Shown here piece after piece: positions 1 to 64,000 of a stretch of 64,000 nt of DNA (positions within the stretch are counted from its first letter, which is position 1; every line of letters begins with the position of its first letter). Origin of the DNA: a bacterium (GTDB taxonomy: Bacteria > CAYTYR01 > UBA6262 > DAOVJB01); contig JBDRDD010000007.1 in the NCBI GenBank assembly GCA_043821115.1, positions 6,276-70,275 on the forward strand, given 5' to 3'. The position numbers were made by a program, and so were the translations under genes. The notes below the pieces were generated by a model. That model ran no database searches. It saw only the letters and a list, made by a program, of their open reading frames with translations, and was not told the origin of the DNA.

Positions 1-3000
1 AGGGACATCTCGGTAGTATATAAAGGCGATCCCGAGGAAGTTGTCCAGGAGGCGGCGTTCGGAGATATAGACCTTGTCCTTCCCACAACGGAATTTGTGG
101 CATATAACAAGAAACTCTTCGGTGCAAAGCTTGACGCTAAGTATAAGCGCTTAAGGCTTTTGGCTATAGGCAGCAGAACACAGGGAATCTCCGATTCCAA
201 AGAGTTCAAAGGAAGGACCACATTTCAAAAAAAGGATATCTATGACATAAGTTATGTAAAAAGAAAGTATTACAAGCTCTATTTTGACTCTGCACATCTG
301 CCAATATTGAATGCTACGGAGAAGATATATATAGATGACAAGGACAACAGTAATAACCTGGACACTACGCTTCGTACGGTATATGATTATGCCAATACGG
401 TCAATTACACGGGTGATTTTGACACCTTAGACAGAGGAGAAGACTATACTATTGATTATACCAAAGGCATTATTACCTTTAACAGTCCTGTTGGATCAAA
501 TTATGTTGTTGCCGTAGCCTATGAGTACAGCGGGGGTGACGTTGGGTATAGCAATAACATCAGGATGGTAAAGAATGAGGATGAAACCCTGGTTAACCGG
601 TCTCTTAAAAACTATTATAATCTTGGTGCTACGAAGATACTCGAAGAAGGATTCATAGTAAAGATACAGGACTTGAGTAAAGATGAAGCTACAGAGATTA
701 TACTCTATGAGAATAATACCGATAAAAGCCAATTCACTTCTTATCAGATAGAAGAACTGGATTTTGACACAGGTTTTTTGAGGTTTGTAAGTGAAACACC
801 TTTCCCCGCAGAAGTCTATACTACAAATCCAACCCAAAGCAAAATAATTTATGTGGAATACAAGCATAGCGTCAACACATACCGGCTTGGTAGGATCGAT
901 ATCTTGAGGGGAAGCGAGGAGATAAGGGTTAACGGTAACAAACTCGAAAGAGATGTTGACTATCTGATTGATTATGATATAGGCATGGTGACGTTTCTCA
1001 AAGAAGATATAATAAGTGAAGATTCAGATGTAAGGATTGATTTCGAATATCTGCCTTTCGGTGGACAGCTCCAGCAGACACTCGTAGGTGCCAGAGGTGA
1101 ATTGAGCCTGCACAGGAACTGGTTTGTCGGTTCAACCATAATGTACAACTGGAGCGCTCCTCCTACATATGTGCCTGATGTAAAGGGGGCACCTGAGAGT
1201 GTCCTGGTAATGGAGGCTGACTCAAGGTATAAGTTCGAGAAGGAAGGGGTTCCTTTTAAGGGGGAAATATCCGGAGAGATTGCCAGAAGCCAGAGGGATG
1301 TGAACACTTACGGCAAGGCCATGATCGACAACATGGAAGGCTCTAAGACAGAGGATATGATGCCCACTAATAAGCAATTGTGGCTGCCGGCAAGCAACCC
1401 GGGTCAATCTGCGGATAAAAGACAGGATATCACGCTGGATAATCAGGATGTAGACAGTGAAGATATAAATTCTAATGTGTTGGATAAGGATGCCAAGCAG
1501 CAGGTGTTGACATTAGGCTACAGTCTGCCTGATACTGATTCCTGGGCGTCAGTAGTATACCCTATATCTAAAACGGGTGTGGATTATTCTCAAAAACAGT
1601 ACCTGGAACTAAAGATGTACGGAGACGGCAGTAATACGGAGTTCAATATAGACCTTGGAAGAATCAGCGAGGATATTGACAGCGATGGTGTTATGGATAC
1701 GGAAGATGCTAATAAGAACGATGAACTTGATTCCGATGAGGATAATGGTCTTGACCTTAGCCTAGACCAGTTCGGCAATAATACAAGTCTGCCTTCCAAT
1801 TACGGTGAGGACGATGGGCGTCTTGATACCGAGGATTTGGATAGAGACGGAAATCTTGATTCAGAGGGATTTATTTCAAGGTATTCCTCTCTAACAGATA
1901 CTGCCGGGACAAGTTACACGAGTGTCAGCTGGACAGGGTGGAAAACATTCCAGATTCCTCTGGATATTACTGCAGCAAATAAGAGTAGCTGGGAGAATAT
2001 TAAGCATGTGCGCCTTTGGATGACCAGGGGAACTGGAACATCCGCTTCAGGAAGTCTGAAAATAGCGGCCATCAATATCGTGGGTAACAACTGGGAAGAC
2101 GGGGAAGTGACAGGTAGTGGTAGCCTGGATGTAAGATCTATAAATAACGAGGATGATTCCGGATATGTTACATTGCCGGATTCTTTCTACAATGATATTT
2201 ATAACGAAGATCTCGATGAAGACGATGTAAAGGAGCAGGCACTATCGCTTAAATACACACTAAGCAATGGTGAAGAGGGTCATACTAAGAAGACCTTCAC
2301 TTCAGCACAGGATTACAGAGATTACAAACAGCTCAGATTCTATGTTTACGGGACGAATTCCCTGGGAGGGACTGTTTATTTCAGGATAGGGACCGAAACT
2401 GCATATTTTGAGTTTGAAAAAGTTGTGGACTGGACAGGATGGAAACAGATAAACCTAAACCTGATTGACAAAAACAGCGATTTTCTTGCCGATACCATAA
2501 TTTATGACGACCAGGAACTTACAAAGGCGGGTACACCTTCTCTTGGCAATATCACGGAACTGCGTTTTGGTGTAAGAAATAATACGGGTGCCCAGATTAC
2601 AGATGGTGAGATATGGGTAAATGACATACATCTTGCCGATCCCCAGAGTAGAGTGGGAGAGGCAAAAAGGATACATATGAGCACCAGCTATAAGGATTGG
2701 TTTTCAGTAGATGCTGATTTCAAAACACAGGACAGGAACTTTGAGACTATAGGCAAGAAGAGTGCCGGGCAGGACTCTACGCGCTATAGTGTTGATCCAA
2801 GAATAACATATTTTAAGTTCCTTCCCATAATAGCCCACTGGGATAAACAGAAAACGATTACCCCGACTACCACAGGAACCGACCTGAGCAGCAGTGCGGA
2901 AGGTACGGTGACAAGTGAGAATAAGAATATAGGTGCGGATTTCAGGTATAAAAAATGGCCTCATCTTAACACGAAGGTTTCACAGTCCTTACAAGACATA

Positions 3001-4524
3001 GACCAGCAGCAGAAGAAAGCAAGGTCTGATTCGTTTGCCGGCAGCGGAGATTATGATATACCCACAAATATCTTCATATTTCCCAAGCGATTCAAAACTG
3101 GTTACACGCGCACCAATTCTTACACTAATTATGGTGTGTTTGCAACCGGTAATGAGAACTCTCTTGAGACTATAGATGACTGGAATGGTGAGCTCAACTT
3201 CAAACAGGCATGGGGCAAGCAAATGCAATTGCACAGTTTCGCAATAACACCTTCTTACAGGCTGAAAAGGGCAGAGCTTATGAAGCAGATGCAGGCTCCC
3301 GAACGCAAGCTAAGAAACCCCCGTTATACGGAACAGAGTGCAGGTGTGCAGACTGATTTCAAGTTCTTCGGGTGGTTCAAGCCGCAGGCTAATGCTAATG
3401 TAACTTCCCGTTCCGATTACAATACAGAGGCAAGCTCATACACCGTTACCTCTAAGAACATAAGAAGGGACAGTATTATAGATACTAAAATTCCCTTCGC
3501 CGCTCGCGATATTATATCGCAGTCCAGGTTTTTAAGGACCCTGGAGATAAAGCCGTCATATAAACTTGAGAGAAAAGACCAGTACGAATTTGTACGCAGT
3601 GATTTTTACATCCTTGACAAACTGTGGGTTGATGATAAGTTAAAGGTAGACGAAGATCCAAAAACCACGTATGCAAAGGATGACTTCAGGACTGAACTTC
3701 GATGGCAACCGCTGGAATTTCTTGAGCTTAAAAAGGGATGGAAACCTATAGGTACGGTTGATACAAGGATCCAATACAATACAATTGAGGAACACAGGAC
3801 AACAACAGGAACACCTTCCGATACATTTACAACTATCTGGCCTGATTTGGAGTTTACCTTCCATAACATTGAATATTTCCCGTTATTTTACAGTTTTATG
3901 CAAAATGCCAGGTTTACTGTATGGTATTCACTAAAGGAAATAGACAGAAAGAAAATATCTCTTAACGAAACCCAGAACTGGAGATTCAAGTGGAACTTCA
4001 AGATATTCAATAAGTATACGTGGATTATGGAATATCAGGACACCCTCTCTACGGACAAGAACGCGGACGGCGTGTATCAGAAGAATAATATAGTTCAGAA
4101 GGCAGGGACTCAGGTGAATTTTAATATCAGCAAGAATGTTCGCTGTAACCTGCGATACGATGAGAATCTAAGCAAGCAAAAAGGGCAGAGCCTTAGTTTT
4201 GCAAGAAGAAAATCACCGAGTATAACAGTAGTAAGCGATCTTAGATTTCCTGCGGGTTTGCGTATTCCGCTTCTTATGAGAAAGCCCATGTATTTGCGCA
4301 ATGCCCTTGAGATTTCAACTGCCCTGGCCGTGGATATGGAAGAGAGTAATGTGGCTAAAAACAACAAGAATACATACAAAGCCGATATAAGTGCGGATTA
4401 TGATGTTAGTAATAATTTCGTATTTACACTGGGAACAAGCTACTCCAAAGTAAATTATACACAGCTTCCTCAAAATAATTACTCAACTTTTAATTTGCTT
4501 TTTAAGCTCTTAATTAAATTCTAG
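1..4524 (+). CDS. Giant surface/outer-membrane protein, 5'-partial (N-terminus upstream of window); Asp-rich thrombospondin-type-3-like Ca-binding repeats; Tyr/Trp-rich C-terminal region ending in Phe (beta-barrel-like); possibly SprA-like
   Basis: ORF track 97..4524 (1475 aa) but frame is open from base 1 (RDISVVYKGDPEE...) and the in-window Met has no signal peptide; repeats DTEDANKNDELDSDEDNGLD / DTEDLDRDGNLDSEGF; terminal residue F. Confidence 0.8.
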   Translation, partial: RDISVVYKGDPEEVVQEAAFGDIDLVLPTTEFVAYNKKLFGAKLDAKYKRLRLLAIGSRTQGISDSKEFKGRTTFQKKDIYDISYVKRKYYKLYFDSAHLPILNATEKIYIDDKDNSNNLDTTLRTVYDYANTVNYTGDFDTLDRGEDYTIDYTKGIITFNSPVGSNYVVAVAYEYSGGDVGYSNNIRMVKNEDETLVNRSLKNYYNLGATKILEEGFIVKIQDLSKDEATEIILYENNTDKSQFTSYQIEELDFDTGFLRFVSETPFPAEVYTTNPTQSKIIYVEYKHSVNTYRLGRIDILRGSEEIRVNGNKLERDVDYLIDYDIGMVTFLKEDIISEDSDVRIDFEYLPFGGQLQQTLVGARGELSLHRNWFVGSTIMYNWSAPPTYVPDVKGAPESVLVMEADSRYKFEKEGVPFKGEISGEIARSQRDVNTYGKAMIDNMEGSKTEDMMPTNKQLWLPASNPGQSADKRQDITLDNQDVDSEDINSNVLDKDAKQQVLTLGYSLPDTDSWASVVYPISKTGVDYSQKQYLELKMYGDGSNTEFNIDLGRISEDIDSDGVMDTEDANKNDELDSDEDNGLDLSLDQFGNNTSLPSNYGEDDGRLDTEDLDRDGNLDSEGFISRYSSLTDTAGTSYTSVSWTGWKTFQIPLDITAANKSSWENIKHVRLWMTRGTGTSASGSLKIAAINIVGNNWEDGEVTGSGSLDVRSINNEDDSGYVTLPDSFYNDIYNEDLDEDDVKEQALSLKYTLSNGEEGHTKKTFTSAQDYRDYKQLRFYVYGTNSLGGTVYFRIGTETAYFEFEKVVDWTGWKQINLNLIDKNSDFLADTIIYDDQELTKAGTPSLGNITELRFGVRNNTGAQITDGEIWVNDIHLADPQSRVGEAKRIHMSTSYKDWFSVDADFKTQDRNFETIGKKSAGQDSTRYSVDPRITYFKFLPIIAHWDKQKTITPTTTGTDLSSSAEGTVTSENKNIGADFRYKKWPHLNTKVSQSLQDIDQQQKKARSDSFAGSGDYDIPTNIFIFPKRFKTGYTRTNSYTNYGVFATGNENSLETIDDWNGELNFKQAWGKQMQLHSFAITPSYRLKRAELMKQMQAPERKLRNPRYTEQSAGVQTDFKFFGWFKPQANANVTSRSDYNTEASSYTVTSKNIRRDSIIDTKIPFAARDIISQSRFLRTLEIKPSYKLERKDQYEFVRSDFYILDKLWVDDKLKVDEDPKTTYAKDDFRTELRWQPLEFLELKKGWKPIGTVDTRIQYNTIEEHRTTTGTPSDTFTTIWPDLEFTFHNIEYFPLFYSFMQNARFTVWYSLKEIDRKKISLNETQNWRFKWNFKIFNKYTWIMEYQDTLSTDKNADGVYQKNNIVQKAGTQVNFNISKNVRCNLRYDENLSKQKGQSLSFARRKSPSITVVSDLRFPAGLRIPLLMRKPMYLRNALEISTALAVDMEESNVAKNNKNTYKADISADYDVSNNFVFTLGTSYSKVNYTQLPQNNYSTFNLLFKLLIKF

Positions 4525-4535
4525 GATCAACTCAA

Positions 4536-5207
4536 GTGCCGACTGTATGGGATCATGTGCTCAATATTATCTTCCCGCTTCACTGCGAGGTTTGCGGTGC
4601 AGCTTTATCTGCCGATAACAGGAGAAGGCTTTGTTCTGATTGCTGGGAGAAGATTTTACTTTCCAGGAAGGTTTTCTGCCCGCTTCCCGCGATAGACGGA
4701 AACATATACCTTGACCAGGTAAGGTCTGTGGGTAAATATGAAGGCATACTGCGCCAATGCATACATATAACCAAATACCGCAAAAAGCCGGCTCTCTCAG
4801 AAGCTCTTGGTGAGCTCATGGTGGAATGCCTGAAACGTAACCAGAAAAATATGGGCTTTGACTGTATAGTGCCTGTTCCTCTTTACAGGCGCCAGCTTCG
4901 AAAAAGAGGATTCAACCAATCGAGGTTGTTTGCGGATAGGATATCAAAACATTTCGGGGTGCCGGTTGTAAATGCAGTCTTACGGACAAAGGCTACAAAA
5001 CCCCAGTATATGCTCCAGAGACAGGAGAGGATAGCCAATCTTACAGGAGCCTTCAGGATTAAAGAGTCGCAAGCTATTCGGGGTAGGGCTGTTTTGCTTG
5101 TTGATGATGTTTATACCACAGGGACCACCGCGCATGAATGTGCCCGGGTCCTGCGTGAGGCGGGCTCTGGCAAGGTGAGTATGCTCGCACTTGCTCATGG
5201 GGATTAG
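4536..5207 (+). CDS. ComF-family protein (double zinc-ribbon plus phosphoribosyltransferase domain)
   Basis: N-terminal CxxC...CxxC (CEVCGA...CSDCWE); C-terminal PRTase motif VLLVDDVYTTGTT. Confidence 0.85.
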   Translation: MPTVWDHVLNIIFPLHCEVCGAALSADNRRRLCSDCWEKILLSRKVFCPLPAIDGNIYLDQVRSVGKYEGILRQCIHITKYRKKPALSEALGELMVECLKRNQKNMGFDCIVPVPLYRRQLRKRGFNQSRLFADRISKHFGVPVVNAVLRTKATKPQYMLQRQERIANLTGAFRIKESQAIRGRAVLLVDDVYTTGTTAHECARVLREAGSGKVSMLALAHGD

Positions 5208-5290
5208 GCAGTACTAAAGCTTGTTTTTTATTGTATTTTATATATATTAGTGATATAATAATTTTCTTGTAAAACTCTCATGAGGATGAA

Positions 5291-6931
5291 ATGCTTATAG
5301 AAGAGCTTCGTCAAGTAATCATTGAATCTATTAGAGATATGGGTATAGGGGATATTCCTGATTTTTCCCTGGATAGCTGTCCTGGCGACATAGATGGCGA
5401 TCTGTCAACAAATCTTGCTTTTATGGCTTCAAAAAAGCTGAGAAAATCTCCCGCTGAGTCCGGCAAGGCTGTTATTGAAGCAATTGAAAATAATAAGGCA
5501 GCCTCTGGGCTTATTGAAAAAATGGAAATTGCCGGCAAGGGTTTTATCAACTTTTTTATAACAAGTAAGAGGCTTCACACGGAACTCTCAGCAATACTCA
5601 AGGAAAAAGAGAATTACGGCAGACAGGATATAGGAAAAGGGGCGAGTGTACAGATAGAGTTTGTCTCGGCAAATCCTACAGGTCCTCTTCATATAGGTCA
5701 TGGAAGGGGTGCTGCCATAGGTGACAGCCTGGCCCGTATTCTTTCCGAGAGCGGATTTAATGTCCAGAAGGAATACTATATAAACAACAGGGGAAAACAG
5801 ATAGAACTTCTGGGTCAATCGGTAATGGCCAGATATAAAGAATTAAGCGGAGAAAAGATATCTTTTCCGGAGGATGGCTACAAGGGAGAGTATATAAAGC
5901 ACCTTGCCGCTAAAGTGCCTGCTGGCGTCAAAAAATATGATAAAGAATTCTTCAAGGAATTTGCCATAACCTCTATACTTGAGCAAATAAGGAAGGACCT
6001 TGAGGATTTCGGTGTAGTGTATCAAAGGTGGTTTACGGAAACGGATCTTTATGAAAAAGGTGAAGTTGAGAAGATGCTACAGCGTCTTTTAAAGGAGAAA
6101 TACCTTTACGAACAGGATGGGGCGATGTGGTTCAAATCCTCGGCGTTTGGAGACGAGAAGGACAGGGTCGTTGTCCGTGCTGACAAGGAGCCGACCTATC
6201 TGGCATCAGACATCACCTATCATTGGGATAAATTCAACAGGGGTTTTGATACCGTAGTAGATATATGGGGTGCAGACCATCACGGGTATGTTAAAAGGGT
6301 CAAGGCCAGTGCACAGGCCCTGGGATATTCCCCGGATAAAGTAAAAGTGATACTTTATCAGCTTGTTAGCTTATCCCGCGCGGGTAAGCCGCAGCCTATG
6401 TCAACGCGCGCCGGTGAGTTCGTGACGCTAAGGGAAGTGATAGACGAGGTCGGGACGGATGCATGCAGGTTCTTCTTCCTGATGCGCGGGGCTAATTCTC
6501 ATCTGGACTTTGATCTCGAGCTTGCAAAGAAGCAGTCCCCCGAAAATCCTGTTTACTATGTTCAGTACGCACATGCACGCATCTCGAGTGTCTTCAGGGA
6601 GGCTACGAAGGCGGGATACTTATTATCTGATAAGCTACCACAAGCCGAAGAGCTGGATGTGCTCCAGGCACCTGAGGAGATAGCTCTTATAAAGAAATTA
6701 ATGTACTTTCCGGAACTGGTGGCTCTTAGCGTCAGGACCTATGATCCTCACTGGGTTACTGCGTACGTTCAGGAGCTTGCCAAGGTATTCCATAACTATT
6801 ACCAGAAGTGCAGGGTTATTACAGAGGATAAAAATCTTACGAGGGCAAGGCTGTATCTGCTTAAGGCTGTTGGGCTCATGATATCAAGGAGTCTTGCACT
6901 CATAGGAGTAAATTCCCCGGAGAAAATGTAA
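5291..6931 (+). CDS. argS: Arginine--tRNA ligase
   Basis: Class I HIGH region PTGPLHIGHGRGAAIGDSLARIL; length 546 aa; typical ArgRS C-terminal anticodon-binding region. Confidence 0.95.
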   Translation: MLIEELRQVIIESIRDMGIGDIPDFSLDSCPGDIDGDLSTNLAFMASKKLRKSPAESGKAVIEAIENNKAASGLIEKMEIAGKGFINFFITSKRLHTELSAILKEKENYGRQDIGKGASVQIEFVSANPTGPLHIGHGRGAAIGDSLARILSESGFNVQKEYYINNRGKQIELLGQSVMARYKELSGEKISFPEDGYKGEYIKHLAAKVPAGVKKYDKEFFKEFAITSILEQIRKDLEDFGVVYQRWFTETDLYEKGEVEKMLQRLLKEKYLYEQDGAMWFKSSAFGDEKDRVVVRADKEPTYLASDITYHWDKFNRGFDTVVDIWGADHHGYVKRVKASAQALGYSPDKVKVILYQLVSLSRAGKPQPMSTRAGEFVTLREVIDEVGTDACRFFFLMRGANSHLDFDLELAKKQSPENPVYYVQYAHARISSVFREATKAGYLLSDKLPQAEELDVLQAPEEIALIKKLMYFPELVALSVRTYDPHWVTAYVQELAKVFHNYYQKCRVITEDKNLTRARLYLLKAVGLMISRSLALIGVNSPEKM

Positions 6932-6932
6932 A

Positions 6933-8765
6933 ATGAAAAACAAAAAACTTATATCGTTAACAGTAATTTTAACTCTGATGGTGGTTTTATATCCTTTAGC
7001 AGGATACGCTGAGAAAGAAGTAGGTGGTGAACCTGGTTCTTTTTTGACCATGGCACAGGGTGCGAGGTCACTGGCGCTCGGAGGCGCTTTTGTAGGGCTT
7101 GCGGATGACGCTTCGGCCCTTTGGGCGAATCCAGCGGGATTACATGAGTTAAATAAGATGGAATTTGTATCGCTTTTTGCGCCGTTATGGGAGGATACTA
7201 ATTACAGTCTTCTGGGATACGCGCATCCCACGGTTAGCTGGGGAACGTTTGCAGCGGGAGTGACGCAGATATCAAGCAAGAATTTCAAGAGGAGACTCAC
7301 CGTAAGTGACAGCCCGACTAATTTTAATGTTGTGGAGCAGGCATATTTTCTCTCCTACGGCCAAGGGTTTCTTGAGAAGTTCTCAGCCGGGGCGAGTTTT
7401 AAGATGGTTAATCAGAAGATAGATACCTACAGTGATTCAAAGTTGGGCGTGGATATAGGCGCCATGTACAGGTCTTTTGATAAGAAGTTTTCGCTTGGTT
7501 TCAACGTGCAGAACGTAATGCCGCCGAAGATGAAATTAAGAGATGAATATGACACATATCCTATCATCGCCAAGATGGGCGGTGCGTATACTTTCAAACC
7601 TGAAAAATCCGAAAGTAACCGAAAGCTTACTTTATGCTTTGAGATGGATTATTCCGCTTTCACGGAATACTTAAAGACAGCAGCTGGTGTCGAGTACTGG
7701 ACAGGGCCTTTTCTGGCTCTGCGGCTAGGTAAGGACACCTATGACGATCTTACATTCGGTTTCGGCTTTGCGTACAATGACCTTCAGTTAGATTACGCGC
7801 TTGCCAATCATGAGCTTGGTCTCACCCATCGCTTTTCACTTACCTACCGGTTCGGGTACATAGGAGAATCAAAGTACAGTGAGAAGGCTATTAGCAAGAA
7901 GATCAAGGATCACGATATGAAGGGACAGATGCATTACGAAGCAGCTAAGTATTCCCAGGCTCTGGGTGAATGGGAAAAAGCTCTCATTTGGAACCCTGCT
8001 GATAAAGAAATACAGGCAAAGCTCGAAAGAGCCAATAACCAGCTCGAAGCCATAGTCAATAAGAAGCTTCTTGAGGATCGTATTGACAAGGCATATATTT
8101 CCTACGAAGAAGGAAATATGGTTGAATCAATGGAACACTGGCAGGAGGTCTCAAAGTTGGACCCGGCTAACGACAGGGCCAAGGAATATATTGAGAAAAT
8201 AAACAATGTGCTCGTAAAAGAGGAAAAGGAGATTTACCAGGAGCGTCAGAAAGAAAAAGAAATATTGATTATAGCAGGCCATATTGAGAAAGGTCAGGGG
8301 TTCTACAGGAAGAAGCAGTATGACAAGGCTATAAAAGAGTGGAAGAAAGTAATTGCCATACGTCCGGATCACCTGCAGGCTTCAAGCAAGATACGTCAGG
8401 CAGAGGATAAGATAAAGGATTCTATAAAATCACATCTTGATAATGGTATAGATTTCTATAATTCCGGGAAGACAGCCGATGCTATCCGTGAGTTAAAGCT
8501 TGTGCTGTCCTATGAAAAGGATAATGAGCAGGCTAAAGATTATCTGTCTAAGGCAGAGATTGTGGGAAAAGAGATTCGCAAAAAGGTAGACCCGCATCAA
8601 GTCAACCGGCTTTATTACCAGGCTGCTGATATGTATCTTAAGGGAAGCTACCAGGAATCTGTAGGGGTTCTGGACGAACTTTTAATTATGGATCCTGTCA
8701 ATGAAAACGCACTGAAGCTCATGGATAAAGTGCAGAGTGTTATGGAGGTGCTTGGAAAACGATGA
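6933..8765 (+). CDS. FadL/PorV-like outer-membrane beta-barrel fused to a C-terminal TPR-like helical domain
   Basis: Signal peptide; hatch-like motif GARSLALGGAFVGLADDASALWANPAGL; barrel-terminal strand THRFSLTYRF at about aa 300, then about 300 aa of helical repeats; starts 2 nt after argS stop. Confidence 0.8.
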   Translation: MKNKKLISLTVILTLMVVLYPLAGYAEKEVGGEPGSFLTMAQGARSLALGGAFVGLADDASALWANPAGLHELNKMEFVSLFAPLWEDTNYSLLGYAHPTVSWGTFAAGVTQISSKNFKRRLTVSDSPTNFNVVEQAYFLSYGQGFLEKFSAGASFKMVNQKIDTYSDSKLGVDIGAMYRSFDKKFSLGFNVQNVMPPKMKLRDEYDTYPIIAKMGGAYTFKPEKSESNRKLTLCFEMDYSAFTEYLKTAAGVEYWTGPFLALRLGKDTYDDLTFGFGFAYNDLQLDYALANHELGLTHRFSLTYRFGYIGESKYSEKAISKKIKDHDMKGQMHYEAAKYSQALGEWEKALIWNPADKEIQAKLERANNQLEAIVNKKLLEDRIDKAYISYEEGNMVESMEHWQEVSKLDPANDRAKEYIEKINNVLVKEEKEIYQERQKEKEILIIAGHIEKGQGFYRKKQYDKAIKEWKKVIAIRPDHLQASSKIRQAEDKIKDSIKSHLDNGIDFYNSGKTADAIRELKLVLSYEKDNEQAKDYLSKAEIVGKEIRKKVDPHQVNRLYYQAADMYLKGSYQESVGVLDELLIMDPVNENALKLMDKVQSVMEVLGKR

Positions 8766-10096
8766 AAAAAAAACTAATTATATCAATACTGGTCGTTACG
8801 TTAGGATGGGGTTTTGCTAATGCGGGCACATGGGAGGAATTCCGGACAGATTTCGCTCCCAACGCGAGGATAGGGCACGTGGCCATATACGATCCTAACT
8901 CGGATGCGATGGTCGTTATGGGAGAAGCGGGGGCTACGGATCAAAATATATACTCCCTTGACCTAGGCACGGGAGAATGGATAATAAAGAGCTCTTCGGA
9001 GGCTACCGTAGCCAGGGCGGACCATTCTATAGTTTATGACAGCAGCAGAAACAGGGCACTTGTTTTCGGGGGAAGCACGCTAGGAAGACAAGATGTCAAC
9101 GGCTATGAGAATGTAACGTATTACTGGAATTTTGCTACACCGGCATGGGGTGCTATAACTACAACAGGTACTGCTCCCATGGACAGGATAGACCATTCTG
9201 CGATTTATGACAGCGCTAATGATTGTATGATCGTATTTGGTGGCATCGGAGACGACGGTCTTTATAAAAATGATGTGTACAGTCTTGACCTGGCTACGGC
9301 AGTGTGGAGCCAAATAACGACAAGCGGTACCGCGCCCCAGTCAAGGTTCAAGCATTCGGCAATTTATGACTCAACTAATAACCGTATGCTGATGCTAGGA
9401 GGCAGTTCTGCTCTTAGTCTTGCCCATAGTGATCTGTGGGCACTTGACCTGAGGACGGATCCGGGGACTTTTGCGTGGAGTCAGCTTTCTACTACAGGAG
9501 ATACTTTTCCCGGACGCACGGGGCAATCAATAGTTTTTGACCCTGATACGGGAACACAAGGCTCTATTATAGTGTTCGGGGGAATGGATCCCCTTGCTAT
9601 AGAGTACAAAAATGATACCTACATTCTTGATATTGCCACTTTGACCTGGTCAAAAGTGGAGCCGGGGCTTGTTCCGCCTTCAAGACGTACGGATCATGTT
9701 GCAGTATACGATACTGATAACAACAGGATGTTTATTTTCGGTGGCTATAGCGGGACCAGTAACTTGAACAGTTGTTATACACTTGATATTACAGACCGTT
9801 GGCCGTCTGATTCCGATGACAGCGAGGTTTTTAATTACCCGAATCCATTCAAGGCCGGCGCGGAGAACACCAACATAACTTTTTACATGCAAAGCGCGGG
9901 GAAGGTTAATATCAAGATCTATACGCTGGTAGGGGGGCTGGTGAAGACATGGTCTCTAAACAGCAGCAGGGGAATAAATAAAGTCGTATGGGACGGTAAG
10001 AACGGGGAAGAAAAAGTAGTGGGCAATGGTGGCTACATATGCGTGGTTGAAAAGCCCAATTCTAATATAAAATTCAAAATAGCGGTTGCAAAATAG
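8762..10096 (+). CDS. Kelch-repeat beta-propeller surface protein with T9SS-type C-terminal sorting (Por_Secre_tail/FlgD-Ig-like) domain
   Basis: Signal peptide; repeated Kelch-like blades (ALVFGG, MIVFGG, MLMLGG, IIVFGG, MFIFGG); C-terminal tail FNYPNPF...VVWDGKN...GGYICVV...KFKIAVAK; ATGA overlap with upstream gene. Confidence 0.85.
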   Translation: MKKKLIISILVVTLGWGFANAGTWEEFRTDFAPNARIGHVAIYDPNSDAMVVMGEAGATDQNIYSLDLGTGEWIIKSSSEATVARADHSIVYDSSRNRALVFGGSTLGRQDVNGYENVTYYWNFATPAWGAITTTGTAPMDRIDHSAIYDSANDCMIVFGGIGDDGLYKNDVYSLDLATAVWSQITTSGTAPQSRFKHSAIYDSTNNRMLMLGGSSALSLAHSDLWALDLRTDPGTFAWSQLSTTGDTFPGRTGQSIVFDPDTGTQGSIIVFGGMDPLAIEYKNDTYILDIATLTWSKVEPGLVPPSRRTDHVAVYDTDNNRMFIFGGYSGTSNLNSCYTLDITDRWPSDSDDSEVFNYPNPFKAGAENTNITFYMQSAGKVNIKIYTLVGGLVKTWSLNSSRGINKVVWDGKNGEEKVVGNGGYICVVEKPNSNIKFKIAVAK

Positions 10097-10115
10097 CACA
10101 CAGGTATAATACAGG

Positions 10116-11501
10116 ATGGCTACTCCAAAAGCGAAAATAAAACTCATAAGCAGGATCGCGTTGAAATTCAGTGCGATTGTCTGCTTTATTATCCTACTCA
10201 TAATGCTTCTTATGGCAAGCCTTATACTGCAGCAGACAAGGCAGTCATTGATAAAAGAGATGGAGATAAAAACAGAATTTTTTGCCCGCGATGTCAGGGA
10301 ATCCATGTTCCCCCAGCCGGATCCATTTCAGTTATTCTTCAGTGTTAACGAGATGATAAAAGACAAGGCTACGCTCTATGCCATCGTGCTTGACACAAAG
10401 GGAGAGATAGTTTCACATCACGACAGGGAGAGAATAGGCTCGCTTGATAAGAGTTCTGTGTCTCTTAGGGCGATGCAGAGCTCAGAGGTTCTTACCCAAC
10501 CCTACAAAAAAGGCTCGGAAGAATTATATGACATCTCTGTTCCTATCATGGTCGGAAAGGATCACAGGATAGGAACCGCACGCATAGGATTTTCCAAATC
10601 TTCCATAAATGCCGCGCTTGCAGAGAAAAGGAATAAGATTATAAGTATCACCATTGTCATGCTGGCGATTGGTGTGTTAGGGACAAGCATTGTGGTAACA
10701 CTAATGGTCAACCCGATAAATACGCTTGTTAAGGCCGCGCGCGGGATAGGTGAGGGAAAGCTGGACCAGGAGATAAATATAAAAGGTAAAGATGAGATAG
10801 GACAGCTTGCCAGGGCGTTTAGTGAAATGGTAAAAGGTCTTAAGGAAAGGGATTTTATACGAAATACCTTCGGGAAATACGTGACAAAGCAGGTTGCCGA
10901 AGCCATCCTTGAGGGGCAGCTCGAACTTGGAGGGGAGCGAAAAAAGGTTACGATACTCATGTCTGACATAAGGGGTTTTACAAAAATGAGCGAGAAACTT
11001 CCTCCCGAGGAAGTCGTGGACTTTCTAAACCTGTACTTTACGAAGATGGTGGATGTAATCAATAAGTACGAGGGAACTCTCGACAAATTCATAGGCGATG
11101 CGCTTCTTGCGGTGTTCGGCGCGCCTATAGCCCACATGGATGACGCAAGAAGAGCAGTATTTGCGGGAATAGAAATGAGCGAAGAGCTTGCGAAATTCAA
11201 TGCCGAGAGGCATAAGAACAATCAGGACCCTCTGGAGATAGGCATTGCCATTCATACAGGGGATGTTGTCGCTGGGAACATAGGTTCTGAGACCCGCATG
11301 GAGTATACAGTTATAGGAAATACCGTTAACCTTGCATCACGGGTCGAGAAGCTTAATAAGAAACTCGGTACCATGATGCTGATAACAGATGATACCTATC
11401 AAGAGGTAAAAAATGTCGTTGAAGTGAAGGATATAGAGCAGGTGAGTATAAGGGGTATAGAGAAACCCGTTAAGATATACGAGGTTGTGGGAAGAAAATA
11501 A
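10116..11501 (+). CDS. Membrane-bound class III adenylate/guanylate cyclase with HAMP domain
   Basis: N-terminal TM segments, HAMP-like linker (EIGQLARAFSEMVKGLKE), cyclase domain VTILMSDIRGFT...FIGDALLAVFGAP...IGIAIHTGDVVAGNIG. Confidence 0.9.
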   Translation: MATPKAKIKLISRIALKFSAIVCFIILLIMLLMASLILQQTRQSLIKEMEIKTEFFARDVRESMFPQPDPFQLFFSVNEMIKDKATLYAIVLDTKGEIVSHHDRERIGSLDKSSVSLRAMQSSEVLTQPYKKGSEELYDISVPIMVGKDHRIGTARIGFSKSSINAALAEKRNKIISITIVMLAIGVLGTSIVVTLMVNPINTLVKAARGIGEGKLDQEINIKGKDEIGQLARAFSEMVKGLKERDFIRNTFGKYVTKQVAEAILEGQLELGGERKKVTILMSDIRGFTKMSEKLPPEEVVDFLNLYFTKMVDVINKYEGTLDKFIGDALLAVFGAPIAHMDDARRAVFAGIEMSEELAKFNAERHKNNQDPLEIGIAIHTGDVVAGNIGSETRMEYTVIGNTVNLASRVEKLNKKLGTMMLITDDTYQEVKNVVEVKDIEQVSIRGIEKPVKIYEVVGRK

Positions 11502-11529
11502 ATTTTTATTTTCTGGAAGCTAAGACAAA

Positions 11530-11554
11530 AGTAGCAGCGTTGGTTGCTGCTACT
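11530..11554 (+). terminator. Hairpin after the cyclase gene (possible intrinsic terminator)
   Basis: Inverted repeat agtagcagc-gttggtt-gctgctact followed by A/T-rich tract (taattta). Confidence 0.4.
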
Positions 11555-11581
11555 TAATTTATATGTACGCAAAAGGGTGTA

Positions 11582-12931
11582 ATGGGAAAAAGAAAAGATC
11601 TCACACAGGGCAGCGTTCTAAAAAATGTATGGGTACTCGCATTGCCTATGATGTTCTCAGGCATCATACAGACGGCTTTTAACATAGTGGACATGTTCTG
11701 GGTGGGCAGGCTCGGTTCAGAGGCGATAGCGGCGGTTGCCATGAGCGGTGCTGTCATAATGATCGTTGTTATCTTTGTTATGGGCCTCGGCAGGGGAACA
11801 AGTGCCATGGTTGCCAGGTTCATTGGCGCCAAACAGGTAGAAGAGGCTAACAGGGTGGCAATGCAGTCAATTTTTCTGGCCCTTGTAATATCATTTCTGC
11901 TTGCAATAGTAGGCTATTTAATTACCCCGTTTCTGTTTAATCTTTTAGCCGCTGGGCCTGGCGTAATAAGTCTCGGTACGGGATATATGAGGATCATTTT
12001 TTTAGGCGGTATAAGCATGGTGTTCTTGTTTCTCATAAGTTCTATTTTTCAGGGTGCCGGTGACGCAGTTACTCCAATGAAGCTTATTATTATAGCTGCA
12101 CTGCTCAATGCCGTTCTTGATCCCTTGCTTATATTCGGAATATCGTTTTTCCCGAAAATGGGAGTCAGCGGCGCGGCGCTTGCCACTGTCTGCTCTCAGG
12201 GCTTCGGTGCGCTTATAGGCATTTACCTTCTTGCAAAGGGCCGTTCTCTTATACATGTAAACATGAGGATGCTGAAATTTGATTTCTCCATGATACGAAG
12301 GGTCCTTATTATAGGGATCCCGGCATCTCTTCAGATGGGTCTCAGGAGTTTTATGGCTGTGGTTCTCATGGGAATTGTGGCTAGGTATGGAACATATGCT
12401 GTTGCCGCATACGGCATAGGTGTTCGCCTTCAGATGATGGTTCTTATGCCGGGATTCAGCTTGGGCAATGCGGCAGGTACGCTTGTCGGACAGAACCTTG
12501 GTGCTGGAAAACCAGAAAGGGCGGAAAAGAGTGGATGGAGTGCTACGGGTATTTACATGATCATAATGCTTATTGTAGGTGTTTTGTCTTTTATATTCGC
12601 CGCTCCTATAATAAAGATTTTCAGCAAGGAGCTGCAGGTAATAGCGATAGGCGAGGAGTTTCTTAAAATAACAGCAGTGATGTATGTTTTTACAGCAATG
12701 GGTCTTGTCCTTAGTAGGGCTTTAATGGGGGCCGGGGATACGGTATCACCCGTATTCTTAAATCTTTTTGCGCTCTGGGGCCTGCAGGTACCGCTTGCAA
12801 TAATGATTCCACGTATAACAGGAGCCGGTGTGACCGGTGTTTTCTGGGCGATTGTTATAGCTTCTGTAATAAATGGTATTACGACAGCTGTGTGGTTTAA
12901 GATTGGAAGATGGAAGCACAAGAGAATATAA
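11582..12931 (+). CDS. MATE-family multidrug/oligosaccharide efflux transporter
   Basis: 449 aa, about 12 hydrophobic segments, internal duplication typical of MATE (GIPASLQMGLRSFMAVVLMGIVARYGTYAVAAYGIG). Confidence 0.85.
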   Translation: MGKRKDLTQGSVLKNVWVLALPMMFSGIIQTAFNIVDMFWVGRLGSEAIAAVAMSGAVIMIVVIFVMGLGRGTSAMVARFIGAKQVEEANRVAMQSIFLALVISFLLAIVGYLITPFLFNLLAAGPGVISLGTGYMRIIFLGGISMVFLFLISSIFQGAGDAVTPMKLIIIAALLNAVLDPLLIFGISFFPKMGVSGAALATVCSQGFGALIGIYLLAKGRSLIHVNMRMLKFDFSMIRRVLIIGIPASLQMGLRSFMAVVLMGIVARYGTYAVAAYGIGVRLQMMVLMPGFSLGNAAGTLVGQNLGAGKPERAEKSGWSATGIYMIIMLIVGVLSFIFAAPIIKIFSKELQVIAIGEEFLKITAVMYVFTAMGLVLSRALMGAGDTVSPVFLNLFALWGLQVPLAIMIPRITGAGVTGVFWAIVIASVINGITTAVWFKIGRWKHKRI

Positions 12932-12960
12932 TTCTCGAAAAAGTATATGCTTTGGTTACC

Positions 12961-12983
12961 GCTAAAGTGTTTAGCGTTTTTTT
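12961..12983 (+). terminator. Rho-independent terminator-like hairpin after the MATE gene
   Basis: gctaaa-gtg-tttagc stem-loop immediately followed by gttttttt. Confidence 0.5.
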
Positions 12984-13078
12984 ATTAGTAGCTTATCTAA
13001 AATCATTTATTGCATTGAAAAAGGTGTTTTTTTGTGTTATTATACTAACACTGAATGTGCGGGGAAAGGAACAGAAAT

Positions 13079-13852
13079 ATGGACGGTTTGTTAATTGACA
13101 CCAAAAAAGTGCAGAAAAAACTTATGGATTTTATAAAACAGGAAGTTGGCGGCCGTGGTTTTAAGAATACAATCATCGGGTTATCCGGAGGTCTTGATTC
13201 AAGTGTCGTGGCGTATCTTGCAGCCGGTGCTCTGGGCAAGGAACATGTATGGGGTATTATGATGCCGTATAAGACAAACTCTGCTTCAGCACTTGATCAT
13301 GGGCGTATGGTTATAGATAACCTTGGGATTAATTCGGATACGGTGGAGATCACTCCCATGGTAGATAAATATTTCGAGAGTTTCCCCCAAGCCGACCATA
13401 TGAGACGGGGAAATAAAATGGCACGAGAGAGAATGAGCATACTCTATGACCTCTCGGCTCTCAACAAGGCTCTGGTAATAGGAACAAGCAATAAGAGTGA
13501 ATTACTGCTTGGATATGGAACACTTCACGGTGACGTAGCCTGCGCACTTAATCCCCTGGGAGGACTATACAAAACACAGGTAAGACAGCTTGCAACTGAA
13601 ATTGGTGTTCCCGGATGCATTATAGAGAAAGCTCCGAGCGCGGGACTTTGGGAGGGACAGGAGGACGAGAAGGAACTGGGATTTGGCTACGCGGAAGTTG
13701 ATAAACTGCTTCAGCTTATGGTTGACAATAAAATGTCTTCGGAAGGTCTCCTCAGCAAAGGCTTCGATAAATCATTTATAAAAACTGTTAGGGATAAGAT
13801 CAAGGGGTCACAGTACAAAAGGGAACCCGCACCCATTGCCGAAATCTCTTAG
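13079..13852 (+). CDS. nadE: NH3-dependent NAD+ synthetase
   Basis: PP-loop SGGLDSS (IIGLSGGLDSSVVAYLA); start moved to second in-frame ATG (13079), which has an upstream aagga RBS. Confidence 0.9.
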   Translation: MDGLLIDTKKVQKKLMDFIKQEVGGRGFKNTIIGLSGGLDSSVVAYLAAGALGKEHVWGIMMPYKTNSASALDHGRMVIDNLGINSDTVEITPMVDKYFESFPQADHMRRGNKMARERMSILYDLSALNKALVIGTSNKSELLLGYGTLHGDVACALNPLGGLYKTQVRQLATEIGVPGCIIEKAPSAGLWEGQEDEKELGFGYAEVDKLLQLMVDNKMSSEGLLSKGFDKSFIKTVRDKIKGSQYKREPAPIAEIS

Positions 13853-13869
13853 GCACAGATAAATACTTC

Positions 13870-13898
13870 TTGACTATTAATCCAAAATATGCTATAAA
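13870..13898 (+). promoter_or_regulatory. Sigma70-type promoter upstream of the HU gene
   Basis: TTGACT - 17 nt - TATAAA, with atatgctataaa context shared with the rRNA promoter region. Confidence 0.5.
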
Positions 13899-13946
13899 AT
13901 CAAAGGAATTCTTATATTTATAAATAAGGAAGGAGGTGTATCACAT

Positions 13947-14219
13947 ATGAATAAGATCGAGTTAATCGAGAAAGTTGCCCAGGATGTGCAGATAAACAAG
14001 GCTACGGCCGAAAAGGCTGTCAGTTCCATAATCGAGCATGTCACAGCGACGCTCAAGAGTGGTGACCAGTTTAATTTTGCCGGTCTTGGAATTTTCAGGG
14101 TTAAAACCCGCAAGGCACGCGTCGGAAGGAACCCGAAAACAGGGGAAGCAGTTGACATCCCGGCAAGAAAAGTGCCAGTGTTTAAGGCGAGTGCTACCTT
14201 GAAGAACGCTGTAAAGTAA
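13947..14219 (+). CDS. hup: HU-family DNA-binding protein
   Basis: 90 aa; MNKIELIEKVA...FAGLGIFRVKTRKARVGRNPKTGEAVDIPARKVPVFKA (HU arm motif). Confidence 0.95.
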   Translation: MNKIELIEKVAQDVQINKATAEKAVSSIIEHVTATLKSGDQFNFAGLGIFRVKTRKARVGRNPKTGEAVDIPARKVPVFKASATLKNAVK

Positions 14220-14269
14220 ATCCGGCATCAGGAATCTAAGGTTCAAGTACAAATTAAGGAGCCAAATCC

Positions 14270-15652
14270 GTGAGCGCATATGGTGTTATTGTCATAGGGG
14301 CAGGTGTGGCTGGGTACAGTGCTGCCATAAGGCTTGCACAGTTGGGTGCAAAGGTCTGCATTATCGAGAAAGCTGAGATCGGCGGGACTTGTCTTAACAG
14401 GGGATGCATTCCTACCAAGGTGTTTCTAAGCAGCGTCGCCCTTTTATCCTCTTTGAAGAAAGCAGATGATATGGGTATCAAGGTTGCAGGAGTATCTCTG
14501 GACTTTGAGCGCATTATACAGAAAAAACAAAAGGTAGTCGAAAACCTTGTAAAAGGTGTTGAGTACCTGCTTAAAAACAACCAGGTGGAGATAATAAAGG
14601 GTGCTGCAAAGATAATCTCCCCGGATACCGTCCAAGTAAGCTATTTGGAAAATACAATCAAAATTAATGCAAAGCATATAGTTATCGCCACGGGAAGCGA
14701 ACCTGATCGTCCAAATTGGATACGTTTCGGTGATCAGATCATTACCAGCGATGAGCTATTAAACCTCAACACGATTCCAAAAAGCCTCATGATAATAGGA
14801 GGAGGCGCGATAGGTTGTGAATTCGCGTTTATATTTAGTGCGCTCGGGGCCCAAGTTACGCTTGTTGAAATTATGAACCAGATACTGCCGTCCGAGGAAG
14901 AGGAAATTACCAGCAGGCTTTTTGCCCAGATGGAGAAGGCCGGCATAAAAGTTTACACTAAGGTAAAGCTTGATGAGCTGTTTGCTAATTCAGATGCTAT
15001 GGTAGGCAAGCTTTCAACCGGAGAGGAAATAAGCGCCGAAAAAGTGCTTGTAGCCATGGGGAGGGTTCCAAACACAAAAGGTCTCGGACTTGAAGCAATA
15101 GGAGTCAAGACAGAACATGGAAAAATACATGTCAGTGAAAGGCTTAAGACCAACATCGAAGGTATTTACGCAATAGGTGATGTTGTTAGGGGGCCTATGT
15201 ATGCGCACAAAGCCGCTTTGGACGGTATCACGGTAGCCGAGATAATAATGGATGTGGGTAGGGGTGTTGAATATAGTTCTGTTCCCAACTGTATTTTTAC
15301 CATACCCGAAGTGGCGAGTGTAGGCTTGAAGGAAGAGGATGCCCGAAAGAAGTATAAGGTAAATGTCGGCAGATTTATGTTCGCTGCCAACGGCCGCGCG
15401 CAAACCCTCGGTGACACGGAAGGATTTGTAAAAATAGTGGGAGAGGAACAAACAGGCAGAATACTGGGCGTGCACATAATAGGAAGAGAAGCTACCGAGC
15501 TGATAAATCAGGCGTCTCAGGCTATGAAAAATAACCTTACGGTGAAGCAGCTTGCCGATAGTGTCTTTGCTCATCCCACGCTTTCAGAGTGTATCAAGGA
15601 AGCAGCGGGTGATGTAACAGGCGAGGCGATCCACAAGGTTAAGAAGTGCTGA
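14270..15652 (+). CDS. lpdA: Dihydrolipoyl dehydrogenase
   Basis: FAD motif GAGVAGYSAA; redox-active disulfide GGTCLNRGCIPTK; C-terminal HAHPTLSE; GTG start. Confidence 0.9.
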   Translation: MSAYGVIVIGAGVAGYSAAIRLAQLGAKVCIIEKAEIGGTCLNRGCIPTKVFLSSVALLSSLKKADDMGIKVAGVSLDFERIIQKKQKVVENLVKGVEYLLKNNQVEIIKGAAKIISPDTVQVSYLENTIKINAKHIVIATGSEPDRPNWIRFGDQIITSDELLNLNTIPKSLMIIGGGAIGCEFAFIFSALGAQVTLVEIMNQILPSEEEEITSRLFAQMEKAGIKVYTKVKLDELFANSDAMVGKLSTGEEISAEKVLVAMGRVPNTKGLGLEAIGVKTEHGKIHVSERLKTNIEGIYAIGDVVRGPMYAHKAALDGITVAEIIMDVGRGVEYSSVPNCIFTIPEVASVGLKEEDARKKYKVNVGRFMFAANGRAQTLGDTEGFVKIVGEEQTGRILGVHIIGREATELINQASQAMKNNLTVKQLADSVFAHPTLSECIKEAAGDVTGEAIHKVKKC

Positions 15653-15681
15653 AATTGTTTGAGAGCGGAGAGTGAGACAAT

Positions 15682-15921
15682 ATGCAAGACGATGAAATGA
15701 GGGGACTGGCTAAAACTGCTGGATGGATTTTCGTCATAATAGGCGTGCTTGTTGCTGTAAAGGGAGCAGCTGATATGATTTTTCTGGCTCCCTCCTCGGA
15801 ATTTGTTACCCCCGAGAACTGGATGAGGTTTGCCTTTTTCGAGCTGGTTTACGGACTTGCTTGTGTTTTGATAGGGGAAGCTATCTTTTCTTTTGTCAGA
15901 AGATACCTGCAAAAGCAGTAG
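15682..15921 (+). CDS. Small hypothetical membrane protein
   Basis: 79-aa ORF with two hydrophobic segments between lpdA and lipA; no recognisable family. Confidence 0.5.
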   Translation: MQDDEMRGLAKTAGWIFVIIGVLVAVKGAADMIFLAPSSEFVTPENWMRFAFFELVYGLACVLIGEAIFSFVRRYLQKQ

Positions 15922-15934
15922 GATAATATTTTTT

Positions 15935-16798
15935 ATGCAGAAACAGAGATTGCCTGGATGGCTCAAGAAGAAAACAGACTTGCGCAATACGCGCAGTCTC
16001 AAGACTATGTTTCGAGCGCTCAGACTTCATACGGTTTGCGAAAGTGCACATTGCCCGAATATCTCTGAGTGTTTTGCAAGCGGACATGCAACATTCATGA
16101 TACTTGGGGACATCTGTACGCGTTCATGTGGGTTCTGTGCGGTTAAAAAAGGCACACCATGCGATGTTTTGGCTAGTGAGCCTCAAAGTGTCGCGATGGC
16201 GGTAAAGAAGCTCGGCCTAAAATATGTTGTCATTACATCAGTATCCCGCGATGATATAGAGGATTACGGTGCGTCTGGGTTCGCCAGGACGATTTCTGCC
16301 GTAAGAAGTGTTTCATCAAGTAAGATAGAGGTGCTCACCCCGGATTTCAGAGGCGACAGGTGTGCCATTGAGACTGTAGTGCAAGCCTGTCCGGATGTGT
16401 TCAACCATAATATGGAGACAGTACCAAGGCTTTATTCGGCAGTAAGGCCCCAGGCATCCTACGTGAATTCACTTGGGTTGCTTCGTATGGTGAAGGAAAT
16501 AAAAAGCTCTATCTATACGAAAAGCGGTCTTATGCTGGGACTAGGGGAAAAGGAAGAAGAAGTTGAAGAAGTTATGCGTTCCTTGCGCAGCGTGGGATGC
16601 GATATCCTTACTCTGGGTCAATACCTTAAGCCTTCCCGCGATCATTATCCCGTAAGGGATTATATTTCTCCGCAGAAATTTGATTCTTACAGGCAAATGG
16701 CAGAGTCGATGGGATTTGCTTTTGTTGCAAGCGCTCCGTATGTAAGGAGCTCATACAGAGCGTATGAAGGGTTCAAGCAGCTGGTTGCAAAATCATAA
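15935..16798 (+). CDS. lipA: Lipoyl synthase
   Basis: Cys clusters CESAHCPNISEC and radical-SAM CTRSCGFC; start set to in-frame ATG at 15935. Confidence 0.92.
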   Translation: MQKQRLPGWLKKKTDLRNTRSLKTMFRALRLHTVCESAHCPNISECFASGHATFMILGDICTRSCGFCAVKKGTPCDVLASEPQSVAMAVKKLGLKYVVITSVSRDDIEDYGASGFARTISAVRSVSSSKIEVLTPDFRGDRCAIETVVQACPDVFNHNMETVPRLYSAVRPQASYVNSLGLLRMVKEIKSSIYTKSGLMLGLGEKEEEVEEVMRSLRSVGCDILTLGQYLKPSRDHYPVRDYISPQKFDSYRQMAESMGFAFVASAPYVRSSYRAYEGFKQLVAKS

Positions 16799-16866
16799 CA
16801 CGGACTTTTATTTTTTTATGACTGGATTGTAAACAGCGGAACAGACAGTACACAAAAGGAGGCGCC

Positions 16867-18051
16867 ATGAGGCCTGCAGATAAACTCATGAAACTACCGC
16901 CATATTTGTTCGGGGCAATCAATCTCCTCAAGCAGGAAGCATACAAGAAGAAGCTTGATGTGATTGATCTTGGAATGGGTAATCCTGACATGCCCACTCC
17001 GGAGCATATCGTGGAGCGTTTGTGCGATACGATATCCAATCATCCAAGTACACACCGTTATCCGCAGGCAAAGGGGATGCCAAAGTTTAGAAAATCAGTT
17101 GCAAGCTGGTTCAAGAAGCGCTTCGGTGTGAGCCTTGATCCCGAGAATGAAGTGCTCGCTCTTATAGGGTCCAAGGAAGGTGTCGTGCACATGTGCATGG
17201 CATATCTTAATCCCGGTGATGTTGCGCTTGTGCCCAATCCTGCATACATGGGTCACTTTAACGGCGTGATACTCTCCGGAGGAGAAGTAAGCGAGATGCC
17301 GCTTCTGGAGAAGAACGGATATCTTCCGGATCTGACCAAAATACCCCAGAAGGTTGCCCAGCGTGCAAAGCTCATGTTCCTTAATTATCCTAACAATCCT
17401 ACCACAGCTGTTGTGGAGGATCTTTCATTCTTCAAGGAAGTGGTTAAGTTTGCCAAGAAGTATGATATATTAGTGTGCCATGATAATGCTTATTCAGAGT
17501 TATGTTTTGATGATTATGTTGCTCCTTCCTTTCTTGAAGTCCCGGGGGCAAAAGATGTGGGTGTAGAATTTTTCTCTTTCTCCAAGACCTACAATATGGC
17601 AGGGTGGAGGCTCGGTTTTGCCGTTGGCAATGCCGATCTGGTGAAACCCCTTGAAAGGATAAAGAGCTACCTGGATTACGGCGTATTTACGCCTATACAG
17701 TTGTCAGGGGTTTCTGCTATAACATCGAGCCAGAAATGTGTTAAGGAAATAGCGGACCGCTACAAGAAGCGCGGTGAAAAGCTTGTAGATGGTCTCAATA
17801 AGATAGGATGGAAAGTGCCTAAGCCCAAAGCCACCATGTACCTGTGGGCGCCTCTTCCGGAGAAATTCAAACATATGCCTTCGCTTGAGTTTGCCGAACT
17901 TCTTATTCAGAAGACCGGCATAGCTGTGGCTCCCGGCATAGCTTTTGGTAAATACGGGGAAGGCTATGTGAGGATGGCCCTGGTCACACATGATAATCGT
18001 TTCCATGATGTGATCCTTAGGCTTAAGAAACTCCTGCGGAGCAAGGACTGA
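16867..18051 (+). CDS. Class I/II PLP-dependent aminotransferase (DapL/alanine aminotransferase-like)
   Basis: N-terminal LPPYLFGAINLLKQEA...VIDLGMGNPDMPTPEHI; PLP-lysine context FSFSKTYNMAGWRLGF. Confidence 0.85.
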   Translation: MRPADKLMKLPPYLFGAINLLKQEAYKKKLDVIDLGMGNPDMPTPEHIVERLCDTISNHPSTHRYPQAKGMPKFRKSVASWFKKRFGVSLDPENEVLALIGSKEGVVHMCMAYLNPGDVALVPNPAYMGHFNGVILSGGEVSEMPLLEKNGYLPDLTKIPQKVAQRAKLMFLNYPNNPTTAVVEDLSFFKEVVKFAKKYDILVCHDNAYSELCFDDYVAPSFLEVPGAKDVGVEFFSFSKTYNMAGWRLGFAVGNADLVKPLERIKSYLDYGVFTPIQLSGVSAITSSQKCVKEIADRYKKRGEKLVDGLNKIGWKVPKPKATMYLWAPLPEKFKHMPSLEFAELLIQKTGIAVAPGIAFGKYGEGYVRMALVTHDNRFHDVILRLKKLLRSKD

Positions 18052-18065
18052 GGGAGAGTGAGCTT

Positions 18066-19112
18066 TTGTCGACCAGGAAGCTTGTTAGTGATATAGGGGA
18101 AATCCGGTTAATTGATAGGATAAAGAAGCAGATTACACGTGCATACAAGGGTGCTAAGGGTACTCTCAGGCCGGTTGTAGGCATAGGTGATGATGCGGCA
18201 GTAGTGAGGCCTGAGGCAGGCAAACTGCTTGTTGCCAGTACGGATATGCTCGTGGAAGGCATACATTTCAATATAGGCACTTTTACCCCATATGAAATTG
18301 GCCTCAAGGCCATGGCTGTCAACCTCAGTGACATTGCTGCTATGGGGGCTGCTCCCAGGTATGGGTTGGTTACACTAGGTTTACCTGTTAATATACCTGT
18401 GGAAACTGTGGATAACCTCATAAAAGGAACCCTTGATTTATCCCGTAAATTCAACGTTTTTGTCATAGGTGGGGATATCGTGAGTTCACCCAACGCTCTT
18501 GTGGTGAGTATCACCGTCTGGGGAAGCGTAGAGAAGAAGAAAATCATAAGGCGCAGCGGGGCAAAGGCAGGCGACCTAATTATGGTCACCGGTACCATGG
18601 GCGATTCCGCAGCAGGACTATCGATTCTCGGTGAGAACTCTACCAGAAGACCGAGCAGCTGGGAAAGGAAGCTTGTTAGCAGGCACTTAAGGCCGTATCC
18701 CAGGGTAAGGGAGTCCGGGGTGCTTGCAAAAAGCGGCTTCGTAAGTTCCATGATAGACTCAAGTGACGGGCTTATGAAGTCGATCTACCATTTGTGTCGC
18801 CAGAGTAATGTAGGTGCGAAGGTTTATACGGAGCGTATACCGCTGTCAGCTTCCCTTGAGCGCTTTCTGGAAAAGAAAAAGGAAAAACCTTCTTACATGG
18901 CTCTTTGCGGAGGGGAAGAATACGAGTTGGTATTTACTGTTTCACAAAAGAGCGAAAAGGCCGTTAAGAAAATGCTAAGCCAGAAGAAATGTGTCGGTGT
19001 AAGCACAATAGGTGAAATTGTAGGCAAGAAAAAAGGTGTGAACTTTTTTGAAAAAGGAAAACGATTAAGACCATTTCCCTTAGCTGGCTTTGAGCACTTC
19101 AGATCCTTATAA
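18066..19112 (+). CDS. thiL: Thiamine-monophosphate kinase
   Basis: AIR-synthase-like fold motifs GIGDDAAVV, VASTDMLVEGIHF; TTG start. Confidence 0.88.
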   Translation: MSTRKLVSDIGEIRLIDRIKKQITRAYKGAKGTLRPVVGIGDDAAVVRPEAGKLLVASTDMLVEGIHFNIGTFTPYEIGLKAMAVNLSDIAAMGAAPRYGLVTLGLPVNIPVETVDNLIKGTLDLSRKFNVFVIGGDIVSSPNALVVSITVWGSVEKKKIIRRSGAKAGDLIMVTGTMGDSAAGLSILGENSTRRPSSWERKLVSRHLRPYPRVRESGVLAKSGFVSSMIDSSDGLMKSIYHLCRQSNVGAKVYTERIPLSASLERFLEKKKEKPSYMALCGGEEYELVFTVSQKSEKAVKKMLSQKKCVGVSTIGEIVGKKKGVNFFEKGKRLRPFPLAGFEHFRSL

Positions 19113-19151
19113 AAAATATTAACGCAAAACAGACAAAAGAGGTGATTAATT

Positions 19152-20576
19152 TTGAAAGAACAGGCGAATATTCTTATAGTCGAACATGAAGCTTCGGTTT
19201 GTGATACCCTAAAAGGCATCCTCGCACAGGATGGCTATAATGTTGAATCGGCCACACTTGGCAAAGATGCGCTGCTACATCTGAAGGATTCTGTGTTTAA
19301 CATGGTGGTCTTGGATGTAAGTCTGCCTGATATAAACAGTCTTGACCTGCTCAGGGCTCTTAGACGGTCAAGTCCTTTTGTCTTTGTTCTTGCCACCGCG
19401 GGTGGCGGTGATTTCGAAAGGGTATTGGCTGCGGTAGAGGGAGGGGCATACAGCTATATAATGAAGCCCTGCAATAGCGACGAATTCAAGGTCATGGTAA
19501 AAAAGGGTATCGAAAGCCAGAAACAGATTCTGGTTAATCTGAAGTTACTTGAGAAGCTCAAAGAAAAGAAGGAGAAGACAGAGGATATACTATCTATATG
19601 CGAGGCGATGAGTTCGACCAATGATATGGGAACGCTTGTAAATCTTATTGTTAGCGAAATCTCGCGTTTTCTAGGTGCGAAAAAAGCATCTCTTATGCTG
19701 GTTGAGGAAGGGTTGCAGTATCTGGTTATAAAAGCTGCAAAAGGTATAGATGAGAAAATTGTAAAAGCCACCAAGATACGTATTGGTGATGGCATAGCGG
19801 GATGGATAGCACAGGAAGGTAAGCCATGGGTCGTCACGGATATTGAGCAGGACTCAAGGACCAGACAGCGTAACAAGTCCTCATATGAGACCAAATCATT
19901 CATGAGTATACCCATTAAGCTAGGTAGCAAGGTGAGGGGTGTTGTGAATATTTCCGACAGGGTAACTGAAGGGGCCTCCAGTTTCACGGAGGAGGACCTG
20001 CGCCTGAGTATGATAATAATGCGCCAGGCGGCAAGCGCTTTGCAGAACTGTTACCTTAACGAGAAGATAGCAAAGATTGACATAAAAGATAACATTACCG
20101 ATGCGTTCAACCAGAAATATCTTAATCAGAGACTGATAGAAGAGATAAGCAGGGTACACCGTTACAAGGGATGTCTTTCAGTCGTAATGCTCGATATAGA
20201 TTATTTCAAGCAGTACAATGACAGAGCCGGTTACATGATGGGCAATACGATAATAAAGGAGTTTTCTCAGATAATTAAGGAGAACATACGCGGTGTGGAC
20301 ACGATGGCGCGCTACGAAGGCGGATGTTTCGTGCTTATCCTGCCTCAAACCGATGTCAAAAGTGCATACGCGGTAGCGGAAAAGATAAGAAAGGTAATAA
20401 GCGAGTATCCTTTCCCGGAATCGCAGAAGCAGCCTGCGGGACGGGTGACCATAAGCGGGGGAATCGCGGAACTAGTAAAAGGCATGGACAAAGAAGAGCT
20501 TATTAGCAGGGCGTATCAGGCACTGTTGCAGGCTAAGGGGTCCGGTCAGAAAAATACTATTTCAATCCACACTTAA
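19152..20576 (+). CDS. Response regulator with REC-GAF-GGDEF architecture; GGDEF active-site motif degenerate (EGGCF), I-site RxxD retained
   Basis: REC (VLDVSLPD); GAF; GGDEF-fold with IRGVDTMARYEGGCFVLILPQTD instead of GG(D/E)EF. Confidence 0.9.
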   Translation: MKEQANILIVEHEASVCDTLKGILAQDGYNVESATLGKDALLHLKDSVFNMVVLDVSLPDINSLDLLRALRRSSPFVFVLATAGGGDFERVLAAVEGGAYSYIMKPCNSDEFKVMVKKGIESQKQILVNLKLLEKLKEKKEKTEDILSICEAMSSTNDMGTLVNLIVSEISRFLGAKKASLMLVEEGLQYLVIKAAKGIDEKIVKATKIRIGDGIAGWIAQEGKPWVVTDIEQDSRTRQRNKSSYETKSFMSIPIKLGSKVRGVVNISDRVTEGASSFTEEDLRLSMIIMRQAASALQNCYLNEKIAKIDIKDNITDAFNQKYLNQRLIEEISRVHRYKGCLSVVMLDIDYFKQYNDRAGYMMGNTIIKEFSQIIKENIRGVDTMARYEGGCFVLILPQTDVKSAYAVAEKIRKVISEYPFPESQKQPAGRVTISGGIAELVKGMDKEELISRAYQALLQAKGSGQKNTISIHT

Positions 20577-20579
20577 ATC

Positions 20580-21005
20580 ATGAAACACACCACACTAACA
20601 AGCAGCGTCCATCAGACAGTACAGTTTGGAAAACAATTCTCTAAAAAACTCAAGCCCGGAGATGTAGTGGCTCTGACGGGTGCTCTTGGAGCAGGCAAGA
20701 CTTCTTTTACACAGGGTATTGCCCGTGGGCTTGGGGTAAAAGGCTATGTAAGAAGTCCTTCCTTTACATTGATTAATGAATACAGCGGTAAATTACCGGT
20801 GTTTCACTTTGACCTTTACAGGCTTGAGAATATCCGCGAGATAGAATCCCTGGGATACGGGGATTACTTTTTTGGCAGCGGGGTGACAGTCATAGAATGG
20901 GCTGAGAAGGCAAAAGAAATTCTTCCAGGAAACTATTGGCTGATAAAACTCGTTAGCACCGGTGAGAACATACGCAGGATCACTGTGAGGAAAGTAGGCA
21001 AATGA
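20580..21005 (+). CDS. tsaE: tRNA threonylcarbamoyladenosine biosynthesis ATPase TsaE
   Basis: P-loop GALGAGKTSFTQGIARGLGV; 141 aa. Confidence 0.92.
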   Translation: MKHTTLTSSVHQTVQFGKQFSKKLKPGDVVALTGALGAGKTSFTQGIARGLGVKGYVRSPSFTLINEYSGKLPVFHFDLYRLENIREIESLGYGDYFFGSGVTVIEWAEKAKEILPGNYWLIKLVSTGENIRRITVRKVGK

Positions 21006-21730
21006 AAGTACTGGGACTGGAAACCTCGACCTTGATAGGAAGTGTGGCCCTTATTGACTCAAACGGGAATTGTCATGAAGAGGCATGGGACGTCGGGAGC
21101 GCTCATTCGGATGCTGTGTTTGGGAGTATAGACAGGATCCTCATCAGAGCAAAAGCGCATGCAAGCGATATTGATGCAGTCGCAGTGTCATTGGGTCCCG
21201 GGTCATTTACGGGAATACGAATAGGCGTAACAATCGCACGCACGCTGGGTCAAGTGCTTGGAAAACCCGTGGCAGGTATATCAACGCTGGATGTACTGGC
21301 TCATAACGTTGCAGTGTCGGACGTATTGATATGCCCGGTTATTGATGCCCTTCGCGCAGAGGTTTATACAGCGCTTTTTGAATATAGTGGTAAAGAAAAA
21401 AAACTAAAGAAACTAACTGACTATTCTATAGTGGAAGTAGATAAACTAAAATCCTGGATCTATTCCAAAAATAAGAAAAGGTATAAGCACATTGTTTTGG
21501 TTGGGCCCGCGCTGGACAAATATGAGAATATTCTCAGGGAAAAGTTTAAGAAGACCGCAGTTATGGGAAATAAAAAAGACTTGTTCCCTCATGCAAGTAC
21601 GGTGGCAGAGCTGGGGGCAAAGGCAGTTGTTGATCGCAGGGCTCAGAGCTGGAATAAGATATTGCCTTTATATATCCGGCGTTCTGAGGCTGAAGTTAAG
21701 TGGGACCAGAGGAATAAGGTAAAAAAATAG
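21002..21730 (+). CDS. tsaB: tRNA threonylcarbamoyladenosine biosynthesis protein TsaB
   Basis: MKVLGLETSTLIGSVALID... YeaZ-type N-terminus; ATGA overlap with tsaE. Confidence 0.9.
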   Translation: MKVLGLETSTLIGSVALIDSNGNCHEEAWDVGSAHSDAVFGSIDRILIRAKAHASDIDAVAVSLGPGSFTGIRIGVTIARTLGQVLGKPVAGISTLDVLAHNVAVSDVLICPVIDALRAEVYTALFEYSGKEKKLKKLTDYSIVEVDKLKSWIYSKNKKRYKHIVLVGPALDKYENILREKFKKTAVMGNKKDLFPHASTVAELGAKAVVDRRAQSWNKILPLYIRRSEAEVKWDQRNKVKK

Positions 21731-21808
21731 TACACTTCCTTTAATATTTATTGGCGTTTGTGTTATATAATGTTAAAATACTGTATGCATTTAGAAAGTA
21801 TACTAGCC

Positions 21809-21843
21809 TTGACTTTATTTTATTTTTATGGTATACTTATAAT
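21809..21843 (+). promoter_or_regulatory. Sigma70-type promoter for the kinase gene cluster
   Basis: TTGACT - 17 nt - TATACT followed directly by TATAAT; 14-mer GGTATACTTATAAT identical to the one at 34646..34659. Confidence 0.5.
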
Positions 21844-21863
21844 GCATAGAAGTATCCTTAACA

Positions 21864-21897
21864 TTATAATATAATGATATATGACATTATATTATAA
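21864..21897 (+). promoter_or_regulatory. Perfect 13-bp inverted repeat (candidate operator) just downstream of the promoter -10
   Basis: TTATAATATAATG - 8 nt (atatatga) - CATTATATTATAA. Confidence 0.45.
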
Positions 21898-21910
21898 AGG
21901 GGGATTCTGT

Positions 21911-23353
21911 ATGCTTTTAAAAAGAAAGTTGCTTTTAGCATTTTTAGGCATATCACTTTTTATTGTTCTTGTGACAAGTATAGTTCTCATCGATAGTGGC
22001 AAAACATTGAACAAGGCAATAGAGCTTACAAGCCAGTGGAACACGGCCCAGTTAAAAATCATAGAGGCTCAGGAAGCAGAGAAAAATTACGTCCTTGAAC
22101 GCAAAGGGCTTATTCCGCACCTGGGTGCCGGTTATGAAAAGGAATTCTTCACGTCTGTCGATAGTGCGAAGGATGCGTCAAGGCGTGACAAAGAAATAGT
22201 AATTGTAATAGAAATTTACTCGGATTATTTTACAGAGGTACTGGAGAAGGACACTCTTGATGAGAAAACAATAGAAACGCTGCGTGATAAGGGCAATGAG
22301 GCGAGAAAGATTGTCTCGGAAAAAGTTGTAAGCGTTCAGAATAAAGCTGGTGACACCCAGAAGAGGATTTCATCAATACTTCTCGTCGCCTTTTTTGTGG
22401 GTGCGGGAGTCTCTGTAGGTGGTGCTGTATTCTTTTCCAGGCTTATAGCTGAACCGCTTGTGAAACTGACACGAAGCGCGCGCAAGATAGCCGAAGGTGA
22501 TATATCTCAGGAAGTTCCTGTAATAAGCCAGGATGAAATAGGGGAGATAGCTGCTGTCGTAAACAAGCTCTCCCATGAACTGTTTAAGGCGAATAAAACC
22601 CTTGCCGACGGGAAGAAAGATCTCGAGCTACAGCTTGCCAGGCATACAAAGGAACTCCAGGATAAGCAATCTGATACGATAGAGTCAGAGAGAAAGGGTG
22701 CGGTCGAGCAGCTGGTCAACGCGATAGATACCGGGCTTACCATGAAACTCAGTAACCTCCGGGCGCTTGTATACCAGATGAGAGACAAAATTCCAAAAGA
22801 AGAGAAGGCCCTTTCGTTAGATATGACAAATGTTGTAAGAAGTGTTAACCAGGCTACCAGGGTAAGCAATAATATCCTAGCGTATTTTAAGCACCCTGTC
22901 CTGAATATAGAGTTTTCAGATGTAAACCGCGCCATCCAGGAAACCTTGATGATGAAGGAAAAAGAAGGTATATTCGATGACATCAAGGTAGTGCGCAGGC
23001 TGCAGGGGGGTATTCCCCAGATTCCTCTTGACGCGAGGTACATGAAAATTGCCCTTGATAACCTCTTTACCAATGCATACCAGGCAATGAGCGGGGCGGG
23101 GGAACTTATAGTTATGACAAGCGCCGTGCCCGGTGAAATAGAGATAAAGATCACGGATTCGGGAGTCGGCGTAAGCGATGACAACAGGGGTAAGATATTT
23201 ACACCGTTTTTTACCACCAGGGAAGACAACCTCGGGCTGGGTTTGGTAGTAGTTAGGGAGATAATAAAGCAGCATCGAGGCAACATAGCGATGCAGAGTA
23301 CGGTTGGAAAAGGAACCACTTTCATAATAAAGCTGCCGGTGGTTCCGAAATAA
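21911..23353 (+). CDS. Histidine-kinase-like sensor (TM, HAMP, HATPase_c) lacking a recognisable phospho-acceptor His in the H-box position
   Basis: Complete N, G1, F, G2 boxes (LDNLFTNAYQAM, DSGVGV, IFTPFFTT, GLGLVVV); H-box position reads VNAIDTGLTMKLSNL; start set to second ATG (21911), which has an RBS. Confidence 0.85.
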   Translation: MLLKRKLLLAFLGISLFIVLVTSIVLIDSGKTLNKAIELTSQWNTAQLKIIEAQEAEKNYVLERKGLIPHLGAGYEKEFFTSVDSAKDASRRDKEIVIVIEIYSDYFTEVLEKDTLDEKTIETLRDKGNEARKIVSEKVVSVQNKAGDTQKRISSILLVAFFVGAGVSVGGAVFFSRLIAEPLVKLTRSARKIAEGDISQEVPVISQDEIGEIAAVVNKLSHELFKANKTLADGKKDLELQLARHTKELQDKQSDTIESERKGAVEQLVNAIDTGLTMKLSNLRALVYQMRDKIPKEEKALSLDMTNVVRSVNQATRVSNNILAYFKHPVLNIEFSDVNRAIQETLMMKEKEGIFDDIKVVRRLQGGIPQIPLDARYMKIALDNLFTNAYQAMSGAGELIVMTSAVPGEIEIKITDSGVGVSDDNRGKIFTPFFTTREDNLGLGLVVVREIIKQHRGNIAMQSTVGKGTTFIIKLPVVPK

Positions 23354-23372
23354 ACCAAGAAGGATTCAGCCA

Positions 23373-24398
23373 ATGAAGATCAATATGAAGAAAAGAAGCA
23401 AACTGATAAATAAGCTTATAGGGTTATTCGTACTTGTCACTATCCCTATCCTTGCGATAAGCGTTAAACTGCTTATTGCCTCCAATAAATTTGACTTGGG
23501 ATCTGTGATATACATAGCGTACAGCGTCATTATAGCTGTAATAATCGCGGTGTTCTTTATTAACCACAGCATCATACGTCCGCTGGAGCAGCTCCATGAA
23601 GGATCTGAAAAGATAAAGGACGGTGATTTCGAGCACAGGCTTGTCGTGAGGTCAAATGACGAGATAGGGGACCTGACCAACTCGTTTAACGAGATGACGG
23701 ATGACATGAGGCGAAAGATAGTAGAGCTGGGTGAGTACAACACCACCCTCAAGGATAAACTTGAGAGGGCGAGCCTCGAGCTGAAGAAAAGCCAGGAGAA
23801 ACTCCTTCATCTTGAGAAAATCTCCACAATGAAGCAGATCGTTACATCCGTGACGCATGATCTGAAAGATCCTTTAACCGGTATAAAGACCGCCGCTTAT
23901 TACCTCGGTGAGAAGATCAGCAAGGATAACCCGGCGCTTACGAATATAATACGCGACATTGAAACAGAGATAGAGTACGCCGACAATATAGTGACCAACA
24001 TACTCTCTCTGGCGCGTCCTACAAATACGGGCCTTAAGCCCACAAATATAAATGAGGTAGTTGAGAAAGCCATTGCTCTTATAACCTCGCAGGCCATATT
24101 GCAGAAGATAAAGATTGTGAAGGTCCTTCATCCGTCTCTTCCCGCAATGCTTGCCGATGATACGCAGCTTAAACAGGTATTTATTAACTTGCTTCTTAAC
24201 GTCTTCCAGAGTATGCCACAGGGAGGGGAGCTTACCATAAGTACAGCAGAGAATGCAGGCAGGCTGGAGGTTAAGATAGTTGACTCAGGCAACAATGACA
24301 GGGTGTTCGAACCTATATTCAGCTCCAGGGACAATGACAAAAACAGAGACCTGGTCATTATGACCGAGGTAGCAAGAAACAGGGAATATGACGAATAA
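23373..24398 (+). CDS. Sensor histidine kinase with intact H-box but degenerate/truncated ATP-binding domain
   Basis: HAMP; H-box SVTHDLKDPLTGI; N-box NLLLNV and DSGNN present, but G2 box replaced (DKNRDLVIM) and protein ends about 30 aa early relative to its paralog. Confidence 0.85.
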   Translation: MKINMKKRSKLINKLIGLFVLVTIPILAISVKLLIASNKFDLGSVIYIAYSVIIAVIIAVFFINHSIIRPLEQLHEGSEKIKDGDFEHRLVVRSNDEIGDLTNSFNEMTDDMRRKIVELGEYNTTLKDKLERASLELKKSQEKLLHLEKISTMKQIVTSVTHDLKDPLTGIKTAAYYLGEKISKDNPALTNIIRDIETEIEYADNIVTNILSLARPTNTGLKPTNINEVVEKAIALITSQAILQKIKIVKVLHPSLPAMLADDTQLKQVFINLLLNVFQSMPQGGELTISTAENAGRLEVKIVDSGNNDRVFEPIFSSRDNDKNRDLVIMTEVARNREYDE

Positions 24399-25878
24399 CT
24401 TTACATTGCGAGACTTGGAACAAACAAAACGTTCTCAGGAGATGAGCGTTATGACTTCGGGTCCGATAAGTATATTAATCATTGATGATGAGCCCATCAT
24501 CAGAGATACCATGGCTTGTATCTTTACTGACGAAGGCTACCAGGTGGTGGTTGCTTCTACAGGTACGGAAGCAATAGCGCTTGGGAAAACCTCGTTTTTC
24601 AACGTGGCTATCATAGATTTAAAATTGCCGGACATGAACGGTCTTGAGGTCTTAGGCGCTATCAGGCAGTCAAATCCCCTGATATGCGCGCTTCTTATCA
24701 CCTCACATCCGACTACTAATACCCTTATAAGCGCGGTAAAAGCGGAAGCTTACGATTATATAAGAAAGCCTTTTGACATAAATCACATAAAGCTTGTCGT
24801 CAAGCGCGGCGTGGAACGCCAGCGCCTCTTCATAGAGAATGAAAAACTGCTTAAAAGTCTGACCGGGGAGAAGAGGAAGCTCGAGGCTATACTGCAGGTC
24901 AGTGAAATGATGAGCTCCATACTAAACCTTGATAAGCTGGTGAACTTTCTTGTTGTAAAATCAATGGACGTTCTTGAAGCCAAGCGCGGTTCCATAATGC
25001 TCCTTGATAGTAATGAGAGGCATTTGTTCATAAAAAGCGCCAAGGGCTTAAGCGAGCATATAGTAAAAGACACCAAGGTTAAGCTGGGAGAGAGGATCTC
25101 GGGATGGGTTGCCCAGGAGGGGAAACCGCTGCTCGTGGCAGATGTTGAAAAGGACCTGCGTCTTCAGAGGAAAAACAGACCCCAGTATATCACAAAATCA
25201 TTTTTGAGCGTTCCTCTTAAGCTTGAGGATAAGGTAATAGGAGTGATAAACCTTACGGATAAGCTCAAGAGTCCCAACGGTGTATTCACTGACGAGGACC
25301 TTAAATTCCTATCCATCATAGTCCAGCAGGGTGCGGTTGCCATAGAGAACGCGAAGTTATACAAGAAGGTGAGCTGGCTTGCGATTACTGACGCGTTAAC
25401 GGAGCTATTCAACCAGCGCTATTTCCAGGTGCGTCTGGCTGAGGAAATTAACCGTGCAAGGCGTTACGTTCGTCCGCTGTCGCTGATCATGCTTGATATA
25501 GATTATTTTAAGAACTACAATGATGTAAACGGCCATCTTAAGGGGAATATCCTGCTTCGCGGTATAGCGCAGATACTTAAGAACAGTGCCCGAGGCGTTG
25601 ATATACTCAGCCGTTACGGTGGTGAGGAATTTGTGGTGATACTGCCGGAAACAGATCTTGCTGACGCCCAGGCTGTAGCTGAGAAAATACGAAAGGCAGT
25701 GGAGGATACAGTGTTCGAGGGAGAGGAAAAGCAGCCCTTGGGAAAAATTACCATAAGCGGCGGCGTGGCTGTGTACCGTCAGAATATAACGGAAGACCAG
25801 TTTATAGGAAGGGCGGATGAAGCGCTCTACAGGGCTAAGGAACTGGGAAGAAATAAAATTTGTGTTTATGAGCAATAA
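24388..25878 (+). CDS. Response regulator diguanylate cyclase (REC-GAF-GGDEF, canonical GGEEF)
   Basis: REC (IIDLKLPDMNG); GAF; I-site RGVD and A-site SRYGGEEFVVILPETD; true start may be an internal Met near 24448. Confidence 0.9.
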   Translation: MTNNFTLRDLEQTKRSQEMSVMTSGPISILIIDDEPIIRDTMACIFTDEGYQVVVASTGTEAIALGKTSFFNVAIIDLKLPDMNGLEVLGAIRQSNPLICALLITSHPTTNTLISAVKAEAYDYIRKPFDINHIKLVVKRGVERQRLFIENEKLLKSLTGEKRKLEAILQVSEMMSSILNLDKLVNFLVVKSMDVLEAKRGSIMLLDSNERHLFIKSAKGLSEHIVKDTKVKLGERISGWVAQEGKPLLVADVEKDLRLQRKNRPQYITKSFLSVPLKLEDKVIGVINLTDKLKSPNGVFTDEDLKFLSIIVQQGAVAIENAKLYKKVSWLAITDALTELFNQRYFQVRLAEEINRARRYVRPLSLIMLDIDYFKNYNDVNGHLKGNILLRGIAQILKNSARGVDILSRYGGEEFVVILPETDLADAQAVAEKIRKAVEDTVFEGEEKQPLGKITISGGVAVYRQNITEDQFIGRADEALYRAKELGRNKICVYEQ

Positions 25879-25917
25879 AACTAATTGACTATAACACTAT
25901 AGATTGGTATTATATAT

Positions 25918-25943
25918 GATAAGTAAAGACAGCTTTACTTATC
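25918..25943 (+). promoter_or_regulatory. AT-rich perfect hairpin in the hisG upstream region (terminator or attenuator-like)
   Basis: gataagtaaag-acag-ctttacttatc (11-bp arms) followed by atatttttattt. Confidence 0.4.
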
Positions 25944-25968
25944 ATATTTTTATTTGAGGTGAGAAGAT

Positions 25969-26841
25969 ATGAAGAAACTAAAACTTGGGTTGCCCAAGGG
26001 AAGCCTGCAGGAGTCAACCCTTACGCTTTTCAAAAAAGCCGGCATAAAGATATCAGTAGGATCACGTTCCTATTTCCCGTCATGCGATGACGAGGAGCTG
26101 GATATAATGATGGTGCGCGGGCAGGAAGTGGCGAAGTACGTGGAAGACGGTGTGTTTGACGCGGGGCTTGCGGGTTATGACTGGATAAAGGAAACAAGGG
26201 CTGATGTCAAAGAGGTAACTGAGCTCATCTACGCCAAGCAGGGATACAGGCCTGTGCGGTGGGTGCTCGCAGTCAGCCAGGATTCTCCGGCCAAGAAGGT
26301 AAAGGACCTAAAAGGCAAACGCATAGCAACGGAACTAGTAGATGTAGTCAAGAAGTATTTATCCAAAAACAAGGTAAATGCAAAGGTCGAATTCTCCTGG
26401 GGAGCCACAGAGGCTAAAGCCCCGTACCTGGCAGATGCCATCGTGGAACTGACAGAGACAGGTGCATCTCTTAGGGCAAATAAGCTAAGGATCATAGATA
26501 CCGTGATGGAATCCACCACTCGCCTTATTGCCAACAAGAAGGCTTTGAAGGATCCCTGGAAGAAGAGGAAGATAGAGAACATTTCCCTTCTTCTTACCGG
26601 GGCGCTTGCAGCAGAAGGCATGGTAGGCCTTAAGATGAATCTTGCTGAAGCAAAGCTTGCGCAGGTTTCAAGGGTTCTGCCTGCTCTTAAGAAGCCGACC
26701 ATCTCTAAACTCAATCAAAAGGGATGGATAGCAATAGAAGTCATAATTGAAGAGAACATAGTCAAGAAGATAATACCTGAATTAAAACGAGCCGGGGCAG
26801 AGGGTATTATAGAGTATCCGCTCAACAAGGTTATCTATTGA
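25969..26841 (+). CDS. hisG: ATP phosphoribosyltransferase (long form)
   Basis: [26 protein letters not shown]...; 290 aa with C-terminal regulatory domain. Confidence 0.92.
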
Positions 26842-26857
26842 TCTTTTAGAGGATATA

Positions 26858-28324
26858 ATGACAGTAAGAGTGAGATTCGCACCTTCGCCGACAGGCTTTC
26901 TGCATATAGGTTCTGTCAGGACCGCATTGTATAACTGGTTGTTCGCAAGACACCATAAGGGTGTCTTTATCCTTAGGATAGAGGACACAGATGAAGTAAG
27001 GTCCACCAAGGAATCTGTTGACGCAATCCTTGACGGCATGAGGTGGCTCGGTCTTGACTGGGATGAAGGCCCCGAAAAGGGAGGGGATTTCGGCCCGTAT
27101 TTTCAGATGCAGCGCGCTGATATTTACCAGAAACAGGCACAGAAACTTTTAGAAGGAAATAAGGCATATTACTGCTATTGCACTCCGGAAGAGCTAAAAG
27201 AACGCCGCGAACAAACCATAAAAGAAAAAAAGCCCCCGAAATATGACGGTCGCTGCAGGGACCTGGATGAGGCGAAAAAAGCCAAGTATGAGAAAGAGGG
27301 AAGAAGGCGCGTAGTGCGCTTCAGGATGCCCGGAGCGGGTAAGACAAAGATAAGAGATCTTGTTAAGGGCGATATAGAGTTTGACAACGCGGTGCTCGAT
27401 GATTTCGTTATAATGAAATCAAACGGCACCCCGATTTATAATTTCGCAAATGTAATAGATGACAGCCTCATGGAAATTTCACACATTATAAGAGGCGATG
27501 ACCATATTTCAAATACCCCGAGGCAGGTACTGCTTTACGAAGCCCTGGGTTTTAATGTTCCTGAGTTCGCTCATGTTGCCATGATCCACGGCTCTGACGG
27601 AGGCAGGCTCAGTAAGCGTCACGGCGCGACAGCGCTGGAGCAGTACCACCAAGAGGGGTATCTGCCGCAGGCACTGCTTAATTACCTGGCCCTTCTGGGC
27701 TGGTCAACAAGTGACTCCCAGCAGCTTTTTACGATTGATGAGATGGTAGAAAAATTTTCCCTTGATGGCTGTGGTAAGAGCGCCGCTGTATTTGATCCGC
27801 AGAAACTGCTATGGATGAACGGGGAATACCTTAGGAAACTTGAGCCTGAAAGGCTTGTTGAGATATCAATACCTTACCTTGAGAAGCAAGGACTGGTAAA
27901 CAAGGATACAAGGTATGAATATTTAAGGAAGATAATATCACTCGAACAGGAGAAGATGAAGCTTGTTTCTGATGTGGTCGGCCTGGTTGACTTTTTTCTA
28001 AGAGATGATGTAGAGTTTGATGAAAAGGCCGTGAACAAGGTCCTGAAAAAAGAGCATGCTCCGAAAGCCCTTGAAGCTATGGCAGCTAAGCTTAAAGAGA
28101 TGGATGAGAAGGATTTCGTTTGTGATAAACTTGAGAAACTTACACGTGATGTTGCAGAGGTTCTTGGTTTCAAAGCCGGGCAGGTGTTTCATCCAGTGCG
28201 TGTTAGTATAAGCGGGAAAACCACAGGTCCGGGACTGTTTGAGATGATGGAAGTTCTTGGAAAAGAAAAAGTACTTAAGCGTATAACCAGGGTGCAGAAA
28301 GAAATATTTCAGGAAAATGCATAA
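26858..28324 (+). CDS. gltX: Glutamate--tRNA ligase
   Basis: Class I HIGH RFAPSPTGFLHIGSVRTALYNWLFA; KMSKS-like LSKRHG. Confidence 0.95.
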   Translation: MTVRVRFAPSPTGFLHIGSVRTALYNWLFARHHKGVFILRIEDTDEVRSTKESVDAILDGMRWLGLDWDEGPEKGGDFGPYFQMQRADIYQKQAQKLLEGNKAYYCYCTPEELKERREQTIKEKKPPKYDGRCRDLDEAKKAKYEKEGRRRVVRFRMPGAGKTKIRDLVKGDIEFDNAVLDDFVIMKSNGTPIYNFANVIDDSLMEISHIIRGDDHISNTPRQVLLYEALGFNVPEFAHVAMIHGSDGGRLSKRHGATALEQYHQEGYLPQALLNYLALLGWSTSDSQQLFTIDEMVEKFSLDGCGKSAAVFDPQKLLWMNGEYLRKLEPERLVEISIPYLEKQGLVNKDTRYEYLRKIISLEQEKMKLVSDVVGLVDFFLRDDVEFDEKAVNKVLKKEHAPKALEAMAAKLKEMDEKDFVCDKLEKLTRDVAEVLGFKAGQVFHPVRVSISGKTTGPGLFEMMEVLGKEKVLKRITRVQKEIFQENA

Positions 28325-28331
28325 GGAGGGT

Positions 28332-28655
28332 ATGATGCCAGATAAAAAAGATATTCCGAATCATCACTTCATGAGTCTGGTGTTCTCGCTATCACAGTCA
28401 ATTATGGCTCTGCTTGGAAAGATACAGAATCCTGCTACAGGCAAGATGGAACAGAACCTGGACCAGGCGAAGCTTACGATAGATATGCTTGAAATGCTAA
28501 AGGAGAAGACAAAAGGTAATCTTGTTCCTACAGAGGAGAAGATGCTTCTTGCCACACTTCAGAATATCTATCTCAATTACGCGGATGAAATAAAAAAGGT
28601 TTCAGGTGAAAAGTCAAAGCCGGAAGAACCGAAAAAAGAAGAGAAAAAGAAATAA
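28332..28655 (+). CDS. DUF1844-like small protein
   Basis: FMSLVFSLSQSIMALLGKIQNPATGKMEQNLDQAKLTIDMLEMLKEKTKGNL; start set to ATG with aggaggg RBS. Confidence 0.7.
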   Translation: MMPDKKDIPNHHFMSLVFSLSQSIMALLGKIQNPATGKMEQNLDQAKLTIDMLEMLKEKTKGNLVPTEEKMLLATLQNIYLNYADEIKKVSGEKSKPEEPKKEEKKK

Positions 28656-28663
28656 GAGAATAA

Positions 28664-64000: not shown

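Follow-up and report, generated by a model that had tools for sequence, protein, structure and literature searches.

The gene cut by the start of the DNA analysed here (a window of 64,000 nucleotides) probably encodes a compact SprA-like secretion pore outside the Bacteroidota. Its product is homologous to SprA and has the SprA fold, carries the signature of an outer-membrane protein (signal peptide and beta-signal), and co-occurs with PorV-family barrels and cargos bearing CTDs. The host lineage is Elusimicrobiota-like and lies outside the FCB group; we are dealing with a compact, divergent SprA of such an organism and not with a canonical Bacteroidota SprA. Positions of the features are collected in Table 1.

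Homology and fold identity with SprA

A sequence-only reading of the window had described more than 1500 codons of open frame from base 1, truncated at the 5' end. Frame 1 indeed stays open for 1507 codons, far beyond chance in DNA of 43% GC, and the window edge cuts the gene: a 100%-identical full-length protein of 1682 aa (P0001; locus tag ABH868_01880, on a 137-kb contig of an NCBI MAG named 'bacterium') shows that 175 N-terminal residues are missing. From P0001 we recovered the N-terminus and, within those 175 residues, a Sec signal peptide (MRTKIYLLLLAALLCSFCMVGIALA followed by EDN), which the protein combines with a C-terminal OMP beta-signal. Family members measure ~1610-1890 aa, and P0001 falls short of the canonical SprA size of ~2300-2500 aa, size being a descriptive and not a defining trait for SprA/Sov membership.

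That this might be a SprA/Sov-like translocon had been offered as speculation, and profile and structure searches now support it. On TIGR04189 (SprA/Sov; curated cut-off 200 bits) the full-length protein P0001 reaches 210.2 bits, a borderline pass, and the window fragment 170.8 bits (E=2.6e-50), below the cut-off because truncation removes 175 residues. Relatives of P0001 reach 204, 162 and 142 bits, the more distant members (142-162) falling under the cut-off. Since direct phmmer of the fragment against the PDB returned no match, to SprA or otherwise, a family profile was needed; built from 30 members that share just 30-40% identity, it matched F. johnsoniae SprA (6h3j_A, 6h3i_A) in hmmsearch at E=3.2e-32, in three collinear blocks across profile positions 132-1141. 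The last ~550 residues gave no significant sequence alignment to SprA in this profile search. Pfam, run on the fragment and on P0001, returned only a sub-threshold DUF2460 match, with neither TSP_3 nor SprA_N in this member.

We modelled the structure as two overlapping AlphaFold2 part-models. The model of P0001 1-1200 (pLDDT 79.1) matches SprA in Foldseek at E=2.6e-54 with a TMq of 0.56-0.57, and SprA chains are the only strong PDB matches of both half-models, which have the fold of a giant single-chain outer-membrane beta-barrel with cap domains, as in solved SprA.

Like SprA of Flavobacterium johnsoniae (PDB 6H3I/6H3J/8GL6/8GL8) and P. gingivalis Sov, the protein is a Sec-exported, single-chain giant outer-membrane beta-barrel, and PorV-family barrels are encoded in its genome too, as are cargos with a type-A CTD. 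With the F. johnsoniae protein it has the collinear sequence blocks, one acidic loop and a jelly-roll domain of the cap in common; SprA is the top fold match of both its halves, and the strand count is similar by heuristic (~36). Unlike that protein, it has 1682 and not 2403 aa (~700 aa or ~30% smaller, the shortening being distributed over its entire length), two additional DxDxDG loops that are conserved, a borderline TIGR04189 score, no direct phmmer match, an identity of 11-16% in the structural alignments and a host outside the FCB group.

Table 1. Features of the window, with the evidence for each
Feature	Position	Strand	Evidence or remark
Predicted SprA/Sov-like outer-membrane translocon gene, 5'-truncated	1..4524	+	residues 176-1682 of 1682-aa protein; stop 4522-4524
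End of conserved N-terminal strand block	1..243	+	P0001 176-256; aligns with SprA 149-266 (hmmsearch domain 1 vs 6h3j_A)
Small beta-domains	268..1065	+	P0001 265-530; secondary structure of AlphaFold2 model; hmmsearch domains 2 and 3 vs SprA
Four long antiparallel strands	1075..1299	+	P0001 534-608; both AlphaFold2 models
Two beta-sandwich (jelly-roll, CBM11-like fold) domains	1315..2577	+	P0001 614-1034; predicted extracellular cap
Conserved Asp-rich DxDxDG-type loops	1660..1875	+	P0001 729-800; 'TSP3-like' cluster of the sequence-only reading
Predicted C-terminal barrel wall of 28 long beta-strands in a row, then terminal Phe (beta-signal)	2596..4515	+	P0001 1041-1680
ComF-family phosphoribosyltransferase-like gene	4536..5207	+	12 nt after SprA-like stop; TIGR00201 E=1.5e-33, below cut-off
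Cassette 1 PorV/PorQ-family OM barrel fused to C-terminal TPR region, carrier candidate	6933..8765	+	NF033709 136.3 bits; TPR matches in PDB; signal peptide
Cassette 1 Kelch beta-propeller cargo with T9SS type-A CTD	8762..10096	+	TIGR04183 29.6 bits, residues 359-441 of 444; Kelch Pfam; signal peptide
Cassette 2 NHL-repeat cargo with T9SS type-A CTD	31265..33613	+	TIGR04183 32.9 bits, residues 700-780 of 782; NF035926 NHL; signal peptide
Cassette 2 PorV/PorQ-family barrel	33623..34612	+	NF033709 201.3 bits; phmmer to solved PorV 6h3i_F E=1.3e-6; signal peptide; C-terminal Phe
Cassette 3 cargo, FlgD-Ig-like region and T9SS type-A CTD	47395..49524	+	TIGR04183 34.4 bits, residues 621-707 of 709; signal peptide
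Cassette 3 PorV/PorQ-family barrel	49550..50506	+	NF033709 196.7 bits; signal peptide; C-terminal Phe

Predicted barrel wall and cap, and the acidic loops

The Tyr/Trp/Asn-rich C-terminal region ending in Phe had been likened to a beta-barrel, and structure prediction agrees: AlphaFold2 folds the last ~640 residues into 28 consecutive long, amphipathic beta-strands at high pLDDT, and the terminal Phe is invariant across the 30-member family alignment. By a length heuristic applied across the two overlapping part-models, strands of 10 residues or longer add up to about 36 (4+4+28); the SprA barrel has 36 strands (PMC10994853).

At the other end of the fragment, the most conserved family motif (VVYKGDPEEVVQEAAFGD...) sits in the block P0001 176-256, which forms long strands in the N-terminal AlphaFold2 model and whose invariant columns in the same alignment include Y182, G184, E188, A194-D197 and P203. 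The small beta-domains that follow carry a repeated DYxIDYxxGxxTF motif (copies DYTIDYTKGIITF and DYLIDYDIGMVTF), the second copy of which aligns with SprA 588-889. Weak, sub-threshold matches of these motifs to phage distal-tail and tail-tube models were also seen. Strands 534-544, 549-560, 575-588 and 594-608 recur in both models at pLDDT ~80-90, and we interpret these modelled strands as barrel-wall hairpins. Of the two jelly-roll domains beyond them, the second is common to SprA residues ~1158-1500.

An internal cluster of Asp-rich repeats, which the sequence-only reading had called TSP3-like, is present as described. The likeness stands at the level of the DxDxDG motif; the repeats are not TSP3 domains, as Pfam gave no TSP_3 match in the fragment even at E<=1. 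Motifs DIDSDGVMD, DANKNDELD, DSDEDNGLD and DLDRDGNLD lie at P0001 733, 744, 752 and 787, three DxDxDG loops are conserved, and G728, E732, E743, D744, E755, D756, G758 and D787 are invariant in 30 family members. Because these acidic and Gly positions persist at 30-40% identity, we regard the cluster as a conserved feature and not as low-complexity noise. The loops have low pLDDT and are non-regular in both models, and the last aligns with SprA 1158-1170 (DVEDINRDNTMST). They are predicted to lie in the extracellular cap and probably bind Ca2+; together with the jelly-roll domains they would probably build and stabilise this cap, possibly via Ca2+.

Candidate carriers, cargos and the conserved locus

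Three CTD-cargo/PorV-like cassettes had been noted in the window, and they are real: each consists of one type-A CTD cargo and one PorV/PorQ-family barrel, all above the respective cut-offs (barrels 136-201 bits on NF033709, cut-off 90 bits; CTDs 29.6-34.4 bits on TIGR04183, cut-off 23 bits). Signal peptides are found in all six proteins, and each cargo ends in a basic strand that contains Lys, as is typical for type-A CTDs. The genome that carries the SprA-like gene also encodes a PorV carrier and substrates bearing CTDs. In relatives' loci a PorV-like gene lies at most two genes away from 15 of 20 CTD proteins, versus a 2% background, and such a cassette stands less than 10 kb from the SprA-like gene in about a quarter of loci; these PorV-like and CTD counts are conservative single-round HMM numbers.

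Since a cargo gene stands beside its own PorV-like gene, dedicated carriers or anchors are suggested, one per cargo. This recalls the type-B CTD cargo/PorP-SprF pairs of Bacteroidota and specialised T9SS shuttles, where the cargo gene adjoins a dedicated small outer-membrane barrel of the PorV/PorQ/PorP superfamily (PMC9143113, PMC12618676). Unlike the type-B pairs, the cargos of the window have type-A-like CTDs (TIGR04183) and by score the barrels belong to the PorV/PorQ family and not to PorP/SprF; in Bacteroidota one PorV serves many type-A cargos (PMC10994853). The setting also differs from the SprA system in that the ORFs scanned in the window include no GldK/L/M/N motor-ring, PorU sortase, PorZ, SprE/PorW, Plug or PPI subunit, nor was SkpA identified among them.

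At least 270 species-level genomes, most of them from Elusimicrobiota, carry a member of the SprA-like family. A conserved housekeeping block surrounds the gene (lptF/G, sprA-like, comF-like, gap-pgk), also holding metK, ahcY and secG in relatives' loci. In most of the relatives' loci that contain the SprA-like gene, lptF and lptG lie directly upstream and are divergently transcribed (assigned by TIGR04407, 236 bits, and TIGR04408, 227 bits). In 51 of 75 loci with the SprA-like gene, the comF-like gene is one of the first four ORFs downstream (the very next in 42); it is a conserved neighbour on that side, for which we claim no functional link.

A putative export route, its alternatives and its reach

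[quoted passage not shown] In the compact protein the lateral gate, the path taken by the cargo, the binding of Ca2+ and the source of energy are all inferred. A cargo that has a Sec signal peptide and ends in a type-A CTD would arrive in the periplasm and enter the SprA-like barrel from below, into a lumen filled with water; loops of a PorV-family barrel that is docked at a lateral opening would catch the CTD, and the carrier-bound cargo would exit sideways to the cell surface.

The conserved locus invites a different interpretation, in which a SprA homologue has been co-opted for the biogenesis of the outer membrane or of LPS, working as an envelope-assembly barrel (LptD-like or of another kind) and not as a pore for protein secretion. 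Divergent lptF/lptG directly upstream in most relatives, within a block that is housekeeping throughout (metK, ahcY, gap, pgk, secG), would fit such a role, but old vertical inheritance explains this synteny equally easily, the window is rich in PorV-family and CTD partners, which are also linked in relatives, and the matches by fold and by HMM point specifically to SprA. LptD/LptDE appears as a generic barrel match only (Foldseek E~7e-4, TMq 0.18), and NCBIfam gave no LptD match in the fragment or in full-length P0001. We consider this role very unlikely and, on fold specificity, reject the LptD-like identity raised by the lptFG synteny. The sequence-only reading had named a soluble adhesin as the outcome that would refute it. 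That the protein is a large adhesin, be it soluble or on the surface, with thrombospondin-type-3 Ca-binding repeats and no membrane pore, is barely credible: DxDxDG motifs and CBM11-like jelly-rolls occur widely among adhesins and surface proteins that bind glycans, but the repeats lack a TSP_3 Pfam match, the 28 predicted C-terminal strands are consecutive, long, amphipathic and of high pLDDT, the terminal Phe is invariant, and the best structural match of either half is SprA. The predicted strands and SprA fold matches exclude a soluble adhesin to a reasonable standard.

It is also conceivable, if improbable, that a SprA-fold barrel here serves another direction or substrate, such as taking up large substrates or exporting non-CTD polymers, with the CTD/PorV-like cassettes using another route. 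The lack of a T9SS motor or sortase among the window ORFs scanned, the CBM-like domains of the cap and the high divergence of the family from characterised SprA are compatible with this; against it, SprA-like, PorV-like and CTD genes co-occur within the window as well as at relatives' loci, and SprA-specific blocks are kept, among them the part of the cap to which CTDs make contact in F. johnsoniae. Moreover, we know of no alternative CTD translocon.

With secretion of CTD cargos through a SprA-like pore as the favoured interpretation, one may go further and propose that Elusimicrobiota and allied uncultured lineages possess a minimal, vertically inherited T9SS-type route, made of a compact SprA-like barrel and per-cargo PorV-like carriers, without GldKLMN/PorKLMN motor-ring or PorU/PorZ. 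We put this forward tentatively and think it rather doubtful. If true, the minimal route would be an ancestral or streamlined form in which the carrier-cargo complex is freed by other means, and the translocon-carrier-CTD core would predate, or be separable from, the Bacteroidota motor.

The literature restricts the T9SS to Bacteroidota or, at its widest, to the FCB superphylum (PMC4793230, PMC11285876), with T9SS-like gene sets in Fibrobacterota, Chlorobiota, Ignavibacteriota, Gemmatimonadota and Cloacimonadota and, according to the same review, T9SS genes absent from phyla outside FCB (PMC11285876). Full-text literature queries returned no link between T9SS and Elusimicrobiota, only incidental co-mentions. 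The compact family resembles those FCB sets in placing components beyond Bacteroidota proper, but unlike them it is centred on Elusimicrobiota. A syntenic SprA homologue across hundreds of Elusimicrobiota-type genomes with cargo/carrier cassettes would widen the phylogenetic range of the translocon, and whether it works without the Bacteroidota motor becomes directly testable by genome scans. The compact protein may also offer a smaller model for structural work on the essentials of the SprA barrel and cap. For uncultured Elusimicrobiota-type bacteria such a pore would supply an export route for their many CTD-tagged proteins.

The SprA-like protein and its relation to SprA

The frame open from the first base of the window encodes a 1507-codon protein fragment, and the ORF list holds nothing of comparable size on the opposite strand. 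A database search returned a 100% identical full-length protein of 1682 aa (P0001; locus tag ABH868_01880, on a 137-kb contig), annotated as 'hypothetical protein'. It adds the first 175 residues, among them a classical Sec signal peptide (MRTKIYLLLLAALLCSFCMVGIALA followed by EDN), as expected by the sequence-only reading, which had placed a signal peptide upstream of a 5' truncation. That reading had also ventured, as speculation, that the protein is a SprA/Sov-like translocon. The curated model TIGR04189 (T9SS outer membrane translocon Sov/SprA) matched the window fragment at E=2.6e-50 and 170.8 bits, under the curated cut-off of 200, and full-length P0001 at 210.2 bits. Relatives scored 204, 162 and 142 bits, so that HMM scores put the family on both sides of the equivalog boundary. 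Direct phmmer comparison of the fragment with PDB sequences gave no match. A profile of the family, made from an alignment of 30 diverse members, matched Flavobacterium johnsoniae SprA (6h3j_A, 6h3i_A) at E~3e-32 in three collinear blocks, placing the earlier proposal on firmer ground; with the same profile, the last ~550 residues had no significant sequence alignment to SprA. The protein is shorter than SprA (1682 versus 2403 aa), and the block boundaries indicate that the ~700-residue deficit is distributed along the chain, with no single domain missing.

Structure was predicted for two stretches that overlap, using an alignment of 48 sequences for each: P0001 1-1200 (mean pLDDT 79.1, pTM 0.62) and window residues 309-1507, corresponding to P0001 484-1682 (mean pLDDT 83.4). 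The barrel-like C-terminus ending in Phe that had been noted from the sequence was borne out, with 28 consecutive long strands predicted before the end and a terminal Phe that is invariant across the 30-member alignment. The barrel prediction, together with the SprA matches, rules out a soluble adhesin of TSP3 type. The Asp-rich cluster comprises four DxDxDG-type loops, whose acidic and Gly positions are invariant in 30 family members sharing only 30-40% identity. Its description as 'TSP3-like' holds as a motif-level resemblance only, because the fragment had no Pfam match to TSP_3 even at E<=1. Judging by the DxDxDG motif alone, these loops may bind Ca2+; with the jelly-roll domains, they most likely build an extracellular cap.

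The DYxIDYxxGxxTF motif, which occurs twice in the small beta-domains, aligns with SprA (YTFNPQLGYISL and DYSVDYQLGRVQI). The regions containing it also give weak, sub-threshold matches to the phage distal-tail/tail-tube models TIGR02217, NF052337 and PF09343 (E 1e-3 to 3e-4), which probably reflect a common small beta-domain fold and no phage relationship.

Cargo/carrier cassettes and the rest of the window

Three cassettes in the window each contain a Sec-exported cargo with a C-terminal T9SS type-A sorting domain (CTD; TIGR04183, 29.6-34.4 bits, cut-off 23) and a PorV/PorQ-family barrel (NF033709, 136-201 bits, cut-off 90). A signal peptide is present in each of the six proteins. The last strand of the cargos is basic and contains Lys, as is typical of type-A CTDs; the two unfused barrels end in Phe, and the TPR-fused barrel ends in ...LGKR. 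One PorV-like protein directly matched PorV, the solved partner of SprA (6h3i_F), at E=1.3e-6. Using HMMs made from the window's own copies, we found that 15 of 20 CTD proteins in the relatives' loci have a PorV-like gene at most two genes away, compared with a background frequency of 2%, and that in about a quarter of these loci such a cassette lies no more than 10 kb from the SprA-like gene. The one-cargo-one-barrel pairing suggests dedicated carriers or anchors, and resembles the Bacteroidota type-B CTD/PorP pairs and specialised shuttles (PMC9143113, PMC12618676). GldK/L/M/N, PorU, PorZ, SprE/PorW and Plug had no match among the window ORFs scanned.

TPR proteins seem to accompany PorV-like carriers repeatedly, a Rosetta-stone-type hint. 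In the window, the cassette 1 barrel carries a C-terminal TPR region as a fusion, and a TPR lipoprotein gene comes after cassette 2. The loci of relatives have a stand-alone TPR lipoprotein gene, ahead of the genes for a PorV-like barrel and a CTD cargo of M6-protease type (for example L008:3330-5539).

Outside the cassettes and the SprA-like gene, the window holds housekeeping and signalling genes and a complete rRNA operon, which would permit precise phylogenetic placement of the MAG. A c-di-GMP riboswitch sits just downstream of the cassette 2 barrel gene and directly upstream of genes for a Tgl-like TPR lipoprotein and a secreted GH113-like-domain protein, an arrangement suggesting that c-di-GMP controls an operon with a surface or glycan-related role beside a T9SS-type cassette. 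The signalling genes include two response-regulator diguanylate cyclases, and their density, together with the riboswitch, points to extensive c-di-GMP signalling.

Coordinates of features in the window (nt) and of segments of P0001 (aa)
Feature	Position	Strand	Details
SprA-like gene	1-4524	+	frame 1; stop 4522-4524
DYxIDYxxGxxTF region	268-1065	+	motif at P0001 310-351 and 478-526
Asp-rich cluster	~1660-1875		four loops
ComF-family phosphoribosyltransferase-like gene	4536-5207	+	N-terminal Cys-rich motif; 12 nt past SprA-like stop
Cassette 1 barrel	6933-8765	+	PorV-like, fused to TPR
Cassette 1 cargo	8762-10096		Kelch propeller, CTD
Signalling genes	10116-11501, 19152-20576, 21881-25878, 55254-62021	+	several histidine kinases, HAMP/PAS/Cache sensors
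Two adjacent ORFs	29302-30920	+	prepilin-type N-terminal methylation motifs; pseudopilin/minor-pilin-like; just after tRNA-Glu
Cassette 2 cargo	31265-33613		NHL-repeat, CTD
Cassette 2 barrel	33623-34612		PorV/PorQ-family
c-di-GMP-I-GGC riboswitch	34698-34782	+	RF03167, 65.1 bits (gathering score 59)
Tgl-like TPR lipoprotein	34832-35377
GH113-like-domain protein	35400-39308		1302 aa, secreted
rRNA operon	39680-45050	+	complete: 16S, tRNA-Ile, tRNA-Ala, 23S, 5S
Cassette 3 cargo	47395-49524		FlgD-Ig-like, CTD
Cassette 3 barrel	49550-50506		PorV/PorQ-family
Signal-peptide helix	P0001 2-23		predicted
Periplasmic extension	P0001 24-105		predicted, low confidence
Long strands	P0001 108-256		predicted
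Small beta-domains	P0001 265-530		predicted; repeated DYxIDYxxGxxTF motif
Four long strands	P0001 534-608		predicted
Two jelly-roll sandwiches	P0001 614-1034		predicted; either side of disordered acidic loops
28 consecutive long strands	P0001 1041-1680		predicted
Block 1	profile 132-248		SprA 149-266
Block 2	profile 419-662		SprA 588-889
Block 3	profile 793-1141		SprA 1158-1602

Distribution and gene neighbourhood

When one genome per species was scanned, at least 270 genomes proved to encode an SprA-like relative. The best 80 loci come overwhelmingly from Elusimicrobiota/Elusimicrobia/Endomicrobiales MAGs, with a complete 2.7-Mb chromosome among them. OY969767.1 (locus L055) is an example of a complete Elusimicrobiota chromosome with the gene. 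Several MAGs with the SprA-like gene beside lptF/G bear 'Clostridia bacterium' record labels (among loci L003, L008-L010, L013, L015, L016 and L035), and the labels Sumerlaeota, Caldiserica and Ignavibacteria occur once each; wrong taxonomic labels or faulty binning are the probable cause, rather than real occurrence in these groups. Among the top 120 relatives of the window's GltX (54-60% identity), the only phylum labels are of Elusimicrobiota type, which places the host in or beside Elusimicrobiota and outside the FCB group.

ORFs were called in the relatives' loci and grouped by BLAST; 75 loci contain the SprA-like gene. In about two-thirds of them, lptG and lptF lie directly upstream and divergent from it (for example L008:7376-9603, minus strand; TIGR04408 227 bits, TIGR04407 236 bits), a region whose window equivalent falls upstream of base 1. 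Downstream, a ComF-like gene is found within four ORFs in 51 of the 75 loci (as the next ORF in 42), often followed by gap, pgk and secG; we know of no T9SS link for the ComF family. Other frequent upstream genes are metK, ahcY and those coding for a TPR lipoprotein, a PorV-like barrel and an M6 metalloprotease that carries a T9SS CTD. Such synteny with housekeeping genes speaks for old, vertical inheritance of the SprA-like gene and against recent transfer.

A probable T9SS-type route outside the FCB group

The best-supported reading makes the SprA-like protein the translocon through which a T9SS-type route crosses the outer membrane. CTD cargos exported by Sec would enter the lumen of its barrel, where a PorV-family carrier, docked at a lateral opening, would bind them with its loops; the cargo would then exit sideways, still bound to the carrier. 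Such lumen entry, PorV capture and sideways exit are established in F. johnsoniae, where carrier-cargo release requires a proton-driven motor (PMC10994853). That the SprA-fold barrel instead serves another substrate or direction seems unlikely to us. An LptD-like or envelope-biogenesis role, of which the adjacency to lptFG is the sole suggestion, is very improbable, as the fold matches are SprA-specific and the similarity to LptD is only that of a generic barrel.

The T9SS has been considered restricted to Bacteroidota (Abby et al. 2016, PMC4793230), or at most extended to FCB phyla and 'absent from other bacterial phyla' (PMC11285876). We found no link between T9SS parts and Elusimicrobiota in the literature searched. 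A curated HMM, TIGR04189, already recognises the full-length protein, and MAGs commonly have proteins annotated with T9SS sorting domains. What the analysis adds is a compact subfamily of SprA that belongs to a lineage outside FCB and comes with per-cargo carrier cassettes, and one possibility is that these belong to a motor-less, minimal T9SS-type system.

Follow-up and report, generated by a model that had tools for sequence, protein, structure and literature searches.

A TPR-armed PorV/PorQ-family barrel, a Kelch protein with a type A sorting domain and a Cache-HAMP cyclase as a candidate three-gene T9SS-linked surface module

The closest described counterparts of the locus analyzed here are the PorQ-PorZ and PorV-PorU pairs of P. 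gingivalis, each of which joins a 14-strand PorV/PorQ-family barrel to a surface protein (the beta-propeller protein PorZ or the enzyme PorU) with a type A C-terminal sorting domain (CTD). PorV anchors PorU, and PorQ anchors PorZ (PMC7463736), the CTD being retained and bound to the barrel in these known pairs (PMC7463736, PMC10202324), and cognate PorV-like barrels have been proposed to shield CTDs from cleavage (PMC10202324). The gene pair at 6933-10096 of the window (the whole 64-kb stretch of DNA that was analyzed) has the same composition, with CTD retention as our hypothesis, and the tails of barrel-adjacent proteins often match the PorU and PorZ CTDs. Whereas PorZ has two propellers and PorU a C25 peptidase, the passenger in the window is a single six-bladed Kelch propeller; the window differs further in the 300-aa TPR arm of its barrel, predicted to be periplasmic, in its adjacent, overlapping genes, and in an apparently non-FCB lineage.

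The SprF/PorP-like barrels with type B cargo (SprB, PG1035) likewise show one barrel per cargo encoded by adjacent genes, and they combine a CTD-anchored cargo, as we propose for the window, with a barrel-attached periplasmic TPR or OmpA element (PMC9143113). Those systems, however, use a type B CTD, a PorP/SprF barrel and a TPR domain on a separate lipoprotein, where the window has a type A CTD, a PorV/PorQ barrel and a fused TPR. In the PorA-PorY-PorX-SigP circuit of P. gingivalis the sensor kinase PorY is activated by PorA, a CTD protein (PMC7712824, PMC12152298), so that a PorV-binding type A CTD protein is tied functionally to a sensor that sits in the inner membrane and has a periplasmic domain; in the window the tie comes through gene context. 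In P. gingivalis these genes lie apart, a histidine kinase serves as sensor, and signalling proceeds without PorV, which lacks a TPR arm, whereas the window holds a single gene cluster with a class III cyclase as output (PP2C or histidine kinase in other phyla). The FadL-like OMPs of Treponema pallidum (UPF0164; TP0548, TP0859, TP0865) resemble the window barrel in having 14 strands followed by a helical, presumably periplasmic extension with a TPR motif, but theirs is a short three-helix bundle against ~300 aa and 13 helices here, and they are not reported to have a partner of the CTD-cargo, SprA or Cache-HAMP kind. In TonB-dependent transducers (FecA-FecR-FecI), the periplasmic domain of an outer-membrane barrel contacts an adjacently encoded inner-membrane signalling protein, the barrel having 22 strands and an N-terminal signalling domain. 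The likeness to the window is a functional analogy only: here the barrel has 14 strands, a C-terminal TPR and a cyclase partner, with no TonB box and no anti-sigma factor, and the ligand-binding part would be a separate, CTD-anchored protein.

All features described below lie on the plus strand. The barrel gene (6933-8765, an ORF of 610 aa) opens with an ATG just past argS (5291-6931), whose TAA stop ends at 6931, and its own stop shares bases with the start of the Kelch-CTD gene (8762-10096, an ORF of 444 aa) in an ATGA overlap, both as the earlier note had read them. A third gene (10116-11501), identified with Pfam, encodes an inner-membrane sensor with Cache, HAMP and class III cyclase domains. 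An 11-bp stem-loop 3' of the cyclase stop (11529-11555), which comes from a terminator-like consensus scan only and has a weak T-run, is the probable end of the transcription unit. The earlier note had missed both the cyclase gene and the SprA homologue upstream, and the conserved third partner is new here.

The N-terminal part of the barrel protein (6933-7853) consists of a signal peptide (aa 1-26), a hatch with an NPA motif (aa ~31-72) and a 14-strand PorV/PorQ-family barrel (aa 76-307). Residues 36-307 score 136.3 bits on the PorV/PorQ family model NF033709 (cut-off 90), on which the paralogous barrels at 33623 and 49550 reach 201 and 197 bits; the NCBI label of the protein already reads "PorV/PorQ family protein". 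It falls below the equivalog cut-offs for PorV (NF033710, 35 bits against 250), PorQ (NF033711, 83 against 220) and PorV2 (NF052325, 43 against 325), scoring higher for PorQ than for PorV, and the PorP/SprF model TIGR03519 gives 22.6 bits against a cut-off of 90.6. By these profiles the protein is a member of the PorV/PorQ family and the orthologue of no named component. The AF2 model (pLDDT 86, 14 strands) has as its top Foldseek matches PorV chains 8gl6_F (E 2e-12; the best PDB match, a Flavobacterium PorV) and 6h3i_F, with FadL/TodX ranking lower, and a profile of the three barrels matches 6h3i_F at E 3e-22. HMM and structural checks together thus bear out the FadL/PorV-like barrel that the earlier note had proposed, and the barrel-family and CTD scores are far beyond chance. 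The three barrels align over their full length at 32-34% identity with 62 invariant columns, and the alignment contains the G-A-R, A-D-D, N-P-A-G and H-R-x-S-L...F motifs that had been picked out as common to them; N66-P67-A68-G69 is invariant across 30 homologues. The THRFSLTYRF motif is present as described, but in the first barrel it forms the last barrel strand (residues ~296-307) and not the end of the protein.

What follows that strand is the TPR arm (aa 317-609; 7881-8765). The extension of ~300 aa noted earlier is recovered by Pfam TPR_2 (E 7e-15) and is all-helical in the AF2 model from residue 317 to 609, with 13 helices at pLDDT ~85-90; it is present at full length in homologues P0002-P0030. 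Some homologous barrels carry an OmpA or a CsgG/LpoB-like domain where the window barrel has its TPR, and because of this, and because the number of strands is even, the topology predicts a periplasmic location for the arm. The same reasoning bears on homologues of ~418 aa in which the barrel is fused to a FlgD_ig-like domain: we considered these as Rosetta-stone evidence for barrel-CTD binding and rejected that reading, because the FlgD_ig-like part comes after the final strand, where, as with the OmpA and CsgG/LpoB-like domains of other homologues, a periplasmic position is expected.

Sequence and model agree in describing the Kelch protein as a Sec-exported six-bladed propeller with a type A T9SS sorting domain. 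Its signal peptide (MKKKLIISILVVTLGWGFANA, ending before G) and propeller (aa 23-342) occupy 8762-9787; Pfam Kelch families match with E down to 4e-61, the AF2 model has a pLDDT of 86, and the best Foldseek matches are the Kelch domains of KLHDC2/3/10 and LZTR1. After a disordered linker (aa 345-366, AF2 pLDDT < 50) comes the sorting domain (aa 370-442; 9869-10096), a six-strand beta-sandwich in the AF2 model, which is matched by TIGR04183 at 29.6 bits (cut-off 23; residues 359-441 of 444) and by FlgD_ig at 26.6 bits. The YPNP...WDG/WNC...GxY...K tails reported at the ends of all three barrel neighbours are indeed there, each above the TIGR04183 cut-off, the neighbours in pairs 2 and 3 scoring 32.9 and 34.4 bits.

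The third gene is, by its domain composition, an inner-membrane Cache-HAMP-class III cyclase of the adenylate type. A transmembrane segment, a periplasmic sCache_3_2 domain (aa ~41-172), a second transmembrane segment, a HAMP domain (196-243) and a class III nucleotidyl cyclase domain (276-456) succeed one another, with hydrophobic segments at 8-42 and 173-205 and Pfam scores of 95 bits for Guanylate_cyc (PF00211), 45 for HAMP and 36 for sCache_3_2. The metal-binding Asp residues lie in MSDIRGFT and FIGDA, and the Lys...Thr specificity pair in DKFIGDA and EYTVIGNTVN, a residue pattern that we take to be typical of class IIIb adenylate cyclases.

The window holds two more barrel-cargo pairs. 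Pair 2 comprises an NHL propeller-fn3-type A CTD protein (31265-33613; TIGR04183) followed by a short PorV/PorQ-family barrel (33623-34612; NF033709), and the order of cargo then barrel is the same in most loci; pair 3 comprises an Ig-repeat type A CTD protein (47395-49524; TIGR04183, and Por_Secre_tail at 33 bits) and another short barrel of the family (49550-50506; NF033709). Across the loci compared, a CTD is carried by 62 of 164 barrel-adjacent genes (38%) against 30 of 712 genes further away (about 4%), an enrichment of about 9-fold beside PorV-family barrels (p 3e-28), which backs the earlier claim of dedicated barrel-cargo pairs. Among 57 non-redundant barrel-adjacent tails, 47 match TIGR04183, 53 the PorU CTD and 40 the PorZ CTD, and only 3 match the type B model TIGR04131. 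The earlier note had cast the barrels as shuttles; anchoring of the PorQ-PorZ kind fits at least as well.

The order barrel-TPR, Kelch-CTD, Cache-HAMP-cyclase is kept in four further genomes (L001, L002, L006, L008) with differing flanks, and a third-gene sensor is kept in every one of the 14 metagenomic barrel-TPR loci whose downstream DNA is long enough to tell. Within these 14, three have a non-Kelch CTD protein (L106, L107, L113), of which L113 encodes it upstream of the barrel and has a sensor in which no cyclase domain was detected, and one (L103) runs directly from barrel-TPR to sensor-cyclase with no CTD gene between. Upstream of the barrel lie a histidine kinase gene (L001), GidA (L002 and a 630-aa metagenomic clade), an unknown ORF (L006) or a gene for a cNMP-binding protein (L008). 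Since a gene other than argS lies upstream at every related locus that we looked at, the co-translation with argS suggested by the earlier note is weak, and we rejected argS coupling as a meaningful feature. At seven Calditrichota, Ignavibacteria and Bacteroidota loci a giant CTD protein and a barrel-TPR protein precede a HATPase_c_2-Cache-HAMP-SpoIIE protein, and at one Endomicrobiales locus the sensor is a Cache-HAMP histidine kinase, with a periplasmic domain similar to the one in the window cyclase (E 3e-12). A Cache-HAMP sensor was found within three genes on either side of 13 of 25 long barrels but 1 of 55 short ones (p 2e-7); the pattern with which the genome collection was scanned, A[VIL][YWF][WY]NPAGL, leaves out the window's own ALWANPAGL. 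Across lineages, barrel-TPR and Cache-HAMP persist with changing surface proteins and output domains, a pattern expected of a modular signalling device; counting against the signalling reading, 6 of the 19 TPR-armed barrels in the genome set have no sensor nearby, and the synteny could reflect co-regulation only.

Upstream, the search for sprA/sov within the 64-kb window found a SprA/Sov-like translocon at 1-4524, which ends 2.4 kb before the barrel gene and comprises the C-terminal 1475+ aa of a 1682-aa protein whose gene begins before the first base of the window. On TIGR04189 this portion reaches 157 bits and the complete protein (P0121) 210 bits (cut-off 200); P0121 also matches PDB SprA 6h3i_A at E 2e-17. 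Compared with the 2403 aa of F. johnsoniae SprA it is shorter by about 30%, and it aligns in parts only. Together with the NF033709 and TIGR04183 matches and the PorV fold, this homologue supports the T9SS-type reading of the earlier note. The PorL/M motor, the PorK/N ring, PorW, PorT, PorU and PorZ gave no match among the ~40 window proteins, which were searched against Pfam, NCBIfam or, for some, both. Outside the FCB superphylum, T9SS genes are said to be missing. The lineage of the window appears to be non-FCB, its phylum resting on the labels of homologues, Elusimicrobia, and SprA homologues of 1650-1900 aa carry almost exclusively that label. Our literature searches found no description of a T9SS in Elusimicrobia/Elusimicrobiota, nor, in work on PorV-like proteins and on T9SS with SpoIIE/HAMP, of a barrel-TPR/CTD/Cache-HAMP module.

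Taken together, the evidence suggests, short of proof, that the three genes form a T9SS-linked surface module that reports surface events to the cytoplasm, a reading we hold tentatively, at a little under even chances. The pair would be PorQ/PorZ-like, with the barrel anchoring the surface protein, and from the synteny the TPR arm may relay the state of that protein to the sensor. In a first step the Kelch protein would cross the outer membrane through the SprA-like pore and be taken over by its own barrel, with its CTD staying bound, so that the propeller would be displayed on the cell surface like PorZ on PorQ or PorU on PorV; we judge this step as a whole reasonably probable. Counting against CTD retention, in the canonical T9SS type A CTDs are cut off by PorU, and their cargo ends up linked to A-LPS or set free. 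In a second step the periplasmic TPR arm would touch the Cache domain of the cyclase, or cargo in transit, and surface occupancy or ligand binding would be passed across the envelope to cAMP synthesis; this step is more doubtful, though a real possibility. The TPR domains of T9SS proteins (PorW/SprE, PorE) are structural linkers and not signalling parts, which counts against a relay. Also weighing against the module reading, the barrel passes the cut-off of the PorV/PorQ family but neither the PorV nor the PorQ equivalog cut-off, and PorK/L/M/N/U/Z gave no match in the 64 kb.

That structural role is at the heart of a simpler account in which the barrel is a plain dedicated shuttle that collects the Kelch protein from SprA and delivers it to be stripped of its CTD and then released or attached, the TPR serving as a tether to periplasmic T9SS scaffolds or the cell wall and the cyclase being merely a co-located regulator. 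PorV is a known shuttle of type A cargo (PMC7463736); PorW, with its TPR, is reported to join the PorK/N ring to Sov (PMC8754138); PorP-like barrels pair with PorE-like TPR/OmpA proteins (PMC9143113); and OmpA takes the place of the TPR in some homologous barrels. Such a shuttle nevertheless leaves unexplained why Cache-HAMP proteins follow TPR-armed and almost no short barrels across phyla, and why these proteins have three different outputs, and the first barrel is closer to the anchor PorQ than to PorV. We consider this account somewhat unlikely.

Feedback of the PorA-PorY kind would keep the cyclase central, the periplasmic CTD of the cargo acting as the Cache ligand, the cyclase reporting export capacity or backlog, and the TPR arm docking cargo before export. 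The PorA CTD of P. gingivalis binds and activates PorY in the periplasm, and PorA also binds PorV (PMC12152298), while a CTD protein stays beside the sensor in L106, L107 and L113 although the passenger changes. L103, without a CTD gene between barrel-TPR and sensor-cyclase, speaks against this, and since PorA of P. gingivalis signals independently of PorV, there would be no explanation for the conservation of barrel-TPR; we regard such feedback as improbable. Last comes an uptake channel of the FadL/UPF0164 type for hydrophobic compounds, with no role in secretion and a CTD neighbour by coincidence. The window barrel shares the NPA hatch motif and fold with FadL/OMPP1/TodX and matches UPF0164 (PF03687) at 26.1 bits against a cut-off of 21.4, over residues 38-138 only, a match that reflects superfamily-level relatedness, and the T. 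pallidum FadL-like proteins also have a periplasmic TPR-containing extension (PMC8407342). Yet PorV is the best match in structure and sequence, Toluene_X (PF03349) has no Pfam match at E <= 0.01 on the first barrel and stays under its gathering cut-off of 29.7 on the paralogues (18.1 and 22.4 bits), and neither the roughly 9-fold enrichment of adjacent CTDs nor the SprA homologue upstream is expected of such a channel, which we think most improbable.

Generalized, the surface-reporting module would be an undescribed trans-envelope signalling device built from T9SS parts, namely a swappable CTD protein, a PorQ-like barrel, a TPR arm and a Cache-HAMP protein with a swappable output, with reduced SprA/PorV/CTD export outside FCB as a corollary; we put this forward as a speculative and, as a whole, rather unlikely proposal. 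Its surface proteins would be a Kelch propeller or a giant Ig-repeat adhesin, its outputs cAMP synthesis, a PP2C partner-switching phosphatase or a histidine kinase, and its range Elusimicrobia-labelled MAGs, Calditrichota, Ignavibacteria and Bacteroidota. To our knowledge, PorQ-PorZ, PorV-PorU and SprF-SprB are the only cases described so far of a cognate barrel retaining its CTD protein, and PorA-PorY of P. gingivalis is the sole described case in which a CTD protein is linked to a sensor. If the interpretation is correct, T9SS-type export (SprA, PorV/PorQ barrels, type A CTDs) would extend beyond the FCB superphylum, the idea of a cognate barrel keeping its own CTD protein would apply widely to gene pairs with type A CTD proteins, and the TPR-armed barrel wired to Cache-HAMP enzymes with interchangeable outputs would be a testable candidate for the means by which bacteria that display adhesins through T9SS perceive events at their own surface.

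The ORF map agreed with the earlier note and gave argS (5291-6931, + strand), the barrel-TPR gene for a 610-aa protein (6933-8765, +), which starts one base past the argS stop, and the gene for the 444-aa Kelch-CTD protein (8762-10096, +; CTD, T9SS C-terminal sorting domain), which overlaps the 610-aa ORF by ATGA. A third gene (10116-11501, +), missing from the earlier note, begins 19 nt past the Kelch stop codon and encodes a transmembrane segment, an sCache_3_2 domain, a second transmembrane segment, a HAMP domain and a class III cyclase; a strong hairpin (11529-11555) lies just past it. The Lys/Thr specificity residues of the cyclase domain, which we take to mark adenylate cyclases, suggest that the product is an adenylate cyclase. 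Every gene in the 64-kb window lies on the + strand, and the window is chromosomal core, with housekeeping genes and an rRNA operon (39680-45050) whose 16S gene spans 39680-41275.

Residues 36-307 of the 610-aa protein matched NF033709, the NCBIfam model for the PorV/PorQ family, at 136 bits (cut-off 90), and the protein also matched Pfam UPF0164 (26 bits, cut-off 21.4); scores on the equivalog models lay below their cut-offs (PorQ 83 bits against 220, PorV 35 against 250, PorV2 43 against 325). Strong Pfam TPR matches cover the C-terminal half. An AlphaFold2 model computed from 30 homologues (mean pLDDT 86) comprises a short helical hatch (residues ~31-72), fourteen long β-strands (76-307) and an all-helical arm (317-609), and its top PDB matches are Flavobacterium johnsoniae PorV from SprA complexes (8gl6_F, E 2e-12; 6h3i_F). 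A profile built from the three window barrels matched PorV end to end (E 3e-22). Both the family search and the predicted fold thus uphold the FadL/PorV-like barrel proposed in the earlier note, and the FadL-type NPA hatch motif read there corresponds to N66-P67-A68-G69, which shows no variation across the 30 homologues. About 30 full-length barrel-TPR homologues were found, at 28-64% identity. Because both ends of a 14-strand barrel face the periplasm, the modeled TPR arm should be periplasmic; consistent with this placement, OmpA, CsgG/LpoB-like or Ig-like domains take the place of the arm in homologous barrels. Such C-terminal add-ons of PorV-family barrel proteins include a FlgD_ig-like Ig domain in many proteins of ~418 aa (set P0032-P0117), OmpA in P0085 and CsgG/LpoB-like domains in P0089, P0091 and P0118, and the barrel seems to serve as a base for alternative, presumably periplasmic, domains.

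The 444-aa protein matched Pfam Kelch families down to E 4e-61, and the T9SS-type C-terminal domain claimed for it was recovered in its final 85 residues by TIGR04183 (T9SS type A sorting domain; 29.6 bits, cut-off 23). In its AlphaFold2 model (pLDDT 86) a signal peptide precedes a six-bladed propeller (23-342), a disordered linker (345-366) and a β-sandwich (370-442), the propeller being closest to the peptide- or protein-binding Kelch domains of KLHDC2/3/10 and LZTR1.

A sprA/sov homologue, for which a search of the genome had been proposed, is present in the window itself and was missing from the earlier account. The 5' edge of the window falls inside P0121, a 1682-aa protein annotated 'hypothetical' in NCBI, which reaches 210 bits (cut-off 200) on the SprA/Sov translocon model TIGR04189 and matches solved SprA (E 2e-17); its gene ends 2.4 kb upstream of the barrel-TPR gene. 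Homologues of P0121 span 1650-1900 aa, compared with 2403 aa in Flavobacterium SprA, and those that are named come almost all from Elusimicrobia/Elusimicrobiota MAGs; HU, GltX, LipA and ArgS of the window MAG each stand alone in their 90% cluster, and its phylum is provisionally taken from labels of homologues. A ComF-like gene (double zinc ribbon plus phosphoribosyltransferase) lies 3' of the SprA-like gene in the window (1-5207) and at a locus of an Elusimicrobia MAG (L008, 426-6321) whose SprA is 35% identical to the window protein, and the two genes may form a conserved pair.

Four further genomes (GCA_028712365.1, GCA_054772775.1, GCA_002441095.1 and GCA_016218565.1) share the order barrel-TPR, Kelch-CTD, Cache-HAMP-cyclase, with a different upstream gene each time; in GCA_016218565.1, labeled Elusimicrobia, SprA-like and ComF-like genes precede the triad by a few genes, as they do in the window. 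An independent metagenome scan that used the TPR arm alone as query returned 29 loci, and in all 14 that carry a barrel-TPR gene and enough downstream DNA a sensor gene lies no more than two genes from the barrel. A Kelch-CTD protein stands between barrel and sensor in 10 of these 14 loci; a different CTD protein takes its place in two (L106, 381 aa; L107, 1616 aa), one has none there (L103), and at L113 a CTD protein of 1802 aa is encoded upstream of the barrel, and the sensor has 1111 aa. These differing upstream genes and the constant sensor indicate that the adjacency to argS, from which the earlier note had argued for co-translation with a housekeeping gene, is incidental, and that the cyclase is the real partner. 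Upstream of the triad, an ECF sigma factor and four small ORFs without Pfam matches were seen at L006 (6910-9724) and L007 (2705-5519), both from GCA_002441095.1, and at L008 (6424-9898), from GCA_016218565.1. At L008 a 148-aa cNMP-binding protein, possibly an effector of the cyclase, is encoded directly 5' of the barrel gene.

The other two barrel and CTD-cargo cassettes read in the window were likewise matched in both families: pair 2 (31265-34612, +) scored 201 bits on NF033709 and 32.9 bits on TIGR04183, and pair 3 (47395-50506, +) 197 and 34.4 bits, each in the order cargo, barrel. Directly 5' of the NHL-fn3-CTD cargo gene of pair 2 lie two prepilin-type genes (GspI/PilV-like, N_methyl; 29302-30920). 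Immediately 3' of its barrel gene is a c-di-GMP-I-GGC riboswitch (34698-34782; 65 bits, gathering score 59), followed by genes for a 181-aa TPR protein with weak Tgl/BamD-like matches (34832-35377) and a 1302-aa secreted protein with a GH113-like domain (35400-39308), an arrangement suggestive of a surface or polysaccharide operon under c-di-GMP control beside a T9SS-type pair. The coaBC gene (46143-47335) is in two pieces, a CoaC ORF (46143-46694) and a CoaB fragment (46793-47335), and the absent CoaB N-terminus (LKGKTVLVTAGPTREYIDPVR...) is readable in another frame from about 46660; the split is a frameshift, through assembly error, pseudogene formation or recoding. Signaling genes are unusually dense at 19152-25878 and 55254-62021, comprising two REC-GAF-GGDEF proteins, HAMP histidine-kinase fragments, a CZB protein, a dCache-HAMP protein, a PAS protein and a 1080-aa dCache-HAMP-PAS-HK-GGDEF protein, a homologue of which is encoded upstream of the module at L001.

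When one genome per species was scanned, PorV-family barrels turned up at 80 loci, and the groups represented include Elusimicrobia, Endomicrobia, Calditrichota, Ignavibacteria, Zixibacteria, WOR-3, KSB1, Poribacteria, FCPU426, Bacteroidota and Rhodothermia. Local ORF calling with an iterated CTD profile placed a CTD at the end of 62 of 164 genes directly beside a barrel, against 30 of 712 further off (odds ratio 14, p 3e-28), and for 56 of 85 barrels a neighboring gene on the same strand encodes a CTD protein, mostly upstream. When 57 non-redundant adjacent tails were checked against NCBIfam, TIGR04183 matched 47, the PorU CTD model 53, the PorZ CTD model 40 and the type B model only 3. From this enrichment and its NCBIfam confirmation we conclude that 'one barrel, one type A CTD protein' is a general gene-pair rule, which supports the dedicated pairs proposed earlier. 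The PorU model matches more of these tails than the generic type A model. PorU and PorZ are the two T9SS proteins known to keep their CTD on a barrel, and the tails may therefore include a subclass of 'retained CTD' type.

The TPR-armed barrels are a special subset of the family. Of 25 non-redundant long barrels, 13 have a Cache-HAMP sensor within three genes, whereas 1 of the 55 short barrels does (p 2e-7); among the 19 barrels with a recognizable TPR arm the number is 13. In Calditrichota, Ignavibacteria and Bacteroidota, seven loci encode a giant CTD protein (1200-4500 aa), then the barrel-TPR protein, then a HATPase_c_2-sCache_3_2-HAMP-SpoIIE sensor, followed in at least one (L004) by a STAS gene. 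These sensors (L004, L011, L014, L016, L018, L024, L040) carry an RsbW-like HATPase_c_2 domain at the N-terminus, with HTH domains at L018, L024 and L040, and their domain content suggests that here the same barrel-TPR input leads to partner switching. At an Endomicrobiales locus the place of the SpoIIE-type sensor is taken by an sCache_3_2-HAMP histidine kinase, and the periplasmic domain of this kinase resembles its counterpart in the window cyclase (E 3e-12).

The identical 610-aa protein already appears in NCBI, where automatic annotation names it 'MAG: PorV/PorQ family protein [bacterium]', so the basic finding amounts to one more member of a known family. We found no description in the literature of a long TPR arm fused to a PorV/PorQ barrel, the only related report being a short helical TPR-containing extension in treponemal FadL-like proteins (PMC8407342), nor of a conserved tie between TPR-armed barrels and Cache-HAMP signaling enzymes, nor of T9SS components in Elusimicrobia.

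[quoted passage not shown] PorZ stays on PorQ and PorU on PorV (PMC7463736), and a cognate PorV-like barrel has been hypothesized to shield the CTD from cleavage (PMC10202324). The nearest functional precedent is PorA-PorY of P. gingivalis, where PorA binds PorV and, through its CTD, activates the sensor kinase PorY (PMC7712824, PMC12152298); in that species the genes do not lie together, and signaling does not depend on PorV. In a less likely reading, the window module would sense the CTD in the periplasm, as PorY does. Alternatively, the barrel may be a plain shuttle whose TPR arm is a structural tether, like PorW or PorE, a reading to be set beside the recurrence of sensor genes next to armed barrels. 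The least likely alternative, a barrel that is an unrelated FadL-type channel, would agree with FadL and TodX being among the PDB matches of the model, where they rank behind PorV.

The PorV/PorQ-family, type A CTD and SprA assignments all lie above curated cut-offs, and the parts of the module belong to the T9SS toolkit. The barrel-TPR protein, the CTD protein and the Cache-HAMP enzyme are inherited together, with passenger and output domains swapped, and coupling of the exported CTD protein through barrel and arm to the Cache domain would constitute a surface-to-cytoplasm relay.

Follow-up and report, generated by a model that had tools for sequence, protein, structure and literature searches.

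Conversion of a diguanylate cyclase into a c-di-GMP receptor is an already known evolutionary route. The rule that a degenerate A-site combined with a retained RxxD marks an effector, on which the first-pass annotation of the gene described here relied, is documented for PopA, PelD, and SgmT (PMC10333796, PMC4877007). PopA of Caulobacter, a REC-REC-dGGDEF protein that evolved from a PleD-like cyclase, binds c-di-GMP via RxxD (PMC10333796), and PelD (TM-GAF-dGGDEF), which acts in Pel synthesis in Pseudomonas, takes up c-di-GMP at the RxxD of a dead GGDEF domain (PMC7288161, PMC10333796). [quoted passage not shown] WspR and PleD are REC-GGDEF proteins with cyclase activity that their product inhibits at the I-site, and Lcd1 is a cAMP-activated cyclase whose GAF domain senses cAMP (PMC8846402).

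Here, we describe a probable further case of this route from an uncultured lineage, found in a window of 64,000 nucleotides (the whole stretch of DNA that was analyzed) and named the EGGCF protein after its A-site sequence. Like PopA, it is a response-regulator GGDEF protein that has kept RxxD alongside a degenerate A-site, and both come from an active REC-GGDEF cyclase lineage and show accelerated divergence. Both also lack an enzymatic output, so signaling must use protein contacts (PMC10333796). However, the middle domain is a second REC in PopA and a GAF in the EGGCF protein, which is of independent origin in a lineage apparently related to Omnitrophota and has an A-site of a different type, (E/Q)GGCF, in which the Cys never varies. 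Against the PleD-family equivalog model NF007135, it scores 164 bits, while the cutoff is 474. The GAF-dGGDEF tandem is shared with PelD, but PelD is membrane anchored, belongs to the pel operon, and is ancient and without close active relatives, whereas the EGGCF protein is soluble and begins with a REC, its gene has housekeeping neighbors, and a 43%-identical, active-looking paralog lies 4 kb away. With WspR and PleD it shares the GGDEF fold, and its I-site composition matches that of WspR (R, D, Lys at the PleD R390 position, and accessory Arg), but it lacks GG(D/E)EF and part of the receiver acid pocket and has a GAF domain between REC and GGDEF. SgmT, too, is a two-component protein, and it receives c-di-GMP through a degenerate GGDEF domain (PMC4877007). 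SgmT is a kinase, however, and the EGGCF protein is not; the true architectural analogue of SgmT in the window is a 1,080-aa kinase at 58779-62021. Lcd1 likewise has a GAF immediately upstream of its GGDEF domain but is an active cyclase without a REC.

The gene pair and its surroundings

The EGGCF gene (19152..20576, + strand) encodes a REC-GAF-degenerate GGDEF protein of 474 aa, as seen from the open reading frame, its translation, Pfam, and the deposited gene call P0001, which is identical to it. The start codon is TTG, and GAGGTGA stands ahead of it. Pfam finds all three domains that the first-pass annotation had named, with Response_reg at residues 7-116 (E 1e-18), GAF at 158-298 (E 4e-16), and GGDEF (PF00990, the alignment proposed there as a check) at 313-467 (E 5.7e-35; profile positions 4-160 of 161). 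A score of 128 bits against TIGR00254 (cutoff, 37.4) places the protein in the GGDEF superfamily. On the + strand, the REC domain, a probable pseudo-receiver, spans 19170..19499 (alignment to NtrC1/CheY structures), and the GAF domain spans 19623..20045 (Pfam and per-domain identities), with 5w10 as its closest solved relative (E 1.6e-14). The catalytically degenerate GGDEF domain follows at 20088..20552 (PF00990, TIGR00254, and alignment to WspR and PleD). The AlphaFold2 model is confident (mean pLDDT, 91.8), has long helices between REC and GAF and between GAF and GGDEF, and superposes on 3ign (TM 0.92) and WspR 3i5b (TM 0.88). As modeled, the fold is intact and near c-di-GMP-bound GGDEF structures.

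The GGEEF paralog, also REC-GAF-GGDEF by Pfam and alignments, is encoded by the open reading frame at 24388..25878 (+); the deposited call P0099 (24451..25878) starts 21 codons downstream of the open reading frame start at 24388. The two proteins have the same architecture and share 43% identity in an alignment that spans 468 residues and has a single gap. Named relatives of the GGEEF paralog, on which the phylum placement is based, are mostly Omnitrophota, together with Elusimicrobiota and the "PVC group." The gene order thiL–EGGCF gene–tsaE–tsaB–HK–HK–GGEEF paralog is constant, and the EGGCF and GGEEF genes co-occur 1:1 in all contigs that are long enough (the window, L001, and the P0006 contig). 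HK1 (21881..23353, +) has a HAMP domain and an intact ATP-binding domain but is without the phospho-acceptor His, its H-box reading NAIDTGL (nucleotides [nt] 22718-22750). HK2 (23373..24398, +) has a HAMP domain, the intact H-box SVTHDLKDPL (nt 23847-23876), and a truncated ATP-binding domain (G1 half lost, G2 lost). The conserved synteny with this split histidine-kinase pair was absent from the first-pass annotation, as were the pseudo-receiver, the relaxed GAF-GGDEF linker, and the Asn at the PleD D344 position described below.

The window additionally contains a GEMM-I-class riboswitch (34698-34782), with its best score to the variant model c-di-GMP-I-GGC, and a second RxxD-bearing degenerate GGDEF (61794-61835). 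Taken with the GGEEF paralog, these elements indicate that the organism uses c-di-GMP signaling chemistry. The literature searched yielded no ligand for the c-di-GMP-I-GGC variant.

Among 1.84 billion representatives, the EGGCF clade accounts for a single cluster at 50% identity, and it is defined by six sequences only, the window protein and five orthologues from independent assemblies at 58 to 71% identity. A genome-collection scan for orthologues returned only generic GGDEF relatives (≤34% identity), patterns such as DYFKQYND being unspecific, and it did not place the lineage taxonomically. An exact look-up of P0001 gave no match.

Catalytic and inhibitory sites of the GGDEF domains

The motif strings on which the first-pass annotation had based its comparison are exact for both proteins. 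In the EGGCF protein, IRGVDTMARYEGGCFVLILPQTD comprises RGVD (aa 380-383; nt 20289-20300) and EGGCF (aa 389-393; nt 20316-20330); in the paralog, ARGVDILSRYGGEEFVVILPETD (nt 25591-25632) comprises the I-site RGVD (nt 25591-25602) and GGEEF (nt 25618-25632). RGVD-TMARY-EGGCF aligns column for column, without gaps, to the paralog's RGVD-ILSRY-GGEEF. In PleD numbering, G368 is replaced by E, E370 by G, and E371 by C, while G369 and F372 are kept, and the changes at E370 and E371 thus remove the metal-binding and catalytic carboxylates. The degenerate motif that stands in place of GGEEF (20316..20330, +) is (E/Q)GGCF in 6/6 orthologues: four of the five from other assemblies have EGGCF and one has QGGCF, all with RGVD, and Cys392 is invariant across the clade. 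Both acids of GG(D/E)EF, which with A/SGDEF is the motif of active cyclases, are absent from all six sequences; GG[DE]EF is present in 116/120 relatives of the wider family. Because (E/Q)GGCF recurs together with RGVD in five independent assemblies, EGGCF is not an assembly or sequencing error, chance, or decay. By the secondary structure of the model, the stretch still forms the β2-β3 hairpin with G390-G391 at the turn. The best 150 representatives contained no EGGCF-type site elsewhere, and no mention of "EGGCF" or "QGGCF" was found in the GGDEF literature.

Other A-site residues are altered to different degrees. In GYMMGN (20229..20246, +; alignments), the PleD H340 position is Y, H, or C, and the position of PleD D344, which determines base selectivity and is described as essential (PMC7288161), is occupied by Asn365. 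This Asn is found in 6/6 EGGCF orthologues and also in the GGEEF paralog, where the corresponding stretch reads GHLKGN (nt 25531-25548). The PleD N335 position (N356) is Asn in 5/6 sequences and otherwise Ser, so that in the EGGCF protein the guanine-binding pair N335 plus D344 is broken at D344. The conserved RADEALYRAK helix has become RAYQALLQAK (20508..20537, +), in which the whole clade has Tyr for Asp and Leu or Met for Tyr. The metal and phosphate residues D348 (PleD D327), K462 (K442), and K467 (R446 position) are kept, as is the DxD (D348/D350); Lys is the commonest residue of the family at the R446 position (126-sequence alignment). The survival of D348, N356 (5/6), and K462 suggests that the A-site may not be wholly idle. 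Cyclase activity has very likely been lost, judging from these substitutions, and the first-pass reading of a lost catalytic GG(D/E)EF is borne out.

For the paralog, an I-site RxxD and a canonical GGEEF had been described; both motifs are there, but the Asn in place of the guanine-binding Asp344 of PleD makes the paralog less than fully canonical. With its REC residues DD/D/T/K intact, the paralog is a probable active cyclase and the likely source of the ligand, although the Asn shared by both paralogs leaves some doubt about what the partner cyclase produces. Nothing on Asn at this position was found in the literature, the Hypr papers covering Ser/Thr only. Membership in the Hypr GGDEF group (cGAMP synthases) was rejected: the D344 position is Asn rather than Ser/Thr, and the motifs are GGEEF in the paralog and EGGCF in the target.

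In contrast to the A-site, the I-site is unchanged in all six sequences. The primary I-site RGVD (20289..20300, +), in which R380 and D383 correspond to PleD R359 and D362, is invariant in the clade and kept in 119/120 members of the wider family. The accessory arginines R334 (PleD R313) and R337 (WspR R198), mapped by alignment to 20148..20165 (+), are invariant in all EGGCF orthologues and present in 118 to 119 of 120 family members. The PleD R390 position is K411, the same Lys as in WspR, with R413 two residues on, and WspR binds c-di-GMP at its I-site. The RxxD sits five residues before the A-site motif, as the receptor class requires. Since invariant columns make up 32% of the GGDEF domain (ten proteins, both lineages), the conservation of 4/4 I-site residues exceeds the background rate. 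Binding of c-di-GMP by the EGGCF protein is therefore likely, and the in silico evidence agrees with its earlier designation as a candidate c-di-GMP receptor with an intact I-site. Degenerate GGDEF domains that do not bind exist, as exemplified by TmoK, a kinase-linked GGDEF protein that neither produces nor binds c-di-GMP (PMC4877007).

Receiver domain, linker, and selection

The CheY D13 position is a metal ligand in receiver domains. In the EGGCF protein, CheY D12/D13 are E11/H12 (nt 19182-19187), and the orthologues have E-N, E-S, or A-N. The acidic pocket of phosphorylatable receivers is therefore incomplete, with H, N, or S at the D13 position of the clade versus Asp in 106/120 members of the wider family. 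The phospho-acceptor D55 and K105 are invariant in the clade. The CheY T87 position is Ala in three orthologues (Ala83 in the window protein) and Thr in three; it is Thr in 105/120 wider-family members. REC is also the least conserved and fastest-evolving domain of the EGGCF copy, with 38 to 52% identity between genomes versus 69 to 73% in the GGEEF copy, and the GAF-GGDEF linker is 43 to 64% identical among EGGCF copies versus 100% among GGEEF copies. Within the EGGCF copy, conservation is highest in GAF (67 to 72% between genomes). The REC is likely a pseudo-receiver, and the protein is likely independent of phosphorylation. Receiver phosphorylation is probably dispensable, as it is in PopA.

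The EGGCF copy evolves approximately twice as fast as its paralog, but it is under purifying selection. Saturation of dS among the available genomes precludes a dN/dS ratio, so we used dN relative to the neighbors, and the value for the EGGCF gene (0.29) is lower than those for the housekeeping genes thiL (0.40) and tsaB (0.48). The receiver acid pocket and the linker, on which regulated catalysis depends, are relaxed, whereas the I-site is not.

Possible roles of the EGGCF protein

On balance, we lean toward reading the EGGCF protein as a paralog of the local cyclase that has lost catalysis, probably acts independently of phosphorylation, and is kept as a c-di-GMP receptor. The gene would have arisen by lineage-specific duplication of the neighboring kinase-controlled REC-GAF-GGEEF cyclase. 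The HK1/HK2 pair would control the GGEEF paralog, which would make c-di-GMP, and (intercalated) c-di-GMP would bind the EGGCF I-site at R380, D383, R334, R337, and K411. Binding would shift the conformation or oligomeric state of the REC*-GAF-GGDEF* dimer, with output via protein-protein contact, as in PopA, and the GAF domain may supply a second small-molecule input. Neither an output domain nor a partner gene can be recognized, the flanks being the housekeeping genes thiL, tsaE, and tsaB, and the gene packing here may merely reflect a compact genome with all genes on one strand. The invariant Cys392 implies constraint beyond what the receptor model explains.

It is unlikely, though it deserves weight, that the protein is instead a pseudo-enzyme that heterodimerizes with or docks on the GGEEF cyclase as an inhibitor or scaffold. 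A GGDEF dimer requires two competent half-sites, so an EGGCF partner would play this part by its mere presence, irrespective of any c-di-GMP sensing of its own. The equal architecture and length at 43% identity, the 1:1 co-occurrence of the genes, and long helices of the type that forms dimer interfaces all fit such a role, and Asn, which is rare at the D344 position, occurs in both proteins, consistent with recent common origin or coevolution. Yet the paralogs diverge most in these linker helices (29% and 44% identity), and a linker fixed in GGEEF copies and variable in EGGCF copies is unexpected for a shared interface. Additionally, partnership by itself leaves the strict I-site conservation unexplained, and the two genes apparently belong to separate transcription units, although the evidence for this is weak.

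An improbable role is that of a nucleotide sensor, with a remnant A-site that binds GTP or some other nucleotide but does not turn it over and thereby signals nucleotide status; such behavior has been reported for the CC3396/PdeA GEDEF domain and has been proposed for FimX (PMC7288161, PMC8846402). The retained D348/D350, N356 (5/6), K462, and Lys at the R446 position would serve such binding, and the EGGCF motif itself is selected rather than drifting. However, the Mg-coordinating E370 is gone, base- and ribose-side residues begin to drift (N/S at the N335 position and Y/H/C at the H340 position), and, unlike in the known cases, the protein carries no enzymatic domain that the site could regulate. 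Quite improbable, too, is a reading in which the (E/Q)GGCF hairpin with its fixed Cys is not dead but a newly acquired site, such as a switch that responds to redox state or metal or a binding pocket for some other ligand. Together with the Asn in both paralogs and the nearby variant-model riboswitch, this could mean signaling by a nucleotide besides or instead of canonical c-di-GMP, with the EGGCF protein as the dedicated sensor.

That the REC acts as a phosphate sink or competitor, taking phosphate from HK1/HK2 and tuning phosphorylation of the GGEEF paralog, is highly improbable. The invariant Asp55 and Lys105 are compatible with it, as is the lineage's lack of a stand-alone REC gene found in the relatives' module, but H/N/S at the CheY D13 position, A/T at T87, and the rapid evolution of the domain argue otherwise. 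We find it hardly credible that the protein retains cyclase activity or works as some other nucleotidyl transferase through an unorthodox active site. Its public annotation is "diguanylate cyclase," and activity is possible with motifs off the consensus, such as AGDEF (PMC3974145). However, the off-consensus motifs of relatives (AGDEF, GGDEI, and similar) mostly keep the acidic pair, AGDEF having both acids, whereas the EGGCF protein is without both acids, the first Gly, and the Asp of RADEALY; moreover, the annotation rests on the domain-level TIGR00254 only, with all equivalog models below cutoff. A decaying, functionless copy, suggested by the roughly doubled evolutionary rate, is effectively refuted by an intact open reading frame of constant length in six assemblies, a dN under that of essential neighbors, a newly fixed motif, conserved synteny, and a good Shine-Dalgarno sequence before the start.

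If confirmed, the receptor reading would provide an independent, recent, and traceable conversion of a diguanylate cyclase into a c-di-GMP receptor, with the ancestor-like and derived copies adjoining in the same genomes, outside the Proteobacteria in which PopA and PelD have been studied. The contrast between the two copies separates what decayed with catalysis (the receiver acid pocket, the sensor-cyclase linker, and the catalytic acids) from what was retained (the I-site and the GAF domain). The public label "diguanylate cyclase" is probably mistaken for the EGGCF protein and its orthologues, which affects the counts of c-di-GMP-making versus c-di-GMP-sensing genes in uncultured lineages.

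The EGGCF protein and its GGEEF paralog

The ORF at 19152-20576 (+) encodes a product of 474 amino acids, with a TTG start codon and GAGGTGA just 5' of it. Its deposited counterpart, gene call P0001, has exactly this sequence and is publicly named "MAG: diguanylate cyclase [bacterium]." Response_reg (amino acids [aa] 7-116), GAF (aa 158-298), and GGDEF (aa 313-467) domains were matched by Pfam well over threshold. The paralog ORF at 24388-25878 shares this architecture, and the two proteins align over 468 residues at 43% identity with one gap. The deposited paralog (24451-25878, +) starts 21 codons inside this longest ORF; the same Met (MTSGP...) starts all of its orthologues and gives a protein of the length usual in the family (about 475 aa), and it avoids the 11-nt overlap with the kinase gene HK2 that the 24388 start entails. 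In the pairwise alignment, RGVD-TMARY-EGGCF lay over RGVD-ILSRY-GGEEF; the strings quoted previously were exact, and the claim of a degenerate active site (A-site) next to an intact I-site held.

GGDEF residues were mapped by alignment to the WspR and PleD structures and by a 126-sequence family alignment. In PleD numbering, the A-site changes are G368 to E, E370 to G, and E371 to C; H340 is replaced by Y and D344 by N, and in the RADEALY helix Asp has become Tyr and Tyr has become Leu. D327, N335, K442, and a Lys at the R446 position are retained, as are the I-site residues R359/D362 (RxxD), R313, and the equivalent of WspR R198, while the R390 position has Lys, likewise in WspR and most of the family. 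An apparent loss of R446 was a one-residue indel of the pairwise alignment and was withdrawn after the family alignment. In the receiver, placed by alignment to NtrC1 and CheY structures and by predicted secondary structure, D55 occupies the phospho-acceptor position and K105 that of CheY K109, with E11/H12 at D12/D13 and Ala83 at T87.

The AlphaFold2 model, built from a 102-sequence alignment, was confident (mean pLDDT, 91.8) and consisted of REC and GAF domains, each followed by a long helix (109-154 and 280-309, respectively), and a complete GGDEF fold. The beta-hairpin persisted at the A-site (384-389 and 392-398, with G390-G391 as the turn), and the GGDEF part superposed on the c-di-GMP-bound domains of 3ign (TM, 0.92) and WspR 3i5b (TM, 0.88). 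The protein passed domain-level GGDEF models only and failed all NCBIfam equivalogs, scoring 164 bits against a cutoff of 474 for the PleD family equivalog. The domain-level TIGR00254 was the sole model whose cutoff the EGGCF clade passed, which accounts for the name "diguanylate cyclase"; the orthologues P0002 to P0006 carry it too, and it is probably functionally wrong for the clade.

Conservation and regional constraint

A search of 5.8 billion proteins returned five orthologues with 58 to 71% identity. In all five, the Cys of the EGGCF motif (QGGCF in one) and RGVD were invariant, both accessory arginines were present, and the RADEALY Asp was replaced by Tyr; the CheY-D13 position was non-acidic (N, S, or H) and the T87 position was Ala or Thr. 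When 1.84 billion cluster representatives were scanned exhaustively with HMMER, the clade formed a single 50%-identity cluster, the nearest protein of the same architecture outside it shared only 40% identity, and an EGGCF-like A-site was absent from all of the best 150 matches. The dN/dS ratio was not computable because synonymous sites were saturated between the genomes. However, the dN of the EGGCF gene against its orthologue at the related locus L001 was 0.29, compared with 0.40 for ThiL, 0.48 for TsaB, and 0.51 for HK1 in the same genome pair, so the gene evolves under purifying selection. The altered motif is thus a fixed character, neither decay nor a sequencing error.

Each paralog lineage was compared region by region across the same three genomes. 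Between-genome identity in the EGGCF and GGEEF copies, respectively, was 38 to 52% and 69 to 73% in REC, 43 to 64% and 100% in the GAF-GGDEF linker, 61 to 64% and 82 to 84% in GGDEF, and 67 to 72% and 75 to 85% in GAF. Five of the 11 fixed GGDEF-domain differences between the lineages fell in A-site elements (E370, E371, the Asp/Glu of RADEALY, and R446 to K) and none in the I-site. Within the EGGCF protein, the A-site was replaced and then frozen, the I-site was untouched, and the receiver acid pocket was drifting, a sign of relaxed selection on the pocket. The parts for kinase-regulated catalysis were released and the product-binding site kept, and this is the main computational argument for a receptor.

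The locus, its kinases, and the messenger

The order aminotransferase, ThiL, EGGCF gene, TsaE, TsaB, HK1, HK2, GGEEF paralog, HisG, GltX was identical in the window, at L001, and on the P0006 contig; at L002, this order was conserved as far as the contig end. The EGGCF gene is tightly packed: 40 nt separate it from thiL upstream, and 3 nt from tsaE downstream. Nearly all credible genes in the window lie on the + strand, GC skew is positive throughout, and cumulative skew rises monotonically, consistent with a compact genome whose genes are strongly co-oriented with replication, so close gene spacing says little about functional operons in this region. A promoter-like site (21809-21837) and a strong terminator-like hairpin (25914-25947) flank HK1-HK2-paralog, a bracketing that is weak evidence because site counts were no higher than in shuffled controls.

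HK1 (21881-23353) has a HAMP domain and intact N, G1, F, and G2 boxes without the phospho-acceptor His, its H-box aligning as NAIDTGL (window) or NAIFLGF (L001) versus AISHDL in an intact homologue. HK2 (23373-24398) has a HAMP domain and an intact H-box (SVTHDLKDPL), but in its ATP-binding domain G1 is half lost and G2 and the C terminus are gone. This complementary degeneration, which recurs in L001 and, judged from its Pfam profile, on the P0006 contig, predicts that the two would form an obligate heterodimer with trans-phosphorylation; their distant relatives are intact kinases.

The paralog's GGEEF motif had been called canonical, but its D344 position has Asn, not Asp. The Asn lies in GHLKGN of the paralog (25531-25548) and GYMMGN of the EGGCF protein (20229-20246), and it is present in the paralog's three orthologues and all six EGGCF proteins; among 120 retrieved paralog-family proteins, the residue was Asp in 105 and Asn in only 14. 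Among close relatives, Asn occurred only in the GGEEF copies of genomes with the EGGCF gene. A change of D344 to Ser creates the cGAMP-making Hypr enzymes. Hypr GGDEF domains need both the GGDEF motif and Ser/Thr as the selectivity residue (PMC6456294), and this identity was rejected for the EGGCF protein, which lacks that combination. D344 is reported to be essential for cyclase activity (PMC7288161), but Asn also occurs in another GGEEF-bearing clade (P0204 to P0214) and is therefore probably compatible with activity. A literature search found no account of an effect of Asn at D344 on substrate choice or specificity; thus, the messenger is likely, though not certainly, c-di-GMP.

A large REC-GAF-GGDEF family includes the paralog. 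Most named members of that family are Omnitrophota MAGs, and others carry the labels Elusimicrobiota or "PVC group"; in distant members the cyclase gene is in a module with intact histidine kinase(s) and a stand-alone REC. The EGGCF clade was basal in a quick NJ tree, probably a long-branch effect. The simplest history would be duplication inside this narrow lineage after the D-to-N change, with one copy then evolving faster.

A candidate c-di-GMP receptor and its alternatives

The first-pass reading of the EGGCF protein as a candidate c-di-GMP receptor is supported as such, and orthologue conservation and the contrast within the protein strengthen it. The protein would be a catalytically inactive, phosphorylation-independent receptor for what the sister GGEEF cyclase makes, sensed via a WspR-like I-site, with output through protein-protein contact and the GAF domain as a possible second input. 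We lean slightly toward this combined model. Lack of cyclase activity is very likely; c-di-GMP binding at the I-site is fairly probable, and independence from phosphorylation is probable to much the same degree. The GGDEF domain of TmoK does not synthesize c-di-GMP and does not bind it (PMC4877007), so sequence cannot prove binding. A role as a pseudo-enzyme that partners or inhibits the GGEEF paralog would be compatible with c-di-GMP binding; it is unlikely, and the divergent linker helices weaken it. A nucleotide sensor using the remnant A-site is improbable, and a phosphate sink, in a receiver with D55 in place and a drifting acid pocket, slightly more so. Residual catalysis is very improbable, the acidic pair that defines active cyclases being absent, and a dying gene is hardly credible.

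The closest solved relative of the GAF domain was 5w10 (E value, 1.6e-14), which we take to be the cAMP-bound GAF domain of Leptospira Lcd1. The Lcd1 GAF senses cAMP (PMC8846402). The window also encodes an sCache-HAMP class III adenylate/guanylate cyclase (10116-11501, +), which might supply both paralogs' GAF domains with a cNMP ligand.

A 1,080-aa dCache-HAMP-PAS-PAS-HisKA-HATPase kinase (58779-62021, +), resembling SgmT in architecture, ends in a very degenerate GGDEF (28 bits). Its RRED-KSLDD-FPYIF (61794-61835) aligns to RGVD-ILSRY-GGEEF, with RxxD at I-site spacing and the A-site obliterated, making it a candidate second c-di-GMP-sensing GGDEF in the window. A GEMM-I-class riboswitch (34698-34782, +) fitted best the variant model c-di-GMP-I-GGC (RF03167; 65.1 bits, gathering score 59), with mismatches to the variant consensus at some conserved positions; directly downstream are a TPR protein (34832-35377) and a 1,302-aa GH113-like protein (35400-39308). 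Several large secreted-type proteins at 6933-10096, 31265-34612, and 47395-50506 have NHL and Kelch beta-propellers, FlgD-Ig, and Por_Secre_tail/CHU_C sorting domains. After each come PorV/PorP/UPF0164-like outer-membrane proteins, an arrangement suggestive of cargo-and-shuttle pairs for type IX-like secretion. At 39680-45050 (+) lies a complete rRNA operon (16S, two tRNAs, 23S, and 5S), a potential marker for phylogenetic placement.

In its sequence, the EGGCF protein agrees at every point with the class of receptors with a degenerate GGDEF domain (dGGDEF). Documented cases matching this reading are PopA (REC-REC-dGGDEF), which arose from the PleD lineage and diverged at an accelerated rate, PelD (TM-GAF-dGGDEF), and SgmT (PMC10333796, PMC7288161, PMC4877007). 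With a probable pseudo-receiver, GAF, and dGGDEF, the EGGCF protein mixes features of PopA and PelD, and the principle is the same. As a receptor candidate, it extends a known evolutionary route from cyclase to receptor to an uncultured lineage.

Follow-up and report, generated by a model that had tools for sequence, protein, structure and literature searches.

Two adjacent genes with complementary histidine kinase defects, conserved upstream of a GGDEF response regulator, as a candidate split kinase

Results

Gene organisation of the locus

The locus lies within a window of 64,000 nucleotides, which is the whole stretch of bacterial DNA analysed, and it comprises three genes on the plus strand. 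Gene A (21911..23353, +) encodes a His-less, ATP-binding-competent sensor kinase homolog of 480 aa, gene B (23373..24398, +) encodes a membrane-anchored, His-bearing putative subunit of 341 aa whose catalytic ATP-binding (CA) domain is degenerate and truncated, and RR2 (24451..25878, +) encodes a REC-GAF-GGDEF response regulator of 475 aa. Both kinase-like reading frames exist as the initial annotation had described them, and in NCBI they are entered as 'ATP-binding protein' (A, MFH1783655.1) and 'HAMP domain-containing protein' (B, MFH1783656.1). The ATG of A at 21911 is preceded by a good RBS, AAAGGGGGA. A promoter-like site, by consensus match only, is located in the AT-rich stretch that precedes A (21809..21837, +; TTGACT-17-TATACT with a TG extension) and a terminator-like hairpin with a 15-bp stem and a T run directly follows RR2 (25914..25947, +). 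No terminator-like site was found between the promoter-like site and position 25914, and no promoter-like or terminator-like site between the start of A and the end of RR2.

RR2 is matched by the Pfam families Response_reg (E 2.5e-26) and GGDEF (E 3.1e-44), and its alignment displays DDE...D...T...K, the RGVD I-site and GGEEF, hence the REC Asp, GG(D/E)EF and RxxD motifs required of a response-regulator diguanylate cyclase with PleD-like logic. The regulator announced at 24388 is thus present, but its start is most likely 24451 rather than 24388 where the ORF opens, since AGGAG stands 8 nt upstream and the orthologs are 475-476 aa long. The 24388 opening (MTNNFTL...), which vaguely resembles a kinase C-terminal "TFTL.LP", was considered as a frameshift relic and rejected as a conserved one, because in the orthologs the gap between B and RR2 is 19-66 nt and RR2 keeps its length. 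Two genes upstream of A, a paralog of RR2 with 43% identity is found (RR1; 19152..20576, +), with a degenerate cyclase motif (YEGGCF), an atypical acidic pocket (E-H-E) and a retained I-site; it is possibly an additional partner or a c-di-GMP receptor. Elsewhere in the window, at 58737..62018, lies at least one complete histidine kinase, so RR2 or B could have another phosphodonor.

Protein A retains the ATP-binding boxes and lacks the phospho-acceptor His

Protein A displays two TM helices (residues 5-27 and 153-176) bordering an extracytoplasmic domain (residues 28-152; 21992..22366, +), for which the AF2 model predicts an all-helical bundle with a pLDDT of ~ 90 and for which the Pfam search matched no family. 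A HAMP domain follows (residues 174-224; 22430..22582, +; Pfam E 6.8e-12), then a DHp-like helical hairpin without phospho-acceptor (residues 256-330; 22676..22900, +) and the CA domain (residues 331-480; 22901..23350, +). The residues of A and B were placed column by column by alignment to ZraS (PDB 9jfj) and of A with B. The phospho-His column of A is occupied by Thr274 (codon 22730..22732), within ...VNAIDTGLTMK..., and the acid at H+1, the Asn/Thr at +4 and the Pro at +5 are missing as well. No His was found anywhere along helix 1 of the hairpin when aligned to ZraS and B, and the Pfam search gave no HisKA match. Hence A does not possess the phospho-accepting His required of a HisKA-class autokinase (EC 2.7.13.3), as the initial annotation had claimed.

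It had equally described complete N, G1, F and G2 boxes in A, and these were recovered intact: HATPase_c matches in full length (profile 3-109 of 111, E 1.3e-20) and the box residues align as N384/N388, D416-G418-G420, F430/P432/F433/F434 and G442-L-G444-L, which is the complete set required of a HisKA-class autokinase. The motif positions proposed for alignment to HisKA and HATPase_c were therefore confirmed by both Pfam and residue alignment.

Protein B retains the His and carries a degenerate CA domain

Protein B begins with a TM hairpin (residues 14-36 and 43-64 by sequence; 23412..23564, +; AF2 helices 5-36 and 42-82), the outside loop of which counts only ~ 6 residues, so that B has no sensor domain. 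It is followed by a HAMP domain (residues 62-113; 23556..23711, +; Pfam E 1.4e-14) and a DHp/HisKA domain (residues 146-222; 23808..24038, +; Pfam HisKA E 8.8e-9), in which His162 (codon 23856..23858) lies within SVTHDLKDP. His162 and the adjacent Asp163 provide the acceptor and the acid required of a HisKA-class autokinase, whereas the +4 Asn/Thr of bifunctional HisKA kinase/phosphatases is replaced by Asp166. The H-box, initially described as canonical, is so as regards its His but not as regards the +4 position.

The CA remnant (residues 223-341; 24039..24395, +) keeps the N-box residues Asn272/Asn276 and Asp304-x-Gly306 of G1, while the rest is degenerate. Indeed, the second G1 Gly is an Asn, a deletion of ~ 6-7 residues follows G1, DKNRDL stands where the GxGLGL of G2 is expected, and B ends 21 residues earlier than A with the final two beta strands missing. 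Of the 111 positions of the HATPase_c profile only 2-47 are matched, with a score of 21.5 bits that falls under the 26.4-bit cut-off; the complete boxes and the full Bergerat fold of a HisKA-class autokinase are lacking. The loss of G2 and the early end, estimated beforehand at about 30 aa, were therefore borne out, but the damage is not limited to G2 and the lid since G1 is affected too. Residual nucleotide binding by B is compatible with its invariant N-box Asn residues and G1 Asp.

A fold search with the model of B matched ordinary kinases only, RetS and BceS among them, with nothing discriminating. The best PDB sequence matches to the CA remnant are ZraS, NtrB and RetS, with neither ChpT nor Spo0B found among them, and by such matches the remnant reads clearly as a derived ZraS/NtrB-type domain. 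B was also considered as a histidine phosphotransferase of the ChpT/Spo0B type and this was rejected, as the match to PF10090 (13.6 bits) remains under the cut-off of 22.9 and as B carries TM helices and a HAMP domain.

Relation of A to B and to the wider kinase family

A and B share 26% identity (E 2e-35) and have their best outgroup matches in common, and each scores higher against Cache-type kinases than against the other. The paralogy first proposed for them stands as homology within one subfamily and not as a demonstrated tandem duplication. The spacing from HAMP to H-site is equal in both proteins, 66 residues, so that a coiled coil common to both could stay in register; as evidence of a heterodimer it was set aside, being the commonest value across the subfamily and hence permissive, not specific. 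A wider His-less family was likewise considered and rejected: its candidates (P0129-P0132, P0137, P0142, P0149 and P0212) are ~ 630-aa Cache-HAMP kinases without a precomputed HisKA match which, by alignment, show a normal SHELRN H-box and are ordinary kinases. P0331 and P0370 are full-length matches to A, yet their His is normal.

Conservation of the pair and of its defects

The A-B-RR2 order was found, inside a syntenic housekeeping block, on six further contigs representing five distinct lineages of related uncultured bacteria, one of them labelled Elusimicrobiota. Gene order was read directly on five contigs (L001, L081, L082, L083 and a JGI contig), some of which keep the position of RR1 relative to A as well, and for the sixth, a 3260-bp Logan contig, the co-occurrence is deduced only from cluster data (P0122 and P0272). 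Both defects are present in every ortholog and all B orthologs are truncated alike, so that the complementary pattern, for which the initial annotation had looked to orthologous loci, recurs there together with the gene order. The spacing between A and B ranges from -11 to 33 nt on all contigs but L001, where it is 507 nt and where no repeats were found in the gap; a gap of this length counts against reading the two genes as a split kinase.

The His column of A reads T/A/G/L/A/S in the orthologs, with His absent in 6/6, while none of the six differs at the N, G1 or G2 residues and only the L081/L002 copy departs in the F-box, the Pro of which is Ser there. Boxes held invariant beside a His column free to vary suggest that A still needs to bind and use ATP, without an acceptor of its own. 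Overall identity among A orthologs is 42-52%, distributed as 35-52% in the extracytoplasmic domain, 33-52% in the DHp-like hairpin and 59-69% in the CA domain; the hairpin is thereby among the fastest-evolving parts of A, only the S-helix being lower, and its hydrophobic positions are kept. B orthologs are 70-77% identical overall, with 75-85% in HAMP, 81-94% in DHp and 69-81% in the CA remnant. The DHp of B is the most conserved segment of either protein and is comparable to RR2 (78-86%), as would be expected of a surface on which the regulator docks, and the equivalent surface of A is variable.

His162 and its adjacent acid are invariant among B orthologs (acid kept in 4/4), and the +4 position is Asp in 4/4 orthologs versus Asn/Thr in 66/66 outgroup kinases. 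The outgroup alignment likewise displays the His and the Gly306 position of G1 in 66/66, and the glycines of its G2 box are kept almost throughout (90% or more). Since these motifs are near-universal in outgroup kinases and their loss recurs in every ortholog, the defects are not due to chance. As synonymous sites are saturated (pS ~ 0.75 or more in most pairs), the dN/dS ratio was replaced by the comparison of pN with pS and by the amino-acid identity per domain. The pN is 0.05-0.45 in every domain, the B remnant included, and on these comparative grounds purifying selection acts on all domains of both genes. The pair is known from only ~ six lineages, which is too small a number for coevolution analysis.

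Discussion

A bipartite histidine kinase as the preferred reading

We consider, at a probability of roughly 55%, that A and B would together constitute one bipartite HisKA-type histidine kinase, with the response regulator gene as the third member of their operon. Judged from their residues, catalysis and acceptor appear on separate polypeptides, each without the other, which is what defines a split kinase. A would be the sensing and catalytic subunit, with its extracytoplasmic helical domain, TM helices, HAMP, non-phosphorylatable hairpin and competent ATP domain, and B the acceptor and donor subunit, with its sensor-less membrane hairpin, HAMP, intact DHp and lid-less catalytic remnant. The two are predicted to meet in the membrane, and the simplest arrangement would be an A:B heterodimer with one shared four-helix bundle, in which the ATP domain of A may reach over the subunit interface to phosphorylate His162 of B. 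Such a dimer would contain a live half-site made of the CA domain of A and the His of B and a dead half-site made of the CA remnant of B and Thr274 of A, and the degenerated elements of the two proteins are exactly this dead pair. Phosphorylated B would then hand the phosphoryl group to the receiver of RR2 and so switch on c-di-GMP synthesis.

B is probably a poor phosphatase, because Asp replaces the Asn/Thr required for HisKA phosphatase activity. Indeed, the acid next to the His is required specifically for phosphorylation from ATP and the +4 Asn/Thr, which belongs to the H-E/D-x-x-N/T motif, for the phosphatase reaction (PMC3510030). B keeps the former and loses the latter, which is the opposite of a phosphatase-only protein. 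Complex formation between A and B is suggested indirectly by conserved adjacency and by the equal spacing from HAMP to H-site. The complementary defects, the conserved order and selection speak for a split kinase, as do the promoter-like site ahead of A and the terminator-like hairpin behind RR2, and precedents are given by the NtrB complementation and by CheA3/CheA4 (see below). The initial annotation had proposed precisely such phosphorylation in trans; the comparative test was passed and the residues fit, and the transfer from A to B is what we infer from them.

The hairpin of A is 33-52% identical among orthologs versus a near-invariant one in B, and a tight four-helix bundle might constrain both. 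Some histidine kinases autophosphorylate in cis (PMC5956149), and with a bundle of cis geometry in this subfamily a heterodimer of A and B would be inactive. For AtoS, a literature search found no usable trans-phosphorylation data.

Alternative explanations

The pair might instead consist of a DivL- or RetS-like pseudokinase, A, and a stand-alone DHp phosphotransfer protein, B, which A does not phosphorylate; this we regard as unlikely, albeit the most serious of the alternatives. B would then be phosphorylated by another kinase or receiver, or merely bind RR2, and A would pass on its sensor state by touching B in the membrane, at HAMP or at DHp, with a nucleotide pocket that is conformational or regulatory only. 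Homologs acting by contact are established, namely DivL (PMC4211667) and RetS with GacS (PMC8498467, PMC5992135), and RetS figures both among the fold matches of B and among the proteins whose sequences best match the CA remnant. The window also holds other complete kinases and several stand-alone receivers, the nearby REC-GAF paralog RR1 could feed a relay, and B faintly matches the histidine-phosphotransferase C-terminal family PF10090 (E 0.059). However, the remnant of B is of a derived ZraS/NtrB type and no relative of ChpT or Spo0B, and B retains the kinase-specific acid and not the phosphatase-specific residue (PMC3510030). Moreover, invariant boxes in A (F-box in 5/6) at 42-52% identity point to selection for real ATP chemistry, and the strongly conserved HAMP of B would be unneeded by a passive phosphotransfer protein.

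That A is a protein kinase of the GHKL type which phosphorylates Ser, Thr or another non-His residue on B, RR2 or elsewhere, with B acting independently on RR2, appears improbable. A fully conserved ATP domain without its own His acceptor would suit this role, and parallels exist in the anti-sigma kinases SpoIIAB and RsbW, in mitochondrial PDK and BCK and in the His-less ethylene and phytochrome receptors of plants, His-less kinase homologs turned Ser/Thr kinases being known. The plant homologs are also mentioned in the literature (PMC5712524, PMC7402358). Yet no Ser/Thr is conserved at or beside the former His site (T/A/G/L/A/S), the locus encodes no anti-sigma antagonist-like protein or other known GHKL Ser-kinase substrate, and it would remain unexplained why the neighbour, whose His and kinase-specific acid are still in place, lost exactly the function that A retains. 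Least probable by far is that the genes are decaying paralogs, as the initial annotation had also envisaged, or pseudogenes or an assembly artefact, with the missing His and the truncation as recent functionless damage. Each protein does fail one defining feature of the kinase family and the NCBI annotation calls neither a histidine kinase, but lengths, frames and defects are the same in six or more independent assemblies, and amino-acid identity is still 70-77% (B) and 42-52% (A) where synonymous sites are saturated, which refutes decay. The ortholog spacer of 19-66 nt between B and RR2 leaves no room for a frameshifted C-terminal remnant either.

Comparison with known systems

CheA3/CheA4 of Rhodobacter sphaeroides is a natural split kinase (PMC3591291, PMC7656254). 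As in A/B, catalysis and His are on separate polypeptides in this pair and in other split CheAs (Synechocystis Hik36/Hik43), neither partner is expected to autophosphorylate alone, and the pair feeds one response regulator. CheA3/CheA4 is however of class II, with its His on a separable HPt (P1) domain, and arose by whole-domain loss, whereas A/B is of class I HisKA type with a TM-HAMP-DHp-CA layout and has lost motifs rather than domains; domain searches found no CheA domains (HPt P1, P3-P4-P5 core) in A or B. CheA3 is also a phosphatase, unlike B, which is without the HisKA phosphatase residue. In Mycobacterium tuberculosis, work of Shrivastava et al. (2006-2009) is said to have found that HK1, which carries the ATP-binding domain, phosphorylates the His-bearing HK2, from which TcrA receives the phosphoryl group. 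HK1/HK2 represents simple gene fission, the DHp part being on one gene and the CA part on the other. A and B differ from them, by description, in being full-length paralogs, each with its own anchor, its own HAMP and a degenerate copy of its partner's function. HK1 (Rv0600c) and HK2 (Rv0601c) are of the HisKA class and are encoded as two adjacent kinase genes with one regulator, TcrA (PMC3544749, PMC9321153).

In the complementation tests performed on NtrB, EnvZ, CheA and MtrB, A would resemble a natural H-box mutant and B a natural G1/G2-box mutant. According to the summary of Ninfa et al. 1993 given in PMC5956149, the complementation of His-less by ATP-binding-defective NtrB mutants is the classical proof of trans-autophosphorylation, and in the same account, which also sets out how the assay is designed, mixed mutant dimers regain phosphorylation when the kinase acts in trans. 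Complementation fails in cis-acting kinases such as MtrB (PMC5956149), so that the analogy holds only if the geometry of A/B is trans. Furthermore, those mutants are engineered alleles of one gene, whereas A and B are separate, 26%-identical genes kept by selection.

DivL of Caulobacter and other histidine pseudokinases have, as A, a replaced His and are yet conserved and functional (PMC4211667, PMC5361649). DivL carries out reverse signalling by contact with DivK~P and CckA and has no His-bearing, lid-less neighbour, whereas A retains all ATP-binding motifs and stands immediately upstream of such a partner. RetS and GacS of Pseudomonas aeruginosa are two different sensor kinases that pair through their DHp (PMC8498467, PMC5992135), but they are unlinked hybrid kinases and RetS inhibits a fully functional GacS, while the genes of A and B are adjacent, neither protein looks functional alone and their relation is predicted to be activating. 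The intramembrane-sensing kinases BceS and LiaS, which depend on a membrane partner for input, have, as B, two TM helices and almost no outside loop; their catalytic domains, unlike that of B, are intact. ChpT and Spo0B resemble B in that their helical bundle carries a His and is joined to a CA-like domain not expected to bind ATP. They differ from it in being soluble, in lacking HAMP and in receiving phosphate from receiver domains.

Significance

Full-length membrane paralogs with reciprocal degeneration would be a new form of a known type, the split kinase, and the open-access literature searched yielded no account of natural HisKA-class partners that have each lost motifs kept by the other. 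More specifically, though at rather less than even odds, the pair may represent an obligate heterodimeric class I kinase that arose as two full-length membrane paralogs degenerated reciprocally and left one half-site live and one permanently dead, in which the sensor-bearing catalytic subunit would drive a sensor-less, phosphatase-deficient acceptor by way of TM, HAMP and DHp helices common to both. As histidine kinases are regarded as homodimers, engineered mixed dimers have been needed to ask whether their two active sites fire in alternation and whether they act in cis or in trans. If real, the present pair would offer a clean natural system, in which one subunit only catalyses and the other only accepts, for asymmetric signalling, heterodimer specificity and transfer from a sensing to a non-sensing subunit. 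Split kinases among HisKA proteins have been predicted from domain counts (PMC3591291); the reading proposed here, if true, would mean that they can arise by duplication-style complementary loss and not by gene fission, and would give, with a hard-wired asymmetry, a kinase counterpart of those heterodimeric ABC transporters in which one nucleotide site is degenerate. The immediate impact is modest, because the mechanism is a proposed one and the bacteria concerned form a small clade without cultured members. Annotated as 'ATP-binding protein' and 'HAMP domain-containing protein', such pairs are invisible to two-component-system censuses.

Organization of the A-B-RR2 operon

Both ORFs claimed at 21911-24398 are present, co-directional on the + strand, and encode adjacent paralogous sensor-kinase homologs. 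Gene A (21911..23353, 480 aa), whose ATG at 21911 is preceded by the good ribosome-binding site AAAGGGGGA, is named "ATP-binding protein" by NCBI; gene B (23373..24398, 341 aa), named "HAMP domain-containing protein", starts 19 nt past A and has its own ribosome-binding site, AAGAAGGA. The regulator placed next to B is indeed a REC-GAF-GGDEF protein (RR2, 475 aa), but its annotated position of 24388 is only where the ORF opens, overlapping the end of B. Given an AGGAG 8 nt before the ATG at 24451 and the length of 475-476 aa that this start shares with the orthologs, translation probably begins there and the 21-codon extension (24388..24450) is probably not translated. A promoter-like site is found 5' of A and a terminator-like hairpin 3' of RR2, with neither kind in between. 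The only outside domain encoded in the operon is that of A.

Complementary defects of A and B

The Pfam domains of A are HAMP and HATPase_c, the latter full-length (profile 3-109 of 111, E 1.3e-20); HisKA gave no match. Residues were assigned by alignments to ZraS (PDB 9jfj), of A against B, and to about 70 homologs. Where nearly every homolog has the His, A has Thr274, and no other residue of that helix is a His; the acid beside the site is missing too, as are the Asn/Thr at +4 and the Pro at +5. A thus lacks the phospho-acceptor, as the initial annotation had proposed. Its claim of complete ATP-binding boxes holds as well, since the N-box (N384, N388), G1 (D416, G418, G420), F-box (F430, P432, F433, F434) and G2 box (G442-L-G444-L) are all present. 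AlphaFold models A with confidence over its whole length (pLDDT 88); the catalytic domain is complete in this model and the outside domain consists of helices only. The latter, extracytoplasmic domain (residues 28-152, window 21992..22366), predicted with confidence to form a helical bundle, matches no Pfam family and is among the protein's least conserved parts (35-52% identity among orthologs).

In Pfam, B matches HAMP and HisKA (E 8.8e-9); its HATPase_c match stops at profile position 47 of 111 and stays under the curated cut-off. Its H-box, described as canonical, does contain His162 and the neighbouring acid Asp163 within SVTHDLKDP, but the +4 residue is an unusual Asp. Indeed, His+4 (motif HDLKDP, residues 165-166, window 23865..23870) is Asp in 4/4 B orthologs and Asn/Thr in 66/66 related outgroup kinases. 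The acid next to the His is needed specifically for phosphorylation from ATP, and the +4 Asn/Thr specifically for phosphatase activity (Willett and Kirby, PMC3510030). The Asp at His+4 suggests that B is a phosphatase-deficient acceptor subunit, probably a weak phosphatase.

In the catalytic region, B retains the N-box Asn residues and G1 Asp304-x-Gly306, so that some nucleotide binding is possible. The G2 box and lid are lost as claimed, the G2 position reading DKNRDL, but the damage extends further: Asn replaces the second G1 Gly, and a deletion has removed 6-7 residues after G1. The early stop is confirmed as well, at 21 residues before the end of A instead of about 30. For B, AlphaFold gives a confident model of the initial two-thirds of the catalytic fold (pLDDT about 85) and a poor one of the tail (pLDDT about 50), the last two strands being absent. 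Only about six residues join the two TM helices of B, which therefore has no sensor.

Conservation of the pair

Single-sequence and profile searches covered 5.8 billion proteins and 1.84 billion cluster representatives, and the A and B families that they recovered are each small and sharply bounded. The B family consists of five proteins (P0001-P0005) and cluster members, beyond which the score falls from 455 to 166 bits; for A, a single 50% cluster scores 879 bits and the next match 257 bits. The order aminotransferase-ThiL-RR1-TsaE-TsaB-A-B-RR2-HisG-GltX was read on the orthologous loci L001 and L081 and on a JGI contig, and partial stretches are consistent with it (TsaB-A-B-RR2 in L083; A-B-RR2-HisG in L082). 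On a 3260-bp Logan contig, the co-occurrence of A and B is taken from cluster data only. The pair is confined to a small uncultured clade; one genome with the locus is labelled Elusimicrobiota. The A-B spacing is -11 to 33 nt except in L001 (GCA_017973895.1), where 507 nt of non-coding-looking sequence (7874..8380) lie between the two genes; a search of this stretch for internal direct or inverted repeats gave none.

The complementary pattern is kept in all orthologs, which combine a His-less A with a truncated B. The His is absent from 6/6 A orthologs, the column reading T/A/G/L/A/S, and this variability counts against a replacement acceptor there. The ATP-binding box residues are kept in the same six proteins, the sole change being a Pro-to-Ser in the L081 F-box. 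The pattern of conservation implies selection for ATP chemistry in A, a protein with no acceptor. The B orthologs are all 338-347 aa with an identical truncation in each, and the B-RR2 spacers leave no room for a frameshifted C-terminus. Identity among B orthologs is 81-94% in the DHp (the His-bearing helical hairpin), 75-85% in the HAMP, 69-81% in the N part of the catalytic remnant and 48-65% in the tail. On these values selection on B is strongest in the helices that bear the His, and as strong there as on RR2 (78-86%), which B should dock. For A, the catalytic domain shows 59-69% and the DHp-like hairpin 33-52%; this hairpin is much less conserved than that of B, with hydrophobic positions kept. 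The HAMP-to-His spacing of 66 residues is identical in A and B and is the subfamily norm.

A putative split kinase

The best-supported reading of these sequences, to which we assign a probability of roughly 0.55, is that A and B form a split kinase. Of the trans-phosphorylation initially proposed, the complementary, conserved defects are observed, and A-B contact and phosphotransfer are predicted. A would sense an outside signal, pass it on through TM, HAMP and DHp helices that it has in common with B, and use ATP to phosphorylate His162 of B. The live half-site of the A:B heterodimer would combine, across subunits, the catalytic domain of A and the His of B; the idle one would hold the B remnant and Thr274 of A, which are exactly the elements that have degenerated. 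Cis autophosphorylation within an A:B dimer could not work after complementary losses of this kind, so the pattern predicts a trans geometry. The strong conservation of HAMP in the sensor-less B suggests that a partner in the membrane controls the state of B. Phosphorylated B would then phosphorylate the RR2 receiver and so activate the GGEEF cyclase for c-di-GMP synthesis. The receiver pocket of RR2 is complete, its phospho-accepting Asp lying in AIIDLKLPD, and both the RGVD I-site and the GGEEF motif are present.

The alternative of decaying paralogs, or of an artefact, is highly improbable: the same defects recur in all orthologs, among which synonymous differences are saturated and non-synonymous ones are only 0.05-0.45, and these comparative data rule it out. 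It is possible, at rather lower odds than an even chance, that A is a regulatory pseudokinase resembling DivL or RetS and that another kinase feeds B, which would serve as a relay or for docking. Other phosphodonors are possible, since the window also encodes a complete dCache-HAMP-PAS-HisKA-HATPase_c kinase and several lone receivers, but the ATP-binding boxes of A are conserved and the H-box of B is kinase-type; a phosphatase-only or passive-relay protein would be expected to show the reverse of B's pattern, in which the acid is kept and the Asn/Thr lost. That A is a GHKL Ser/Thr-type kinase acting on another substrate is unlikely, as this leaves the reciprocal partner B unexplained and no acceptor is conserved. 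Against the split kinase itself stand the 507-nt separation of A and B in L001, the hairpin of A being so much more variable than that of B, the nucleotide binding that B may retain, the possible other phosphodonors and, for its trans geometry, the existence of cis-acting histidine kinases (PMC5956149). The 66-residue spacing common to A and B would suit a heterodimer but, as the subfamily norm, does not single one out.

Comparison with known systems

HK1 and HK2 of M. tuberculosis reportedly arose by fission into DHp and CA (catalytic ATP-binding) halves, with HK1 phosphorylating HK2. Rv0600c/Rv0601c/TcrA of that species is an adjacent two-kinase, one-regulator system (PMC3544749, PMC9321153). 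For CheA (CheA3/CheA4, Hik36/Hik43), the existence of split kinases is established, whereas HisKA split kinases are only predicted, from the 3.66% of HisKA proteins without HATPase_c in SMART (PMC3591291, PMC7656254). H-box and ATP-site mutants engineered in kinases that act in trans complement each other (NtrB, cited in PMC5956149). Pseudokinases (DivL) have been described, as have heteromers of kinases (RetS-GacS) (PMC4211667, PMC8498467, PMC5992135). In contrast to these systems, A and B are both full-length TM-HAMP-DHp-CA proteins, each keeping a degenerate copy of its partner's function, fixed under selection. No earlier description of such a reciprocal pair was found in the searchable literature.

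Other signalling genes in the window

Two genes upstream of A lies RR1 (19152..20576, +), a REC-GAF-GGDEF paralog of RR2 (43% identity) with orthologs in L001 (3142..4572) and L081 (4622..6049). Its cyclase motif is degenerate (Y-E/Q-G-G-C-F vs GGEEF), the acidic pocket of the receiver has an atypical composition (E-H/N-E vs D-D-E) and its RGVD I-site is kept, all three features being conserved in three genomes. Judging from these motifs, RR1 may be a c-di-GMP receptor, not a cyclase; being degenerate beside RR2, it gives the locus a second paralog pair with one live and one degenerate member.

A second signalling cluster (54826..62846, +) comprises a lone receiver (54826..55236), a dCache-HAMP-coiled-coil protein with no output domain (56105..57529), a dCache-HAMP-PAS-PAS-HisKA-HATPase_c protein of 1094 aa with a C-terminal GGDEF-like region (58737..62018) and two lone receivers (62061..62453 and 62457..62846), all on the + strand. 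An sCache-HAMP-adenylate/guanylate cyclase protein, a membrane sensor with nucleotide-cyclase output, is encoded at 10110..11498 (+).
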